Below, piece by piece: positions 1-64,000 of a DNA stretch of 64,000 bases. Within the stretch, counting starts at the first letter, position 1. Each line of letters opens with the position of its first letter. Below the pieces are notes generated by a model. That model did not search any database. It saw only the letters and a program-made list of their open reading frames with translations, and was not told the origin of the DNA. Source of the stretch: Zygnema circumcarinatum SAG 698-1b (taxonomy: Eukaryota; Plantae; Zygnematophyceae); contig CM074811.1 of NCBI GenBank assembly GCA_037447605.1, positions 2,418,001 to 2,482,000 on the forward strand, given 5' to 3'. A program made the translations under genes and the position numbers.

Positions 1-1332
1 CAAGGTCTGACTCCCCCTAATCCGGGGGAATTTCTTGGGTAACGAAAAGTCCTCGGGTGGAAAATATTAGGGTATCTTAGTTTATACTAAATTCGGGAAT
101 TTACAACGGCCATGGTCAATGTCTGACTCCCCCTTGGCGGGGAAGAAGACAAAAGAATTCCGCGCAATTAGTTAGGTACTGAATTCACATACGGTTAATA
201 GCAGGAATTTCCGGGAAATGAGGTCTCGCCACGTCACCATCATTAAAACCCAGGAACCTGCCGCCCACAATAAATAATAATGTGATATCCGACGTGGCGC
301 GCTGTCGACTGTCCGATGGACCCGACCGCAACTACTGGCCGTCCGATGCGTGAACGGCCGCGAGAGATATGCGGCGCCTCCAGGACGACCGAACGATTGG
401 TCCGCGGCCGGCCGGGGCTTTTGTGACGTCATACATTCCAGTTGCGCCATTATGGCCATCTGACCGCAGCCAACCAGTGAGCTTGGTTGACTTTTGACGT
501 GTCATGCATCACATTGACTGCGCATATTCCGCGTGTCTGCCAGCTGGCATTTCGGGCCGGCGGCCTTGTCCTGACTAGGGATGGATTAATTACGACTATA
601 TAATATGGGTAGTGATATTTCCACCCCTTTTTTGGATCCAAACACCCCTTCCCGGCCGGGCAGATTTCAAAAGGGATTAAAAACAGAAAATGCTTTTTTC
701 ATACCTTTTTGAAATCGATACCCACCTTCTTCCGTCGGCTGATTTTATTTTTGCTAACCAAGGAAAATGATACCCCGTCGCATTTTACCGTCAATACTGT
801 ATCCCGCCTCCCTGAATTTATTTTTTGAGGGAAAGAAATATCTGCCTGCCCGAATCCACTCGGAGTGGAAGATCCGTCCGCCACGAGATCGTTCGCGGGT
901 GTCCGTCCTTCACACGTGTGTGTCAATCGCAGCTGTCGATTCCCTCGCAGATCACACCACTGCAGATCACCGTTCGATCTGCAGGCGGCCTCGATCTTAG
1001 CGAATGGAAAGCGCCCACGAGTCCCGTCAATGCCAAATCGCACCTGCGAGTGCGCGCGTCCTTCGGCCCGAGATCTCGTCAATTGTTAGCTCCCAGCCAA
1101 TAAACATATGTCACGTGTTACATTTTTGACGTGGAAAATTTTGATTGGTCTACGATCTCAATGTACAAAATTTTGGGTTCCTCAAGTTGCGACCGTACGA
1201 CATTTGTACGGACAAACTTTTGAGAGGACTTTGGCGGGATACGTGGGCACGTGCCATGCGCTGTGACCGAGCCCGGCTGCAGATCAAATAGTGATCTGCC
1301 GTGTTGCGATCTGCGAGGGAATCGACGGCTGC
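1..1332. repeat. Direct duplicate of 2060..3391 (offset 2059 bp), ending at the N-gap 1333..1342
   Basis: The sequence and every six-frame ORF recur at +2059 (e.g. 172..459 = 2231..2518). Copy 1 stops exactly at an assembly gap, so it may be a contig overlap or haplotig artefact rather than a true tandem duplication. Confidence 0.9.
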
Positions 1333-1664
1333 NNNNNNNNNNAAATGAGTGAGAGTGCTGCGGGCACCAGGAGGGAAGTTTCCATGGACAGTGAAGAGGG
1401 AGAAAGGGTGGAAGGTGAATTTGCTTCTCATCCCTCTGCCCCTCTCACAAATAGGTCAGGGCTGCGTTGTTGTGCGTAGGCGTAGTTTTTCTCTCTTAGC
1501 TTCGTTTTATTGTGTTTAGGTCCTTTGCGACCAGTCCCCTCGTGGTTCCACATTTTGCTTTTGTCCATGTACATTTGATGGCCTTCGTGAGTTTAATGAA
1601 ATTTTCCTTCTCCTTGACCATCGCCAAATCACTTTCGTAAGCCTGTCGGGCGAATTAAGCATTA

Positions 1665-2076
1665 GGGGGAGTCAGACCTTGACCATCGCCCGCGGAATTG
1701 AAAGATTCCGCCGGCGGAAAGGTATTGATTTCGATTGCAGAATTCGGGAAACCGCGGCTCCCCCCGAACCTGTCTGTCCCGTCCGTACTTCGAAATAGGT
1801 TACAAACATGAGATACAGGCTCGGGCGCCGAGCCTGTCGAACGTCCACTTTTGGCGAAAAAGGCCTGCCGTACAACGCGGAATTGGCCCGACGGGCTCGC
1901 GGAATTGGTTTGGCGCTGGTCAAGGTCTGACTCCCCCTATTGGCTAGGTGCGCATTTCGGTACGGATGTGTACGGCGGAGCCGCGGATCCCGAACCGAAT
2001 TCGTACACGAAAGAAGTGACTTTTAGTGTAAGGAATTCGGGAATTTCCTAAGGGATGGTCAAGGTCTGACTCCCCC
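1665..2076. mobile_element. MITE with terminal inverted repeats and TA flanks (Tc1/mariner-type TSD)
   Basis: ATTAGGGGGAGTCAGACCTTGACCATC (1661..1687) is the exact reverse complement of 2054..2080. TA lies immediately outside the G5/C5 termini. Extra right-end copies occur at 1917..1940 and about 2172..2192. Superfamily assignment is inference. Confidence 0.7.
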
Positions 2077-2634
2077 TAATCCGGGGGAATTTCTTGGGTA
2101 ACGAAAAGTCCTCGGGTGGAAAATATTAGGGTATCTTAGTTTATACTAAATTCGGGAATTTACAACGGCCATGGTCAATGTCTGACTCCCCCTTGGCGGG
2201 GAAGAAGACAAAAGAATTCCGCGCAATTAGTTAGGTACTGAATTCACATACGGTTAATAGCAGGAATTTCCGGGAAATGAGGTCTCGCCACGTCACCATC
2301 ATTAAAACCCAGGAACCTGCCGCCCACAATAAATAATAATGTGATATCCGACGTGGCGCGCTGTCGACTGTCCGATGGACCCGACCGCAACTACTGGCCG
2401 TCCGATGCGTGAACGGCCGCGAGAGATATGCGGCGCCTCCAGGACGACCGAACGATTGGTCCGCGGCCGGCCGGGGCTTTTGTGACGTCATACATTCCAG
2501 TTGCGCCATTATGGCCATCTGACCGCAGCCAACCAGTGAGCTTGGTTGACTTTTGACGTGTCATGCATCACATTGACTGCGCATATTCCGCGTGTCTGCC
2601 AGCTGGCATTTCGGGCCGGCGGCCTTGTCCTGAC

Positions 2635-3975
2635 TAGGGATGGATTAATTACGACTATATAATATGGGTAGTGATATTTCCACCCCTTTTTTGGATCCAA
2701 ACACCCCTTCCCGGCCGGGCAGATTTCAAAAGGGATTAAAAACAGAAAATGCTTTTTTCATACCTTTTTGAAATCGATACCCACCTTCTTCCGTCGGCTG
2801 ATTTTATTTTTGCTAACCAAGGAAAATGATACCCCGTCGCATTTTACCGTCAATACTGTATCCCGCCTCCCTGAATTTATTTTTTGAGGGAAAGAAATAT
2901 CTGCCTGCCCGAATCCACTCGGAGTGGAAGATCCGTCCGCCACGAGATCGTTCGCGGGTGTCCGTCCTTCACACGTGTGTGTCAATCGCAGCTGTCGATT
3001 CCCTCGCAGATCACACCACTGCAGATCACCGTTCGATCTGCAGGCGGCCTCGATCTTAGCGAATGGAAAGCGCCCACGAGTCCCGTCAATGCCAAATCGC
3101 ACCTGCGAGTGCGCGCGTCCTTCGGCCCGAGATCTCGTCAATTGTTAGCTCCCAGCCAATAAACATATGTCACGTGTTACATTTTTGACGTGGAAAATTT
3201 TGATTGGTCTACGATCTCAATGTACAAAATTTTGGGTTCCTCAAGTTGCGACCGTACGACATTTGTACGGACAAACTTTTGAGAGGACTTTGGCGGGATA
3301 CGTGGGCACGTGCCATGCGCTGTGACCGAGCCCGGCTGCAGATCAAATAGTGATCTGCCGTGTTGCGATCTGCGAGGGAATCGACGGCTGCGATTGACCG
3401 CACGCGTGAAAAAAAATTCATGTAGGCGGGATATTCAAATGGGGTGACGGGTTATCATTTTCCTTATTTCGCAGAAATAAAATCTGCCGATGGAGGGTGG
3501 TATCGATTCCAAGAAGGTGTGAAAAAAGCATTTTCCGTTTTTAATCCTTTTTGAAATCTGCCCGGCCGGGAAGGGGTGTTTGGATCCAAAAAAGGGGTGG
3601 AAATATCACTACCCTATAATATATATTATATTATACAACTGTGACGACTAGATAACGGCTGATATATATTAATTTACAACGCCTTTACAACATGCACGGT
3701 CGTACGGTCATACGACTGTACGGTATTATGCGGCCCGAGCACGAGCAGACAGAGAAAACCATTGAACGCATTTCGCAACGCCAACGCCAAAACGACCTAA
3801 TTTTGGTATGGTACGACCGTACGACCGTACTCGTTCGGTCGAACGGTCGTTAATTGTTCAAAACGAGTGGGTATAATATATATAATAAAGTGTTTTACTT
3901 TGTAATATATTACTAATTTTAAACCCGTTGTAAATTATATAATATATTCAGAATTTATAACGCGGGCCATCCCTA
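2635..3975. mobile_element. Non-autonomous hAT (Ac/Ds-like) element carrying a nested foldback MITE
   Basis: TIRs TAGGGATGG (2635) and CCATCCCTA (3967..3975); perfect 8-bp TSD GTCCTGAC at 2627..2634 and 3976..3983. TAGGGATG termini with an 8-bp TSD are hAT hallmarks. A partial duplicate starts at 576. Confidence 0.9.
2666..3614. mobile_element. Long-TIR foldback (Mutator-like) MITE nested inside the hAT element
   Basis: Termini GGGTAGTGATATTTCC...GGAAATATCACTACCC. The inverted match is near-perfect for about 100 bp and continues more degenerately inward. 8-bp TSD TATAATAT at 2658..2665 and 3615..3622. Other copies of the family are at 607..1332 and 63363..63887. Confidence 0.85.
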
Positions 3976-4454
3976 GTCCTGACTCCTGAGTCCTGACGCG
4001 CCCTGCGCCCCCGCTAGCTACCGCCGTCCTGTACGGTCGTCCTCAAATCTACCATCATCAAATATTTCGTTGAAATTTGAAATTAGTAGTTGAATTTCTT
4101 GACCGACGCTGATTGGTCCACAACTCGCGTTTTTTGGCTCGCGTCGTCCTCTTGGCATGTCGGTGGCATATGTTAAAATGTCGGTGGAAGCATCCAGATG
4201 GTACATCATATCTGTGCCCCTATCCCATCGCGTACATCATGTCAACATCATGTCGGTAGCCGTATCCCACCCGTCCCAAGTCAACGCGCCAACGTCCCTG
4301 TCCCAGGCCTTGGCGGAGGTAGGCGGCCTCCTATAAAGAAGTCCCCTCCCCTCCCCTCCCTGCCCCGCCCCTCCCCGCCCCTCCCCGCCCTCTCCTCGCC
4401 TCTGGCCGCCCCCGCGTCCCGTCCCGTGGTGTCTCCGGCGGGCGCTTGGCCGCG

Positions 4455-7400
4455 ATGGCGCGCGCGCGGTCTCTCTCTCTCGCGGCGGCGCTCCTCCTCT
4501 TTGCCGCCGCCGCCGCCCCGCGCGAAGCCGCCGCTCAGGCCATCGACCCGCGAGACAGTGAGCCGCCGCGGCCCGCCCGCCCGCCCTCTGTGGAAGAAGG
4601 GGAGAGGCGGCCTGCCCGCGGCGGGGCCTCTGTTTGTGCTTTTTGAAGCGGACCGCGGCCACAATCCAATCCTGCATCTGCTCGCGCTTGGGCGCAGGGA
4701 ACACTCTTCTCGCTGTCAAAGCGGCATTCAACAACGCATCACAGCTCACCTCCTGGACAGCGAGTAACACCAACTGCAGCAACTGGGAGGGGATCACATG
4801 CGATGCAAGCGGGCGCGTTACTAATCTGTGAGTCACACTTTAACTAAACACCGCTGCAGCTGCGAAGAGGGTCTGCGGGAAGTAGCCTCCTCAGAAAGTG
4901 GCAAAGAAGGGCCGCCCGGAGCAGTCCTTCTCCTGCCCGCGGCCCTTTCTTCTTCTGACGCTCTCCCTGCTAACCTGCCTTACGAAATGCTAGTCATGTC
5001 ATGTCATGTCACGTCACGGAGTTTTATGGTCCTACGGCGTTGAAGGAACCATTTAACCTGCCATCGGTAACCTGAAAGAGATGAAAAAATTGTGAGACAA
5101 TCCATCACATAAAGTGCCACTGATAGAAATGCTAGTCGTGGCAGCATGTTTATGCAGTGCCTTTATTTTTGTTTTTGGCAGAGACTTGTACTCTAATTCC
5201 CTAACGGGGTTTATCCAGGATTCTATCGGCAACCTTGCGAATCTGCAATACTTGTAAGTATTTTTCCTCATAAATCTGAAATGAAAGTGATAGAAATGCC
5301 AAAAAGAAGAATGCCAGTGATAGAAATGCTAATCTTGGCAGCATGTTTATTCCGTGCCTATTTTCTTTATTTTTTGCAGATCCTTGTCTAATAATTCCCT
5401 GACGGGGTTTATTCCGGATTCTATCGGCAACCTTGCGAATCTGCAAATATTGTAAGTATTTTTCCCCATAAATCTGAAATGGAAGTGATAGAAATGTTAG
5501 ACAGAGGAATGTCAGTGAAAGAAATGCTCGTCGTGGAAGCTTGTTTATTTAGTGCTTATTTTCCTTATATTTTTCAGATACGTTGATCGAAATTCCCTAA
5601 CGGGGTCTATTCCGGATTCTATCGGCAACCTTGCGAATCTGATGACATTGTAAGTTTTTTTCCCCATAAATCTGAAATGAAATTGATAGAAATGTCAGGT
5701 AGAGGAATGCCAGTGATTGATATGCTAGTCGTTGCAGCATGTTTATTCAGTACCCCCTTTTTTTTTTTTTGGCAGAGTCTTGTCTGGTAATTCCCTAACG
5801 GGGTCTATTCCGGATTCTATCGGCAACCTTGCGAATCTGAAGTACTTGTAAGTGTTTTTCCTATAAATCTGAAATGAAATTGATAGAAATGCCAGACAAA
5901 GGAATGCCAGTGATAGAAATGCTAGTCATGGCAGCATGTTTATTCAGTGCCTTTTTTTTTTTGGCAGACGGTTGGATTCGAATTTCCTATCGGGGTCTAT
6001 CCCGGATTCTATCGGCAACCTTTCAAATCTGGACATAATGTAAGTTTTGAAGAATCTGAAAGCCCCTCGCCCCGTATCAGATCTTACTGACGTGTCGAGA
6101 ATCTTCCAACCAATCACGTCGCAGTGCCAGATGCCCTGCGCCACTCCCCCGACCCGTCCGCCGCCGTCCCACTCTCTCGCCGGCCCGCTCTCTCTCCTCC
6201 TCCTGCCGGTGCCGGCCCGCGAGCGGCCTTCCGCCCTTGAGAGGTCCCTTGGCGGCATCGCCTCCTTTATGCCGCGCTGCGCAAAGCCCTCCGCTCTCCA
6301 TGGAGGAGGAGATGCCGGGCAGCTGCTCATTGGTCGGTTGGCACGTGGCAACTTCGAGCTTGGGTTTGCATTTGAGCAATCATTGAACCAGTTTCAATTT
6401 TTTTTTTTTCTTTTTCTGCCGCAAAACGTCCGCCGAGCTCGTGAAGATATTTATGAAGATTGGCGGATGCTAATTCGCATGCAGAGGCTTTACTAATTCT
6501 GAGGGGCGTCATCCCGAACTCTATTGAGAATCTTTTGCGAATCTGTATGATTTGTGTGATTTGTATGGCTTGTTTTCTGAATTTAGAAGTGCAGTGACTC
6601 GTTGCATCTTGCAAAGCAGCAACTTTCGATGTTGTGTGTCCGTGATTGCGTGGCAAATCTTTGCCGTGTAGTTTTTTTCACTCTTCGTGTGTATACACGA
6701 GTAAATTTTAATCTCGCACTGCGTTTTTGTGAGACTGCGTTTGAGAATTAGACTATAGAACGTGGAGTTGAATACCTGATTTATTCCTGTTTAGTCCAAA
6801 ACCAGCCTTATATTTTTCGTTGATTTTTTTGTCGTTGCGTATGTCTGTAGGGACCTGAGCAGCAACAAACTGGAGGGGAGAGTGTCCGGCTTCATCTCTA
6901 AACTCACCCATCTGTGGTACCTGTAAGCACCGCTGCATCGATCACGCTGTATCTGCAGTTTGAATTTTTGCTCTCGGCCGAGCATTTGCACCTCTCAAAC
7001 TATTACATTTATTTCGCGCTTGCATGAGTTTTAAGTTTATGCCATATTTTTGGTCACTTCTGTCAGGGCGCGGGCTTTTTTGACGCCCAATAACGCGCAC
7101 TTTTTGCATGCAAGAGATTGGACTTCGTCGTAGAGAATTTAGGATTTAGAGTTTACGGATTGGGGTTGGGGTTCAGACTCTAAATTGTAGGCCATAAAGT
7201 TCGAGGGGTTTTAAGGGCTTATCAGTTAAAGGATTCAGAAGCTATGGGGGTTTAGTGGCTTCAGGGTTGATGGGATTGCAGGCAGAATGGGTGTAGGGAA
7301 AGGCTTAGAGATTTAGGGGTTCACTATTTGCAGGCTGCAGGTTGTGTAGGGTCGTGAAGGAGTCAGAAACTTTGCAGACAGCACGAGCGAATGTTTTCAG

Positions 7401-10400
7401 TGGCTATGACACAAGGAAGACTTGAATGGGTTTTGTTGGAAAGTTCCTCTCTCTCTCTCCCTCTAACGCGCCACCCTTATTGTCATCAGGTACTTCAACA
7501 ACAACAAATTGACTGGCTCCATAACTCTTGCTAGCGATTACCTTCAGGACCTAGAGATCCAATACAACTACTTCTCCGGGCCAATCAACATTACAAAGAA
7601 CGGGCAACCTTATTGCTCCTCCAACTACAACAACTTCAACTGCATTTATCGCAATATCACAGGATGTGGCGCAGCTCAAGCGCAGAAATCTCCGCAAGAG
7701 TGCGCGGCCTTCTGCCAGAGCGGTTCGCCCGAGGGAGCGTGCGGGGGCCGCGGCACGTGCGGGTACGGCAAGGCCACGTGTGCATGCGACAAGGGATATG
7801 CGCTGACAGCGGACACGTGTGGTGAGTTGCAACCTGCTGCATGTAGATACTCGTAAGAAAGGAAAAGTAAAGGGTGGCATACATTGTGGAAACTATCGCA
7901 TTGCTTTCAAATTTTACATAGTTTTGCTGTCAGAGCACACTTAATGCGATCCATGTGATTCAGCCAATAGTAGAGGTTCACTTCTCGAAATTCTAGAAGT
8001 ATATCCCAAATATTACTTGGTGAACTCTGCAAGCTCATTCAGAACATTGTGTAGAGTTTACTAGGATGTATCGAGAGTGCCGCTTCGATATCATGTTTGA
8101 AGCTTTTGATAATCTTTTCGACCCATCCAAATCGCGTGCAAGCTACAACATATCTCGGCTTCATTTGCAGTAGCTAGACAACCTGCGAGTTTGACATCGT
8201 TGCTTTTCAAAGAAAAAGTTGCATAGCCCGAGAGGAATGACATAAGAATTTGAATTTCCGTAGAGATGCATAGCCTGAGAGGCACATAGATGATGAAATC
8301 TCACGTCAAAAGACATAAGATATAAGCTTATTTTCACTCTGAAGGGTTTTCATTTCGTTCCGCATCCTCCCAGAACGTTTATAAGACGTGTTTCGAATAA
8401 CATATGTAAGATATGGAATAAGTGAATCCACCTTTAACTGTAAATGGGAACTCACGAAATGCTCTGAATTTCTGCAGTTTCAGCACCCCCTCCTCCACCC
8501 CCTCCTCCACCCCTTTCTCCGCCTTCACCACCCCCTCCTCAACGTCTCCCTCCGAGTCCTTCTCCTTCAGTCGTTTCTTCCCTGCCCGATGGTGGTACAC
8601 TTCGCCTTCTCCCTTGCCACCTCCTATGGCTTCTGCTGGGTCGTTTTCCGGTCTGTTCTTGTTTTTCTTGTGATAAGTTTTGAATGATTTGATTCGAGTC
8701 GCACGACATGAAGATCACCACAAAGTTGCGTCGCAGTCGTTGAATTCTTGTTTTGTTATCTTGAGGCTATCTGATGGGAAGTTAGTAGTTTTCTTTTGAC
8801 GTGAGATCCGACATAATCCTCTTCACAAGAAGCTAAGAGTTATCTTATTGCATCAAATTCTTAGGGAGGTCAACAGGACGCGCACATGTAAATAATGTAT
8901 AATATGTTCTATGCTGATCTGCAGAACGAGTTCTGCTGAGTTTCAAAGCGGCAATTGTATGCGATCTTAAAAACAAGTCAGGCAACTAAAAACCTGCTGT
9001 TGTTTCGTGCCAATGGAGCGGAGTGATGTGTGATGATAATCAGGTCCTCTTTTAATGTACGTATTGATGTTTGAGGTGCAGTCGATCATGCTCAACGGAT
9101 GCTCCATACAGTGAGGTTTATTGATCAGCCATTCTAATTCCTATGTATTGCTATCGGTTTTGTAACAGCTGCAGGTGACAAGAAATCGAGTCAAAAACTT
9201 GTTCCTATTGTTGCTGGAATAGCAGCTGCTGTTGGCCTTATTTCCGTAGCAGCGTTCATTGTATTCGTTTGGTGGATGCGCCGACGCAGAAGAGCTTCAT
9301 ATGAAGGTGCATAGGATGGCCTGTTGCTCCTTTCCCTTGCTTCCTCCTCTCTCTGCCACGCATGCACATCGCAACTATCTCCGGCTCATGCTGTGCACTA
9401 TCTTCAATTTCGTTCATCCTTATTCATCGACCGCCTCTTACAGTTCACTTTGCTTTCTCAAAAAAAGCGTGCCTCTCCTAATAGATCCCTCCCGTGAAAC
9501 AACGCATAGACGACGATAAACTGTCTACCGTCTCTTTCCCTTGATTCAAACACAACAAGCAATACATTACTCACATGACACTATACACAGCAGTTTGGGC
9601 ATATTTTTGCTCCACTCTCGTTCTGCTGCATATCTGAGTTTGACAAAACCAATTCCTTCTTATTTTTCCTCGTACAGACGTGCCAGGAGGGATGCTCTCC
9701 CGGGGGGCAGGCAGAGGCATCATTCAGTTGCCGGGAGGACATCTCATTCAAGCTTTGACCCTTGAAGAAGTTGCAGCAGCAACTGCAAACTTCAGTGCCG
9801 AGAACATCCTTGGAAAAGGAGGATATGGAACAGTCTACAGAGGGACTGCTCCTGATGGCTCCGTTTGGGCAGTCAAGAAAGCGTTGCGAGTGAGCGATGG
9901 AGAGGTCAACTCATTCTTTGAAGACGAGGTGGGTTCCATGACTGCATGGCAGAGGGAGTTTACTCTTCAGGAGAGAGCAGGTTGTGTGGAATGCTGATGC
10001 ATTTGGTTGAGTTCTTATCTTCATTTCATTATCTCTTCCAAAGGTCTTACCTCCATTCGCTGCCGATAATCATATGCAATGACTTGCACTTGCAGGAGAG
10101 GCTGCTGATATTGGGAGGGGAGGAAGTGCAGGTCAAACTGATCGCACCCATGGCGCACCGCAACTTGGTCTCTTTGAAGGGATTCTGTGCGGAGAAGGGA
10201 GAGCAGATTCTCATATATGAATTTGTGGCAAACGGAACCCTAAAGCAGCACCTCAAGCTCGATCCAAGTGAGGCCCCTTTCTCGATCACGCATTCTTGAG
10301 TGAAGGATTTGCTTCCATTGCCTGCATTCTAAAGCCTTGCAAAGCCCGACCATTTCCTCGTGGTTCCTTAAGTTCATTTTTTCCATGTACATTTGATGTC

Positions 10401-11808
10401 ATCATCGCCATCGTGAGATCAATGCCACATCATTTCCCCGAAGAAAGCAAAGGTTTAGCCAGACTTCGTGTTATTTTTCTATTTTACGGCTGAACAAATA
10501 AGAAAACGTCATTGAAACATAATAGCATGTTTATCCATTTTCAAAGGTATTCGTGTGCCTAGCTAGCCTAGCTCTAAGCTCATTGAAATGTTCTAACTTG
10601 AGCTAATCCGTTTGTTTCTTTCTGTTTGCTTTGTACACAGAGGTCGGCGGAGTCCCCTTAAGTTTCTTGCAGCGTTTGGAGATTGCCATCGGCTCTGTGC
10701 GAGGGTTGCAATACCTGCACAGCTTCGGGAAGGAGCCGGTCATCCACCGAGACATCAAGTCGGAAAACATTCTCCTTGATGCGAACATGCAGGTGAGAGC
10801 CGCACATGCCTTATTCAAACACATGAATACATCTTTTGAAAATACCCGAGTTTACCTCTCTCTGCCTATCTCAACATCCACATGTTTATTATGCTCTATT
10901 TGACTGTTCCACCCTCTGCAGGCCAAAGTAGCAGACTTCGGTCTATTGAAGCCCTTGAATGAAGAGGCGAGCTACGTGTCAACTCGCATTGCAGGAACAT
11001 TCGGTTACATGGATCCTGAGTACCGTCGTCTTCAGCGTGTTACAACAAAGAGTGATGTGTATAGGTAAACACTGTGCAGAGGGTTAGAGAGGGAAGGAGG
11101 GTGCGAAAGGGCAGCGGATGAGAGTTACAAAAAGGGTCTATGCTCCAACCAGTTTAAAGCAGTTCAACACATATGTGCCGTCTGTGGCTAATGGTGTGAT
11201 CTTTGCATGGATGGCTGCAGCTTCGGAGTGGTGCTCTTGGAGCTAATCACAGGGCAGAAGCCGGTCGTATTGGCTGACCGGCCTACAGGAATACAACAGT
11301 CAGTAGAGCACATCACACTGGTAGAGTGGGTGAGTTTTGAAGCGCCCTATATCAACGTCGGATTTTGATTCAACTTTTTAGTTTTCTTTCCCAGCCTTCG
11401 TCCTTCTTGCTTCTTGTTTTGTCTGTAACAGCTTAGATGTGACTATAGTTTTGAGTCCTTTATTTTCTCTTGTTTGCTCAGGTGAATCTGCGAGCTCAAA
11501 CTGGGAATTGGACAGCCATAGTTGATCCACTCCTTAAGGAGGATTACCCCCTTGAAGGCGCCAAGAGGTTCATTCAGCTTGCAAGATTATGCACACAAAT
11601 GGAGAGCCGAGTGAGGCCGAGCATGGAGGAGGTTACAAGAATCCTTGAAGAGATTAAGTCTGGAGGGGCTGTGGACTTGGAGAAGGACATTGAAACAATA
11701 CCGAATCAAAGGATCCCTTCCCCTTACCAACAGGAACTCGGCTTCATAACAACAAGCTCAAGTGAAAGCTTTATTCCTCCACTTTCGCAACGTCCAGGGA
11801 TCCGGTAA
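4455..11808 (+). CDS. LRR receptor-like Ser/Thr kinase: signal peptide, LRR N-cap, LRRs, EGF-like Cys module, Pro-rich stalk, TM, RD kinase
   Basis: Exons about 4455-4557 (signal [20 protein letters not shown]), 4698-4827 (LRR cap [19 protein letters not shown]), 72-nt LRR exons 5182-5253, 5380-5451, 5578-5649, 5776-5847, 5968-6039, 6851-6922, then 7490-7821 (LRR end plus CGGRGTC..CACDKGY..C), 8478-8594 ([20 protein letters not shown]), 9169-9306 (TM + RRRRR). Kinase exons 9678-9928 ([13 protein letters not shown]), 10132-10267, 10641-10792 ([11 protein letters not shown]), 10922-11064 ([13 protein letters not shown]), 11221-11329, 11482-11808. GT-AG sites and phases are consistent. Confidence 0.93.
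5020..5091 (+). pseudogene. Dead 72-nt LRR exon inside the RLK gene
   Basis: Reads (L)[22 protein letters not shown](L) in the same phase-2 frame as the other LRR exons. The donor GTGAG at 5092 is intact, but the acceptor is CGG instead of CAG and there is an in-frame TAA. Confidence 0.75.
5092..6045 (+). repeat. Tandem array of about 198-bp exon+intron units (five LRR exons)
   Basis: Exon starts at 5182, 5380, 5578, 5776 and 5968 (periods 198, 198, 198, 192). Introns share ATAAATCTGAAATG..TGATAGAAATG and GCAGCATGTTTA-like blocks. Confidence 0.9.
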
Positions 11809-13260
11809 ATTAGGTCTGCCTCTGCATCATCAATACTTGAATTAATATGTTTTCTAAGTTAAATAGATGGTTCACGGAAGCAAAGCTGAGTACAAGGTCG
11901 ATCAATTTATTGGCTACTTAATCAGAAAGAAGCTTGGCGAGGAAGTTTTCTGCACTTTCAGTGACCAGAAAGAAGCCAGTTCGTCCTTGTTAGACTCCGT
12001 TTTCAAACCCCGCAAGGGACGGTTCCATTTCCTGGAAGGCTAACCGGATTCAGTGGAGAGAGAGTGAGAGAAGAATCGTGCAGGATAGATAGCAGTACCT
12101 TTCAATACAAAAGGTGCAAGAACATGAGTAAAACATACGACTTCATTAAATCTGGCAATAAAGTATTTGATTTCAGTTCATATTGACAAGATCCGACAAA
12201 AAATGAAGGAAGTTCTCCTTCCAGGTAGGTTGAGCCACGCACAGAGAACAAACGGACAGTTCAAGTGGACTGGGCGACATATGGACGCGGACAGACGGCA
12301 CGGACTAACGGCCAGTTGGACGGGGCCCTCACACGTGTCACCACGCGGATTTATGAAAGTTAGCGTAGCAAGCAAAATTTCTAATTCTCGCATGGGAACG
12401 CCACGTGTCCCCGCGCTGCAAGTTGACTGTTGGTGGCCGCGTGCGAGATTTTCGGACTGTGCTCGAGGACCCGCCACGTGTCTGTATGGACAGATTGGTA
12501 GATCGACAGACAACCTGAAACTGGAAGTGAATTTGAAAGTATCAGAGCATGAAAGCAATTCCATGACACAACTTCAAGTTATGGACAGGTCATTTTCTAT
12601 TGGTGTCATATTCTTGTATCTTGGATTCTTTTCCGTGTCTCATGCAGCCCATTTGTTTGTTGCATGATAAGACAGTTTTCAAAATCAGCATTTCTATGCT
12701 ACTGACCTCAATTCCATACTCTTCTCATCTAGCAAAACAAAGACCCTAAGTCAAAAAACATGACTGAAACACATCACATCACATCACAAAGACCCTACTG
12801 ATCCAAGGAGCTAATCCGACGCAAAACGTAACTAAACCTCACCATGTAAACCCCAAAGTACTTATCAACCTCCCTGCCCACCTAACATGGGAAGCTATCC
12901 CCTTTTCCATCCCTATAACCTAACTCCCCACTTTGAATGCATCCACGAAGTGGTCGTAGATGAAGCCAGCCTTCCAATAGTTAGAGAGTTGCAGAACATA
13001 GCGCATGAACTTCATGAGATGTCGATCGTTACCTCGCTGTACAGTACTTGGCCCGAACGACAAATAAAATGTACAGACAGTGAGCCTTTGGTTTGACAGG
13101 ACGAATTCCGCCGCCTGCCGCACATCCAGTTAGGGGGGTGACAGCACGACTGTGTGCAAAAAACGGCGAAAAAGTTCGCTACGGGATGAGTTGATGACAT
13201 GAAATGGATCGATTACTCTTTTCACATGACTTCTTAAGCAAATCAGAAGACCGAAAAGAC

Positions 13261-15919
13261 TTAGTCGGTTCTCAATCCCTTAATCCAATCTATTTCGAGC
13301 CGGAATGGCCCTTCTCCTTGCACAGCCCCCCCCGGCCCTCCCTCCGCCGTCAGAGAAATCCCCATGCCCACCACTCTCCTCAAGCCCAGCTCTGCACCGG
13401 TGTCTACAAGCTTGCCTTCCCACGTCTGCAAGAAGCGTTCAAATGGAATCTGCACTTCAAGGCAAGCAGGAGAGGGGGTGTTACTATGGGGGTGTTACTC
13501 GACTCAACAAAACAACAGTTGAACTGAACAGCACAGTAGTCCAAGTGCTAAGGGCCAAAGTCTGCACCTTGACCACACACCACTCGTCCTTGGGAGCAAA
13601 AATGAATGCCTGCCATGTATTGTTCTCAACTCCCTTTGGCCCGCCCACCCAACTGTCCGTACGGAGCTGCAACACAGCACACCCTCCGTATAGATGACCC
13701 AATTAGGGTTCCACTTGCAGAGTAAGCTACTATGCGAGGAGCACTAAAGAGTTAGATCAATGCTTTGGGTGGATTCGGCTTCTAATGCTATTCTCCATAT
13801 TGTCCCCGAAAACGTACATTGGAGAGATAAATGCGGCCATCCCCCTTCACCCGCATGGTCAACATGTTGAAAGGCTCCAAATCTGGCAGTGTCATCGTCT
13901 GGACAATTCCCACGAAAATGTGAGAGAAAGGTCAACTCAACTACAGATTTGAGTGAGAATTACTTAAGTTGCCAGGTGGCTTTAGGCGAGACGAGGACAA
14001 ATTGAACAGCGAAGATCAGCAAGTTCGAAGGAAAGAAGGTGATTCCAGCATCAACCAAAACATTTTCCTGTGGCATTGATTCTCTGATGAAGTGTTTCCT
14101 GCTTCTATTCGTTATACAAAGGGGAAAGAATCCAGTTTTACTGCGTTTGAGAAGTTGCCAACTTGTGAGAACTCACCCCCACTGTACGGAACCCCGCGAA
14201 GCCTGACCGCTTGAGACGTGTGAACACCTGATCTGAAAGCTCGGTCGAGAGATGACCTTCAAATACTGCGACAAACAAATGGAAAACAAAACAAAAATAT
14301 AGTTGAAAACAAGGGCTGCCATAAAATATTGAAGAAATGCAACAAGCCAATCACAATCCAACCAGCTGAAGTCCGAGTGGTGGGAAAAGTTGCTGCACCT
14401 GCAGTATTACTCGCGCTGTTCTGCGTGAGCGATGCAGAGGAGAGACCTGTGGAAAGGCATATCCAGCACAGTTCTGTTAACCAGATACATATCCACTTGG
14501 AACTCACATGTCTCGAAAGAATACTACCATGTTAAAAAATGCAATGCTGCACATAGATCATATTAGCATTGTGATACTCAGGGAGGCTGCAATTAATGCC
14601 GGCGATCTCAAACAAGTTGACAAGCGACATTCAAACACAGGACAGAAGTAATCTAAGGAGAAACGCCCTCGTCTTTAAACCGATGTCCTTGCTTAGATCT
14701 GAATTTACTCAATGCAAATTTGGAGTTTCAAATATGCACCTCCATGTTCCTTGTCTGAGTAAGCTAGCCACTTTGCCTGATCTTCAGTGCGACCGAATCG
14801 AAAGAGCAGAACTTCCGACGGCCCGTTGAAATCCTCCAATCGCCATGCGAGAGCTGCCAACGGCAACAGAAAACTACGAGATGCAACGTGAGACGACAAC
14901 CTCAAGGGGCAACTTCAGTCTGTGCTCTATTTTCCTTCTACACAAATGGTTCACAGCCTTACGGCTTACGAGTTATTGAAGACAGTGTGAGCAACGATTA
15001 ATTTGGAGAATATGGCTTACCTAATAACTACTGCAAAATATCGGTAACGAGATAACATGAGGTAACTTGAGCTCGAACAATCTTGGGAAGGAAGAGAGGA
15101 TTTTCTTCGTGCAATCGCAATGAAGCACTACCATTACGTGCATTGGAAAATAGGTACTCAACTTGGAGAGGAGATTGAGCAGGGAGAAGCAGCGAGGATA
15201 GAGAAGAGGAGGAGGGAGTAAATGCAGATGAGGATAGAAGAATAGAGACTGGAAGAGGGAGGAGAGAAAGAGAAGACGATAGATAACGAGGGCAGAGTAG
15301 ATGGAGAGGAAGGAAAAAAGATGCACAGAAAATGCGAGGTAAAGGAAAATAAGAGACGTGGGGCTCCAAAGGCAGAGCTTTCAGGGTTAGAGAGTAAGCG
15401 AGTGCTAGAGTTTTAAGGAGGGAAGAGTAAGGCAAACAAGCAGAGGAGGAAGAGAGAGAGGAGCGAGGAGGGAAGGAAGGAGAGGGGCGAAGAATTGATA
15501 GGATGGCGGATTAGGTGGAGAGAAGAGAGAGAAAAGAGGAGGGAGAAGCAAAAGAGAGGAGGGTTAAGGAGTGACTGAGAAGGGAGAGGCATGGAAGATG
15601 GAGAAGGAGACAGGACAGAGGAGAAATAGGAGACAGGAGAGAGCGGGGGTAAGGGGAGAAGGGAAACAAGAGAGGAAAGAAGGAAGGAGCGGCAAGAGAG
15701 TATGAAAAAGGAGGAAGGAGGAGCATGCACTTGGGGCAAGACGGGGGATAGAGGAGAAAGGAGAAGGTCAAGAGGAGAGAGGATGGACGAATGCAGCTTC
15801 GCAAGAGGAAAGCAGGAGGGAAGAGAGGAGGAAGGAAAAAAGAGCAAGATGGGAAAGAGACACATGAACGAACCTCTTTTCGACAGCTGTATCGACTGCG
15901 CGACAAGTTTTTTGAACAT
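13261..15919 (-). CDS. CIA30: Mitochondrial complex I intermediate-associated protein 30 (CIA30/NDUFAF1)
   Basis: Spliced peptides MFKKLVAQSIQLSKR / ALAWRLEDFNGPSEVLLFRFGRTEDQAKWLAYSDKEHG / GLSSASL / AVFEGHLSTELSDQVFTRLKRSGFAGFR / DLEPFNMLTMRVKGDGRIYLSN / LRTDSWVGGPKGVENNTWQAFIFAPKDEW / IPFERFLQTWEGK..VVGMGISLTAEGG..GPFRLEIDWIKGLRTD* match plant CIA30 motifs in order. Confidence 0.92.
15020..15860. repeat. GA/CT-rich low-complexity tract within CIA30 intron 1
   Basis: Purine-rich on the + strand. It generates spurious L/S/P-rich ORFs on the - strand. Confidence 0.7.
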
Positions 15920-16785
15920 TATTTTCTGTCTGCTTGCAGCCTCTGCTGCAGTCCTAATCGTTCATCCGCACCATGACTCCCACCTCATCCTTGGGAATAG
16001 GGCCTCCTCCCCATTGTCCTCCTTGCAGCAGCAAGCAGCTTTTAGTGTGTCCCTTGCCGCTTGCTTTGTGAGGGTAACCGCGGGGGTTCACACTACCGCA
16101 CTGAAGCTCTGGGCTCTGGAGGAGGAACACGACACCGCGCGGCAAACTACTGAACCAAGCGTTGCACAGGATCAACCATTGGAATGCTTGCCAACTATTG
16201 ATTCACGATCCAGCCAATGCCAACTGCTGGCACCCATTGAATAGCCAATCATTGGATCAATAGTTGCCAGCCATTGTAATGCCTGCCAACTATTGACTCG
16301 CAACCCAACGAACCATGGTTGCCAGCCATTGGCAAACCGGACGACCGTACGATCCACAGATACGGTACGGTACTGTATCCTTGTCGTGGAGCGAGGGCAA
16401 TCTGAGCCGTCGGATGGCGTCACCTGTCCGCGGAGGGAGGGCGGCCCCGCCCGGTCACGGCGACCTGACCACCTGTCCCATACGCAAATAAAAACTCGAC
16501 TGGAAGCCAATCACCATGCGCCACGTGTCAGACAATGCCTACATGGCAAATAGCCATTGGATGCTGGTCGAGTATTAAACCGTCGCGGAGGGAAAGGCCC
16601 TTGGACGGGTATGGGCAGTGGCGGTGATGGCGGGCTCGGGCCTGCAGGTGCAGCCATGGAGGCTGCGTGATGGCGGGGGGGGGGAGTAGGGGGAGGGAGA
16701 GGGAGAGAGGGAGAGGGGGAGGGGAGGAGGGAGGAAGTTCAGGGGGGAGGGGGGGAGAGAGGCTGTGAGCGCTTGCGGGTACCTC

Positions 16786-19700
16786 ATGGCGTCCTTTCTG
16801 CACGCGGCGTGTCTTGCGTTTCTCTGTGTCGGGCTCCAGCGCACGCTAGCGATTGAAAGCGCAGGATTTAGGTCGCTGCAGCAGTTCTTCCAGGAGAGGA
16901 GAAACGAGACGGGGCAGAATCCGAAAATGCACACGCTGTTTTCTGTGGAGTGCGGTCCATACTTTGATTGGCAGACGATCGGGCTCATGCACAGCTATCG
17001 GTGAGAGTTTTCGTCCGCGTCGCTGAACAGACTCACCTTTTTATGGGAACCTGCTGTCGTCAGGTCTTATTGCTTTTAAGCAGCGTTTGTTATTTTTATG
17101 GGAAACCTCCTTCTATAACCTTCAATGCTATTTTCCTCTTTCTCCTTTTATAAAGGTCTCATTTTATAAAGGAGAATGCTGAGACTCGAGCTGATATTGT
17201 ACAGTGCTTTTTATTCCTCGGCAATTGTTCTCCGTATTATAAACTTCTGCATATTTTACTTTTCCACCCTTCACTTCCCTTAGGTTTCCGTTATCTAGCA
17301 TTTAGTCATTAGATCATGACCATTAATATTTGAAGGCATCCACAACTAATGTGCATTTTCTGAAGAACCAAAGAACTTCGAGTCTATGTTTATTCTTGGA
17401 TTTGTATTCGTTTTCTTTTTACTACAATCATTTTCACTCGAAAATATTAAGCAATTAGCTTTTTGTTGACACCCACCTGATTCCCAGAGCAACAGCAATG
17501 CTCGCACTTCTGTGGAGGCTCGTGTCTGGCAGGAGAATCCTTCACTGTTTAAGTTACATTGTCGATTGTATCACTGCAGGAAAAGTCGACAGCTGGGGCC
17601 AATTACCAGGCTACTGAGCTGCACTGAAGATGTTCTCAGGACCTACAAGAATATGGATTTAGCACCCACGTTAGTTGTTCCATCATGGACACACAATCCC
17701 CGAACTGATGATTGGTAAGGTTTGTTGCAGAAGAACTAGAGGAGGTTCAGAAACTCTTGCAGCTGTTTCTTTAGGCAACTTCAATAAGAACTACCTTAAA
17801 CTACTATCCACTGTAAAGCGTGCCCATAGAGAACGCAGGCTACAGCTGCTCTCGTATGGTATAACGTATGGTATAAACTTGGTAGAACAATTTTGTCATG
17901 AAGCACCTTCACAATGGCATGTTCTAAAGAAGTCCACAAGGAGCAGCACGTGTTGAATTGTCAATGGAGCTTGTGGCAGGTATCCAGCCGTCAACAAACC
18001 CAAAGGTGTTCTGGACTGGGTTCAGAAAAGCAAAGCTGCGCAAGATGTGGAGTGGGTAGTGATTCTTGATGCAGACATGATACTCCGAGCTCCTGTCGTT
18101 CCATGGGAGATCAAGGCAGCAAAGGGTCGTCCAGTTGCTGCCTACTATGGGTGCGTGAAGCGAGCACGGAATGCTGGCAAATGGATTAGCTTAGCAGAGG
18201 CTGTAGAAGCGCGCAAACCCAATTTTCTTAGGAAGGGTCATGCAGTCATCTAGTTTGTAGGCAGCTTACTGTTAGATGGTTCCTTTTGCTAAGGATTTTA
18301 TGTGGAAAATATGTAGCAGATAAGAAAGGAGCAGATGAGGAACTCTGTTAGACCCATCTGTGGACATAATTGTGAATTTAGCTGAAGGGTTTGGGAGCGA
18401 ATCTCACGCATTGGCAATCCTTGTGCCCGTCGTTTGCAGGTATCTTATAGGTTGTGACAACATTTTGGCAGAATTGCACACAAAATATCCTCGCTTTTGT
18501 GACAAAGTGGGCGGCTTCTTGGTGCTGCACATTGATGACCTGCGCAAATTGGCTCCATTATGGCTCTCCAAAACGGAGGAGGTCCGGGCAGATACAGCTC
18601 ATTATGCGACCAACATCACGGGTGACATTTATGGGCATGGGTGGATCAGCGAAATGTACGGATACTCCTTCGGTGCAGCTGATGTAAGAACACCGCTTGC
18701 TCCAATGATCCTTTGCACTTTTTTCACATCTGACTGTTGTTGTTGCCAGGCATGAAAGCTATTGCAAAACTGGCTATGATTCTCTTAGGCACACGGTGTT
18801 CTTAAACATGAGGACGGCACGTGCTACCTGCTGAAATTTGGAGAAGCATTCCGAAAGCATTAAGAAAATGACTTAGATCAGGCATGTCTAGTTTCGAGCT
18901 CTTCTTCAAAACACTCGTTTTGTTTTGTGAACAGCTGTAATCTATAATTCATCATGAATGCAGAAAAGAAACGCAAAGGTTCGCTCTTTGAACTGAGATG
19001 TGTTTGTGAGAGCCAATTGCTCATCTAACGGCCCTCCATTTGCGCATCTTCAGTGCCAACTTAGACACCAAATTGACAACGAGCTCATGCTCTATCCTGG
19101 ATATGAGCCGATGGCGAACCAAGACCCACATCTTCTTCATTATGGGCTCAGTTTCAGTGTCGGCAGTTGGCAGTTTGGCAAGTCATCCCATCACGACGAC
19201 CCCATCGTGAACGAATGCAATCGTCTCTTTGAGCAACCTCCATTTCCTCAAGATGTTGGTACCGTACTCCCCTTAATTTGGAGTCATTGTGTAGTTTTTT
19301 GTTATGCCAAGTAACTGGCAGTGTCTCTTCTGCTCTTTCACGTACCGGTCATCATCAATGAAGGGAAATACATAAAGCCTTGAATGTTAGCCATTGTGTG
19401 ACTGCCAGATGAGCCTTTCAAACTTCCAATACTCGAGAGTTTCTTTAACGTGGACGAGTTTCCTTGTTTTGCGTCAATCTCTGTATGCTGCTGTCAGTGG
19501 TAAGCCCAAAGTAACTAGCATCATTCTCATGATATTTGTACTCTCAGCTTTTTCAGTGGTTAGTAGTTATACTGCGTATAATCATCAAGCTGGACAGTAG
19601 CTAATTCAATTGTTTTCATACTTGTTATGTAGCTATACGTTAAATTTAATCCAGTCCTGTAAAGTCAGACATTTCCTGTCCTGAGTCGCAGTATGTAGAG

Positions 19701-22700
19701 TTGATGTATCTTTCCTAAAAAAATTCTTCTGAGCTTCGATCGATTTTTATCGGAGCCATGAATGGAGACTCGATCCACAAGTCCATGTTGTAAACTTACG
19801 GCCACCTTTGTTTCTTACCTTCCCCCTACCGTTGCATAACTGAGCAGTTTTTTCTCTTGAACTTACACAGCATTGGCAGCAGTCACCCTTATTGATGTGT
19901 TGTCATTATGCACATATCCAGTCACTGTTTTCTTATCGATAAGCTACTATCATATTTTTCCGTTCTATGCCGAAGAGCAATCACCAACTTTTTTTTCAGT
20001 CCTTAATGTCCTAGCCCTATAACCCCATAACCCAATAAAACCCTGTAACCGAACCCCAAATCAGAAATCTTTAACCCTAAACCCTTAATCCTAATCCTTA
20101 AACATTTAAAGAAAGTATAGTCATGTCGATTGGATCTATGTTTGTATTTCTGCTTAGATTCTGGCTCAGAATTGTCTTCCTTCACTTGCTTGTTCACTTG
20201 TTGAGTAGAACAACAAAAGAAAGAAAGAGAAGAGAAGTAGAGAAGCTGACTTCGTCTTCCTTTTTCCTCTCATGGCGAGTCGCAGGTGAATGAGAAAACA
20301 GACGGGCTGCGGCGAGCAGCGCTGTTGAGCATTGAGTGTGTGAACACTCTGAATGAAGGTCTCCTCATACACCACGCAATGCATAGCTGTCCAGAGCCTC
20401 CTCCCTCGCCCTATTTGACTTATCTCAAGTGAGTTCATGGCTTTTGGCACTGTTATAATGCCTTGGCTGCATTTCTCCTGCAAAGGATGCATCTGTGCCA
20501 TAATTTACAAAGGCGATGCCGATGAGGCTTTCTTGCATTATGAAGGGTAATACCAGTTTGCGGCTTTTTGATTGGCTTTTGCTTTAGGAGACCTTAAAAG
20601 GAAACCTCGTTGAGCGTTAACGTTTCCTTAGTTTTGATGCTCTCAATAACATCTGTTTTGGTTCTGCTTCTTTTCACAAGTCCCGTCTTCCAAGAGTGTG
20701 GGCAGTTCGGGCACATCCGTTTTGCCAAACCTTCTATGTTTTCTATTTGGGGGGGGTTCTCTGTTCATGAAAGTTCGTTTCAGATTGTTGTTTGATACCC
20801 ACCAGGCACATGGAGCACGTACAGACTCTGAATTCAATCTAGACAAAGGTTCAGAATTTGAAGAGCTTGGAATCAGTCTAAGCGACTTGTTGGCTCGCTG
20901 AAGTTGACGTATTACTGCTCTATCAAACCAAGCACGCATGCTGTAGCATGTGTTTCGTCGGCATGCATCATCATCATGCTTGCCAAAGTAATCCAAGGAA
21001 TCGAAAATGGGCTTTTCCGTAAGTCAGCCCTTGAAAGAGTGTGTTACTTGCGTGCAGAGAGAACATCCGAAAGGCAATTGGGAATGATCCGCAAGTTGGA
21101 GCCGGCAACCGGTTGCGAGGAACAACCGATGAGCCTATGAGTGAACTTGCGAAGAGATTCCTCCAAGCAACCTCTTCGGGTCTTTCAGAAACATCCTCTC
21201 TCATGGTGGAGGGAAGCGTCCTTGAGTCACCTCCGGAGTCCCCCCTTCCAATATCTGAAAGCAGGACAGAACAAGGAGGGCAGCGAGAATCAACTTTAGA
21301 ATTGGCGACTTCATCACCTCTGCAGTCTCCTCCAGTTCAACACTTTCCCCCTCCATGGCCAAGGAAGGACCCGGAGAATTGGAAACCTGAGCAAGTGGAG
21401 GGAAGACCAAAGATTATAACCCTGTTTTCAGTGGAGTGCTCTCCCTACTTCGACTGGCAAACTCTCGGTTTCATGTATAGTCTCAAGAGGAGTGGCCATC
21501 CGGGGCCAGTTACTCGGCTATTGAGCTGCACAGAAGAGCAGTTAAAGGACTATCGAGGCATGGACATGGCCCCCACCATGGTGGTTCCTTCTTGGAGTAG
21601 ACATCCTAAAACTGGAGAATGGTTTGTGTCTAATTCCTTGCCAATAACAAACAAGGCAGTCAACAAGCTAGAGTATATCAGGGGCGGAGACAACTGAGCT
21701 ATGTTGATAACGTGCAAAACTCTGTCTCATTTGCCAGTTTTTGTCCTAGGAAGGATGTAGGAATTGTGAAGTTCAGGCGTGTGGGTGTTTCGGAGAGTGC
21801 TCACTTCTCCTCCTATTCGTATTCACTCGCTTAGAATTCCTGTGATGCGTACTGATTTCGGCTTTTAGATGGGGAGGAGCTGCAGGTATCCTGCGATCAA
21901 CAAGCCGGTGGGTGTGAACCATTGGCTTCAAAACAGCCCTGATGCAAATGAAGTCGAGTGGGTCATCATTCTTGATGCCGATATGATTCTCAGACGGCCG
22001 ATGTTACCATGGGACCTTGGCGCGGAGAAGGGCCATCCTGTGTCAGCTGCTTATGGGTAAATTCCCCTTACTTTTCTTTCACTTTGCGAGAGATATCTGC
22101 ATCCATAAATGGTGTTTAATTCCTCCCTTGTAGGTATTTTCATCCTGCTAATCGTTTCAAACGCATAGATCACTGCCATGAGGTCAAGCCATTCAACATT
22201 CGTTTAGGCAGATTGGGTGGAATCCGAAACTGTAGTGCAGTCCTAAAGCTTTCTTCTATGTTGTTTCGTTTGTTTCACCGTGTTTGTTCTTCTTTCTTTG
22301 CATTGTTGGACCCATCGACTGCGTGAATATCTGTGGAACTGTCCGACGGTCTCTCTGTATGTTTCCACTTGAAAGCGTAAGTGCTCCTTTGTTGCGTTTG
22401 CAGGTATCTTATTGGCTGTGACAACATATTGGGTCAGCTTCACATGAAGGACCCCTCCGTGTGCGACAAAGTAGGGGGCTTCATCATCATGCACATCGAT
22501 GACCTGCGCAAACAAGCTCCCCTTTGGATTTCCAAAACGGAGGAGGTGAGAGCAGACACGGATCACTATGCGACCAACATCACCGGAGATGTGTACGGGA
22601 AAGGATGGATCAGTGAAATGTACGGCTACTCCTTTGCGGCATCTGACGTACGTGAACAAGAGCCTTTTCTCTCCAACCTTATCTAATTAGAGCAAAATTT

Positions 22701-23923
22701 TGGCGGAGATGATGAGCGAAAGGGCAATAGCGTCTGTATAGTTCATATTCTCATTTTTGTTTTTTGAATTTGAATTTGAAGTTTGTGAAGAACGAGTGCC
22801 CTTGAAATCTCACTTGATTGCAGTCCACACCCAAGGCAAAGCTCTCTACGAATTGCCTTCCCTCATATTTTTTTTCACAGCCGGCTTCATTCCTCTGTCT
22901 TGTTCCGAACAGGTTGGCCTCCGTCATAAGATAGACGACACAGTGATGCTGTATCCTGGGTACATGCCAGTCTACAGAAAGGATCCAAGAGTGCTTCATT
23001 ATGGCCTTCCTATGAACGTTTTGGACTGGTCATGGGAGAAAGGGATATGGCATACAACCGACGTTGCCAATCAGTGTGGAATGCACTTCCCAGACCCGCC
23101 GGACCCTTCCCTTCTTCCAGCAGGACAAGATGAGCATGCGCGGCGGAGAGACCTCATCGTGATAGAGTGTGTTGCTGTGCTTAATCGGGCCATTAGGGAG
23201 TATCATCGGAAAGTGGGGTGTCCTGAAGAAGGGGAGAGAGATGTGGGGAATATGGACTTGGGTTTGGCTAGCCCAGAAACTCCATACGAGGAGCCGGAGA
23301 GGAAGGTGTTGGTGAAGGAGGGTGAGGTGGTGGAAGGGTTCAGAACTGCCGAGCATATCGGAGTGGAGGGTGAGGAGAAAGGAATTTTTGTAACGCTTGA
23401 GAAAGAGCGGCAACCGGAAGTAGAAGGAAAGAATGAGCTTGAAGGAAAGCAGGTTGAAGAGGAAAACGCGGAAATAAGCTCATCAGTGACGACCGATGAA
23501 GCGGGTAATGGGGGAGGGACGGGTGATGGAATAGTATCTGAAAAGAGCCAAGATACGGAGAGAAGAGAGTTGAAGGTTGATGGGATTCAGGACCCTGTTC
23601 GAAAGGGCGAGAGCTTCAAGGAGGAAAAGAAGCCAGACATTGAAGAGCATGCATCAAAAACTTTCAGCCTTACGGGGAAAAGTCATGAAGGCTTCACGGC
23701 GGACCATCCGCGATGGTGGATAGCTGTACCTTGGGTATTTTTACTACTAGCAATCTTCCTTTTTCTCTCTCGAAGAAAATGGAAGTTTTTTGGAAGAGGC
23801 TCCGAGAGATCGAGGAGACGGACGGCGGGTGCAGGGAAGGCTGCCAAGGCTTCAAGGCCATCTAAAGCTACAACTTCGCCTCTGCCCGCTAGAGGGTCAT
23901 CGCAGAAAGATACGACTCTGTAA
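16786..23923 (+). CDS. SGT1: Peptidyl-serine alpha-galactosyltransferase (GT96), two tandem catalytic domains plus C-terminal TM
   Basis: Signal peptide, then two copies of (H/I)TLFSVEC.PYFDWQT.G, YPA.NKP, EWV.ILDADMILR.P, YLIGCDNIL..LH, CDKVGG, LW.SKTEEVRADT.HYATNITGD.YG.GWISEMYGYSF and LHYGL. Inter-domain exon SIECVNTLNEGLLIHH at about 20289-20430. TM WWIAVPWVFLLLAIFLFL followed by a basic tail. Confidence 0.93.
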
Positions 23924-25571
23924 GGGTCTGGTAGACATTCTGCTCCAAGTTTAGACTCAGATTCTTTTTGCTATATGATTAGGATGGGATTTGCTGGAAT
24001 GTCGATTTTTTCTTATTTGAATGGGGCAGGAGCCTGGGGAGAACGGCCTCCCAATGAAACCCAACAAGGGATTCCTTGTGATACCATGAGAAGAAGTCGC
24101 TGTGTGTGACTATGAGGGCGGGCGAGGTTCACCGCATCTGCTGTCAGGGGAAGTTCTCATGGTGCCTAGTAAATTGGTACCGTTAATGTTCTGGTTCTAG
24201 TATGAGCCGTTTCACTCACCATACATGCGGCTGCATGGGATCCTGAAGTCATACTTCTGAATTGAAATGAAGAAGAGAACTGCATTGGCATCACTCTTCT
24301 GATTAAGAGCGTTTCTCCTGAGATATGGAAAGAGCAAAAGTTTCTTCTGCCTTTCAGAATGCATGGGCGTGGACACATGCATCTGTCACATTGACACAAA
24401 TTAAATTGCTTGTGCATGTGTGATGTCAAAGTACTGAAGATATTTTGGAACTCATGTGACTCACTGGCTTGTTTTGAGTAGGGAACTGGAGAGTCTTTAA
24501 GTGATCCACCGCATTCGCATTATCCAAAGGCGGAGATGAGTGTGGAGACAACTTCAGCCGCGAGTCTAACTGTCGCTTGTCGTCTACACTGGCTGAACCA
24601 ACTAATGTCTGGCTAGGAATTAAGAGTTTATGAAGGCTTTTCGCTTGCTGGCTTATCATAATCCAAACCTAAAAAAGTACATTGCTCGCGGCTGTTCTCT
24701 ATATTCGGGAGTAGATTACGATTCAACCCAACTGAAGACTTTTCGATTTGGCGCTCGACGCTCAGAGCTCTGTTCGAGAGCTTGTTATCCCCCATTGGTC
24801 GACAGCCCAGCCTATGCCCAATCAAGCGTTTGTGTCACTTTTGGGAGGACGAAACTCTCGATAGCCGACACTTAACCCACTGATCTCTGATGGTGGCCTC
24901 TTCGATAATAGCTTGCAAGCGTTGTTGATTAGAGCCGGCATGAATCTCGATTACCGGACTAGAGAAAACAAAATCTATTGACTCCAAAAATCTCTTTAGT
25001 AATCATAGATTTTTGTCGCTTTAGCTGCGAGTTTCCCTTAGTCGGTAGTTGGCTTACCTCAAACACTATCTTTGAACGAGTTTGTTAAACCTCCAGAGAA
25101 GGCACAGCCACAAGGAACAAGACCACAAATGCGAAGCCAATCAAAGTGCTCTTCAACGCATTTGTGGTCTCAGAGAAGTATCCTCAAATGTCAAAAATTG
25201 GCCATTTGACTGGCAAGGAGTAGCACATAGGCGTGGCGCTATTGACCAATGCAGTGATGAAGCTGAATTATTAGCTCCCTAACAAAGCCCAATAATGTAG
25301 GGAAGACGACCCCCCTGCAACAGGCGGCGTAGTCATGGCCAAGACAGACAGCTGAAGGCACTCGACGTGAGAAGAAGAGTCAGTGGAGGCTGTGAAGAAG
25401 GTGCTTCATTCGAAGCTGGCTTCTGGGAATACAGACAAGCATCGCAGTCAGGGGGCATGACTGTCTGCGATACCGAGGTTCCATCATTGCCCGATACACT
25501 TGCAGCTGGTCGTGTCGAGAACCCTGCAGCAATTAATCTAATTCTACATTCCTGTTGTGAAGCGGTCGGCC

Positions 25572-27117
25572 TTACTTTAATTTTGCGAATATCTTTTCTG
25601 CAGCCTGCAGTTCCAAAACAGAACAATAAAAATTAATGCTTTACTTTATCCATCCACAAAGAGGCAAGCTTACTTCTAAAACTGCACACCATCCACTCGT
25701 AATCAGTCTAGCACGGATTTGCCTGACAATGACGAACATTCACGGGCAAATCACAATACATGAAAACACAGGCACCTACTGTGCTGAACTGTGCTATCCC
25801 GCGAATGGTGTTGTGCAATGCCACCACACCTGAAAGTTCCTATCTGAAAAAGGGAGCTCAGGACCACGGTTCTCCGGACAAAGGGACGACTGGTCGACTA
25901 AGTTGCTTTGACAAGGACACTAGTTCTGTTTGAGGACCTTTCCCCTTTGGACAATTGCAGGACCAAACTTGCAAGATTAATGTGAAACATTTTTCGTTAA
26001 TCCTGCTAAGACAACTTCCTCGAGACTTTGATATAAAAAACAACGCATACAAAAAATAGAAACGTACAAAGATGCAACAAATGGAAAGGAAGGCCATCTA
26101 GTTAAGCAAGGTCTACAAGATACTCACGCATTTATCAATGCAGCCCCAATAGTCAAAGTACTGTCCAGTGCAATGCGCTTCCCCGGTTTGGTCATTCTCG
26201 ATTCGTTTCATACAAGCCTGTAGCAGGAAGGTGGTCATATGAGGCAAGGAAAATCATCCGCAACACTTACTTTGATTCTCCATTGACTGTTCCTACATCT
26301 GTCCAAGCAAAGTATGAAAACTGACACACAAGCGACCACCTTTCAAAAAAGCGCAAGTTTAGATGCAGCTTATGCAGCAAAGCTGCAATACAAAAAAAAA
26401 CCGCCTGAAACCTTAACCTCACAGGCTCCATTCTCTAAGACAAAGATAAGCTTCGCGCTTCCTCTCAGCATTCAGTTCAGATCCATAAACTCTTTGATCA
26501 TGAACACTTTCAGTGATGATCTCCATTATTTGACTAAACTACAGTCCTTCACGTCGAGGACGATAACCCTTTTGGGCAATTTCCATCCAGCAAATCAGCT
26601 CGATCATCACATTCCAAAGATTCCTCAAAGAATCCTTCTCTGTAAGATGGACGACACGCTGATGACGTGAAGCAGTGCTAGAAAGCGGCGGGTTGAAAGT
26701 AACAACACCAAGCACCAACGAGAATGCAAAAGGCTACGTCCATGCTTAATATCCCGAAGTCGGCATGCCACCACGCATTTTTGTGCATTCCCGATACAAG
26801 TAAGACGCTTGTGTTCTATCTATTAGGTCGCTTAGCAGCGCCAACCCTAACGGTAGCAGCTCCTCTTAGCTCCTCCTCACCTGGTAGGCCAAAAGCTGCT
26901 TCACGCATTTCGGCTTGCAGTTCTCTTCGATCTCAGGCTTCATATCAACCGGCTCCTCATCCGCCCTGCGTCAACAAGCACCCTTAAACCGTTCAGCCCT
27001 AAAAAAAATCGACTGAGTACAACCATAATCTTGTCGCATCGTTTGCAAATCTCACACTTCTCCCAATTCCTTCATATCAGCCACATTCAGACACAGCGAA
27101 AATCGGCTCCCTCACAT
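25572..27117 (-). CDS. QCR6: Cytochrome b-c1 complex subunit 6 (hinge protein), 69 aa
   Basis: Exons 27117-27116 (AT), 26965-26881, 26217-26128 and 25604-25572 give MADEEPVDMKPEIEENCKPKCVKQLLAYQACMKRIENDQTGEAHCTGQYFDYWGCIDKCAAEKIFAKLK*, with the hinge-protein Cys pattern. It is absent from the ORF track because the exons are short. Confidence 0.95.
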
Positions 27118-28560
27118 GATGCTGCAGCCAGATGCCCTCAAATCTGCCTCTTTCCCTGCTCCCGAGCTCGCAGTCTGTGAGGGAGGCCGGGAGGGAGGAG
27201 AACGCTCAAGGCCTCGCCCGTAGGGTTGGAGGCACGGGCGTGCCCGGGGGCAAGAAAAACTGGAATTGTAACTGGTCGGGTTTTAACTGCTCTATGTGGT
27301 CACGTCACGGGCATGACAAGGGGCACGAATCAACCCTACCGGATTTCTGACGACTTTTGGGGTGCAAGGAACACGATGACGTCATTTTGGTTTCTTTTTG
27401 GAATCTCCTTGTAATTTGTGTTTCGGTGATAAACCAGAATTTGTAGTGACCCAGGTATGTCTGCATGGGTTGTGCCATGCATGGTCTGTTAATGCAGGAG
27501 TGCACGAGACATAGACATCGCGTGGCATACATAAAGCGCCTGCAAGAATTCCACATTCAATGTTCAAAATTCGCAAGAGCCTCATCTCTTTTGCACCGAA
27601 GCCAATGAGCAATGCTACACAACGAAAAGGATCTAGAAACGCTCGAGCTGCCTCAAGTGCGCCTCAGCATAATTCAAGCGAGAAAACGAGGGCAACCGTG
27701 CCAGGTCCTACTGGTGGGCCTCGTTAGGCCACAAAATGTAAAAAGTGTACGTCACCTAAAACATTGCCTCCCACTTGTTCCAACTTATGGGTGGGACATT
27801 GCTTACATGGATTCAATTGAGAATTAAGGCATGCCTACGGTACTGACATAAATCCTCTGAAGAACAAATACGTACTACTGCGCCGACAACTACGTCTGCA
27901 ACCTGCAACTCTCTCTCTCTCTCGCTCTGTGCATAACTTCCACGACTCTTTGTGCTGCTGATCGAGAGAAGAACGTGAAGACCCGGCTAAGAGCAGCACT
28001 TGACGGCTTCAACAATGTACCCCAGCATTGTACTTCGTAGCACTTATATGGTGGCGGAGAAGGTTCAACTGTTCTTATGTCAACAAACCTGAGGCCGAAT
28101 GGTGATATAAGGACAGCCCAACCACATGATGGCCAAAGGGGGGTCTCCTCAGGTTGCTCTCAACGACCTAGATCCGTCCGTACTCTCCCTTGTACTCAGG
28201 AAACAACTGTCTCTATGCGTTGCAGTTCTGCCCACATCCGCCGGAGGTGGTGCAACCACAGCTGATGGGCATTGGGTGCATGAAGGGCATTGTGACAGAA
28301 GGGAGTGGGAGAGGTCACAGGGTGAATTCCCGTGCCTTTGGGAGTTCGAGAGGGGACTTCTCTCAACTGCAGTTCTACCGCCTCCAAAGAGATGCTGCTT
28401 CAAAGTAGGTCAAGGCGGTGAAGCTGCAGTTCCCTGAACTACATCACCATGGAGTAGAAGAGGATGAAAAATCCCCTGTCACAGAAGGAGGGAAACGTTG
28501 GGTCTGTGGCAGAGGCAAGAAATGCCCTTGGACAGAGGTGAGTCCTCGTGGAAATTTGCA

Positions 28561-31500
28561 TCAGCGCATAAGGCTCATCGCTTCAACCTCTTGCTCTGTT
28601 ACATCGTCCTTTGTTTGGGCCGCTTCCCCCTGTGGTTTAGACTCCTTGGCTCGTTTCTTTCCAGGAAACTCAGGCCACACTTTCTTGCTTGTTTCCTCAT
28701 CCTCTTCATCAGCATCTGTGTCTGCCTCCTGATCAGCTTCGCTCACTCCCTCCTGTTCGCCTGCACTGTCTTCTTCTTCATTCGAACTTTCCTCTTCGTT
28801 ATCTGCCTTCCCCTTCTTCTTCCCCAACATCAGCCATGGCAGTCTCTTCTTTCGCTTCTCCAATACCCCTCCTGTCACACCCTCTTCGTCATCTGCACTT
28901 GCGTCCTTTTCCTTCGCTTCAGCCGGCCATGTCAGCCTCTTGTTCTTCTTCTCCGATTCCACTTCTGCAGCATCCCCTTCTTTCACTGCCTTAACAGGTT
29001 TCTCTTCTACATGCACCTCCTCCACAACATCCTTCCCTTCTACGATCGCCGCCTTAGCTTCAGCAGCTTCTACTTCCACACTCTGACTCTCTTCCTTCTC
29101 CTCCACCTTACCATCATTTCCACTCTGCATTGTTGTATCACCAGCCCCACCAGTACTCCCGCTTGCTGAATCTTCCACCGTGCTGCTGTTAGATGCATTC
29201 TTCCCGCCATCTCCGCCCCCTTGATCCCCACCTTTCCCTACTCTGTTCACATGCTTCACTCGCGGCCATGATCGAACCTTCCGGAAAGCCCAATGGCGGT
29301 TTCTCCGGCAGCCCTCCCGTGTAAGGCTGCAGGGAGGGCAGTCGGAGGGGGAGGGGGGGAGAGGCGGCAAATGAAAGCCGCTGCGCTCTTGGCAGGCGGT
29401 GCACTTCAGGCGGTGGTCATGGCAGACTGCACCCACAGGGAGGGGAGTGGGCTCTACTGGCCGGTGAGGGAGGGAGTGAGGGAGGGAGGGAGGGAGTGAG
29501 GGAGTGAGGGAGTGAGGGAGTGAGGGAGTGAGGGAGGTTAAGTGGCTAGAGCAATTGGGGAAGGGAAGGGAGTCCTGAGAGAAGTAGAAAACTGGGAAGC
29601 TCTACAACCTTGATAGGGGGGGAGAAGGAGGGGGGGAGTGAGGGTGACAACAGGGAGGTTGTCTTACTTTGAATACAGGGGTCCCGTATCGTGAGCAGTC
29701 CTAATTTCGCCATTTTATTCACCACAGCATACTCCCGTTTGTCACGCTCCTCATCCACAGGCCTTGCACAGGAGTCGTAGTATTGGTAGCTCACGTTTTG
29801 CTCATGATATGCCTGCAGGCCGGACGTAAGAAAAAAGCCTTTAGCTTTACATGTGATATAATCCAACTTACTGTCAATGTTCACGACAACGTGGCAATCA
29901 TTTCAAGGATTAAGGAGGAGGAAACCATACGCTCTCCTGAGACGAAGCAATAATCTGATTTCTTTCACATCAATGCTGCAGTGTCAAAACTGGAAGCAAC
30001 ACATCATACGCCCACACGTACAGGTCTACAATTCACGTAAGCGAGGAGCAGTACAACCAGTCCACCATTGCTAAGCCGATGAAACTACTGTAAAATTGGC
30101 AGAGAAACTCACATGAAAGCCATAAAGGTTCACTTCCGCGCAGCGCTGCAGTGCAAGGATTATTCCCAGAAAGCCCACAGAAGGCAAAAAATCGAACGAA
30201 GTGGCCACATATCGTACGAAGTCAGGACTTAGCCCCAACAACCGCATGCGAGGGAAACGCTGCCGCACGCGGACGAGGGCCACAAGGGCAGAGCGAGTGC
30301 GCAAAGGGACCAACACCATCTCTGAATACTGCTCAAAGTAACCCCAATTCTGGGCATTGGTGATGCGGACTGTGGTCTTATTACCCACGTTCTCATCATA
30401 CCCTTCTCGTGGAGCACTGTTGAAGCGCATAACAAGGTCATGCTCATCGATTTCTTTCCCCTGTTTGTAGTGGAGCAAGATTCCGGACGAGCCTACAATG
30501 GCACATCGGTTGTAGACTTTGCCTGCTGAGAGAGGGTCGCGTGCTGCATTACAGAAGGATACACGGGAGAAAGTTTACAAATTATTGCATCAATTAGTAT
30601 GTCGATTGAGAAATTTAAGTGTTTATAAGCTCTCGATGAGTAGCACTTCCAAAAAAAATTCCCAGTACTGGACCTCTGCATGTTAGGTTCGCACTCACCG
30701 TCATGCATGACAAAAGCTCTATTAGCCCTACCGCACCCTCAAAAATTCTTGTTGTAAGCTTTTTAGAAACCCTGGGGTGGAACATAGATCTCCTGAGCAG
30801 CTTCCTGCTTGATAACAGTCCCAGTCTATGACCTGAAAACTAACTGGACCCTGAATGCAAAAACGGGCCTATCAGATGAGGTCCAAAGGACAAAAAGCGG
30901 GAGAAAACAAAAGCTGCAAGTAGTCTATACATTTACCGTAGCCATTGAGACGATAGGATCTCTCGGCCTTTATGCAAGTGCACTCTTGGTGATATTAGAA
31001 ACTTGATGACAGATATTCTATGATTGCCGCAAACCTTGACAGCTGCACTCACATGCTACATTTGCATGTTGCTTCAATGGCTATAGAGTAATCGCCCTAT
31101 GTAAATACCATTTGTTAATTGCTTGGAGACGTTAAGAGTGAGGGGAAAAGAAATCCCTTCCGTGTGCACCTAAATTCTGAGTCCAGGGTTTGTAGAGGGC
31201 TCAGCAACCCATTCACCAGGCTAAATGTGAAACGTTGTAACTGCGTGTCCCTGCCGTAAAGGTAATGCAAGCTTTTTAAGAAAAAGTAGAACTATCGTAC
31301 CAGGAAGATTCTCAATGAGATCGGTACTCACTGAACCGAGCACACGCTGCCCCTTGTCGGGATCATGCACCTTCTCTGGCAGGTAGGCTACAATCCACTT
31401 GTGGGCCTCCACAGTGCGTCGATTTAGGGTTATGTCTCCCACGTATTTGGGTTCCATCTTATAAAGAGCTCCCTTTTTTGGAAGATCGATGCCTTTCTGG

Positions 31501-32317
31501 CACAAGCCACACTCTTTACGTCAGTCGGCCTATTTAAGACACCAACCGTCTCAAACAATTATTTAGAAAGACTTCTCTGTCTGTTTCTTTTTCAAACAGC
31601 AATTGCAAGATGGTAATGTGACCACGTAAACGGTTCCAGAGGTATGCCGCCAAAGTTACAGACAAGTCCTTAGAAATTGGCAGAGGGGCGAAAAAAATCA
31701 CTACAGCATTATCATCCTCTAACTCCTTCTTTCACTCGGTGACATTCTTTACAAACATAAGAAACATTCCTTCAAAAGTACATATGCACCCGATCACTCA
31801 AAACCTTGCCTAACATTTCCAATGCAACTACACATTCCCACCTTCCAAAAAATAAAATATTCAGCAAAGAGGCACTCACAAGGCAACCCGTTCCATTGTA
31901 CAGCACAGGGCAGATGCACTGCCCCCGTTTGCATTCTCCCCAACCATGGCGTCCGCAAAGTGGAGAACACCCGGGAGGCGCAGGCTGCGCGGCACGCGGC
32001 GGCGTAAGTTCCACCTTCACTTCCTTAACCACCTCCTTCTTACCCAACGTTTGCGACGCATTTGCCATCCTCCACACCTCTCCCACCAGGGAGGCATCCA
32101 GCGGCTCCTGGTTGTCCGGCAGGGCAATGGGCTCCCTGAAGCCCCTCCGCATCACGGACTCCAGGGCGAGCTCTACCCCATCCTCGTCCACTGCCGCAGC
32201 AGTCATCTGCTGCGCGCTGCGGCGCGAGGAGGGAAGCACATTGCTCACGTCGGGAAGCCACAGCGCCGCCAGCACAAGGACTGCGCACGCCACAAACAGC
32301 GTCCTCCCGCTCGCCAT
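28561..32317 (-). CDS. GT29 sialyltransferase-like glycosyltransferase with EGF-like stem and long acidic C-terminal extension
   Basis: N-terminal signal-anchor MASGRTLFVACAVLVLAALWL; Cys module CSPLCGRHGWGECKRGQCICPVLYNGTGC; sialylmotif L RCAIVGSSGILL...GKEIDEHDLVMRFNSAP..GY..NVGNKTTVR; motif S PSVGFLGIILALQRCAEVNLYGF. The last exon (about 29436-28561) is low-complexity. One internal exon near 30730-30825 is uncertain. Confidence 0.85.
29470..29536. repeat. (GAGTGAGG)n/(GAGG)n microsatellite in GT29 intron
   Basis: Directly visible tandem units. Confidence 0.8.
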
Positions 32318-32524
32318 GGCTGCCGCCCCTCCCTCCCTCCTCCCCCCGCCCCTCCCTCCCCTCCTGCCGCCACGTGTCCCCTCGCTGGAGCGTCCATAGA
32401 AGCGCCCTCGCCCTCGCCCGCGCGAGAGGCCCTGGCACTGTGCCAAACTGGGACCGTACAACATCCGTATTGTACAGTACTTTTTTCCGCTGTGCAGGCC
32501 TGTAGCACAAGATAAGTGGGGTTA

Positions 32525-32827
32525 AGAGGAGACTGATGAGCTAGTTGCAGGTGCTGTACGGCCACTCGCGCGTCCGTGCTGAAACTGATGAAGGGTTGTG
32601 TTGGTCCTGTGGGTCTGCCTGCAGCATAGAGCCAGGATCCGGGAGATTCAGAGGTACGCGCAGCGGAAGACGTAGGGATCCTGAAGATGTTCCCACCGGC
32701 GGCTGGACTCGATGCGCAAAGAGCCCTTCCTTGGGGGCTCTCTTCCCCTGTCCTCTCCTCGGCTAGTCTCTTAGCTAGGCTTCTAGTTATCATTGGTCAT
32801 TGGGAGGGATGCAAGGCAGGATAGGAA
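32525..32827. repeat. About 300-bp direct repeat of 36127..36424 (5' end of the gag frame)
   Basis: Near-identical sequence (one visible internal mismatch, gactgAtgag vs gactgCtgag). Both copies abut N-gaps on their inner side, and both encode MITRSLAKRLAEERT... on the - strand. Confidence 0.85.
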
Positions 32828-33323
32828 NNNNNNNNNNGTCTGCTCCTCCTCATCGGGATCGTCAGTTTCCTCCTCAGGCATGGATCCCAAGGGATGACCT
32901 GTGGAAGGAGGGAGGACTGAAGTTCTCCGGACAAGGGTGGCGACCGGTGGAGCCGTGCTAGAGGAGCTGGCGCCGTTGACATTGGCAGGGAGGAAGGGCA
33001 GGGGATGAGCATGAGGATCGCTTTGGTTGACAGGGAGCCTGCGCAAGGCAGTTGCAATCTCGGCGATCCTGGCTTGAGCACCCTCTTCAGAATTGATGGG
33101 TGATTCAGACCAAGCCGGCTGTAATGCCGCGGCAATCTGTGCAGTGCGGGCGCGGGCAGCCAGATCGGGCTCGGCCCCTAATGCGTTTGTCAAGGAAGGG
33201 GACTCCATGGGGTGCAGATGTATCGGCGGACGTTGTGTTGATGTATAGGGTACATCAAGGTGTTGGTACTTAGTTCCTAGCATGGATGTTGTCCGGGACA
33301 TCAATGTGGTGGTATAGGGACAA

Positions 33324-34399
33324 TGTCATGTATGAATGGTCATGTTTGGTGTAGGACCGAACATGGGGGGTGCCTGTATCGTTAGGGCATGGTACGGCAG
33401 GTCTAGGGAAGGTCTAGGGTCGTGGAATTACGGCTTAGGCTTAGATCGTACCAAAGGGGGTGCATGGAATGTGCTTGAACAAAAAGGAGCGCGGCCGTAC
33501 GGACGGCGCGCGACTGTACGGACGACGCGAAACGAATGGACGCGAAGATATTTGGCGCGAGAGGCGGATCTGCACGAAGCGACATGATTGGTCGCGCCAG
33601 CGTGCAGATAGCGACGCAGTCTTCGGGCGTGACGTGACGCGGAAGTCGGTTGAGAGACTGAAGATGTCGGCAGCGAATGAGGAGGCGGCACGTGGCACTG
33701 TTTGGACCCGTAGTGCGGTCCGCGGCTCTGACGAGGTCAACTGAGAAGGGGACCGAGTCAGCACTTGGGCGGGCGGCGGATATGTACGGCTGGGCGGCGG
33801 ACGTGTACGGCCGGGCGGCGGAACAGTACGGACGACCTTGCGTAGGTCGGTGCTGGCGTAGGTTTACGTGAGACCGCGAAGCTGGCTGTTGAATGCGTAG
33901 CTGGTTGTTGAACGGCTTGCTGGCTGTTGAATGCATGCGCTTGCTAGTGCGCCTGTGACGTGACATCGGGTGTCACGTCACGCCGGCCGCCATAGTTTAA
34001 GAGGGAGCAAGCTTGGCTCTCTCACTCACTCACTCTCTCTGAATGTTATGCTGCTCGACCGTTGTTGTAAAGGAAGAGTAGGCAGAGGCTGAGGCCTAGA
34101 GGAGTCCGGCCTTGTGTATGAAGGTCGTGAAGGAACTAGCTCTCATCATGCTAAGCTTTAGTGAAGAAGTTAGATGATGTGTCCCTCATGTGTTGAGGTA
34201 GAGGAGGAGTTCATGGAGGCGAGTAGTGCTTGGCTACTGCAGTTGGGGTGTAGGCTATCTATGAGAGGATAGAATAGTGCTCATGAGAGGAGGAGAATCT
34301 AGCATAAGGGATCTATGTAGATTTCATCAGGAGCTTGTATTACACTCATGGAGTTTAAGGAGTTTTAGGGCCGTGGGCTTTCTCCTTACTACTGTATCA
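33324..34399. mobile_element. Putative LTR of the retroelement remnant
   Basis: TG...CA termini preceded by AA and followed by TT; GC-rich block with G-box/TGACG motifs, then TTTAAG and a CT-rich tract. Only one copy is in the window and there is no TSD, so the call is tentative. Confidence 0.4.
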
Positions 34400-34561
34400 T
34401 TTGTCATGTGAGTCCTCGTGTTGGATTGACGTGGTGGATGAGTGGAGGCGACCATTGTATGGGCGGTGTGTTGCTCCACACGAGGAGATCATTGGAGGAG
34501 CGTGGAGTTGAGGAGCCGAGACCATGGAGGAGTTGAAGAAGTGCACTTGTAGGTGGGGTGT

Positions 34562-36393
34562 TTAGTTGTCCGCTGTGCGCACCTGGCGAGAGGTGGACGA
34601 GAAGGCATATCGTGGCGGAAGCGGTATGTGGCCCAAGGAGAAGAAAAAGAAAAGTTTTGAGCTCTGATACCCAGGGCATGTGTTGCCCTTTCCTTGTGTC
34701 TTTCCTTTCTTGCTGCCCCTTGCACCAACACGCTGCAGGATGGTATAAGCGGGTGAAGGAGGTGGAGGCAAGGGAAAGGGAGCCGGAGTTCTCGGTGGTG
34801 TGTGAATAGCCGGGAGCATGTCCATGAAGGTGATCTCTGCAGGTGAGGTCCTTGCAGCTGCCTCTTTCCCCTTTCGGGCCTTCTCACTTGAAAGTCTCCG
34901 CATGCACACATGGGCATCATGTCCCGTGATCTGGCAGAAGGTGCAGGTCCATGGTCCACAACGCAGCCGCGGATTATGATTCAGGCCGCATGCAAGGCAA
35001 ACGCCCTCTGGAACCCCTGCCTCTGTCATCCGACGGCGCAAATCGGCTCTGGCGGCTTCTCTCTCTTGGGTGTTCGATCGGAGTAAGGACCCCGATATCC
35101 TGGACGAGAAACATCGGGTATGTGAGGATTCACCGACGGCTCAATGGGATGCGCAGGATCATGAGGGTATGGGGAAAGGGGAAGGGGCTTGGTCGCGTTG
35201 GCTATAGCCAGAGGCTGCACCACAGGGGCTGCCCGGACGTCCTGAGCAGGGATGCCGGAGAAAGACAGCTTGTTCCTAGAAGATGTAGCGTAGGGATCAT
35301 ACAACTGCTGATTCTGTGACTTCAGGAACTGCTGGTAGAGTCGATCTTGTCGTGGATCTGTAGCGTTCATGTAATGTGGTCGTACATGTCGGTTGCCTCT
35401 CTCTTGATCCTTCTGAATTCGCTCTGCCCTTTATAACAATGCCTGGGCATCTGCTAGTGGGTTGTCGCGCAGCTCACGATCCAGGTGGAGATCCTTCTAG
35501 CTGATGGCCTTGCGGAACCACTGGAGAACTTCGGGAAAGTCAGGCAAGTTCTCGATCGTATTTGCCATGCGCACGAAACGCTCAGTGAATTCGAACAGCC
35601 GCTCATCACTGTAGCACTCTATGTAGCGAAGTCGGTCTAGCACAGTGATTGGATCTGAAATCCAGCGTTGTCTGAAAGCTTGCTTAAATGTGTCCCTTGT
35701 CAGGTTGCCGACGACATCCGCTTTGTGCCAGTTTCGGGACAGCTTCCAGTTGACTGCCTCTCCTTCCAGCGCTCCAAGGGCCAGCTTGATCCACTGGTCT
35801 TCCTTCAGGTCTGCTTGCGCTGCCTTCTCCTCAAGATGTCTCAGCCAGGCTTCTGCATCTTCCTGCTTGCCGGTGAAACCTCTAGTGATGATGCCCGTGG
35901 TATCCCTCACCTCACTCTTTTCAGGAATCATGGCTATCAGTTTTGTCATCATCTCTTCCATCTTGCTGGGAAACTCAGATCTGACACGTGTGCTTCTCTG
36001 CAGGTTGGTGCGAAAGCTGGAGGGTCCTTGCGATCGTCCTGCCCTTGCCCCTGAAGCCGCTCGCCTGGGGCTGCCGGATGGGTAAGTTGTGAACGCCGGA
36101 GGTGAGGGTGTCTTCTNNNNNNNNNNAGGAGACTGCTGAGCTAGTTGCAGGTGCTGTACGGCCACTCGCGCGTCCGTGCTGAAACTGATGAAGGGTTGTG
36201 TTGGTCCTGTGGGTCTGCCTGCAGCATAGAGCCAGGATCCGGGAGATTCAGAGGTACGCGCAGCGGAAGACGTAGGGATCCTGAAGATGTTCCCACCGGC
36301 GGCTGGACTCGATGCGCAAAGAGCCCTTCCTTGGGGGCTCTCTTCCCCTGTCCTCTCCTCGGCTAGTCTCTTAGCTAGGCTTCTAGTTATCAT
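34562..36393 (-). pseudogene. Degenerate Ty3/gypsy-type gag (capsid + CCHC zinc knuckle), no pol in window
   Basis: FTGKQEDAEAWLRHLEE...ALGALEGEAVNW...FKQAFRQRW...EFTERFVRMANTI fits the retrotransposon capsid pattern; CTFCQITGHDAHVC is C-x2-C-x4-H-x4-C. In-frame TAG (about 35497) and TAA stops, a frameshift near 35030, and an N-gap at 36117..36126. Confidence 0.8.
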
Positions 36394-36617
36394 TGGTCAT
36401 TGGGAGGGATGCAAGGCAGGATAGAACAAGATGGTAGCTTGGCATAGTGACAGCAAAGGGAAAACAGGCCTCAATTTAGATAAAGGTTGTATTTTTGGAA
36501 GAAGTCACCCGGTACGTGATTTGGTACAGAGATGAATCATACAATGAAAGGATCTTCTCACTGAAATCTTTGTCTAGCTGGGCTGAATGGGACGTCTAAA
36601 TGCTATCAGCAAGAAGA

Positions 36618-36682
36618 CTCTTTCTCTCTTTCTCTCTCTCTCTCTCTCTATCTATGGCATGGAACTCTCTCTCTCTCTCACA
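36618..36682. repeat. (CT)n microsatellite tracts
   Basis: Directly visible. Confidence 0.75.
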
Positions 36683-37437
36683 CATAGCCTCATTCTTTGG
36701 GCGAAGAGGAAGAAGAGAAGAACAAGACAACAAACCACACAGCAAATACAAATACTAAGCCCAGCACTAAAAGACAAACAAGCATCACCGACATCCCATC
36801 TACCTAACACCGACAATAGATCTTGAGCCTTAGTAGTGATGATAGTCCGCGATTGACCCAGCGCCCCTTTGAGTGGCTGGTGACTGCGTGGAGCCCAGCC
36901 CGGATGAGTCAACTGATGACAATCGGCATCTTGCGGCTTCGAGGTGCGCCCTAGCTGGATGGTGTGCTGTCCCGTGGGCCGCCAACAAATGGCGCCGCCG
37001 TCTCGCATTTTCCGTCGGCAATTCCTGGATCAGGCCGGTCCGTGACACTGAATATGAACATGTCAAGTACAACTGAACGGGCGCGGATCCGTCGAACGCA
37101 GCTCCGTTACGCTACAGGCCTCTACGTTATTTAAGGGAATCCGTGTACGGAATCCTCTCAGTCCCATAAAACAATTCTTGTCCGTCCCATGTTTTGTTTC
37201 AAGGGACGAATAAAGGTGGTTGTAAAAAAAATAGACGATCACTGTTTACGGGAAGTACTGTCACGGCTGAAACCTCAGTAATACTGACGTTTCTGTGTCT
37301 TACATGCCATTTTTTCTCCCTCTCCCTCTCTCCCTTGTCCTCCCGTTTTCTTCTCACTCTGTCGTCCATCTGCAGATGTCGCCGTGGTAAGTGCCGCGAA
37401 TTTGAAGAATGAAATGCCGCAAAGGTGAAAAGCAAGG

Positions 37438-37660
37438 AAGGTGCTCAAGTTCCAGCACGACCATGAAGACCGATTCGGTCTTAAGGTCACTCCTCGGGAC
37501 CGGCAGCAGGCTTTGTGTCGTCTTGCGTGTGTCGTTTCTGCATCTTTTTTGGGCGAGGACAAAAGGTTGGCTGTAAGGGGCAATCTGCACCTCGTGTGAA
37601 GTATTTTGATTGTTTTCGAACGGACAATTATGTGCAGCATCTTAGTCTGCAGCATCCGTC
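37438..37660 (+). pseudogene. Frameshifted fragment of a DNA-transposon-type C2H2 zinc-finger N-terminus
   Basis: KVLKFQHDHEDRFGLKVTPRD, then a one-base frameshift to AAGFVSSCVCRFCIFFGRGQKVG...VKYFDCFRTDNYVQHLSLQHP (CxxC...HxxxxH). From memory it resembles transposase-associated proteins; not database-confirmed. Confidence 0.5.
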
Positions 37661-38156
37661 TCTGATAGTTAGATTGACATGAAGTTATTGGAGTGTGCTC
37701 TTTTGTTAAACAAAATCGTCATATAAGTAGTGTATTACAGAGCACATTGGTCGAGCTTGTACTGCGTGAGGGTGGGTTTCTTTCAGTAGTTTCTTTTCAT
37801 TGTATGTGATTAATTGAAGCTAGTGCCCTTAGTTGAACAAAATCGTCATATAAGTACTGTCGTGTACTACGAGCATTGGTCTGGCTTGTATTGGGTGAGG
37901 GTGGTTGTGCCACACCGTACTATACCGTACTTTTACCGTCTGGCTTCATACGGTCTCATACAGTACTGTACGGTTTCGTTTCGTACGGTATTTTCCGTAC
38001 TTATTGAGTTTCGCCGCAGCTTCTGGAAGCCGGAGTGGGAAAACCACGAGAGAGGAAGGAGCCCTGGAAAGGAGGGAGAGGAAGGACAAGGAGAGAGGAA
38101 GAAGGGGAGGAAAAGGAAGGAAAGGAGGAGGCTCTGTTTGTTGTTTTGGAGCTTAA

Positions 38157-39914
38157 ATGCTGCAAGCGGCGGCAGACCGACTCTCCATGAGCTGCGGGAC
38201 GTTTCTTGCAGGGAGCAGTGGTCTGGGATTCCGCTTGGGGGCAGCGGCAAAGGAGGCGTCTGGTTGCTGCTGCAAGTTGGGTGTGGGAGGGAGAGAGGCG
38301 TTGTTGACGGGGGACGGAGTGCAGCTGCGTCTTGGTCTTACCCCGATTTCCGGAAGGAGAGTTCAGGAACGAGCTTTGGTAGGGATTGGGAGGATGGGGA
38401 ACTCGCAACGGCGCGCGGGAGTGGCGCATGCGACGGCAGAAGATAAATCAGGTTGAAGACTCGCTTGAGACCCACTTGCCTGTCATGTCTTATTTTTGTT
38501 TATTTTATGTATGTAGCAGCTCCTACGATCGCTTGCTCTTCTTTGTATCCGCACGAAACTGATGGCCTCCCGTTCTTGCTTTGCTCCGGCCAGTTACAAA
38601 GGTCCAGGTATCGGATGAGGAATGGCGCAAAAATCTGACCCCAGAGCAGTTCCGAGTGGCTCGAAAGAAAGGCACGGAGAGGCCGTTCACCGGGTATGCG
38701 ATTTTTCTAATCCATTTACTTTCCGGTGCATGTCGGACACCTTGGCCTCTGTCTCTAAGGTCCGCGCTGTAGGCACTAGGTAGAAGGTTTATGTTTCATT
38801 TCAATTTTTCGCATATAATAGTGCTTATTGCACTGAAACAGTTTCCTGTATCTGTGTTCAATTGTCGTGTGATATCGCAGCCCACATGTCAGTGGGTGCG
38901 TCTGTGTGCCCCGCCCCCCCCCCCTCCTCGCGTCCTCCTTAGCAAAATCAGTCTTTCTTACACTTTGAGGGTTGGGAAACTTGGGCCTTTTCGACTGCAT
39001 TTTTTTCACGATGCACTTCTCTGAAAGCCTGACGGAAAATTTTGGGTGTTTGCAGCCAATATTGGAATGAAAAGAGAGCGGGGATGTACAAATGTATCTG
39101 CTGTGAAACTCCCTTGTTCAGGTAGGCTCAATAGGGCGAAACGCTATTCACCGCTCGTTGTATTCTGCACTTGTCAATTTTATGCCACAAGCTCTCATGG
39201 CCTTGATACAGCAGCGAAAGTGCGGTTACTGATTGGATAGCGATTGGCCCGTCGTAGGAGAAAGAAGCATGCAGGGGACGGATTTCTGCAACTTTGCTGT
39301 TCTCTTTGCTTGGTCTTGATCGGGATACAATTACAGGAACAAACCATAATGAGCTTCCTGTCTCTTTGGGCAGCTCGGAGACCAAATTCGACAGTGGAAC
39401 AGGATGGCCCTCGTACTGGGATATGGTCGAACGCAACGTGGCAGAGCATGCGGATTGGTCCATTCCCTTCATGCCACGTGTGGAAGTTTTGTGCAAAGCC
39501 TGCGATGCCCACCTTGGTCACGTGTTTGATGACGGCCCGCGGCCCACTGGCAAGCGCTACTGCATCAACAGGTGAGATCTCTGGAGACGGAAGTATGGTG
39601 TCTGTTGGAAGGTCTCTTTTTTGCTGATACTCTGAGTGGAGGGTGAGGAATGCGGGTGTGTTTAGGCGGGTATTGGCGAGTCGAGGTAGACGATAGGCTG
39701 ACAATGCATGAAGCAGGCGAGTTGGAAACTGTTTTCTGGCACACACTAGGAATATTGGAGACACTTTGTGCTTTACTTCTTTATTCGACCGAGTACAGCT
39801 GGAGTGACGAATGTGAAGATCCTTGGCGTGAGGAACTTGGTGCGACTCTTAATTTTTTGTTACGTTTTATTGGGCTGCAGTGCATCTCTCAAGTTCGAGC
39901 CAAAGAAACAGTAA
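38157..39914 (+). CDS. MSRB1: Peptide methionine-R-sulfoxide reductase B, plastid MSRB1-type
   Basis: Transit-like exon 38157-38451, then [29 protein letters not shown] / [22 protein letters not shown] / [52 protein letters not shown] / [10 protein letters not shown]. SelR motifs with two CxxC pairs. The N-terminal exon is less certain. Confidence 0.9.
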
Positions 39915-40261
39915 GGAAGTGGCCAAGATCTGAACTCTGGTGCGGCTGCGAGCTGAGTTCAGGAGAAAGAATATTGACACCATTGTCGTCTTTGGCACTC
40001 ATGTAGCATACGATTATATGAACTGTTACAGATAGAATGACACTAGTGAAAAAATTATGGAGGTGTACGGTTACTCACTTTATAGATATTCAATGTTGAA
40101 GGGTACGTTAATGCAAATACGTAAACAGTAGATGCTGATGAGATTGGCATTGCCATGTTGGAGTGGAGATTTCATTGCTTTCTGTACATGCACGAAAGGT
40201 CGTTCTGCTTTTTGCAGCAGCTAATTGTTCTCCCTCTCCATCCTCTACTCACTCTCCCTGT

Positions 40262-40315
40262 CCCCCCCCCCCCCCCCCCCCCCCCCCCCNNNNNNNNNNC
40301 CCCCCCCCCCCCCCC
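40262..40315. repeat. Poly-C homopolymer interrupted by an N-gap between the convergent MSRB1 and DDB2 3' ends
   Basis: 28 C, 10 N, 16 C. Confidence 0.8.
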
Positions 40316-40502
40316 ACCTCCTCTCCAATTGTGGCAGTAAACAAAAAGCAGTTTTCAAAGCACCTTTTTGTTTCCAAGCTTGCTTTATGGCACCATGCTT
40401 CAGAAGATGCTGAACTGAACTTCATTCCTTGCTACATCTAAGTGACTACAGGACGGAATCTCCCACGAGATGAGTTTCCATGCATGCCACAGCCTTCTGA
40501 CA

Positions 40503-43500
40503 TTATTTCGCAGATTTTCTTGGTTTGTAATCATCATCACTCCCCCCTTCCTCTACTCCTGACTCATCGTCCTCCTCTGCATCGTCCTCACTTCCACTCT
40601 CTGCAGCCTCTACCTTCTTTCCTCTCCCTCTACCTTTCTGAGCTACTTTACTTCCCTCTCTTTCACCTGCTACAGCTTGAGCACTGCCTTGAACTGATCT
40701 ACGCGTCTGCCTTCGCTGCGTCTGCATATTTTTTTCGCTCGTTCCCGTCTCCTGCTTCCCTGCAGTCGCACCCTTTTTTTGTTTCTGACGACTGGTTTCT
40801 CCTTTTACGTCCTCTTTGTCGGGCCCCTCCTCCCGCGCCTTCCCGCTCCCTCTCTTCGGCACTACTCTCCCCTCACCTCTATCCGCTTCCTCTCCACTCC
40901 CATCTCCCTCACCGTCATCCTCATCCTCCTCCGTACCTCTCCTTCTCCCTCTCTTCTTTCCCTGCACGGGGTCGCCATTTCCTGCTTTTGCTTTCTTCCC
41001 TACATCCTGCACCACGACCTCCATCACTCTCCTATTGGGGCCATACGTTTTCTCTTCACCTTTCCCTGTAGCATTTTTTGTTCCGGTCTCCACTTTAAGG
41101 GCCTTACTTCCTTTCCCTGCCACCTTTTTCTTTGGCTCATCGTCGTCATCATCAGAATCACCCCCCTTCTTCTTTCCTCGTCCGCCCTTCCTTCCCCCTC
41201 CCTCATCAGCATCATAAATCTGTATTCGTATCGTTCTCTCTGAAGGACCTGCCTCACTTTGTTTCTTCTGATCCTCCTCCTCCTCCTCAGCCGGCCTCCA
41301 TACAAACAAAGACCTGCAAAGTTTAACCTTATGCTGTTAACACATACAAACAAACAACAAATTTCATACGAGACAACAACATACGATTAGCTCTGAAACC
41401 CTTATCGCTGCTGCGCCTCACCTTGAGCTTCCAGTAACCATGAGATCGAGGCGGGGATGCGGCTTATTCACAGGACAAATTGTAGTGAGGTTGGGATCAA
41501 AAACTGCCGCTACAAGGGCTCCCGTGGTGGAATCAATAAAGTCCACCGGATGCAAAGCAACGCCGTTATAGTCATCGCTGATGTACCTTCCACACACAAT
41601 CAGACTCTCTGTCGGATCCTGCAAGAGTAAAACTCTCCGCTCAAATCAGCACAAGCAAATACTCGAACCTTTGCTCCTGGAGCAGGCAACTTGCAGCATA
41701 GAACTTTGGATCACCTACAAGCGAGTCTGGCAATGCCCTAAAGAATGTCCCGCAAACCCGAAAGCTGTGGCTTAAGCTGACCTTAGGGTCCCACTCTGCA
41801 CGGAATGCCGTGAGGTAGCGGTTGAAGTCGTGCGAGTGCACTATCTCCCTGCTCGCCTCGCTGAGATCATCGTAAAGATAGTCCCACACCCGTAGCCGGT
41901 TGTCCTGACAGGTGGTCAGCAGCTTCTGCCCTGAGAGCTGCACAAATGAACAAGGCCTGCGTCAGCTAAGGACGTCAAATTGAAACAAGGGCTAGGAACC
42001 CTAAAAAAGTCTAAAGAAGGCCCTACTGCCTACGTCCACCCACTTGAAGAGCAGACGTTGAATATGGCTGTGAAGGCACACAGATGGCTTGATGGAAGGC
42101 AAGAGCATGAGGCTGCCTACCAGGAATCGGGCAATACCGGAGAGAAGTAAGCAGAGTTTACAACTCGAGGATGCGGCAATGCTGCAAGGCTTTCCTTGCT
42201 GTCTAAACGCCTTGAATCCCATATGTGAGCCTGCTCCCCAGCAATGTGAAACATGGAAGCTGAACGTAGGATTCCTTATGTCATCTGATCGCATAGCATA
42301 CGTCATAGCAAATCTCTCGTCTGTTTCGATATGTGACTGCTTCTGGTGGTTCCCTGCATGGCAGGACTCAGAGGAGAGACAGAAAAAAGTGAAAATAGAG
42401 AGGTAATTTGCACAGAATCGTACCATATGGTCATTTCCACCGCTGACGAAAAGGTCTGGATTGGCCGGATTGCAGTGAAGTGAGGTGACTTTCGTTCCCT
42501 TCTTATGAATGAACTCTGCCCCAGTCAGAGGCTTCTTTGCTCTTGCATCCAGTCTGCTCCCACCACCCACAAAAGAAGATAACCATTCACGAACGTGATA
42601 AGAGAAAAGCGAATGCTGTGTGAGGGTAAGAAGGAAGGAAGCATTTTGGGATCTAAAGCAACAGCAAGTCTTACAAGTCCCTGTCCTCCCATTCCCTCTC
42701 CCTTCCTTCCTTCCTTCCCTGCCTTTCTTCCTCTCCCTCTCTGCCCCATTAACACCAACCTGTGTAGGTTTCCAATGTCATCTCCCGCCAACACGAGCCC
42801 TCGCTCTGAGTTCACATCCATGGCGTAGAAGCTCCGCCACGTGGCAAGATCTCCCTGCTCGCCTTCCCCCTCTGTTACTAACAGAAAAGCACGCAAGATA
42901 CGGTGCCAATTGAAGGTGACTTGACTAAGATGAGTTCCTCCTCTCCCACTGCGACTATACCTCGCACCTTCTCTCCTTCTCCCCGCATTGCCCCACTCTC
43001 CACTCCCACCTGCCATCCATGGGGGTTGATGTCGACCAGTGTCTCCTCGAATCCTGTCTCCAAGTCCGAAAGGCAAATCTTGCCATCTAAGGAAGAAGTG
43101 TACACATTTACGTCATCTTCTGCATGGAACCTGCACAGAAACAGTTTCTGGGTTGTTCAGTTCAGTTCAGTTCAGTTCAAGACCAGCTGCAGTACCCTAC
43201 AGTTACATGGGTTCTATGATTCGTGCGAGTCTTCTAGGCATACCGGATGCTGCTGATGAGGTAGTGGTGGATATTGCTGTACACCGTTTTCTCAAATACT
43301 TTCTGAAAATCCCAAACGCCCACCTGCCCTTTCTGCAAAAAAGACACAGACCCATCAGGGGGTTAAGGGCTTCAGACATGGGCCGAAGCTTCTATACGAA
43401 TGAATGAATGACTGGATGAATGGACAAGGAATTGTGAGATCGGGATGGCCTTGAAGTACATGCCAGGAGCGAAGGAGCGAAGATTAGGGTTGAATGCAAA

Positions 43501-45002
43501 CGTTGAACCCACCTTATCTCCCGAGATGACGATGTTGTCCTTTGTGGGATGAAACTCCAACGCGCTCACTCTCCGACTGTGCAGCTTCACTACGGCTGCG
43601 TCTACTCGGTTGGGAATCACACCCATCCGCTTCACCTGCAAAAGAAAGTAAACGGAACATACCACTCTTTCAAATCACTTTTTTCTAAAGGCAGAAGAGC
43701 CTCAAAAACCCTAAGCGAGCAAATAAACCCTCTCCCTACAAGGGAAGGCCCTCACTGTGCCTCTAACTCCGCGCAGCTCCCTCTGCTGCACCACCTCCAG
43801 GAGGCTGCCACTCTGCCGCCGTACAGCCGGGGTGGCCCCATGTTCCGGAGCAATGCGGTGAGGACACGTGGCAGTCGTATGCCCTGCAAACCACGAGCCC
43901 TCCAACATTGCCTTGTCATGAAGAAGATGATGCAGTACATGCATGCATGCATGCATGCATCACTGCCACCCGCCGGCATGGAAGCCGTAGTAGTGAACTA
44001 ACTCCCTACCACTCTCAACTACCAATCGACTGCCATAGCGTTACCACTAGACTGTATGAACTTAGGGTCCCTGCGACTGTAAATCTTTCCTCACCGACCT
44101 TTCAGGAGGGATGGGTCTCTGAAAGGATAAGGGATAGGATAGGGAGAGAGGGGGGGCACAGGGGGGAAATAGAATAGGTGAAGGTCTTGAAAGGTTATGT
44201 CGTCTGCCTTCCTACAGCGGGACGGTCCCCTCACTAGCCATAGAAGTGAAGCTTTAAGGGCACCTGGCTGCTTGCAGAGGTAGCAGGGCTTATTGGGGCA
44301 GTCCACATAGACCGAGCCCATGAACCCAGCGACGTGCTGGTCAGACTTGCACACCTGCGCACAAAAAGCAGCAACATATGTACACACAGAGAAGCCGTTT
44401 AATTAGAAATAGTGAGTCAACAGTGTCACCTGAGTGTGAACCTGAACTAATTTAGACATGGATCAGTTTTTTTATCCACATGAGACATCACCTTCAGGCA
44501 TAGGCTGTTGTCGGTGAGACGAGCACAAACTAACAATCATATAAGTTATATGCAATTTTTTTTGTAATTTATTCTTCGTTCGTCCTCGATAATTTTTCAG
44601 AAAAAAGAGATATCTTTGAAGTCACAACGAACTTGTCCTTAACGTTTTCAAGGCCGCAAGAGTTTATGAATACTAGAATCTAAAACTTATTCCTTTCCAA
44701 CTTTTTGAGTAGCATCAGAGTGCTCCAAAAATCGGGACATAGGCTTTTCTTACATTTGTTAGGACTTCCATGCAGACAAACAGAATGCGTATTTCTGGAC
44801 GACGGTTTGAGCTAATGAAGCGTATAGCCACCGGATCCTTCACAGTATTGTTTTCTTGACAAATGATATCAATCATGGGTTTGGATACTCAGCTCATGAT
44901 CATTTAATCTCTCTTATTCTCTCTCTTACCCCCTCTATCTCTCTCTCGACCGGCTAACCCCAATCCCCATCTCCCCCCTTTTCCTCCCTCCTCTCTCTCT
45001 GT

Positions 45003-45033
<31 letters not shown>

Positions 45034-45316
45034 GCCACCCCCCTTCTCCCTCCCATTTTCTCTCTTCCCATTCCATATTTGTTCCGCTCTCTTGTCATTT
45101 ATCTCCTCTCCCCGCAAGCAGACCCACTTTGCACAGTTTCGCATTGCGCAGACTGATGTTGATCTTCCCTCTCCCTGCGGACCTTCTCGCTGCCACCTTC
45201 ACCTCCTCCTCCTCCGCTTCCTCCTCGTCCTCCTCCTCCTCTTCCTCCGACGTGCTCTTCTCCTCCCCTTCTACCTCCCCCACCATAACCCTCACGCCTC
45301 GCTGCCTCCGTGCCAT
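40503..45316 (-). CDS. DDB2: DNA damage-binding protein 2 (zinc knuckles + WD40)
   Basis: [42 protein letters not shown]; [23 protein letters not shown]; [17 protein letters not shown]; [27 protein letters not shown]; [80 protein letters not shown]. All are plant DDB2 motifs in order. Confidence 0.93.
45002..45030. repeat. (CA)n microsatellite in DDB2 intron 1
   Basis: Directly visible. Confidence 0.85.
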
Positions 45317-45488
45317 TCTTCTCCCTCCCTCCACCTCGCTCCCTCTTGCTGCCACCTCCCCGCGACCCCGCCCGCCCGCCCGCCCTGCGCGCCCTGCGCC
45401 CCCTAACCCTAACCCTAACTCTTTCCCGCCCGCCCCCAGCGCCCCTTGCGACAGTATCCCTCCCCGGCCTCAGCTCGCGGCTCGTCTT

Positions 45489-45917
45489 TAGGGTTGGGGG
45501 CACGGTCCCCCTCCGACCCGTGCCCAGGGGCACGTGCCCCCCCCCCCCTTGGGGGGGACATGCCCCTTTTTCGTGCCCCGTGACGTGACTGCATTGAGCA
45601 ATTCAAATCGGCCCCAAAAAGAATATAATATTTTAAAAACGGTACGAATGAACGTACGGAAAGTACAGATAAATGTACTAAACGTACGGATAAAGGTACA
45701 AATGTACGGAAAAACAATGAAAAGTACGGACAGTACTCAACACAACAATCGTCACCGGCCCGGGCCCGGTCGTACGAGGTAAGCGTCACGTGACAGGGGG
45801 CACGGGGGGGCACGAAATATATGGGGAAAATTTTTGGAGGCGTGCCCCGGGCACGGACGGTCAAAAATGGGGGGCATGCCCCCCGGGCATGCCCGTGCCC
45901 CCGTGCCCCCAACCCTA
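45489..45917. mobile_element. hAT-family MITE (429 bp) about 170 bp upstream of the DDB2 start codon
   Basis: Perfect 17-bp TIRs TAGGGTTGGGGGCACGG / CCGTGCCCCCAACCCTA; perfect 8-bp TSD CTCGTCTT at 45481..45488 and 45918..45925; subterminal GGGGCAC repeats. Confidence 0.93.
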
Positions 45918-46392
45918 CTCGTCTTGCCGGGCCCGGGAACAGAGGGCTCCGTCAACAGTCGGCTCCGTCAACAGTCCGTAACGTACAGGTCCGTATATTA
46001 ATGACGTGGTCAATACATATTGGCCCACGTAAGGAATTGTTGAGACGTGGGGAGCTGGGATTGGTTGTTCTCATTGCTGTCGCATGCCCGACAAGTAAGT
46101 ACGGTACAAAGGATTTGGATGAGAATCGGAGAAGTACGAACGGGGCGGCCGTACGGTCCAATGTGGTGCCCAAAGACAGAAGCGACAAGGTAGGAGGCGT
46201 CAGCAGAATCATTGTGGCCGGAGCCACCGACCAGCGAGGGGTGCGACTACTGTACGGACAGGTCGGCTATAGTCGATAGGGCGGCCATATTTGTCGTTTG
46301 ATATCAGGACGGAAATATCGCCACCTCCCCTGGCGTATCGGCTGTGACCGATCGACCGACACAAGTTGCTGTCGTACGCGGCCGGCCGCTAC

Positions 46393-46707
46393 TGTTGAGA
46401 ATCCGACATTCTCAGTTTTGTCGTACTATTTTGTCGTTTTCCCAGCCACGTGTACTTACACCTGGCTGTCCTTTTAGCTTGTACTTTCACTGTTAGTTTA
46501 GTTGTGCCTTTGCGGCTCTGTGCTTACACCCAGCCGCCCTTACTCAGGCTAGTTCCACACTCTTTTGTCGTGTAGCTCTAGCCGCAATGTATATAAAACA
46601 GATTAGGACATTGTACTTTTCACCACGTTAATCACACATCTGTCTTTTGTGTCAACTCTCTCTGTCCTCACTTTGATCGTACAATGTCCACTCCGTCTTT
46701 TTCAATA
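46393..46707 (+). mobile_element. Solo LTR (315 bp)
   Basis: Termini TGTTGAGAA...TTTTTCAATA (CA decayed to TA); perfect 5-bp TSD GCTAC at 46388..46392 and 46708..46712; internal TATATAAAA box near 46590. Confidence 0.85.
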
Positions 46708-46964
46708 GCTACAGTACCCCTATTGTACACCACATGAGGGAGGGAGGGAAGGGCGGGAGGGGGGGAGGGAGGAGAGAAGGGACGGCGAGGGCGAGGGCGA
46801 GATGGAGTGACCGCGCTTTAGGTTGAAAACGGAGAAATTCGCACGCGTTGCGCCGGGCGGCAGTTTGGCGTTGACGCGGCGCGACATTTTCGGCGGCTGC
46901 GATTGGCCGAGCGGAGGCTGCCGGCGGGCGGGGACAGGAGTCTCACAGATCGCAATGGCGTTTG

Positions 46965-49040
46965 CAGCGCGACAGCGATTATTCACTCATGTGGCAATCG
47001 GCAACTAGAGGAACTCAACCGTAACTCAACGGTTGAGTGCGTTGGACGATGTTTGGCCGACAGACCGCTTGGAGCAAGCGGCACATTGGTGAACACGTCA
47101 CTAGATAGGGCAAAGATGGCAGAATATGACATGGCACAAACGAGATCGGCTTTTTCTTGAAACAGTACATATAAAAAAAAACCAAGTGCAAAGCTTATCC
47201 GACAAGTCCATTCATTGAAAACATATTGTTCCCCGCCTGCCATCACTGTAAGTGAATCACAATTGGTCCAAAATAGCTCCTTGCTTATTAAGTACGAAAC
47301 ATTTCTGATGGAGACTACTCCCACTCCTTGGCGGCCCGCAAAACTCCTAACCACCCTTTGGTCAAACAACGGCCAGTATAAGTTACCCCTATCCCGTAGA
47401 AGCGGCAGCAGCCATAATCCGCTTGCTCTTCCTGCGGCGTTTGAAGCGAAGGTTTCAACTCTCGCAGGTGCTCCCCCTCCACCTGCCAACGCTTAGCACG
47501 AAGCCTTGTACACACCTCCACTTACTGTATATTTGCAGCCAATGGCGGTGACCAGAGTCGTCAAAGAGTACGACCCCGTCAAAGAAGTGTAATAAGTAGG
47601 GCAACCGTTGACGTTTCCCCCGGAAAGAGCCCCCGCCACATTCGCACCGTTGTAGGGACTAAAGATCGGCCCTCCGCTCATTCCCCCTTCTACGGAGACG
47701 TCATCGCACATGATTGCCGAGGAGTAGCCATTGCAACCGAGATTCAGCGAAGTTGTGGTCACGTCGTAAACGAGCTTGAACCCATCCTGGGTTGCAGCAG
47801 GATAGCCGAAATTGGCGCGTGGGTTGGCGGAGGAAGGGCTGCTCCATGAGTACGTCTGCCCTCCAATGTTGTTCTGCAGCTTCACTAAAGCAATGTCACT
47901 GCCGGCGTTGAGAGTATTTCCCCACGAGGGTGCCGACTGAAACGCAGAAAACACCATGACATTCGAGTAGTAGGATCCGGAGTAAGAGCTGTCAGATCTT
48001 GTGTTCAACTTTGTGAACGCTGCCAGGTTGTAGGAGGACACCAACCACACGTTCTTGTCGGTGTCATACAGGCAGTGGCCAGCTGTCAGCACGAGGTTGG
48101 GGGCGATCAGCGATCCCGAGCAGTGAGCTACCCACTGACCGTTGCTGTTCGAATAAGCAAGCTTCACAACCCCCGAGCTCATGCCGCTGTCCTCGAACCC
48201 TGGAATGACAGCTGCGGCGGGTAAACCCTGGTTGCAGTTCAGGAACCCCTTCGGAGCTAAGGCCTTGGCCTCCTTGGAGCCGTAGCGGATGAACCGAGCG
48301 CCGGATCCACCGACCGTGGGCAGAGTCATGTAGCCAGAAAAGGTCATATTTTTGGGAAAAGGTAAATGCTTGTTCGTCGAGGGGGCTTTGAAGCCCACTG
48401 TTGCCGGGGGAGTGCTCGCCAACTCTCTCCGTGCCACGCCAGGCAGCTCCGCTGCGCTCGTGGACGAATCCGAGTCCGGCTCGGCATGTTTGGGGAGAGA
48501 ACTGCATCAAAATTGCAGACTTGATTATTACAAAGGAGGGTTTGGGAGTGTTCGCAAGGGTGTGGAGAAGATGAGAAGACAAAGGCAGCAGGTCAGACAC
48601 TGAGCACAGTACAGTCAGCTAAATACAAGAAGAAATTCATACATGTCAATTATGCGGCCCGCGCTGTCACACACAACGCCCTCCAACTGATCGCAGCCCG
48701 CCCTCTCCACCAAGGCCTTCAGGTTCAAGAGAAGTTTCTCTGCACGCAGCAAGTCGTGGCAGCTGAATCAACGATCAGAAAGTAGTGGCATAAATGCATG
48801 ATTCCATTCGAACCCATCTACTTGAAGCTGTGCTATTGGCAATATGGCAACGAGCTCAGAACTGCAGTAGAATGCAAGGCGTGACCTCACCTTGGTCTGG
48901 ATCAAGGGGCACCGCACGAGTGAAAATAGGCAGCGCCACCAGGAGGGCGCAGATGAGGAGAGGGCAGATACGCGCGAGTGGAAGGGCATCCATGGTCATA
49001 GCTGCCCGCGAGGGAGGGAGGGGGGGAGGGAGGGAGGGAG
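46965..49040. repeat. About 2.1-kb dispersed duplication, paired with about 59845..61985
   Basis: Colinear similarity spanning the 3' flank, all three exons, both introns and the GAGG-rich 5' leader of the protease gene; offset about 12.9 kb. Confidence 0.9.
47493..48993 (-). CDS. Secreted trypsin-fold (S1, V8/Mpr-like) serine protease with LRR N-cap module, copy A (402 aa)
   Basis: Exon 1 48993-48891 (103 nt, signal peptide MDALPLARICPLLICALLVALPIFTRAVPLDPDQ); exon 2 48739-48643 (97 nt, EKLLLNLKALVERAGCDQLEGVVCDSAGRIID); exon 3 48501-47493 (1009 nt) with CSGSLIAPNLVLTAGHC, SDIALVKL, GYP and GMSGGP (complete His-Asp-Ser triad). Phases join in frame. Confidence 0.88.
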
Positions 49041-49630
49041 GGAGGAAGGCGGTGAGAGCAAGCGGGGAGGTCAGAGAGCGTTCCGGAATGTTGCTACGCT
49101 GCAAAGCGGAGTTCCGCTAAGTACTCGCCGGGCTTGCCGTCTGCCGTACGGCCCCGGAGGGTGGCCGCCAGAAGGATCCTGGATGACGTGGCGTGCTCCT
49201 ATTCGGTTGTTTGAAAATCAGTGTGTTGCAAACCAATCAGGAGCCACCGACAAGCCGTCGGCTTGTGCGACAGGCGGAAGGCGGTCGCCGAGTCGCCCGC
49301 GATCGCGTCGCAGAGGCTGTGATTGGCGGAGAACGTCGCTGAAGTCGCCGGATTCGAATCGCACCGTTCGAGCGCGGGTGGCTGTCGGTACAGGGGAGAG
49401 GTCAACGGCGGACAGCGAACGGCGCGCCGGTGCGGGCGATCCCGTGCCAAAACGAGTACTCTTTATCGATTGGATAACTATATTGCAAAATTACTCGTTC
49501 GGAAAACGGACCGGGCGACAGTTTCGTCCGCAGTAATACTGCGATTGCGGGTTCGATGAATCGGACAAGGAAAATGCCTCGTCGGATGGCAAGGTTGATT
49601 TTCTTTTACGATTGCGAGTTCCATGTTCCA

Positions 49631-50110
49631 GAGTGACTTCCTTGAACAGATCAGCCGCCGGATTCGCAGGAAAGACATTTTTGACTTCAAAGACCGAATC
49701 GGATCTCTCCAAGTCATCCGGGATGCGCCAGCTGCGATCCCGCCAGCTGGCCAGTACGGCTGCCACGCTGTGTGTCATCGCGGCTCCGAGTTTTCTCCAG
49801 GCGAGTGGTGATGACGTGGCGCCTTCGAGGCGGCAATGATCCTTCTGGCGGCTCCACGGGCGCAGGGACTTGGCGGCGACACGTGGGGACCCCTTGATGA
49901 CTAGCGCTGATGGTTGTTGTTGTCGTGAGGGGATCATGGAACTCGCAATCGTAACCCGGAGCCGCGATGACACACAGCGTGGCCGCTGTACTGGCCAGCT
50001 GGCGGGATCGCAGTGGGCGCATCCTGGATGACTTGGCGAGATCCGTTTCGGTCTTTGAAGTCAATGCTTTCCTGCGAATCCGGTGCTTGATCTGTTCAAG
50101 GAAGTCACTC
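49631..50110. repeat. Long imperfect inverted repeat (arms about 157 bp, spacer about 165 bp)
   Basis: GAGTGACTTCCTTGAACAGATC...CATCGCGGCTCCG (49631..~49787) is the reverse complement of CGGAGCCGCGATGAC...GATCTGTTCAAGGAAGTCACTC (~49957..50110). No TSD found. Confidence 0.85.
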
Positions 50111-50321
50111 AAGGGGGCGGTTGGGCCTACAAGGAAAGTCGGGTTCCGCCCAGGACAAGAAACAAAAGACGTTGTTCCCCTTGTTGTGAATGCATGTTGT
50201 TGTTGTTGTTGTTGCTGCGGTTACGCGAGACCGGCTCTCTGCGATGCGGAGCTGATCGACGCAGAGTGTGGTGGCGACACATGGCACAAGCCGGGACTTT
50301 GCCCCTTTGTCCACCTCCCAT

Positions 50322-50935
50322 ACATGGCCACATGTGACATGGCCACATGCGACATGGCCACATGCGACATGGCCACATGCGACATGGCCACATGCGACAT
50401 GGCCACATGCCACATGGCCACATGCCACATGGCCACATGCGACATAGCCTCATGTGACATGGCCACATGCGACATAGCCTCATGTGACATGGCCACATGC
50501 GACATGGCCACATGCGACATGCCACATGCCACATGTCCACATGCGACATAGCCTCATGTGACATGGCCAATGCGACATGGCCAATGCGATATGGTTACAT
50601 GCGACATGGCCACATGCGACATTGCCACTTGCGACAATGCCACATGGGACATGGCCACATGTGACAAGGCCACATGCGACATTGCCACATGCGACATGGC
50701 CACATGCGACATGGCCACATGCGACAATGCCACATGCGACATGGCCAATGCGACATGGCCATTGCGATATGGTTACATGCGACATGGCCACATGCGACAA
50801 TGCCACATGGGACATGGCCACATGTCACAAGGCCACATGCGACATTGCCACATTTGACATGGCCACATGCCACATGGCCACATGCGACAATGCCACATGC
50901 GACATGGCCACATGCAAGTATGCAACATGGTCACG
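50322..50935. repeat. 15-bp minisatellite (ATGGCCACATGCGAC), about 40 degenerate units
   Basis: Directly visible. It produces spurious DMATC/HVACG-repeat ORFs on both strands. Confidence 0.92.
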
Positions 50936-52126
50936 GTGCAATGTCCACTAGGGCCGCCGCTATGTACGGACAAGGGAGAGTTCGGATTGGTACACTGTGC
51001 GCAGGGCCGAGGCCGTTGGCGCCCTTCCTGCGGTTGGTCCCGTTAGCCCTAATTTTGGAGAGGACCCAGCTAGCGGCCATGGAGCTGCTCCCGGGGGAGC
51101 AGCAGCAGCAGCAGCAGGAGGAGGGCGGGGAGGATAACAGCTTGTTTGATTGCTGCGAGTGAGCACGCAGGAGCGAATGGGAAGGTCTGGAATGAAGAGA
51201 TTAGTATTCTTTTTCGGAATGAGAATGGTCGGTTGCAGTGGTCTCTGGGGCTAGATTAAATTGGCTGGAAAGATGGCGACGCAAACTTGAAATATTAATC
51301 TTTTGATTAGGTTCGTGTTTTGTATCATTTTAATTTGGCGTAGGTAAAATTGGAGACGAGAAACTATGATGCAGACTGACTGACAGCTTTGTTAACGCAT
51401 AACGATTTGATCATTTGTTTGATGCAAACATTGGAAGTGAACGAGTCTGAGTTGACATTCACAGTATGCAAGGCACCGACAAAATGCCCCCTCGGCCCCT
51501 TATGTTCTCTGACCCGACAGTTCATTGCAAAAAGAAGAAAGAAATTGATGTTCTGGGCGCCAACATTGCTTTTAATTTCCATGGTCACGACTGGGCGATG
51601 GGAGAGGCATTCGATGTTACCGTTAAAGGAACGTCAAGTTTTCTTGCAATGTATCTTGCAAATTCGTAATGCGGGGTTTTTTTAGGTCAGAGTCTGGCGT
51701 GTACGGCAACGCACACGTGCGCATAAACATCGCTAACTCTGCCGTCTCTAAAATTCTGTCTCTGTCTGAATGGCAATTGGCAGAGATTTGCTACTTCGTT
51801 CATATGTGTGATTTGCTTGATCACATTATGATTATGATGATTGCGATTGCGATTGCTCATGCAGTGGACATTGTTGCAGGAATTTGAACTTGCCCGCTTG
51901 AGCTCTAGCCGCAGGGTCGACTGGTTATTGCGATGGAGATGAATGTTATCCGTTGTTCAGATAGGCAAAACGGCTGGTTTACCGGAGAAAGCAGAGTGAC
52001 ATTGTAGAGTAGTTTCTGAGAAACCATTTTTGTCATGGCATGGCCCAGGCTGCAGGACTGGTCTATGTAGACATCGACAGAAAATCAGGATTTTGGAAAG
52101 CAGCAGAATACAACCTTTAAGACGCC

Positions 52127-55100
52127 ATGGAAATGCCAGCGCCAATGGATTATTCGACACCACTTGTCCGCCGTTATTTGTCTGACTTGAAACATGACGA
52201 CAGCCGGGATGAAGCAATCAAATCTTTAAGGTGCAAAATCCTCTACACAACTCTTATCAATTACAGAACTCAACTGGAGCAAGAAAGATGTATGTCAATA
52301 GAGAAGGTCCTGCATCCTATCTTCGTTTATCGCCTTATAAATGGCGCGTTGCCCATGAACAAGTCGCGAGATGTCTGTTCCAAATGCAGCAATTTCAGTC
52401 TTCTTTGGGCAGTTCCAAGCAGTTCAAGGAGAGTGAAGAAGCAGGTCTATTTCATGGAGCGATTGCTGCAACAATTGCTCCTTTGGGTTTCACAGGCAAC
52501 AAGTACTGCAAATGGAACCCTCTGCCATTCCACGCTTTGTGCACCATGTCTCAGAGTCAAGTGGACAAGGGACACCTAAAAAATACGCAGGTCGGTTGCC
52601 CCCGTTTTGCATTCGTGCTATGTCTTGTTAAGCTGGGTTGGATAGAATGGCTTGGATTGCGGCATATCATAAATAAGTGTGTCCGGCGTAGTACGTCTTG
52701 AACTGTTCTGGATTGACTCAGAATGAAACAAACTAGCTCTGTCAGTATGGCAAAAGATGGAAAATTACTTATTATGAGATGGGCCCTTTGCGGAAAAGTG
52801 AAATATCTTCCGATTTCGCAGCATTGTCTAGCAGTTTCAGGAATGGACATCACTTGGGTCGCTTCCTGCGTTACTTCTAACTTCTTTCTTCTGTTCCCTT
52901 ATGATTCTTTAGTGGCCTTGTATGGAGAGTGTGCGCGGAAACATGGACCCAACATCATCCCTCACATACCAAAGATAATTGGCAGCATGATTCGGCAAAT
53001 GTCCCAAGACTGGTGCTCATCAGTCTTTCAAGAAGCATGTGCCAGCACTATCTTGGAGATAGTCCGCTATGGCGCCAAAGATCACCGGCAGGCGGGTGAG
53101 TCTCCCATTGTGCTTCACTCAGATCCAATGTGGAACGTGGGAATATAGTGAGGTGTATCTCATCAAGTGGTTGGTTTTTTGTTTGCCGCAGAGGATGTGG
53201 TCGGATTCGTTGCGGAAATGCTTTCTCCTTCATTGACGGATCGCTGTGAGCCATTGGCCACTGGAGCAGCAGTGTGCTTGGAAGCGCTGATTTCATGCGA
53301 GAAATGGAAAACGGTGAGACTTGCTTGCGAGAATAGTATACACGTGACTGACCAGATCGGCGTCCTCTTAACTGTTATGATTGAGACGCCACGTCGTCAG
53401 AAAGCACGAGCTACATATTGCACACAGCTTAATCGAAGACGCAGGTTGTCCGTTTTAGGACTTCAATTCAAAAGCATTGTTTAAACCAGCTGGTCGGCCG
53501 CTCGACAGACGGTTTGATTTGACCATTTTATGTTCCATGGCCGCTGATTCTCCAGAAGGTTGGTATCTGTGCATTATCCTTCACTTTTCCACGGAGATTG
53601 TGTGGTGTCTGTCTGTGAGTCCAGGCGAGTGAGAGCACAGCGAGAGAGGCTTGGCGCACCGCAGTGCAGGCGGTGGCAGATCCGCTGAGGATGGTGGCGC
53701 ACTTGCAGCTCGCCTTGGCACTGACTCGCACTGGCAGTAATCTTCTGCAGGTGAGCATGGAGACAGGGGAAAGGAGAAAGGGAAATGGGAGGGAGCATGA
53801 GCATGGAGACATGGGAAAGGAGAAAGGGAAATGGGAGGGAGCATGAGCATGGAGACAGGGGAAAGGAGAAAGGGAAATGGGAGGGAGCATGAGCATGGAG
53901 ACATGGGAAAGGAGAAAGGGAAATGGGAGGGAGCATGAGCATGGAGACAGGGGAAAGGAGAAAGGGAAATGGGAGGGAGCATGAGCATGGAGACATGGGA
54001 AAGGAGAAAGGGAAATGGGAGGGAGCATGAGCATGGAGACATGGGAAGGAGTGGGAAATGGGAGGGAGCATGAGCATGGAGACATGGGGAAGGAGTAAGG
54101 GAAATGGGAGGGAGCATGAGCATGGAGACATGGGAAAGGAGTAAGGGAAAAGGGAGGGAGCATGAGCATGGAGACATGGGAAAGGAGTAAGGGAAAAGGG
54201 AGGGAGCATGAGCATGGAGACATGGGAAAGGAGAAAGGGAAATGGGAGGGAGCATGAGCATGGAGACATGGGGAAGGAGTAAGGGAAATGGGAGGGAGCA
54301 TGAGCATGGAGACATGGGGAAGGAGTAAGGGAAATGGGAGGGAGCATGAGCATGGAGACAGGGGAAAGGAGAAAGGGAAATGGGAGGGAGCATGAGCATG
54401 GAGACATGGCAAAAGGAGCCCCCCCCTGGAGGCCATTTGGTGCCTGGAAACATGGAACATGGATTTTCAATTTAAGGTTGCATGAGTTTCTGTGTCTATG
54501 GCCTGACCTGTTGCAGTGCCACTCATCATTTTTTTCTTTTTGTGGACGTGCCGGGTCAATCAGGAGCATGCCAAGTTGCTTCTTTCAGCGGCGTTGGAAG
54601 TGCTGACTGTAGCCAGCCAATGGCAACGGCGCTTGTATGCTGTTAAGCTCATCGCTGAGGTCCTCAGCAGGTGAGAGTTTGCTTGAGTTTGAGCTTTGAC
54701 GAAGACAAGACAGGCCAAAGGAGCCTTACTAAAGATCTTCTTACATACGCATAACTCTACTCATACCCCTGAACACATACAATGAATTAGGGCATGCACA
54801 GAGCTGAGTCCTACCCGCCCTTCACTCGCCGGCCGATTGCTCAGTTTTTTATGGTATGAAATTCTATGTGTGGATCCTTTTTAATCTGAATGTACAACCG
54901 GACCCGACGTTTGCAGACTATGATAGCGATCGTTAGGTTCAGCAGGCAGCGTTGGCTTGTGGCTATGAAACAATAACTGAGTCAGCATGTGATATCCTCT
55001 CCTGATCTTACCTTTTCATACTGATCTCTTGGCAGATGTGAAGAGGCCACCTTCCATGATGAGGTCGAAGAGGTAGAGTCGGTCCTGATCAGCTGCGAGG

Positions 55101-58100
55101 ATGAGCCTATGGAGCGAGTGCGAGAGGAGATGGAGAGTCTTCGGAGGATGATTGCATCATTCAAGGTGGGATGGTATGCTGGGTGGCGGAGTGAAGGGCA
55201 GAGGGAGCTTGTGTGGGGAATGGGAGGGCCGAAGAGGGTGGGGGGTAAAGTAGGGGGATGGGGGAGCATGGCCAGTTATTGAGGGGGGCATTGCTTCCAT
55301 TCAACGGTTTGTTTCCATTTTGACGAAAGGGCAGAGTCGGTGGAACGAAATCCATGGAAGAGGATTTTAAGTTTGAGCCTCAACGTTAATCAAGTATTAA
55401 GTTCCTAATGCTTCCCTCTGCTATTGTGCTGTTGCACATGTGTGATGTGTTTGTTTGTAACTTGTACATGTCTTTGCGCAAGCCCTGTTCAATCACTATA
55501 CTTTTTCATTTTCCAAAATAGTCACAGGGCCTTCGTTGTTTTGCATTCTCTTAACCAGTATTAGAAACAGCCGTTCGGGCTTATTCGCGTTTGTGAACTG
55601 CCTTGTTTTGTCTCATGTTTCTATAGCAATCTAACTGACAAAGGCCTGCAAGAGTGCAAGTCGTTGTCTTGTAAGCAAAGGGTCATCATGCTTGTTTAGG
55701 TTGTACCATTTGATTGACAGGGAAAGGTGACGTTGTTGGATTTCATAGGGTGCATCCGACACCGGACCAAGAAGGAGAGAGAAGAACGAAAAGTCAGCAT
55801 GTCGGAGACCCTGCTGGGACATTGCCAGCAAGCCCGGTATAGGACCTTCTCCTTGAGATTGAGGAGGTCGCCTTTGCTTTGTTTGCAAATGTGTCAGTTT
55901 CGATCCGTAAGATTTCTGCTGTCGATTTGCTTCCTTCACCTGTCCCTCCTGAGAAAGAGCTTCATGGCGTTCGTTTGTTAGTTGATCTTTTGAGAACTTA
56001 GGACTCTGTTGCTCCTTGTTGCAGGTGGAGGAAGTATGGTAAATGGGAACAATCTGCACAATAGAATGGGACCCGGCAATGAAGAATTCGTGTTGGGGCC
56101 TGTGGAAGCTGATGCTTTCAGTCAGCCCCGAAGCTCTCCTGTGAGCCAAAGAAAGCTTCAGTTTGATAGTGCAATGTCAAACAGCCCTCTTGCATCGCGA
56201 TACAATCTTCCCACACGCTCGAGCATTGCACGATCCCGAGAGTCCTTCACTGGCAGAGCTTCAAACCCTAATCTTTCAGTTAGTGCCGCAAAGAAGTCCC
56301 CCTCAAAATCCTCTTCCTGGAAAGGAAAAAGTGAAAATTTGAAAGCGGCTGGTGGTGCCAATTTAACACGTACGAAGTCGGATACCGCTGCAGCTTTAGA
56401 ATGTTATGAATTGAGGGAGGACAAGGGAATGACCCGCAGCTGTGGCTCTGTGGAACAAGGCCCAAGCAGCAACCTTACTCCATATTATACAGTGAGAGAG
56501 ATAGCAGAAGGTATTGCCCTACAAGAATGCAGCGGTAATTCCAGTGGCAAAGACGAGGAGCAAAAGGACAGTGGGGCTCGTGATAGACCGGTCAGCCGTG
56601 CTGAAAGTGATGGAAGCAGTGGAATTCAAAATGTCAATGGCTGCGCAGGAGAACGTGAGCAAGTGGTGACTAGTCAGCTTTTCACCGCTCAGGGACTCAT
56701 CTCTGCATGCTCATCACTATCAATTGGCAACGGTCAAGTGGGGTTTGAACAAAGCTCTGGCGAAGTAGAACAATGGCTGAAAGCGGGAGGAGAAAAAGGA
56801 CACGGACTGCTTTCTTCCTTTTGTGGGGATATTTCGGAATCAATCAGCAGCGATGTGAAAAGTGCGGCAGACATTTTGAAAAAGCTTGGCAAGGAACACT
56901 TCGTAGAATCTGAAGGCCGGTAAGTTCGACCACGTTGCTCGGTCCCTGATACATTTCTTAGCTCCTTTTTGTGCGTGTGAGCTTCTCCACATAAGACGGC
57001 AAAGATCACCAAGGAATGGGGTCACTCAAATGCAAAGCAAGAAAAAGTTAGATGCTTAAGCTGGTCGGGAGTCACTTACCATCAAAGGATAGACTCAGCG
57101 AAGCTACCGAAGCTGGAAAAACTCATCCTATGCCCGCTGCTTATTGCAGAACTTCGTTAGAAGCAAAGAAAGCACACAAGCCTATGCTTAGCCGAGACTC
57201 GTCCCGGGAGTCCCTTAGCGGCTGTGCGAGCACAACTAGCAGCAGTGCAGGCCGCCCGGAAGCCATGCGGCTGGTGAGACCTCTGGAGAGCGGAGGGGCA
57301 TCAGCAAGCAAGGTGGGGGGGGGGATTTGCTTCCGGATTGATTTTCCACCGTATTTCGTCCTTTTCGGTTCTTCTCCGTGGTGGTTTCCTTGCCCTTGAT
57401 GGTGGCAGGGGAGGTGTGCAGGAAACTCTCTGATGTGTCTGTGAGGTTTGTTGTTAGAGAGGTTTAGTTTTGGGCATTTGATGAAGGAAGGTTGACGATT
57501 CTTCGTCGATTTTTTATCGTGCACCTGGAGGTTTGAAGATAGGCATGTTTCACTGACAAAGCGGGCTGTTGCGGGCTGCAGAAAAGCACAACAGTGACGA
57601 AGGAGGACTTGTTAATCAATTGGGACCCCAAGAAACTGCTCATCTCCCTTCAATCAGGCACCCCGGAGTCAAGCAAAGGAAATTCTCGCCAAGCCTCGTC
57701 AGCTACAAGTGTTGCGAGAGAACGGCAGGGTTCAGCTTCTGGAATGGAGTCAGCGAGTGGGCCAATGCTTCATGAGGTTTCAACGAGGTCAAGTGATACA
57801 GCGAGAGGGGAGGATCACTGGCAACGTGTGATCAGGAAAAAGAGGGAAAATGCAGAGGCAGTGGATAGTGGTGAAGTCAGTGCCATGGGTAGTCAAATAC
57901 CAACAGAAAATGTTGCAGGCAGCGAGGGTTATCCCACAAGTAGGCCTGCGAGGGATTTTCACGAGGGAAGACGAGGGGGCGTTTCAAGCTTTGCAGGGAA
58001 TGCTGACATGGAAGATGAGCTGTCAGCTGTCGACTTGGTGGAAGATCGTGAACATCTGAGAGAGAGCGTAGCTACGAGTGGCAAGACAGGAACTGATATC

Positions 58101-58604
58101 ACGGGGGGCGAACAGCAAAGGGACACTTTTACCATGCGGATGATCGGAAGAAAAGGAAGACGACGCGGCGAATCGGTGAAAAAGTTTAATGACGTTCCGC
58201 ATATTGTTCTGAAGACTGAAAAGGGAAGTTCTACACTCCAGAAGGCAAAACCGCATTTGTTGAAGGAAAAGGAACAAACGGACACTCGCGTAGAGAAGGC
58301 AAAGGTCAAAGTGGCAGAGAAGGCAGATGATTTAGAGAATGACGATAAGGATGAGGATGGGGATGAGAATCAAGACGCCTTGGAGGGCGATGAGGGCTCA
58401 TTGGTTTCAGAGGAGAACGATTTGCAGTCCAGGTCCAGGTCATGGTCTCGAGTAGTGGTTGGAGGGGCCTTTTGGATGGGCGAAATTTTGTTAGAGTTCA
58501 TCCTGCAGGGGTGTGTGCTTGGGGCATTAAGCTTCCACACTCTACTTCTCGTTGCAGCTATCTACCGTTTGAGCCAAGACGGCTTAGACGTTCAACCTAC
58601 ATAG
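52127..58604 (+). CDS. SINE1: SINE1/SINE2-like outer nuclear envelope protein (ARM/HEAT repeats, long disordered region, C-terminal TM, KASH-like tail)
   Basis: STPLVRRYLSDLKHDDSRDEAIKSLR; VALYGECARKHGPNIIPHIPKIIGSMIR..FQEACASTILEIVRYG; LSPSLTDRCEPLATGAAVCLEALISCEKWK; QWQRRLYAVKLIAEVL; EVEEVESVLISCEDEPMERVR parallel, as I recall it, the SINE1/TORTIFOLIA-like ARM region. Ends in a hydrophobic segment plus RLSQDGLDVQPT*. Exon 2 choice is uncertain. Confidence 0.75.
53752..54408. repeat. About 46-bp intronic minisatellite (GAGCATGGAGACATGGGAAAGGAGAAAGGGAAATGGGAGGGAGCAT), about 14 units
   Basis: Directly visible. It starts at the splice donor GTGAGC (53751). The source of the long spurious PFPCLHAHAPSHF-repeat ORFs on the - strand. 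Confidence 0.92.
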
Positions 58605-59404
58605 GGTCGGGCAGGGGCTCCGATGTCCCGGCTACTCTTCATGCCTTCGCAAAATCCATTTTTCGTCATACTGTCACCATTTTCTCTGCTGCCTTCGGAA
58701 GCCATGGTGTCTTGCTTTACGGTGGCAAAATGGTAACTCCTGGTCTCCTTACACTTTCTGTGGCGTAAACCCTGAACCAGGTCTCAAGATAACAGCTCCT
58801 TGGCGTGTACTTTTATAGAGTCATTATCACACCGTGTGACTGCTGTCGCATGTCCTCACATGCAGCATTAGTGGAATCACGGACATTAAGCAGCTTAGCA
58901 GCTAAGAGTGTTGAGTTTTGAGTCACTTTGGAAATGCCGTTCAGTTGTATATATAGAGATAGCTCTATAATGGTAAAGTTATGGTACTGTAGTTTTTCTA
59001 AAGCGGAGTTGGTTTCAGCAAGGAGCAATTGGCGAACGTGGGGACGATCATGGAGCGGTGGAGCGTTGGCGAAAAAGGAGCTGTGGCTCTTTGCGGAGCA
59101 TAGACTTAAATAAGAGCTAGGTCTAAGCGTAGAAATTACTCCTTCTGTCTGCTCTTGTGCAGTCAGCCTTGTGGAAGCTGAGTGGAAGTGGTGGGGAGCT
59201 TAGAGAGCTCTTTGAATTATCGTAACTGGAGTTTCAGTCTTCAAATCTTTCTCCAAAGATATTTGTGTGTCTCTTGCATGTTTTCTTGCTTTGTAGCTTG
59301 CTGCTCTCTCTAAGTCTATCTTAGTGAAATGTCGACTACGGAGATTGACCGAGCAGGTGAAGTTGCTGCCGCAAAAGGAAATGAAGAAATGTCTGCAAGG
59401 GAAC

Positions 59405-59612
59405 TAATTCTATCAGATAGTGGCGTAAATGCACGCTTCCATTCGAATCTATCATCAACACCTTGAACCAGTATTAATGCCAACATGGCAGCGAGGAGCT
59501 CAGTACTCAAGAGCCAGTAGAATGCAAGGCGTGACCTCAACTTCTTCAGGATCGAGGGGCACCGCACGTGTGAACGGAGGCAGCGCCAGTAGGAGGGCGC
59601 CGAGGAGGCGAT
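59405..59612 (-). pseudogene. Truncated third copy of the protease gene's exon 1 and intron 1
   Basis: Encodes ...LLGALLLALPPFTRAVPLDPEE but has no ATG, and the donor GT is mutated to TT (59540). The intron matches about 48775-48890 and 61680-61807. Confidence 0.8.
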
Positions 59613-60389
59613 GGCGCTTTCCAATCGCTCGTCGCCACGTGGTTCCCAAGGACCAGTTTCGATGCAACGCCTGGTACGGCACTGTCGACACGTGGGCTCA
59701 CAATCATCGACTCGCGGTGACCGTCGGTCGATGTCAGTTGCAAGTGTGGATTCCGTGTCATTCGATGAGCGAAGTGAAGAAGGTGAATTGCACTCAGAAG
59801 TGGAGAACCTGCCAAGGTGGTGCAAACACTCAAGACGCTCTAATGCAGTGCGACAGCGATTACTCACTCATGTGGCAGTCGGCAACTAGAGGAACTCAAC
59901 CGCAACTCAACGGTTGAGTGCGTTGGACGCTGTTTGGCCGACAGACCGCTTGGAGCAAGCGGCACATTGGTGAACACGTCACTAGATAGGGCAAAGATGG
60001 CAGAATATGACATGGCACAAACGAGATCAGCTTTTGCTTTAAACAGTACAAATAAAAAAGACCAAGTGCAAAGCTTGTCCGAGAAGTCCATTCCTTGAAA
60101 ACATATTGTTCCCCCGCCTGCCCTCACTATAAGCGGATCACAAAAAATTATCAGCATTGGTCCCAAAACAGCTCCTTGCTTGTTAAGTACGAAACATTTC
60201 TGATGGAGACTACTCCCACACCTTGGCGAACCGCAAAACAACTACCCACCCTTTGGTCAAAAAACGGCCAGTATAAGTTACCCCTATCCCCTAGAAGCGG
60301 CAGCAGCCATAATCCGCCTGCTCTTCCTGCGGCGTTTGAAGCGGAAGGTTTCAACTCTCGCAGGTGCTTCCCCCTCCACCTGCCAACGC

Positions 60390-61910
60390 TTAGCACGTCG
60401 CCTTGTACACACCTCCACTTACTGTATATTTGCAGCCAATGGCGGTGACCAGAGTCGTCAAAGAGTACGACCCCGTCAAAGACGTGTAATAAGTAGGGCA
60501 ACCGTTGACGTTTCCCCCGGAAAGAGCCCCCGCCACATTTGCACCGTTGTAGGGACTAAAGATCGGCCCTCCGCTCATCCCCCCTTCTGCGGAGACGTAC
60601 TCGCACATGATTGCCGAGGAGAAGCCATAGCAGCCGCGAGTCAGCGAAGCTGTGGTCACGTCGTAAACGATCGTGTAGCCATCCTGGGTTACAGCAGGAT
60701 ACCCGAAATTGGCACGTGGGTTGGCAGAGGAAGGGCTGCTCCATGAGTATGTCTGCCCTCCAATGCTGTTCTTCAGCTTCACTACAGCAATGTCACTGCC
60801 GTTAAAGAGAGTCTTCCCCCACGTAGGCGACGTCTGAAACGCAGTAAACAACCTGACCTCTGAATAGTAGGCTCCGGAGTAGTAGCTGTCAGAGTCGGTG
60901 TTCAATCTTGAGAACGCTGCCAGGTTGTAGGAGCCGCCCACCAACCACACATTCTTGTCGGTGTCATACACGCAGTGGCCAGCTGTCAGCACGAGGTTGG
61001 GGGCGATGAGCGATCCGGAGCAGTGACCTATCCACTGACCGTTGCTGTTCAAAAGCGCGAGCTTCACAACCCCCGAGCTCATGCCGGTGTCCTCGAACCC
61101 TGGAATGACAGCTGCAGCGGGTAAACCCAGGTTGCAGTTCTTGAACCCCTTCGGAGCTAAGGCCTTGGCCTCCTTGGAGCCGTAGCGGATGAGCCGAGCG
61201 CCGGATCCACCGACCGTGGGCAGAGTCATGTAGCCGGAAAAGGTCAAATTTTTGGGAAAAGGCAAATGCTTGTTCGTCGAAGGAGCCTTGAGGCCCACTG
61301 TTGCCGGGGGAGTGCTCGCCAACTCTCTCCGTGCCACGCTAGGCAGCTCCGCTGCGCTCGTGGACGAATCCGACTCCGGCTCGGCATGTTTGGGGAGAGA
61401 ACTGCATCAAAATTGCAGACTTTGATATTAAAAAATAGGGTTTGGGAGTGTTCGCGAGAGTGTGGAGACCCATGCGAAGGGGAAAGGCAGCAGGTCAGAC
61501 ACTGAGCACAGTAAAGTCAGCCAACACGGAGAAAAAATTCGTACAGGCCAATGATGCGGCCCGCGCTGTCACATGTAACGCCCTCCAACTGATCGCAGTC
61601 CGCCCCCTCGACCCACGAGGCCTTCAGCTGCAAGAGGAATTTCTCTGAATGCAGCAAAAAGTGACAGCTGGAGTGAAGATCAGAAATTAGTGGCAGAAAT
61701 GCATGCTTCCATTCGAATCCATCATCATATCCTTGAAGCAATATTAATTCCAACATGGCAGCGAGCTTACTACTCAAGCGGCAGTAGAATGCAGGGCGTG
61801 GTCTCACCTTCTTCAGGAGCGAGGGGCACCGCACGCGTGAAGGGAGGCAGCGCCGCCAGGAGGGCGCAGAGGAGGAGAGGGCAGATACGCGAGAGCGGGA
61901 GGGCCGCCAT
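60390..61910 (-). CDS. Secreted trypsin-fold serine protease with LRR N-cap module, copy B (404 aa)
   Basis: Exon 1 61910-61808 (103 nt, MAALPLSRICPLLLCALLAALPPFTRAVPLAPEE); exon 2 61644-61545 (100 nt, EKFLLQLKASWVEGADCDQLEGVTCDSAGRIIG); exon 3 61401-60390 (1012 nt) with TAGHC, SDIAVVKL and GMSGGP. Frame intact. Confidence 0.88.
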
Positions 61911-63067
61911 GGCTATGATTGCGCGCGAGGGAGGGAGAGAGGAGGGAGGGAGAGAGGAGGGAGGGAGGGAGGGAGGGAGGGAGGGAGAGTGTGTTGACCG
62001 CGCGCTTGGCGAACCGTTTTTTTTTTATCTATGATCCGATTCACAGTTCTGTTACTCGGTCGCTAAACTTCCACATGGATCCGCCTATTGGATGTTAGTG
62101 CTAAGTATCATGTCGGCCGTGGCGTGCCTTGATTGGACTAAATTGGTCAAAATGATTCCCTCCAGATAGGAGCCACCGACAAGCAAATTCGCACGCAGCA
62201 TTCCTGCGATTGGCGGATGCCGTGAAGATTTTTCGCCAGCTGGCGTTGACCGTTGCCTGTCGAATCCCGTTTAATGCATACAGTCAGCAATCCTCATATT
62301 TTCCACCCTGTACAAGTGCGTCCCCAAGAAATTCGCCCCGATTTTGCCGAAACCACCTTTCTGTACGGTAACTTTGTGTTAGCCGTACAATTTGTACAAT
62401 CCATACTACAGTAGCTGTACTAGCCGTACTAGCCGTACTAGTTGTACTAGCCGTTACGGGCTTACGCAAAACTAACACCGAATCTCCCCGCACGTGCCGC
62501 CGTAAGAGGCGCTCGCTCTTCTCCCCTTCTTCTTGGCTTCGATACGAACGCTACGATATGATACGATACGATACGACCCGATACGGTATTGTCCGTACTT
62601 AGCCGTTACGGTATGGTGTTACGATTTGGCTTGATACGATACGATGCTAAGCGATACAGTACGGTACGGTACACAACGGTACGGTACGAAACGTACGGTT
62701 CAACATGAACTCTAACATAATACCGCCCGTCTATTGGTAACACGAACCTTGTATTTGCAAAATCAAGATTTTCGCCTCATATTTGCCAAAACCATGGCGA
62801 AAATATGACTGCTGACTGGTATGGCTACGCGCCAAGGTCTGCAGGCGTCACGCCAAGAAACGACAAAGTGCGTGACGAGTCCTTCCAACAGCCAGGTCAT
62901 TCCGCGCGCCGCCAGCTCTGCTACTTTGGGATCTTGCGTACGGTTTCGTACGCAAGCCCCGGCCCGGCGGAACCGGCGGGCGGTCGTTGACGTGCTTGAC
63001 CCCCTCGCGGCCCCTCTCTCTGACCGCGCGGAGGCGCCGCCACGTGGTGCGCTCCGCTCGATCGGAA

Positions 63068-63147
63068 ATGCGAATCGGAATGTCGGTGTGGCGTACGGTA
63101 ACCGCGGCGGTCGCTTGCGTTCTTCTCGTGGCGAGGGCTGCTTGGAG
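63068..63147 (+). CDS. Possible first (signal-peptide) exon of an unidentified gene
   Basis: MRIGMSVWRTVTAAVACVLLVARAAW followed by a possible GT donor. A MITE and a gap follow, so no downstream exon is visible. Confidence 0.25.
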
Positions 63148-63362
63148 GTTTCGGCTGTGGGTGGAGCGTGGAACCGCACAGGAGTTGACCCGCCGCAGGG
63201 GAGGGAGGGCTGTCCGTGACGCCGGTCTGGCGGTCTCCCCTTTTCCCACCGCACGCCGCGGGTTGCGGCGGGCAATCCGACCCTCTCTCCGCCCGCCCGC
63301 CCGCCCGCCCGCCGGGGCGGCTGCTAGAAGCTACTGTAAAACACCGAACAGGTTGAGAAAAA

Positions 63363-63887
63363 GGGTAGTGCTATTTCCACCCCTTTTTTGGATCCAAACA
63401 CCCCTTCCCGGCCGGGCAGATTTCAAAAGGGATTAAAAACAGAAAATGCTTTTTTCACACATTTTTGGAATCGATACCCACCTTCATCCGTCGGCTGATA
63501 TTATTTTTGCTAACCAAGGAAATGGATACCCCGTCACCGCATTTTGAATACTGTATCCCGCCTCCCTGAATTTTTTTTTTGAGGGAAAGAAATATCGGCC
63601 TGCCCGAATCCGCTCGGAGCGGAAGATCCGTCCGCCACGAGATCGTTCGCGGGTGATCGTCCTTCACACTTGTGTGTTAATCGCAGCTGTCGATTCCCTC
63701 GCAGATCGCACCACTGCAGATCACCGTTCGATCGGCTGCCGGGCTCGATCTCAGCGAATGGAAAGCGCCCACGAGTCCCGCCAAAGCCGAATCGCACGTG
63801 CGAGTGCGCGCGTCCCTCGGCCCGAGATCTCGTCATTGTCAGCTCCCCGCCAATCAATAGCTGCCACGTGCTATTTTTTGACGTGGA
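63363..63887. mobile_element. Diverged partial copy of the GGGTAGTG foldback MITE family
   Basis: Colinear with 2666..~3190, with scattered substitutions; ends at the N-gap 63888..63897. Confidence 0.85.
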
Positions 63888-64000
63888 NNNNNNNNNNACA
63901 TGATTGGTCGCGGCAACATATGACGTGACAAGTATGTTTGGGACCGTGACGTGACGAAACGAGACGCGAAAAAAGTGGAGTCCGCGGACGGCAGTCGGAA

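What the first reader, a model, noticed from the sequence alone, without database searches (positions are those of the whole stretch)
47493..48993. Chimeric gene: LRR-receptor signal and N-cap exons spliced onto an intronless bacterial-type serine protease
Seen: exon 1 (103 nt, phase 1) ends AVPLDPDQ, as RLK exon 1 in this window (103 nt, phase 1) ends AQAIDPRD. Exon 2 (phase 1 to 2) encodes LLL.LKA...CDQLEGVVCDSAGRIID, matching the RLK cap exon LLAVKAA...[17 protein letters not shown]. Exon 3 begins ISLP/LSLP, like the start of an LRR, then switches to a linker and a roughly 1-kb intronless S1 protease with an intact triad (TAGHC, SDIAL, GMSGGP) and the GYP motif. Established: CSGSLI.P..VLTAGHC, GYP and GxSGGP typify bacterial V8/Mpr-like proteases, and plants largely lack secreted chymotrypsin-fold proteases of this type. 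Inference: a horizontally acquired protease was domesticated by fusion into the 5' end of an LRR receptor gene, gaining secretion and regulation. This is a candidate new class of secreted defence or wall-remodelling enzyme.
Basis: partly seen in the sequence, partly recalled or inferred. Interest (0 to 1): 0.88.

Follow-up and report, generated by a model that had tools for sequence, protein, structure and literature searches.

The report
Secreted protease gene with receptor-cap exons
This green alga transcribes and splices a gene, present as a tandem pair, for a secreted bacterial-style (V8-like) serine protease whose first two exons look borrowed from a leucine-rich-repeat receptor gene. The build is real and rare, but a bacterial origin and a defence role are not shown.

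Summary
The three-exon model on the minus strand (48993-48891, 48739-48643, 48501-47493; 402 aa) is exact. Spliced RNA contigs from four runs show both GT..AG junctions and no junction inside the 1,009-nt third exon.

- **Protease:** exon 3 is a true S1 protease. It scores on Pfam Trypsin (1.5e-12) and keeps the His142/Asp202/Ser275 triad. A confident AlphaFold model lies closest to Bacillus glutamyl endopeptidase, Esp and V8.
- **Cap:** It still aligns to the cap of the receptor-kinase-type gene in this window far beyond chance (z above 13). Both introns sit at the same aligned positions and phases as in that gene. The 41%-identical relative P0001 carries a fuller cap that picks out plant LRR receptor ectodomains in the PDB. 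An exon-shuffled, decayed LRR cap is therefore likely.
- **Bacterial origin:** horizontal transfer is not shown. The best bacterial matches are 24-30% identical, the closest relatives are rare eukaryotic sequences (one from Tribonema), and the tree is unresolved.
- **Other copies:** an expressed paralog lies at 61910-60390 and a dead exon-1 relic at 59615-59412.
- **Earlier scan note:** the scan already noted this gene type on another piece of this genome (s1-337030).
- **Function:** extracellular proteolysis is inferred, not tested.

The parts
48994..49089 (-). 5' UTR with a CT-rich (CCCT)n tract; the alternative start ATG is at 48999-48997
   Evidence: RNA contigs reach 49000 in all four runs, and one reaches about 49089 in X2. 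Sequence read.
48891..48993 (-). Exon 1 coding part: signal peptide, ends AVPLDPDQ, phase 1
   Evidence: The junction 48891|48739 is seen in spliced contigs of X1-X4.
48740..48890 (-). Intron 1 (151 nt, GT..AG)
   Evidence: Skipped in contigs of four runs.
48643..48739 (-). Exon 2: shortened LRR N-terminal-cap-like module (LL..LKA helix, C-x7-C-D-x-x-G-R-I), phase 1 to 2
   Evidence: No Pfam LRRNT_2 hit. Local alignment to the receptor cap scores 58, z = 13, with 0 of 5000 shuffles as high.
48502..48642 (-). Intron 2 (141 nt, GT..AG), at the same aligned column and phase as the cap/first-LRR intron of the receptor gene
48219..48501 (-). Exon 3, first part: ISLP remnant, Ser/Asp/Pro-rich linker and pro-region (one conserved N-x-T sequon). 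The pro-region is shared with cap-less relatives.
   Evidence: Alignment A1. The model has pLDDT 46-82 over this part.
47496..48218 (-). Exon 3, S1 protease domain: His142 at 48077-48075, Asp202 at 47897-47895, Ser275 at 47678-47676, plus the GYP motif
   Evidence: Pfam Trypsin 1.5e-12 and Trypsin_2 5.6e-8. The triad is invariant across 94 sequences. The model has pLDDT above 90 here, with Z = 24.1 to 1p3c.
47197..47495 (-). Stop codon (47495-47493) and 3' UTR of about 300 nt
   Evidence: RNA depth ends at about 47197-47250.
60390..61910 (-). Tandem paralog B with the same three exons (61910-61808, 61644-61545, 61401-60390); 85% protein identity, also transcribed
   Evidence: All 14 variant letters in the RNA contigs equal B's bases.
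59412..59615 (-). Dead relic of a third copy: part of exon 1 plus intron 1, no start codon, donor GT changed to TT
4455..4827 (+). Comparator: signal exon (4455-4557) and LRRNT_2 cap exon (4698-4827) of the LRR receptor-type gene
   Evidence: Pfam LRRNT_2 2.9e-9. Coordinates. A kinase motif HRDIKSEN lies downstream at 10745.

Best explanation
This is a real nuclear gene, one of an expressed tandem pair, that encodes a secreted pre-pro-enzyme. Exon 1 gives a signal peptide. Exon 2 gives a shortened, two-cysteine remnant of an LRR N-terminal cap. The single 1-kb exon 3 gives a Ser/Pro-rich linker, a pro-region and a V8/glutamyl-endopeptidase-like S1 serine protease with a complete His-Asp-Ser triad. 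The two 5' exons most probably came from an LRR-receptor-type gene by exon shuffling onto a protease that already had its own pro-region. This happened before the split from the relative P0001, and tandem duplication followed. Shown: transcription, splicing, the protease fold and triad, and the statistical similarity and shared intron positions of the cap. Inferred: secretion, activation by removal of the N-terminal part (probably including the cap) as in V8-type enzymes, and extracellular endoproteolysis that is probably not Glu-specific.
For: Four runs show the spliced contigs, with word depth in the thousands in three of them, and paralog B is transcribed as well. Pfam gives Trypsin at 48.2 bits against a cut-off of 20.6. 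The triad is invariant in the 10- and 94-sequence alignments. The AlphaFold model has pLDDT 83 and pTM 0.84. Its top solved matches are 1p3c (Z 24.1), Esp (22.6) and V8 (22.2), just above elastase (22.1). All its ESM Atlas neighbours by shape are bacterial trypsin-like or V8-like clusters. The nearest named sequence neighbours are 'V8-like Glu-specific endopeptidase' and 'YdgD'. For the cap, the A, B and P0001 regions score 58, 69 and 80 against the receptor cap, with z above 13 and 0 of 5000 shuffles as high. Nine of ten PDB hits for P0001:30-85 are plant LRR-receptor caps. Both introns share position and phase with the LRR gene. P0001 also shares the linker motif ARR.L, which places the fusion before their divergence. 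A versus B gives dN/dS of 0.56, so both copies are constrained.
Against: Pfam LRRNT_2 does not detect the cap in A, B or P0001. The cap lacks the conserved Trp and about 11 residues. The signal-peptide exons are not similar (p = 0.31). No protein-level data show secretion, processing or activity. The structural margin of the V8-like group over S1A is small. A sequence profile ranks animal elastase (2e-14) above 1p3c (2.7e-8). In the alignment to chymotrypsin C, position 213 is Leu. The claim that Glu-specific enzymes have His there rests on recalled knowledge only, so specificity is unknown.
Confidence: 0.7

Rival explanations
1. One reading: a bacterial V8/Mpr-type protease gene entered this algal lineage by horizontal transfer and was then domesticated by fusion to the 5' end of an LRR receptor gene.
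For: The protease exon is intronless in a genome where LRR genes have an intron every 72 nt. The structural and named sequence neighbours are bacterial V8-like proteins. In the tree the family sits in the half holding non-Asp194 S1 proteins, and every named row of that half is bacterial. Arabidopsis and rice have only DegP-type S1 proteases (PMC1560137). The family is very rare: 9 representatives below 1e-10 among 1.84 billion.
Against: The best matches in one genome for each of 185,579 bacterial and archaeal species are only 24-30% identical. The closest relatives (29-41% identity) are a cap-bearing transcript, a Tribonema gayanum transcript, and contigs of unknown origin. The tree is a polytomy at the relevant depth with many long branches. 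Cap-less relatives share the pro-region, so any transfer predates this lineage's fusion.
Confidence: 0.3
2. The cap resemblance is convergent or coincidental. On this view exon 2 is just a cysteine-bearing piece of a pro-peptide with no LRR ancestry.
For: There is no LRRNT_2 hit even at E up to 10. A PDB search with exon 2 alone returned only designed 'Pizza' propeller proteins. The motif is short.
Against: Alignment z-scores are above 13 for three separate sequences. P0001's fuller cap, with the SW and C..W.G..C motifs, retrieves plant LRR receptor caps. Two introns share position and phase with the LRR gene.
Confidence: 0.12
3. The gene pair is decaying or non-catalytic: protease homologues kept for a non-enzymatic role.
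For: dN/dS is fairly high (0.56 overall, up to about 0.9-1.4 in short segments). One neighbouring copy is already a dead relic.
Against: The triad, the GYP motif and all eight cysteines of exon 3 are intact in both copies. Both are transcribed at high depth. The frames are open.
Confidence: 0.05

Closest known systems
Bacterial S1B-type glutamyl endopeptidases (Bacillus intermedius 1p3c, S. aureus V8 1qy6/1wcz, S. epidermidis Esp 4jcn/6tya); COG 'V8-like Glu-specific endopeptidase'
   Same: These are the best structural matches (Z 22-24, TM 0.72-0.80 by target). They share the triad order, the lack of Asp before the catalytic Ser, the GYP-type motif, and the secreted pre-pro build.
   Different: Sequence identity is only 15-20%. 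The position equivalent to chymotrypsin 213 is Leu, so Glu specificity is doubtful (with recalled knowledge of V8). This gene is eukaryotic and spliced, and it has extra N- and C-terminal cysteines and an LRR-cap-like module that the bacterial enzymes lack.
Animal S1A chymotrypsin-like elastases / chymotrypsin C (1bru, 1est, 4h4f)
   Same: These are the best hits to the sequence profile (2e-14) and are nearly as close in structure (Z about 22). The His-loop disulfide Cys127-Cys143 pattern (CSGSLI...TAGHC) is shared.
   Different: There is no Asp194 (the motif is GMSGGP) and no Cys191, so the Ile16-Asp194 zymogen switch and the 191-220 disulfide are absent.
Plant LRR receptor N-terminal cap (Pfam LRRNT_2, PF08263), as in the LRR receptor-type gene of this window
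   Same: Shared features are the LL..K helix, the C-x7-C-D-x-x-G-R-[IV] motif, the following L.L strand, and introns at identical positions and phases.
   Different: The module falls below Pfam detection, has lost the Trp and about 11 residues, and no LRR repeats follow it.
P0001 (431 aa, transcript-like contig of run SRR8128906) and the LRRNT-trypsin gene pair noted earlier in this genome (s1-337030)
   Same: The architecture is the same: signal peptide, cap, linker with ARR.L, pro-region and GMSGGP protease. P0001 is 41% identical.
   Different: P0001 keeps a fuller cap (SW...C.QW.G) and a possible decayed repeat after it. Its organism is unknown to me, and it could be a paralog from the same species.

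Membership tests
Peptidase family S1 (chymotrypsin fold) | Profile match above the curated threshold | tested here: met
   PF00089 scores 48.2 bits against a 20.6 cut-off, and PF13365 scores 34.1 against 27.6.
Peptidase family S1 (chymotrypsin fold) | Catalytic triad in the order His, Asp, Ser | tested here: met
   His142, Asp202 and Ser275 are invariant in the 94-sequence alignment and in the family alignment.
Peptidase family S1 (chymotrypsin fold) | Double beta-barrel fold | tested here: met
   The domain of the model has pLDDT above 90. All 996 compared S1 chains score Z of 8 or more, with the top at 24.1.
V8-like / glutamyl endopeptidase group (S1B, COG3591) | Closer to this group than to other S1 subfamilies | tested here: inconclusive
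   The top six structural hits are 1p3c, Esp and V8, but the margin is small (24.1-22.2 against 22.1 for elastase). The sequence profile prefers elastase. Named neighbours are V8-like or YdgD. The tree is unresolved.
V8-like / glutamyl endopeptidase group (S1B, COG3591) | Glu-specificity determinant (His at the position equivalent to chymotrypsin 213; the rule is recalled, not looked up) | tested here: not met
   The alignment to chymotrypsin C places Leu at that position (GALSGG).
V8-like / glutamyl endopeptidase group (S1B, COG3591) | Activation by pro-peptide removal that frees a defined N-terminus | not testable with these tools
   The only indirect hint is that structural alignments to the mature enzymes start at model residue 85.
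LRRNT_2 cap (PF08263) | Profile match | tested here: not met
   There is no hit at E up to 10 for exon 2, for the first 80 aa of A and B, or for P0001. The receptor cap in the window scores 37.5 bits.
LRRNT_2 cap (PF08263) | Two-cysteine motif followed by the G-R-V..L.L strand, similar beyond chance | tested here: met
   z is above 13 with 0 of 5000 shuffles as high. P0001's cap retrieves plant LRR receptor caps in the PDB.
LRR receptor / receptor-like protein | An array of leucine-rich repeats after the cap | tested here: not met
   After ISLP the sequence turns into a Ser/Asp/Pro linker and then the protease. No LRR Pfam hit was found.
Horizontally acquired bacterial gene | Nested with support inside a bacterial clade, or a close bacterial relative exists | tested here: inconclusive
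   The best bacterial identity is 24-30%. The relevant forks have under 95% SH-aLRT support and many are drawn open, and the closest rows are eukaryotic or of unknown origin.

The most novel reading that the evidence does not exclude
The cap remnant is kept because it works. The Cys-x7-Cys-Asp-x-x-Gly motif is about as conserved between this gene and its 41%-identical relative as the protease domain. It could act as a recognition or auto-inhibitory module that ties a secreted protease to LRR receptors or their peptide ligands. That would be a protease-receptor link in a close algal relative of land plants, built on an enzyme type that land plants lack.
Probability: 0.1. Interest if true: 0.8.

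Novelty: new variant of a known kind. Interest (0 to 1): 0.45.

Why it matters
Flowering plants have no secreted chymotrypsin-fold proteases; their S1 family is DegP only (PMC1560137). A highly transcribed, secreted V8-like protease family in a streptophyte alga shows part of the extracellular protease repertoire present near the origin of land plants and absent from flowering plants. The gene is also a clean case of exon shuffling: signal and cap exons of the LRR receptor family, with intron positions and phases preserved, joined to an unrelated enzyme. If the origin of the protease can be resolved, it would add a dated example to the debate on bacterial gene transfer into streptophyte algae.

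Tried and rejected
- **Word-index protein search:** with exon 3 it found nothing. With the family profile it returned only P0013 and distant bacterial Rhodobacteraceae proteases, so it did not help map the taxonomic range.
- **First AlphaFold model:** built from 10 sequences, it was too poor to rank folds (pLDDT 58). It was replaced by a 94-sequence model.
- **Genome scan with the 10-sequence alignment:** the alignment had no conserved stretch to search with. The scan was repeated with a 4-sequence alignment.
- **PDB search with exon 2 alone:** it gave only designed Pizza propellers through summed weak repeats, which I judge spurious.
- **NCBIfam:** it gave nothing useful.
- **Neighbouring ORFs:** Pfam on ten large ORFs nearby gave no context.
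- **Literature:** searches found no description of an LRR-cap/S1 fusion and no paper naming run SRR8128906. A Penium secretome paper lists a 'secreted serine protease' with a Streptomyces best hit (PMC6027541). I did not compare its sequence, so it is context only.
- **Positive selection between the paralogs:** considered and rejected. No 40-codon segment gives a convincing excess of replacement changes.
- **Disulfide pairing and S1-pocket geometry:** these could not be read because model coordinates are not exposed.

Full report
**Observation**

I read the minus strand from 49400 to 47200. Joining 48993-48891, 48739-48643 and 48501-47493 gives an open frame of 1,209 nt (402 aa). All three boundaries have canonical GT and AG signals. 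A second in-frame ATG lies two codons upstream, at 48999.

These are AVPLDPDQ at the end of exon 1, LLLNLKA...CDQLEGVVCDSAGRIID in exon 2, (I)SLP at the start of exon 3, and TAGHC, SDIAL, GYP and GMSGGP.

The comparator gene on the plus strand also fits. It has a 103-nt phase-1 first exon (4455-4557, ending AQAIDPRD). Its cap exon is 130 nt, phase 1 to 2 (4698-4827). A 72-nt LRR exon follows at 5182-5253. A kinase motif, HRDIKSEN, lies downstream at 10745.

**Transcription and splicing**

Nine runs of one organism were listed for the stretch, and six of them hold it. I laid the contigs of four runs on 46800-49500. All four contain one contig that joins 48501 to 48643 and 48739 to 48891, exactly as predicted, with GT..AG on the minus strand. 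Overlapping pieces cover exon 3 from 48501 to about 47200 with no further joint. Word depth is in the thousands in three of the runs. The transcript runs from about 49000-49089 to about 47200. This is therefore a real, spliced nuclear gene and not bacterial contamination.

**Copies in the window**

A self-comparison shows 46963-49049 repeated at 59844-61972 with 88% identity. Copy B (61910-61808, 61644-61545, 61401-60390) has the same three exons and an open frame. It is 85% identical in protein, and dN/dS between the copies is 0.56.

Identity along the pair is mosaic. It is 70-84% over the 5' exons and introns, 93-97% over the linker, about 80% over the middle of the protease, and 96-98% over the 3' end. 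Synonymous divergence ranges from 0.03 to 0.31. This pattern suggests patches of gene conversion.

All 14 variant letters seen in the RNA contigs equal B's bases, so B is transcribed too.

A third fragment lies at 59615-59412. It holds part of exon 1 plus intron 1, has no start codon, and its donor GT has changed to TT. It is a dead relic.

**The protease**

Exon 3 scores on Pfam Trypsin (1.5e-12, 48.2 bits) and Trypsin_2 (5.6e-8).

An exhaustive HMMER scan of 1.84 billion representatives found only nine proteins below 1e-10. The best is P0001, at 41% identity. The family is therefore small and isolated. Its members:

- P0001 comes from a 1,479-nt transcript-like contig of run SRR8128906.
- P0002 is a Tribonema gayanum (EukProt) transcript.
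- The others come from run assemblies or metagenomes of unknown origin.

The family alignment shows an invariant triad of His142, Asp202 and Ser275. It also shows the GYP motif and several conserved cysteines, including Cys89, Cys127, Cys143 and Cys300. The pro-region is shared by cap-less members.

A first structural model from 10 sequences was poor, with pLDDT 58. A model from 94 sequences reached pLDDT 83 and pTM 0.84, with the domain above 90. Against solved structures:

| Method | V8-like group | S1A proteases |
|---|---|---|
| Foldseek (TM by target) | 1p3c 0.80; Esp 0.70-0.74; V8 0.73 | elastases 0.66-0.71 |
| VIA-align (Z) | 1p3c 24.1; Esp 22.2-22.6; V8 22.2 | elastase 22.1, then a long S1A plateau |

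All nearest ESM Atlas clusters by shape are bacterial trypsin-like or V8-like. The nearest named sequence neighbours are annotated 'V8-like Glu-specific endopeptidase' or 'YdgD'.

A sequence profile of the family nevertheless ranks porcine elastase (2e-14) above 1p3c (2.7e-8).

Taken together, this is an S1 protease of the V8-like kind, but only by a modest margin. The residue before the catalytic Ser is Met rather than Asp, and there is no Cys191. The S1A zymogen switch is therefore absent. The position equivalent to chymotrypsin 213 is Leu. From recalled knowledge that Glu-specific enzymes carry His there, I would not predict Glu specificity.

**The cap**

Pfam LRRNT_2 does not hit exon 2, the first 80 aa of A or B, or P0001, even at E up to 10. 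The receptor cap exon in this window scores 37.5 bits (2.9e-9).

Three other lines of evidence still point to homology.

- **Alignment.** Local alignments of the A, B and P0001 cap regions to the receptor cap score 58, 69 and 80. Each has z above 13, and none of 5,000 shuffles reached the real score.
- **PDB search.** P0001 residues 30-85 retrieve ten chains from 177,635 PDB sequences. Nine of them are plant LRR receptor ectodomains (TMK1/3, HAESA, FLS2, BRI1-like 3), aligned at cap motifs.
- **Introns.** Intron 1 falls two to three residues before the LL..K helix in phase 1. Intron 2 splits the codon between GR[IV]..[DN] and the following L-strand in phase 2. Both match the receptor gene exactly.

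Compared with the receptor cap, exon 2 has lost about 11 codons and the conserved Trp. The signal-peptide exons are not similar in sequence (p = 0.31), so only their length and phase agree.

P0001 shares the linker motif ARR.L and the pro-region with A, so the fusion predates their divergence. Cap-less relatives such as the Tribonema protein share the pro-region. The cap was therefore added upstream of an existing pre-pro-protease.

**Origin of the protease**

I scanned one genome for each of 185,579 bacterial and archaeal species. It returned 345 relatives, and the best were only 24-30% identical. Most were Rhodobacterales and other Alphaproteobacteria.

A maximum-likelihood tree of 95 domains is largely unresolved. 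The window genes lie in a weakly supported half of the tree (81% SH-aLRT) that holds non-Asp194 sequences. Every named row in that half is bacterial, but many rows have no known origin and there are many long branches.

This fits an old bacterial connection but does not show it. A recent transfer is excluded. The intronless exon and the absence of such enzymes from Arabidopsis and rice (PMC1560137) are suggestive only.

**Mechanism**

I commit to the following, with its status marked. The product is a secreted pre-pro S1 endopeptidase. It has a hydrophobic N-terminal signal, eight cysteines in exon 3 plus two in the cap, and one conserved N-x-T sequon. These features are read from the sequence, and secretion itself is inferred.

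Structural alignments to the mature V8-type enzymes begin at model residue 85. The enzyme is therefore probably activated by removal of the N-terminal part, which would carry the cap and linker. This too is inferred.

The role could be nutrient scavenging, wall or matrix turnover, or action on microbes, and this is open. A secretome study of another streptophyte alga lists a bacterial-like secreted serine protease (PMC6027541). I did not compare its sequence.

**Known or new**

I found no paper describing this architecture. The scan itself has already reported a tandem pair of LRR-cap/trypsin fusion genes on another piece of this genome (s1-337030). This locus is therefore a further member of that family and not a first sighting.

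I rate it as a new variant of a known kind: a V8-like secreted protease, in a eukaryote, with shuffled receptor exons.

Noticed in passing
window 60390-61910 (-) versus 47493-48993 (-): Identity between the two paralogs is mosaic (70-84% at the 5' end, 93-98% in the linker and 3' end, about 80% mid-domain). Synonymous divergence ranges from 0.03 to 0.31. This suggests gene-conversion patches. In run X1 the one piece with paralog B's letters has a far higher depth (179) than pieces identical to A (5-11).
   Followed up: partly
window 59412-59615 (-): A relic of a third copy holds part of exon 1 and intron 1. The splice donor is mutated to TT and there is no start codon.
   Followed up: yes
window 1-1332 versus 2060-3391: A 1,332-bp stretch is repeated at 100% identity, and the first copy ends at a run of N (1333-1342). 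Related 91%-identical copies lie at 63363-63887, next to another N run. This is a possible assembly artefact or a very young repeat.
   Followed up: no
window 53752-54418 and 50322-50930: Two blocks of tandem repeats are present. The first has copies offset by about 92 bp at 94-97% identity. The second has many short offsets at 85-91% identity. Both lie between the two protease genes.
   Followed up: no
window 49001-49056, 61925-61990, 29470-29532: CT-rich (CCCT)n tracts lie just upstream of the start codons of both protease genes, and a similar tract occurs at about 29.5 kb. The P0001 transcript also has a CT-rich leader (L001:1-120).
   Followed up: no
window 9014-9031 (+) and 10745 (+): A second cap-like C-x-W-S-G-V-x-C motif and a kinase HRDIKSEN motif lie downstream of the LRR exons. 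The comparator may therefore be one long LRR receptor kinase gene or two genes.
   Followed up: no
L002 (ENA ERZ27257064, 42.6-kb contig), gene at 5001-6266: Family member P0003 lies on a metagenome contig with intron-free neighbouring genes, one of which has an RNA polymerase Rpb1 domain-5 hit. This could be a protist or a giant virus, and the origin is unknown.
   Followed up: no
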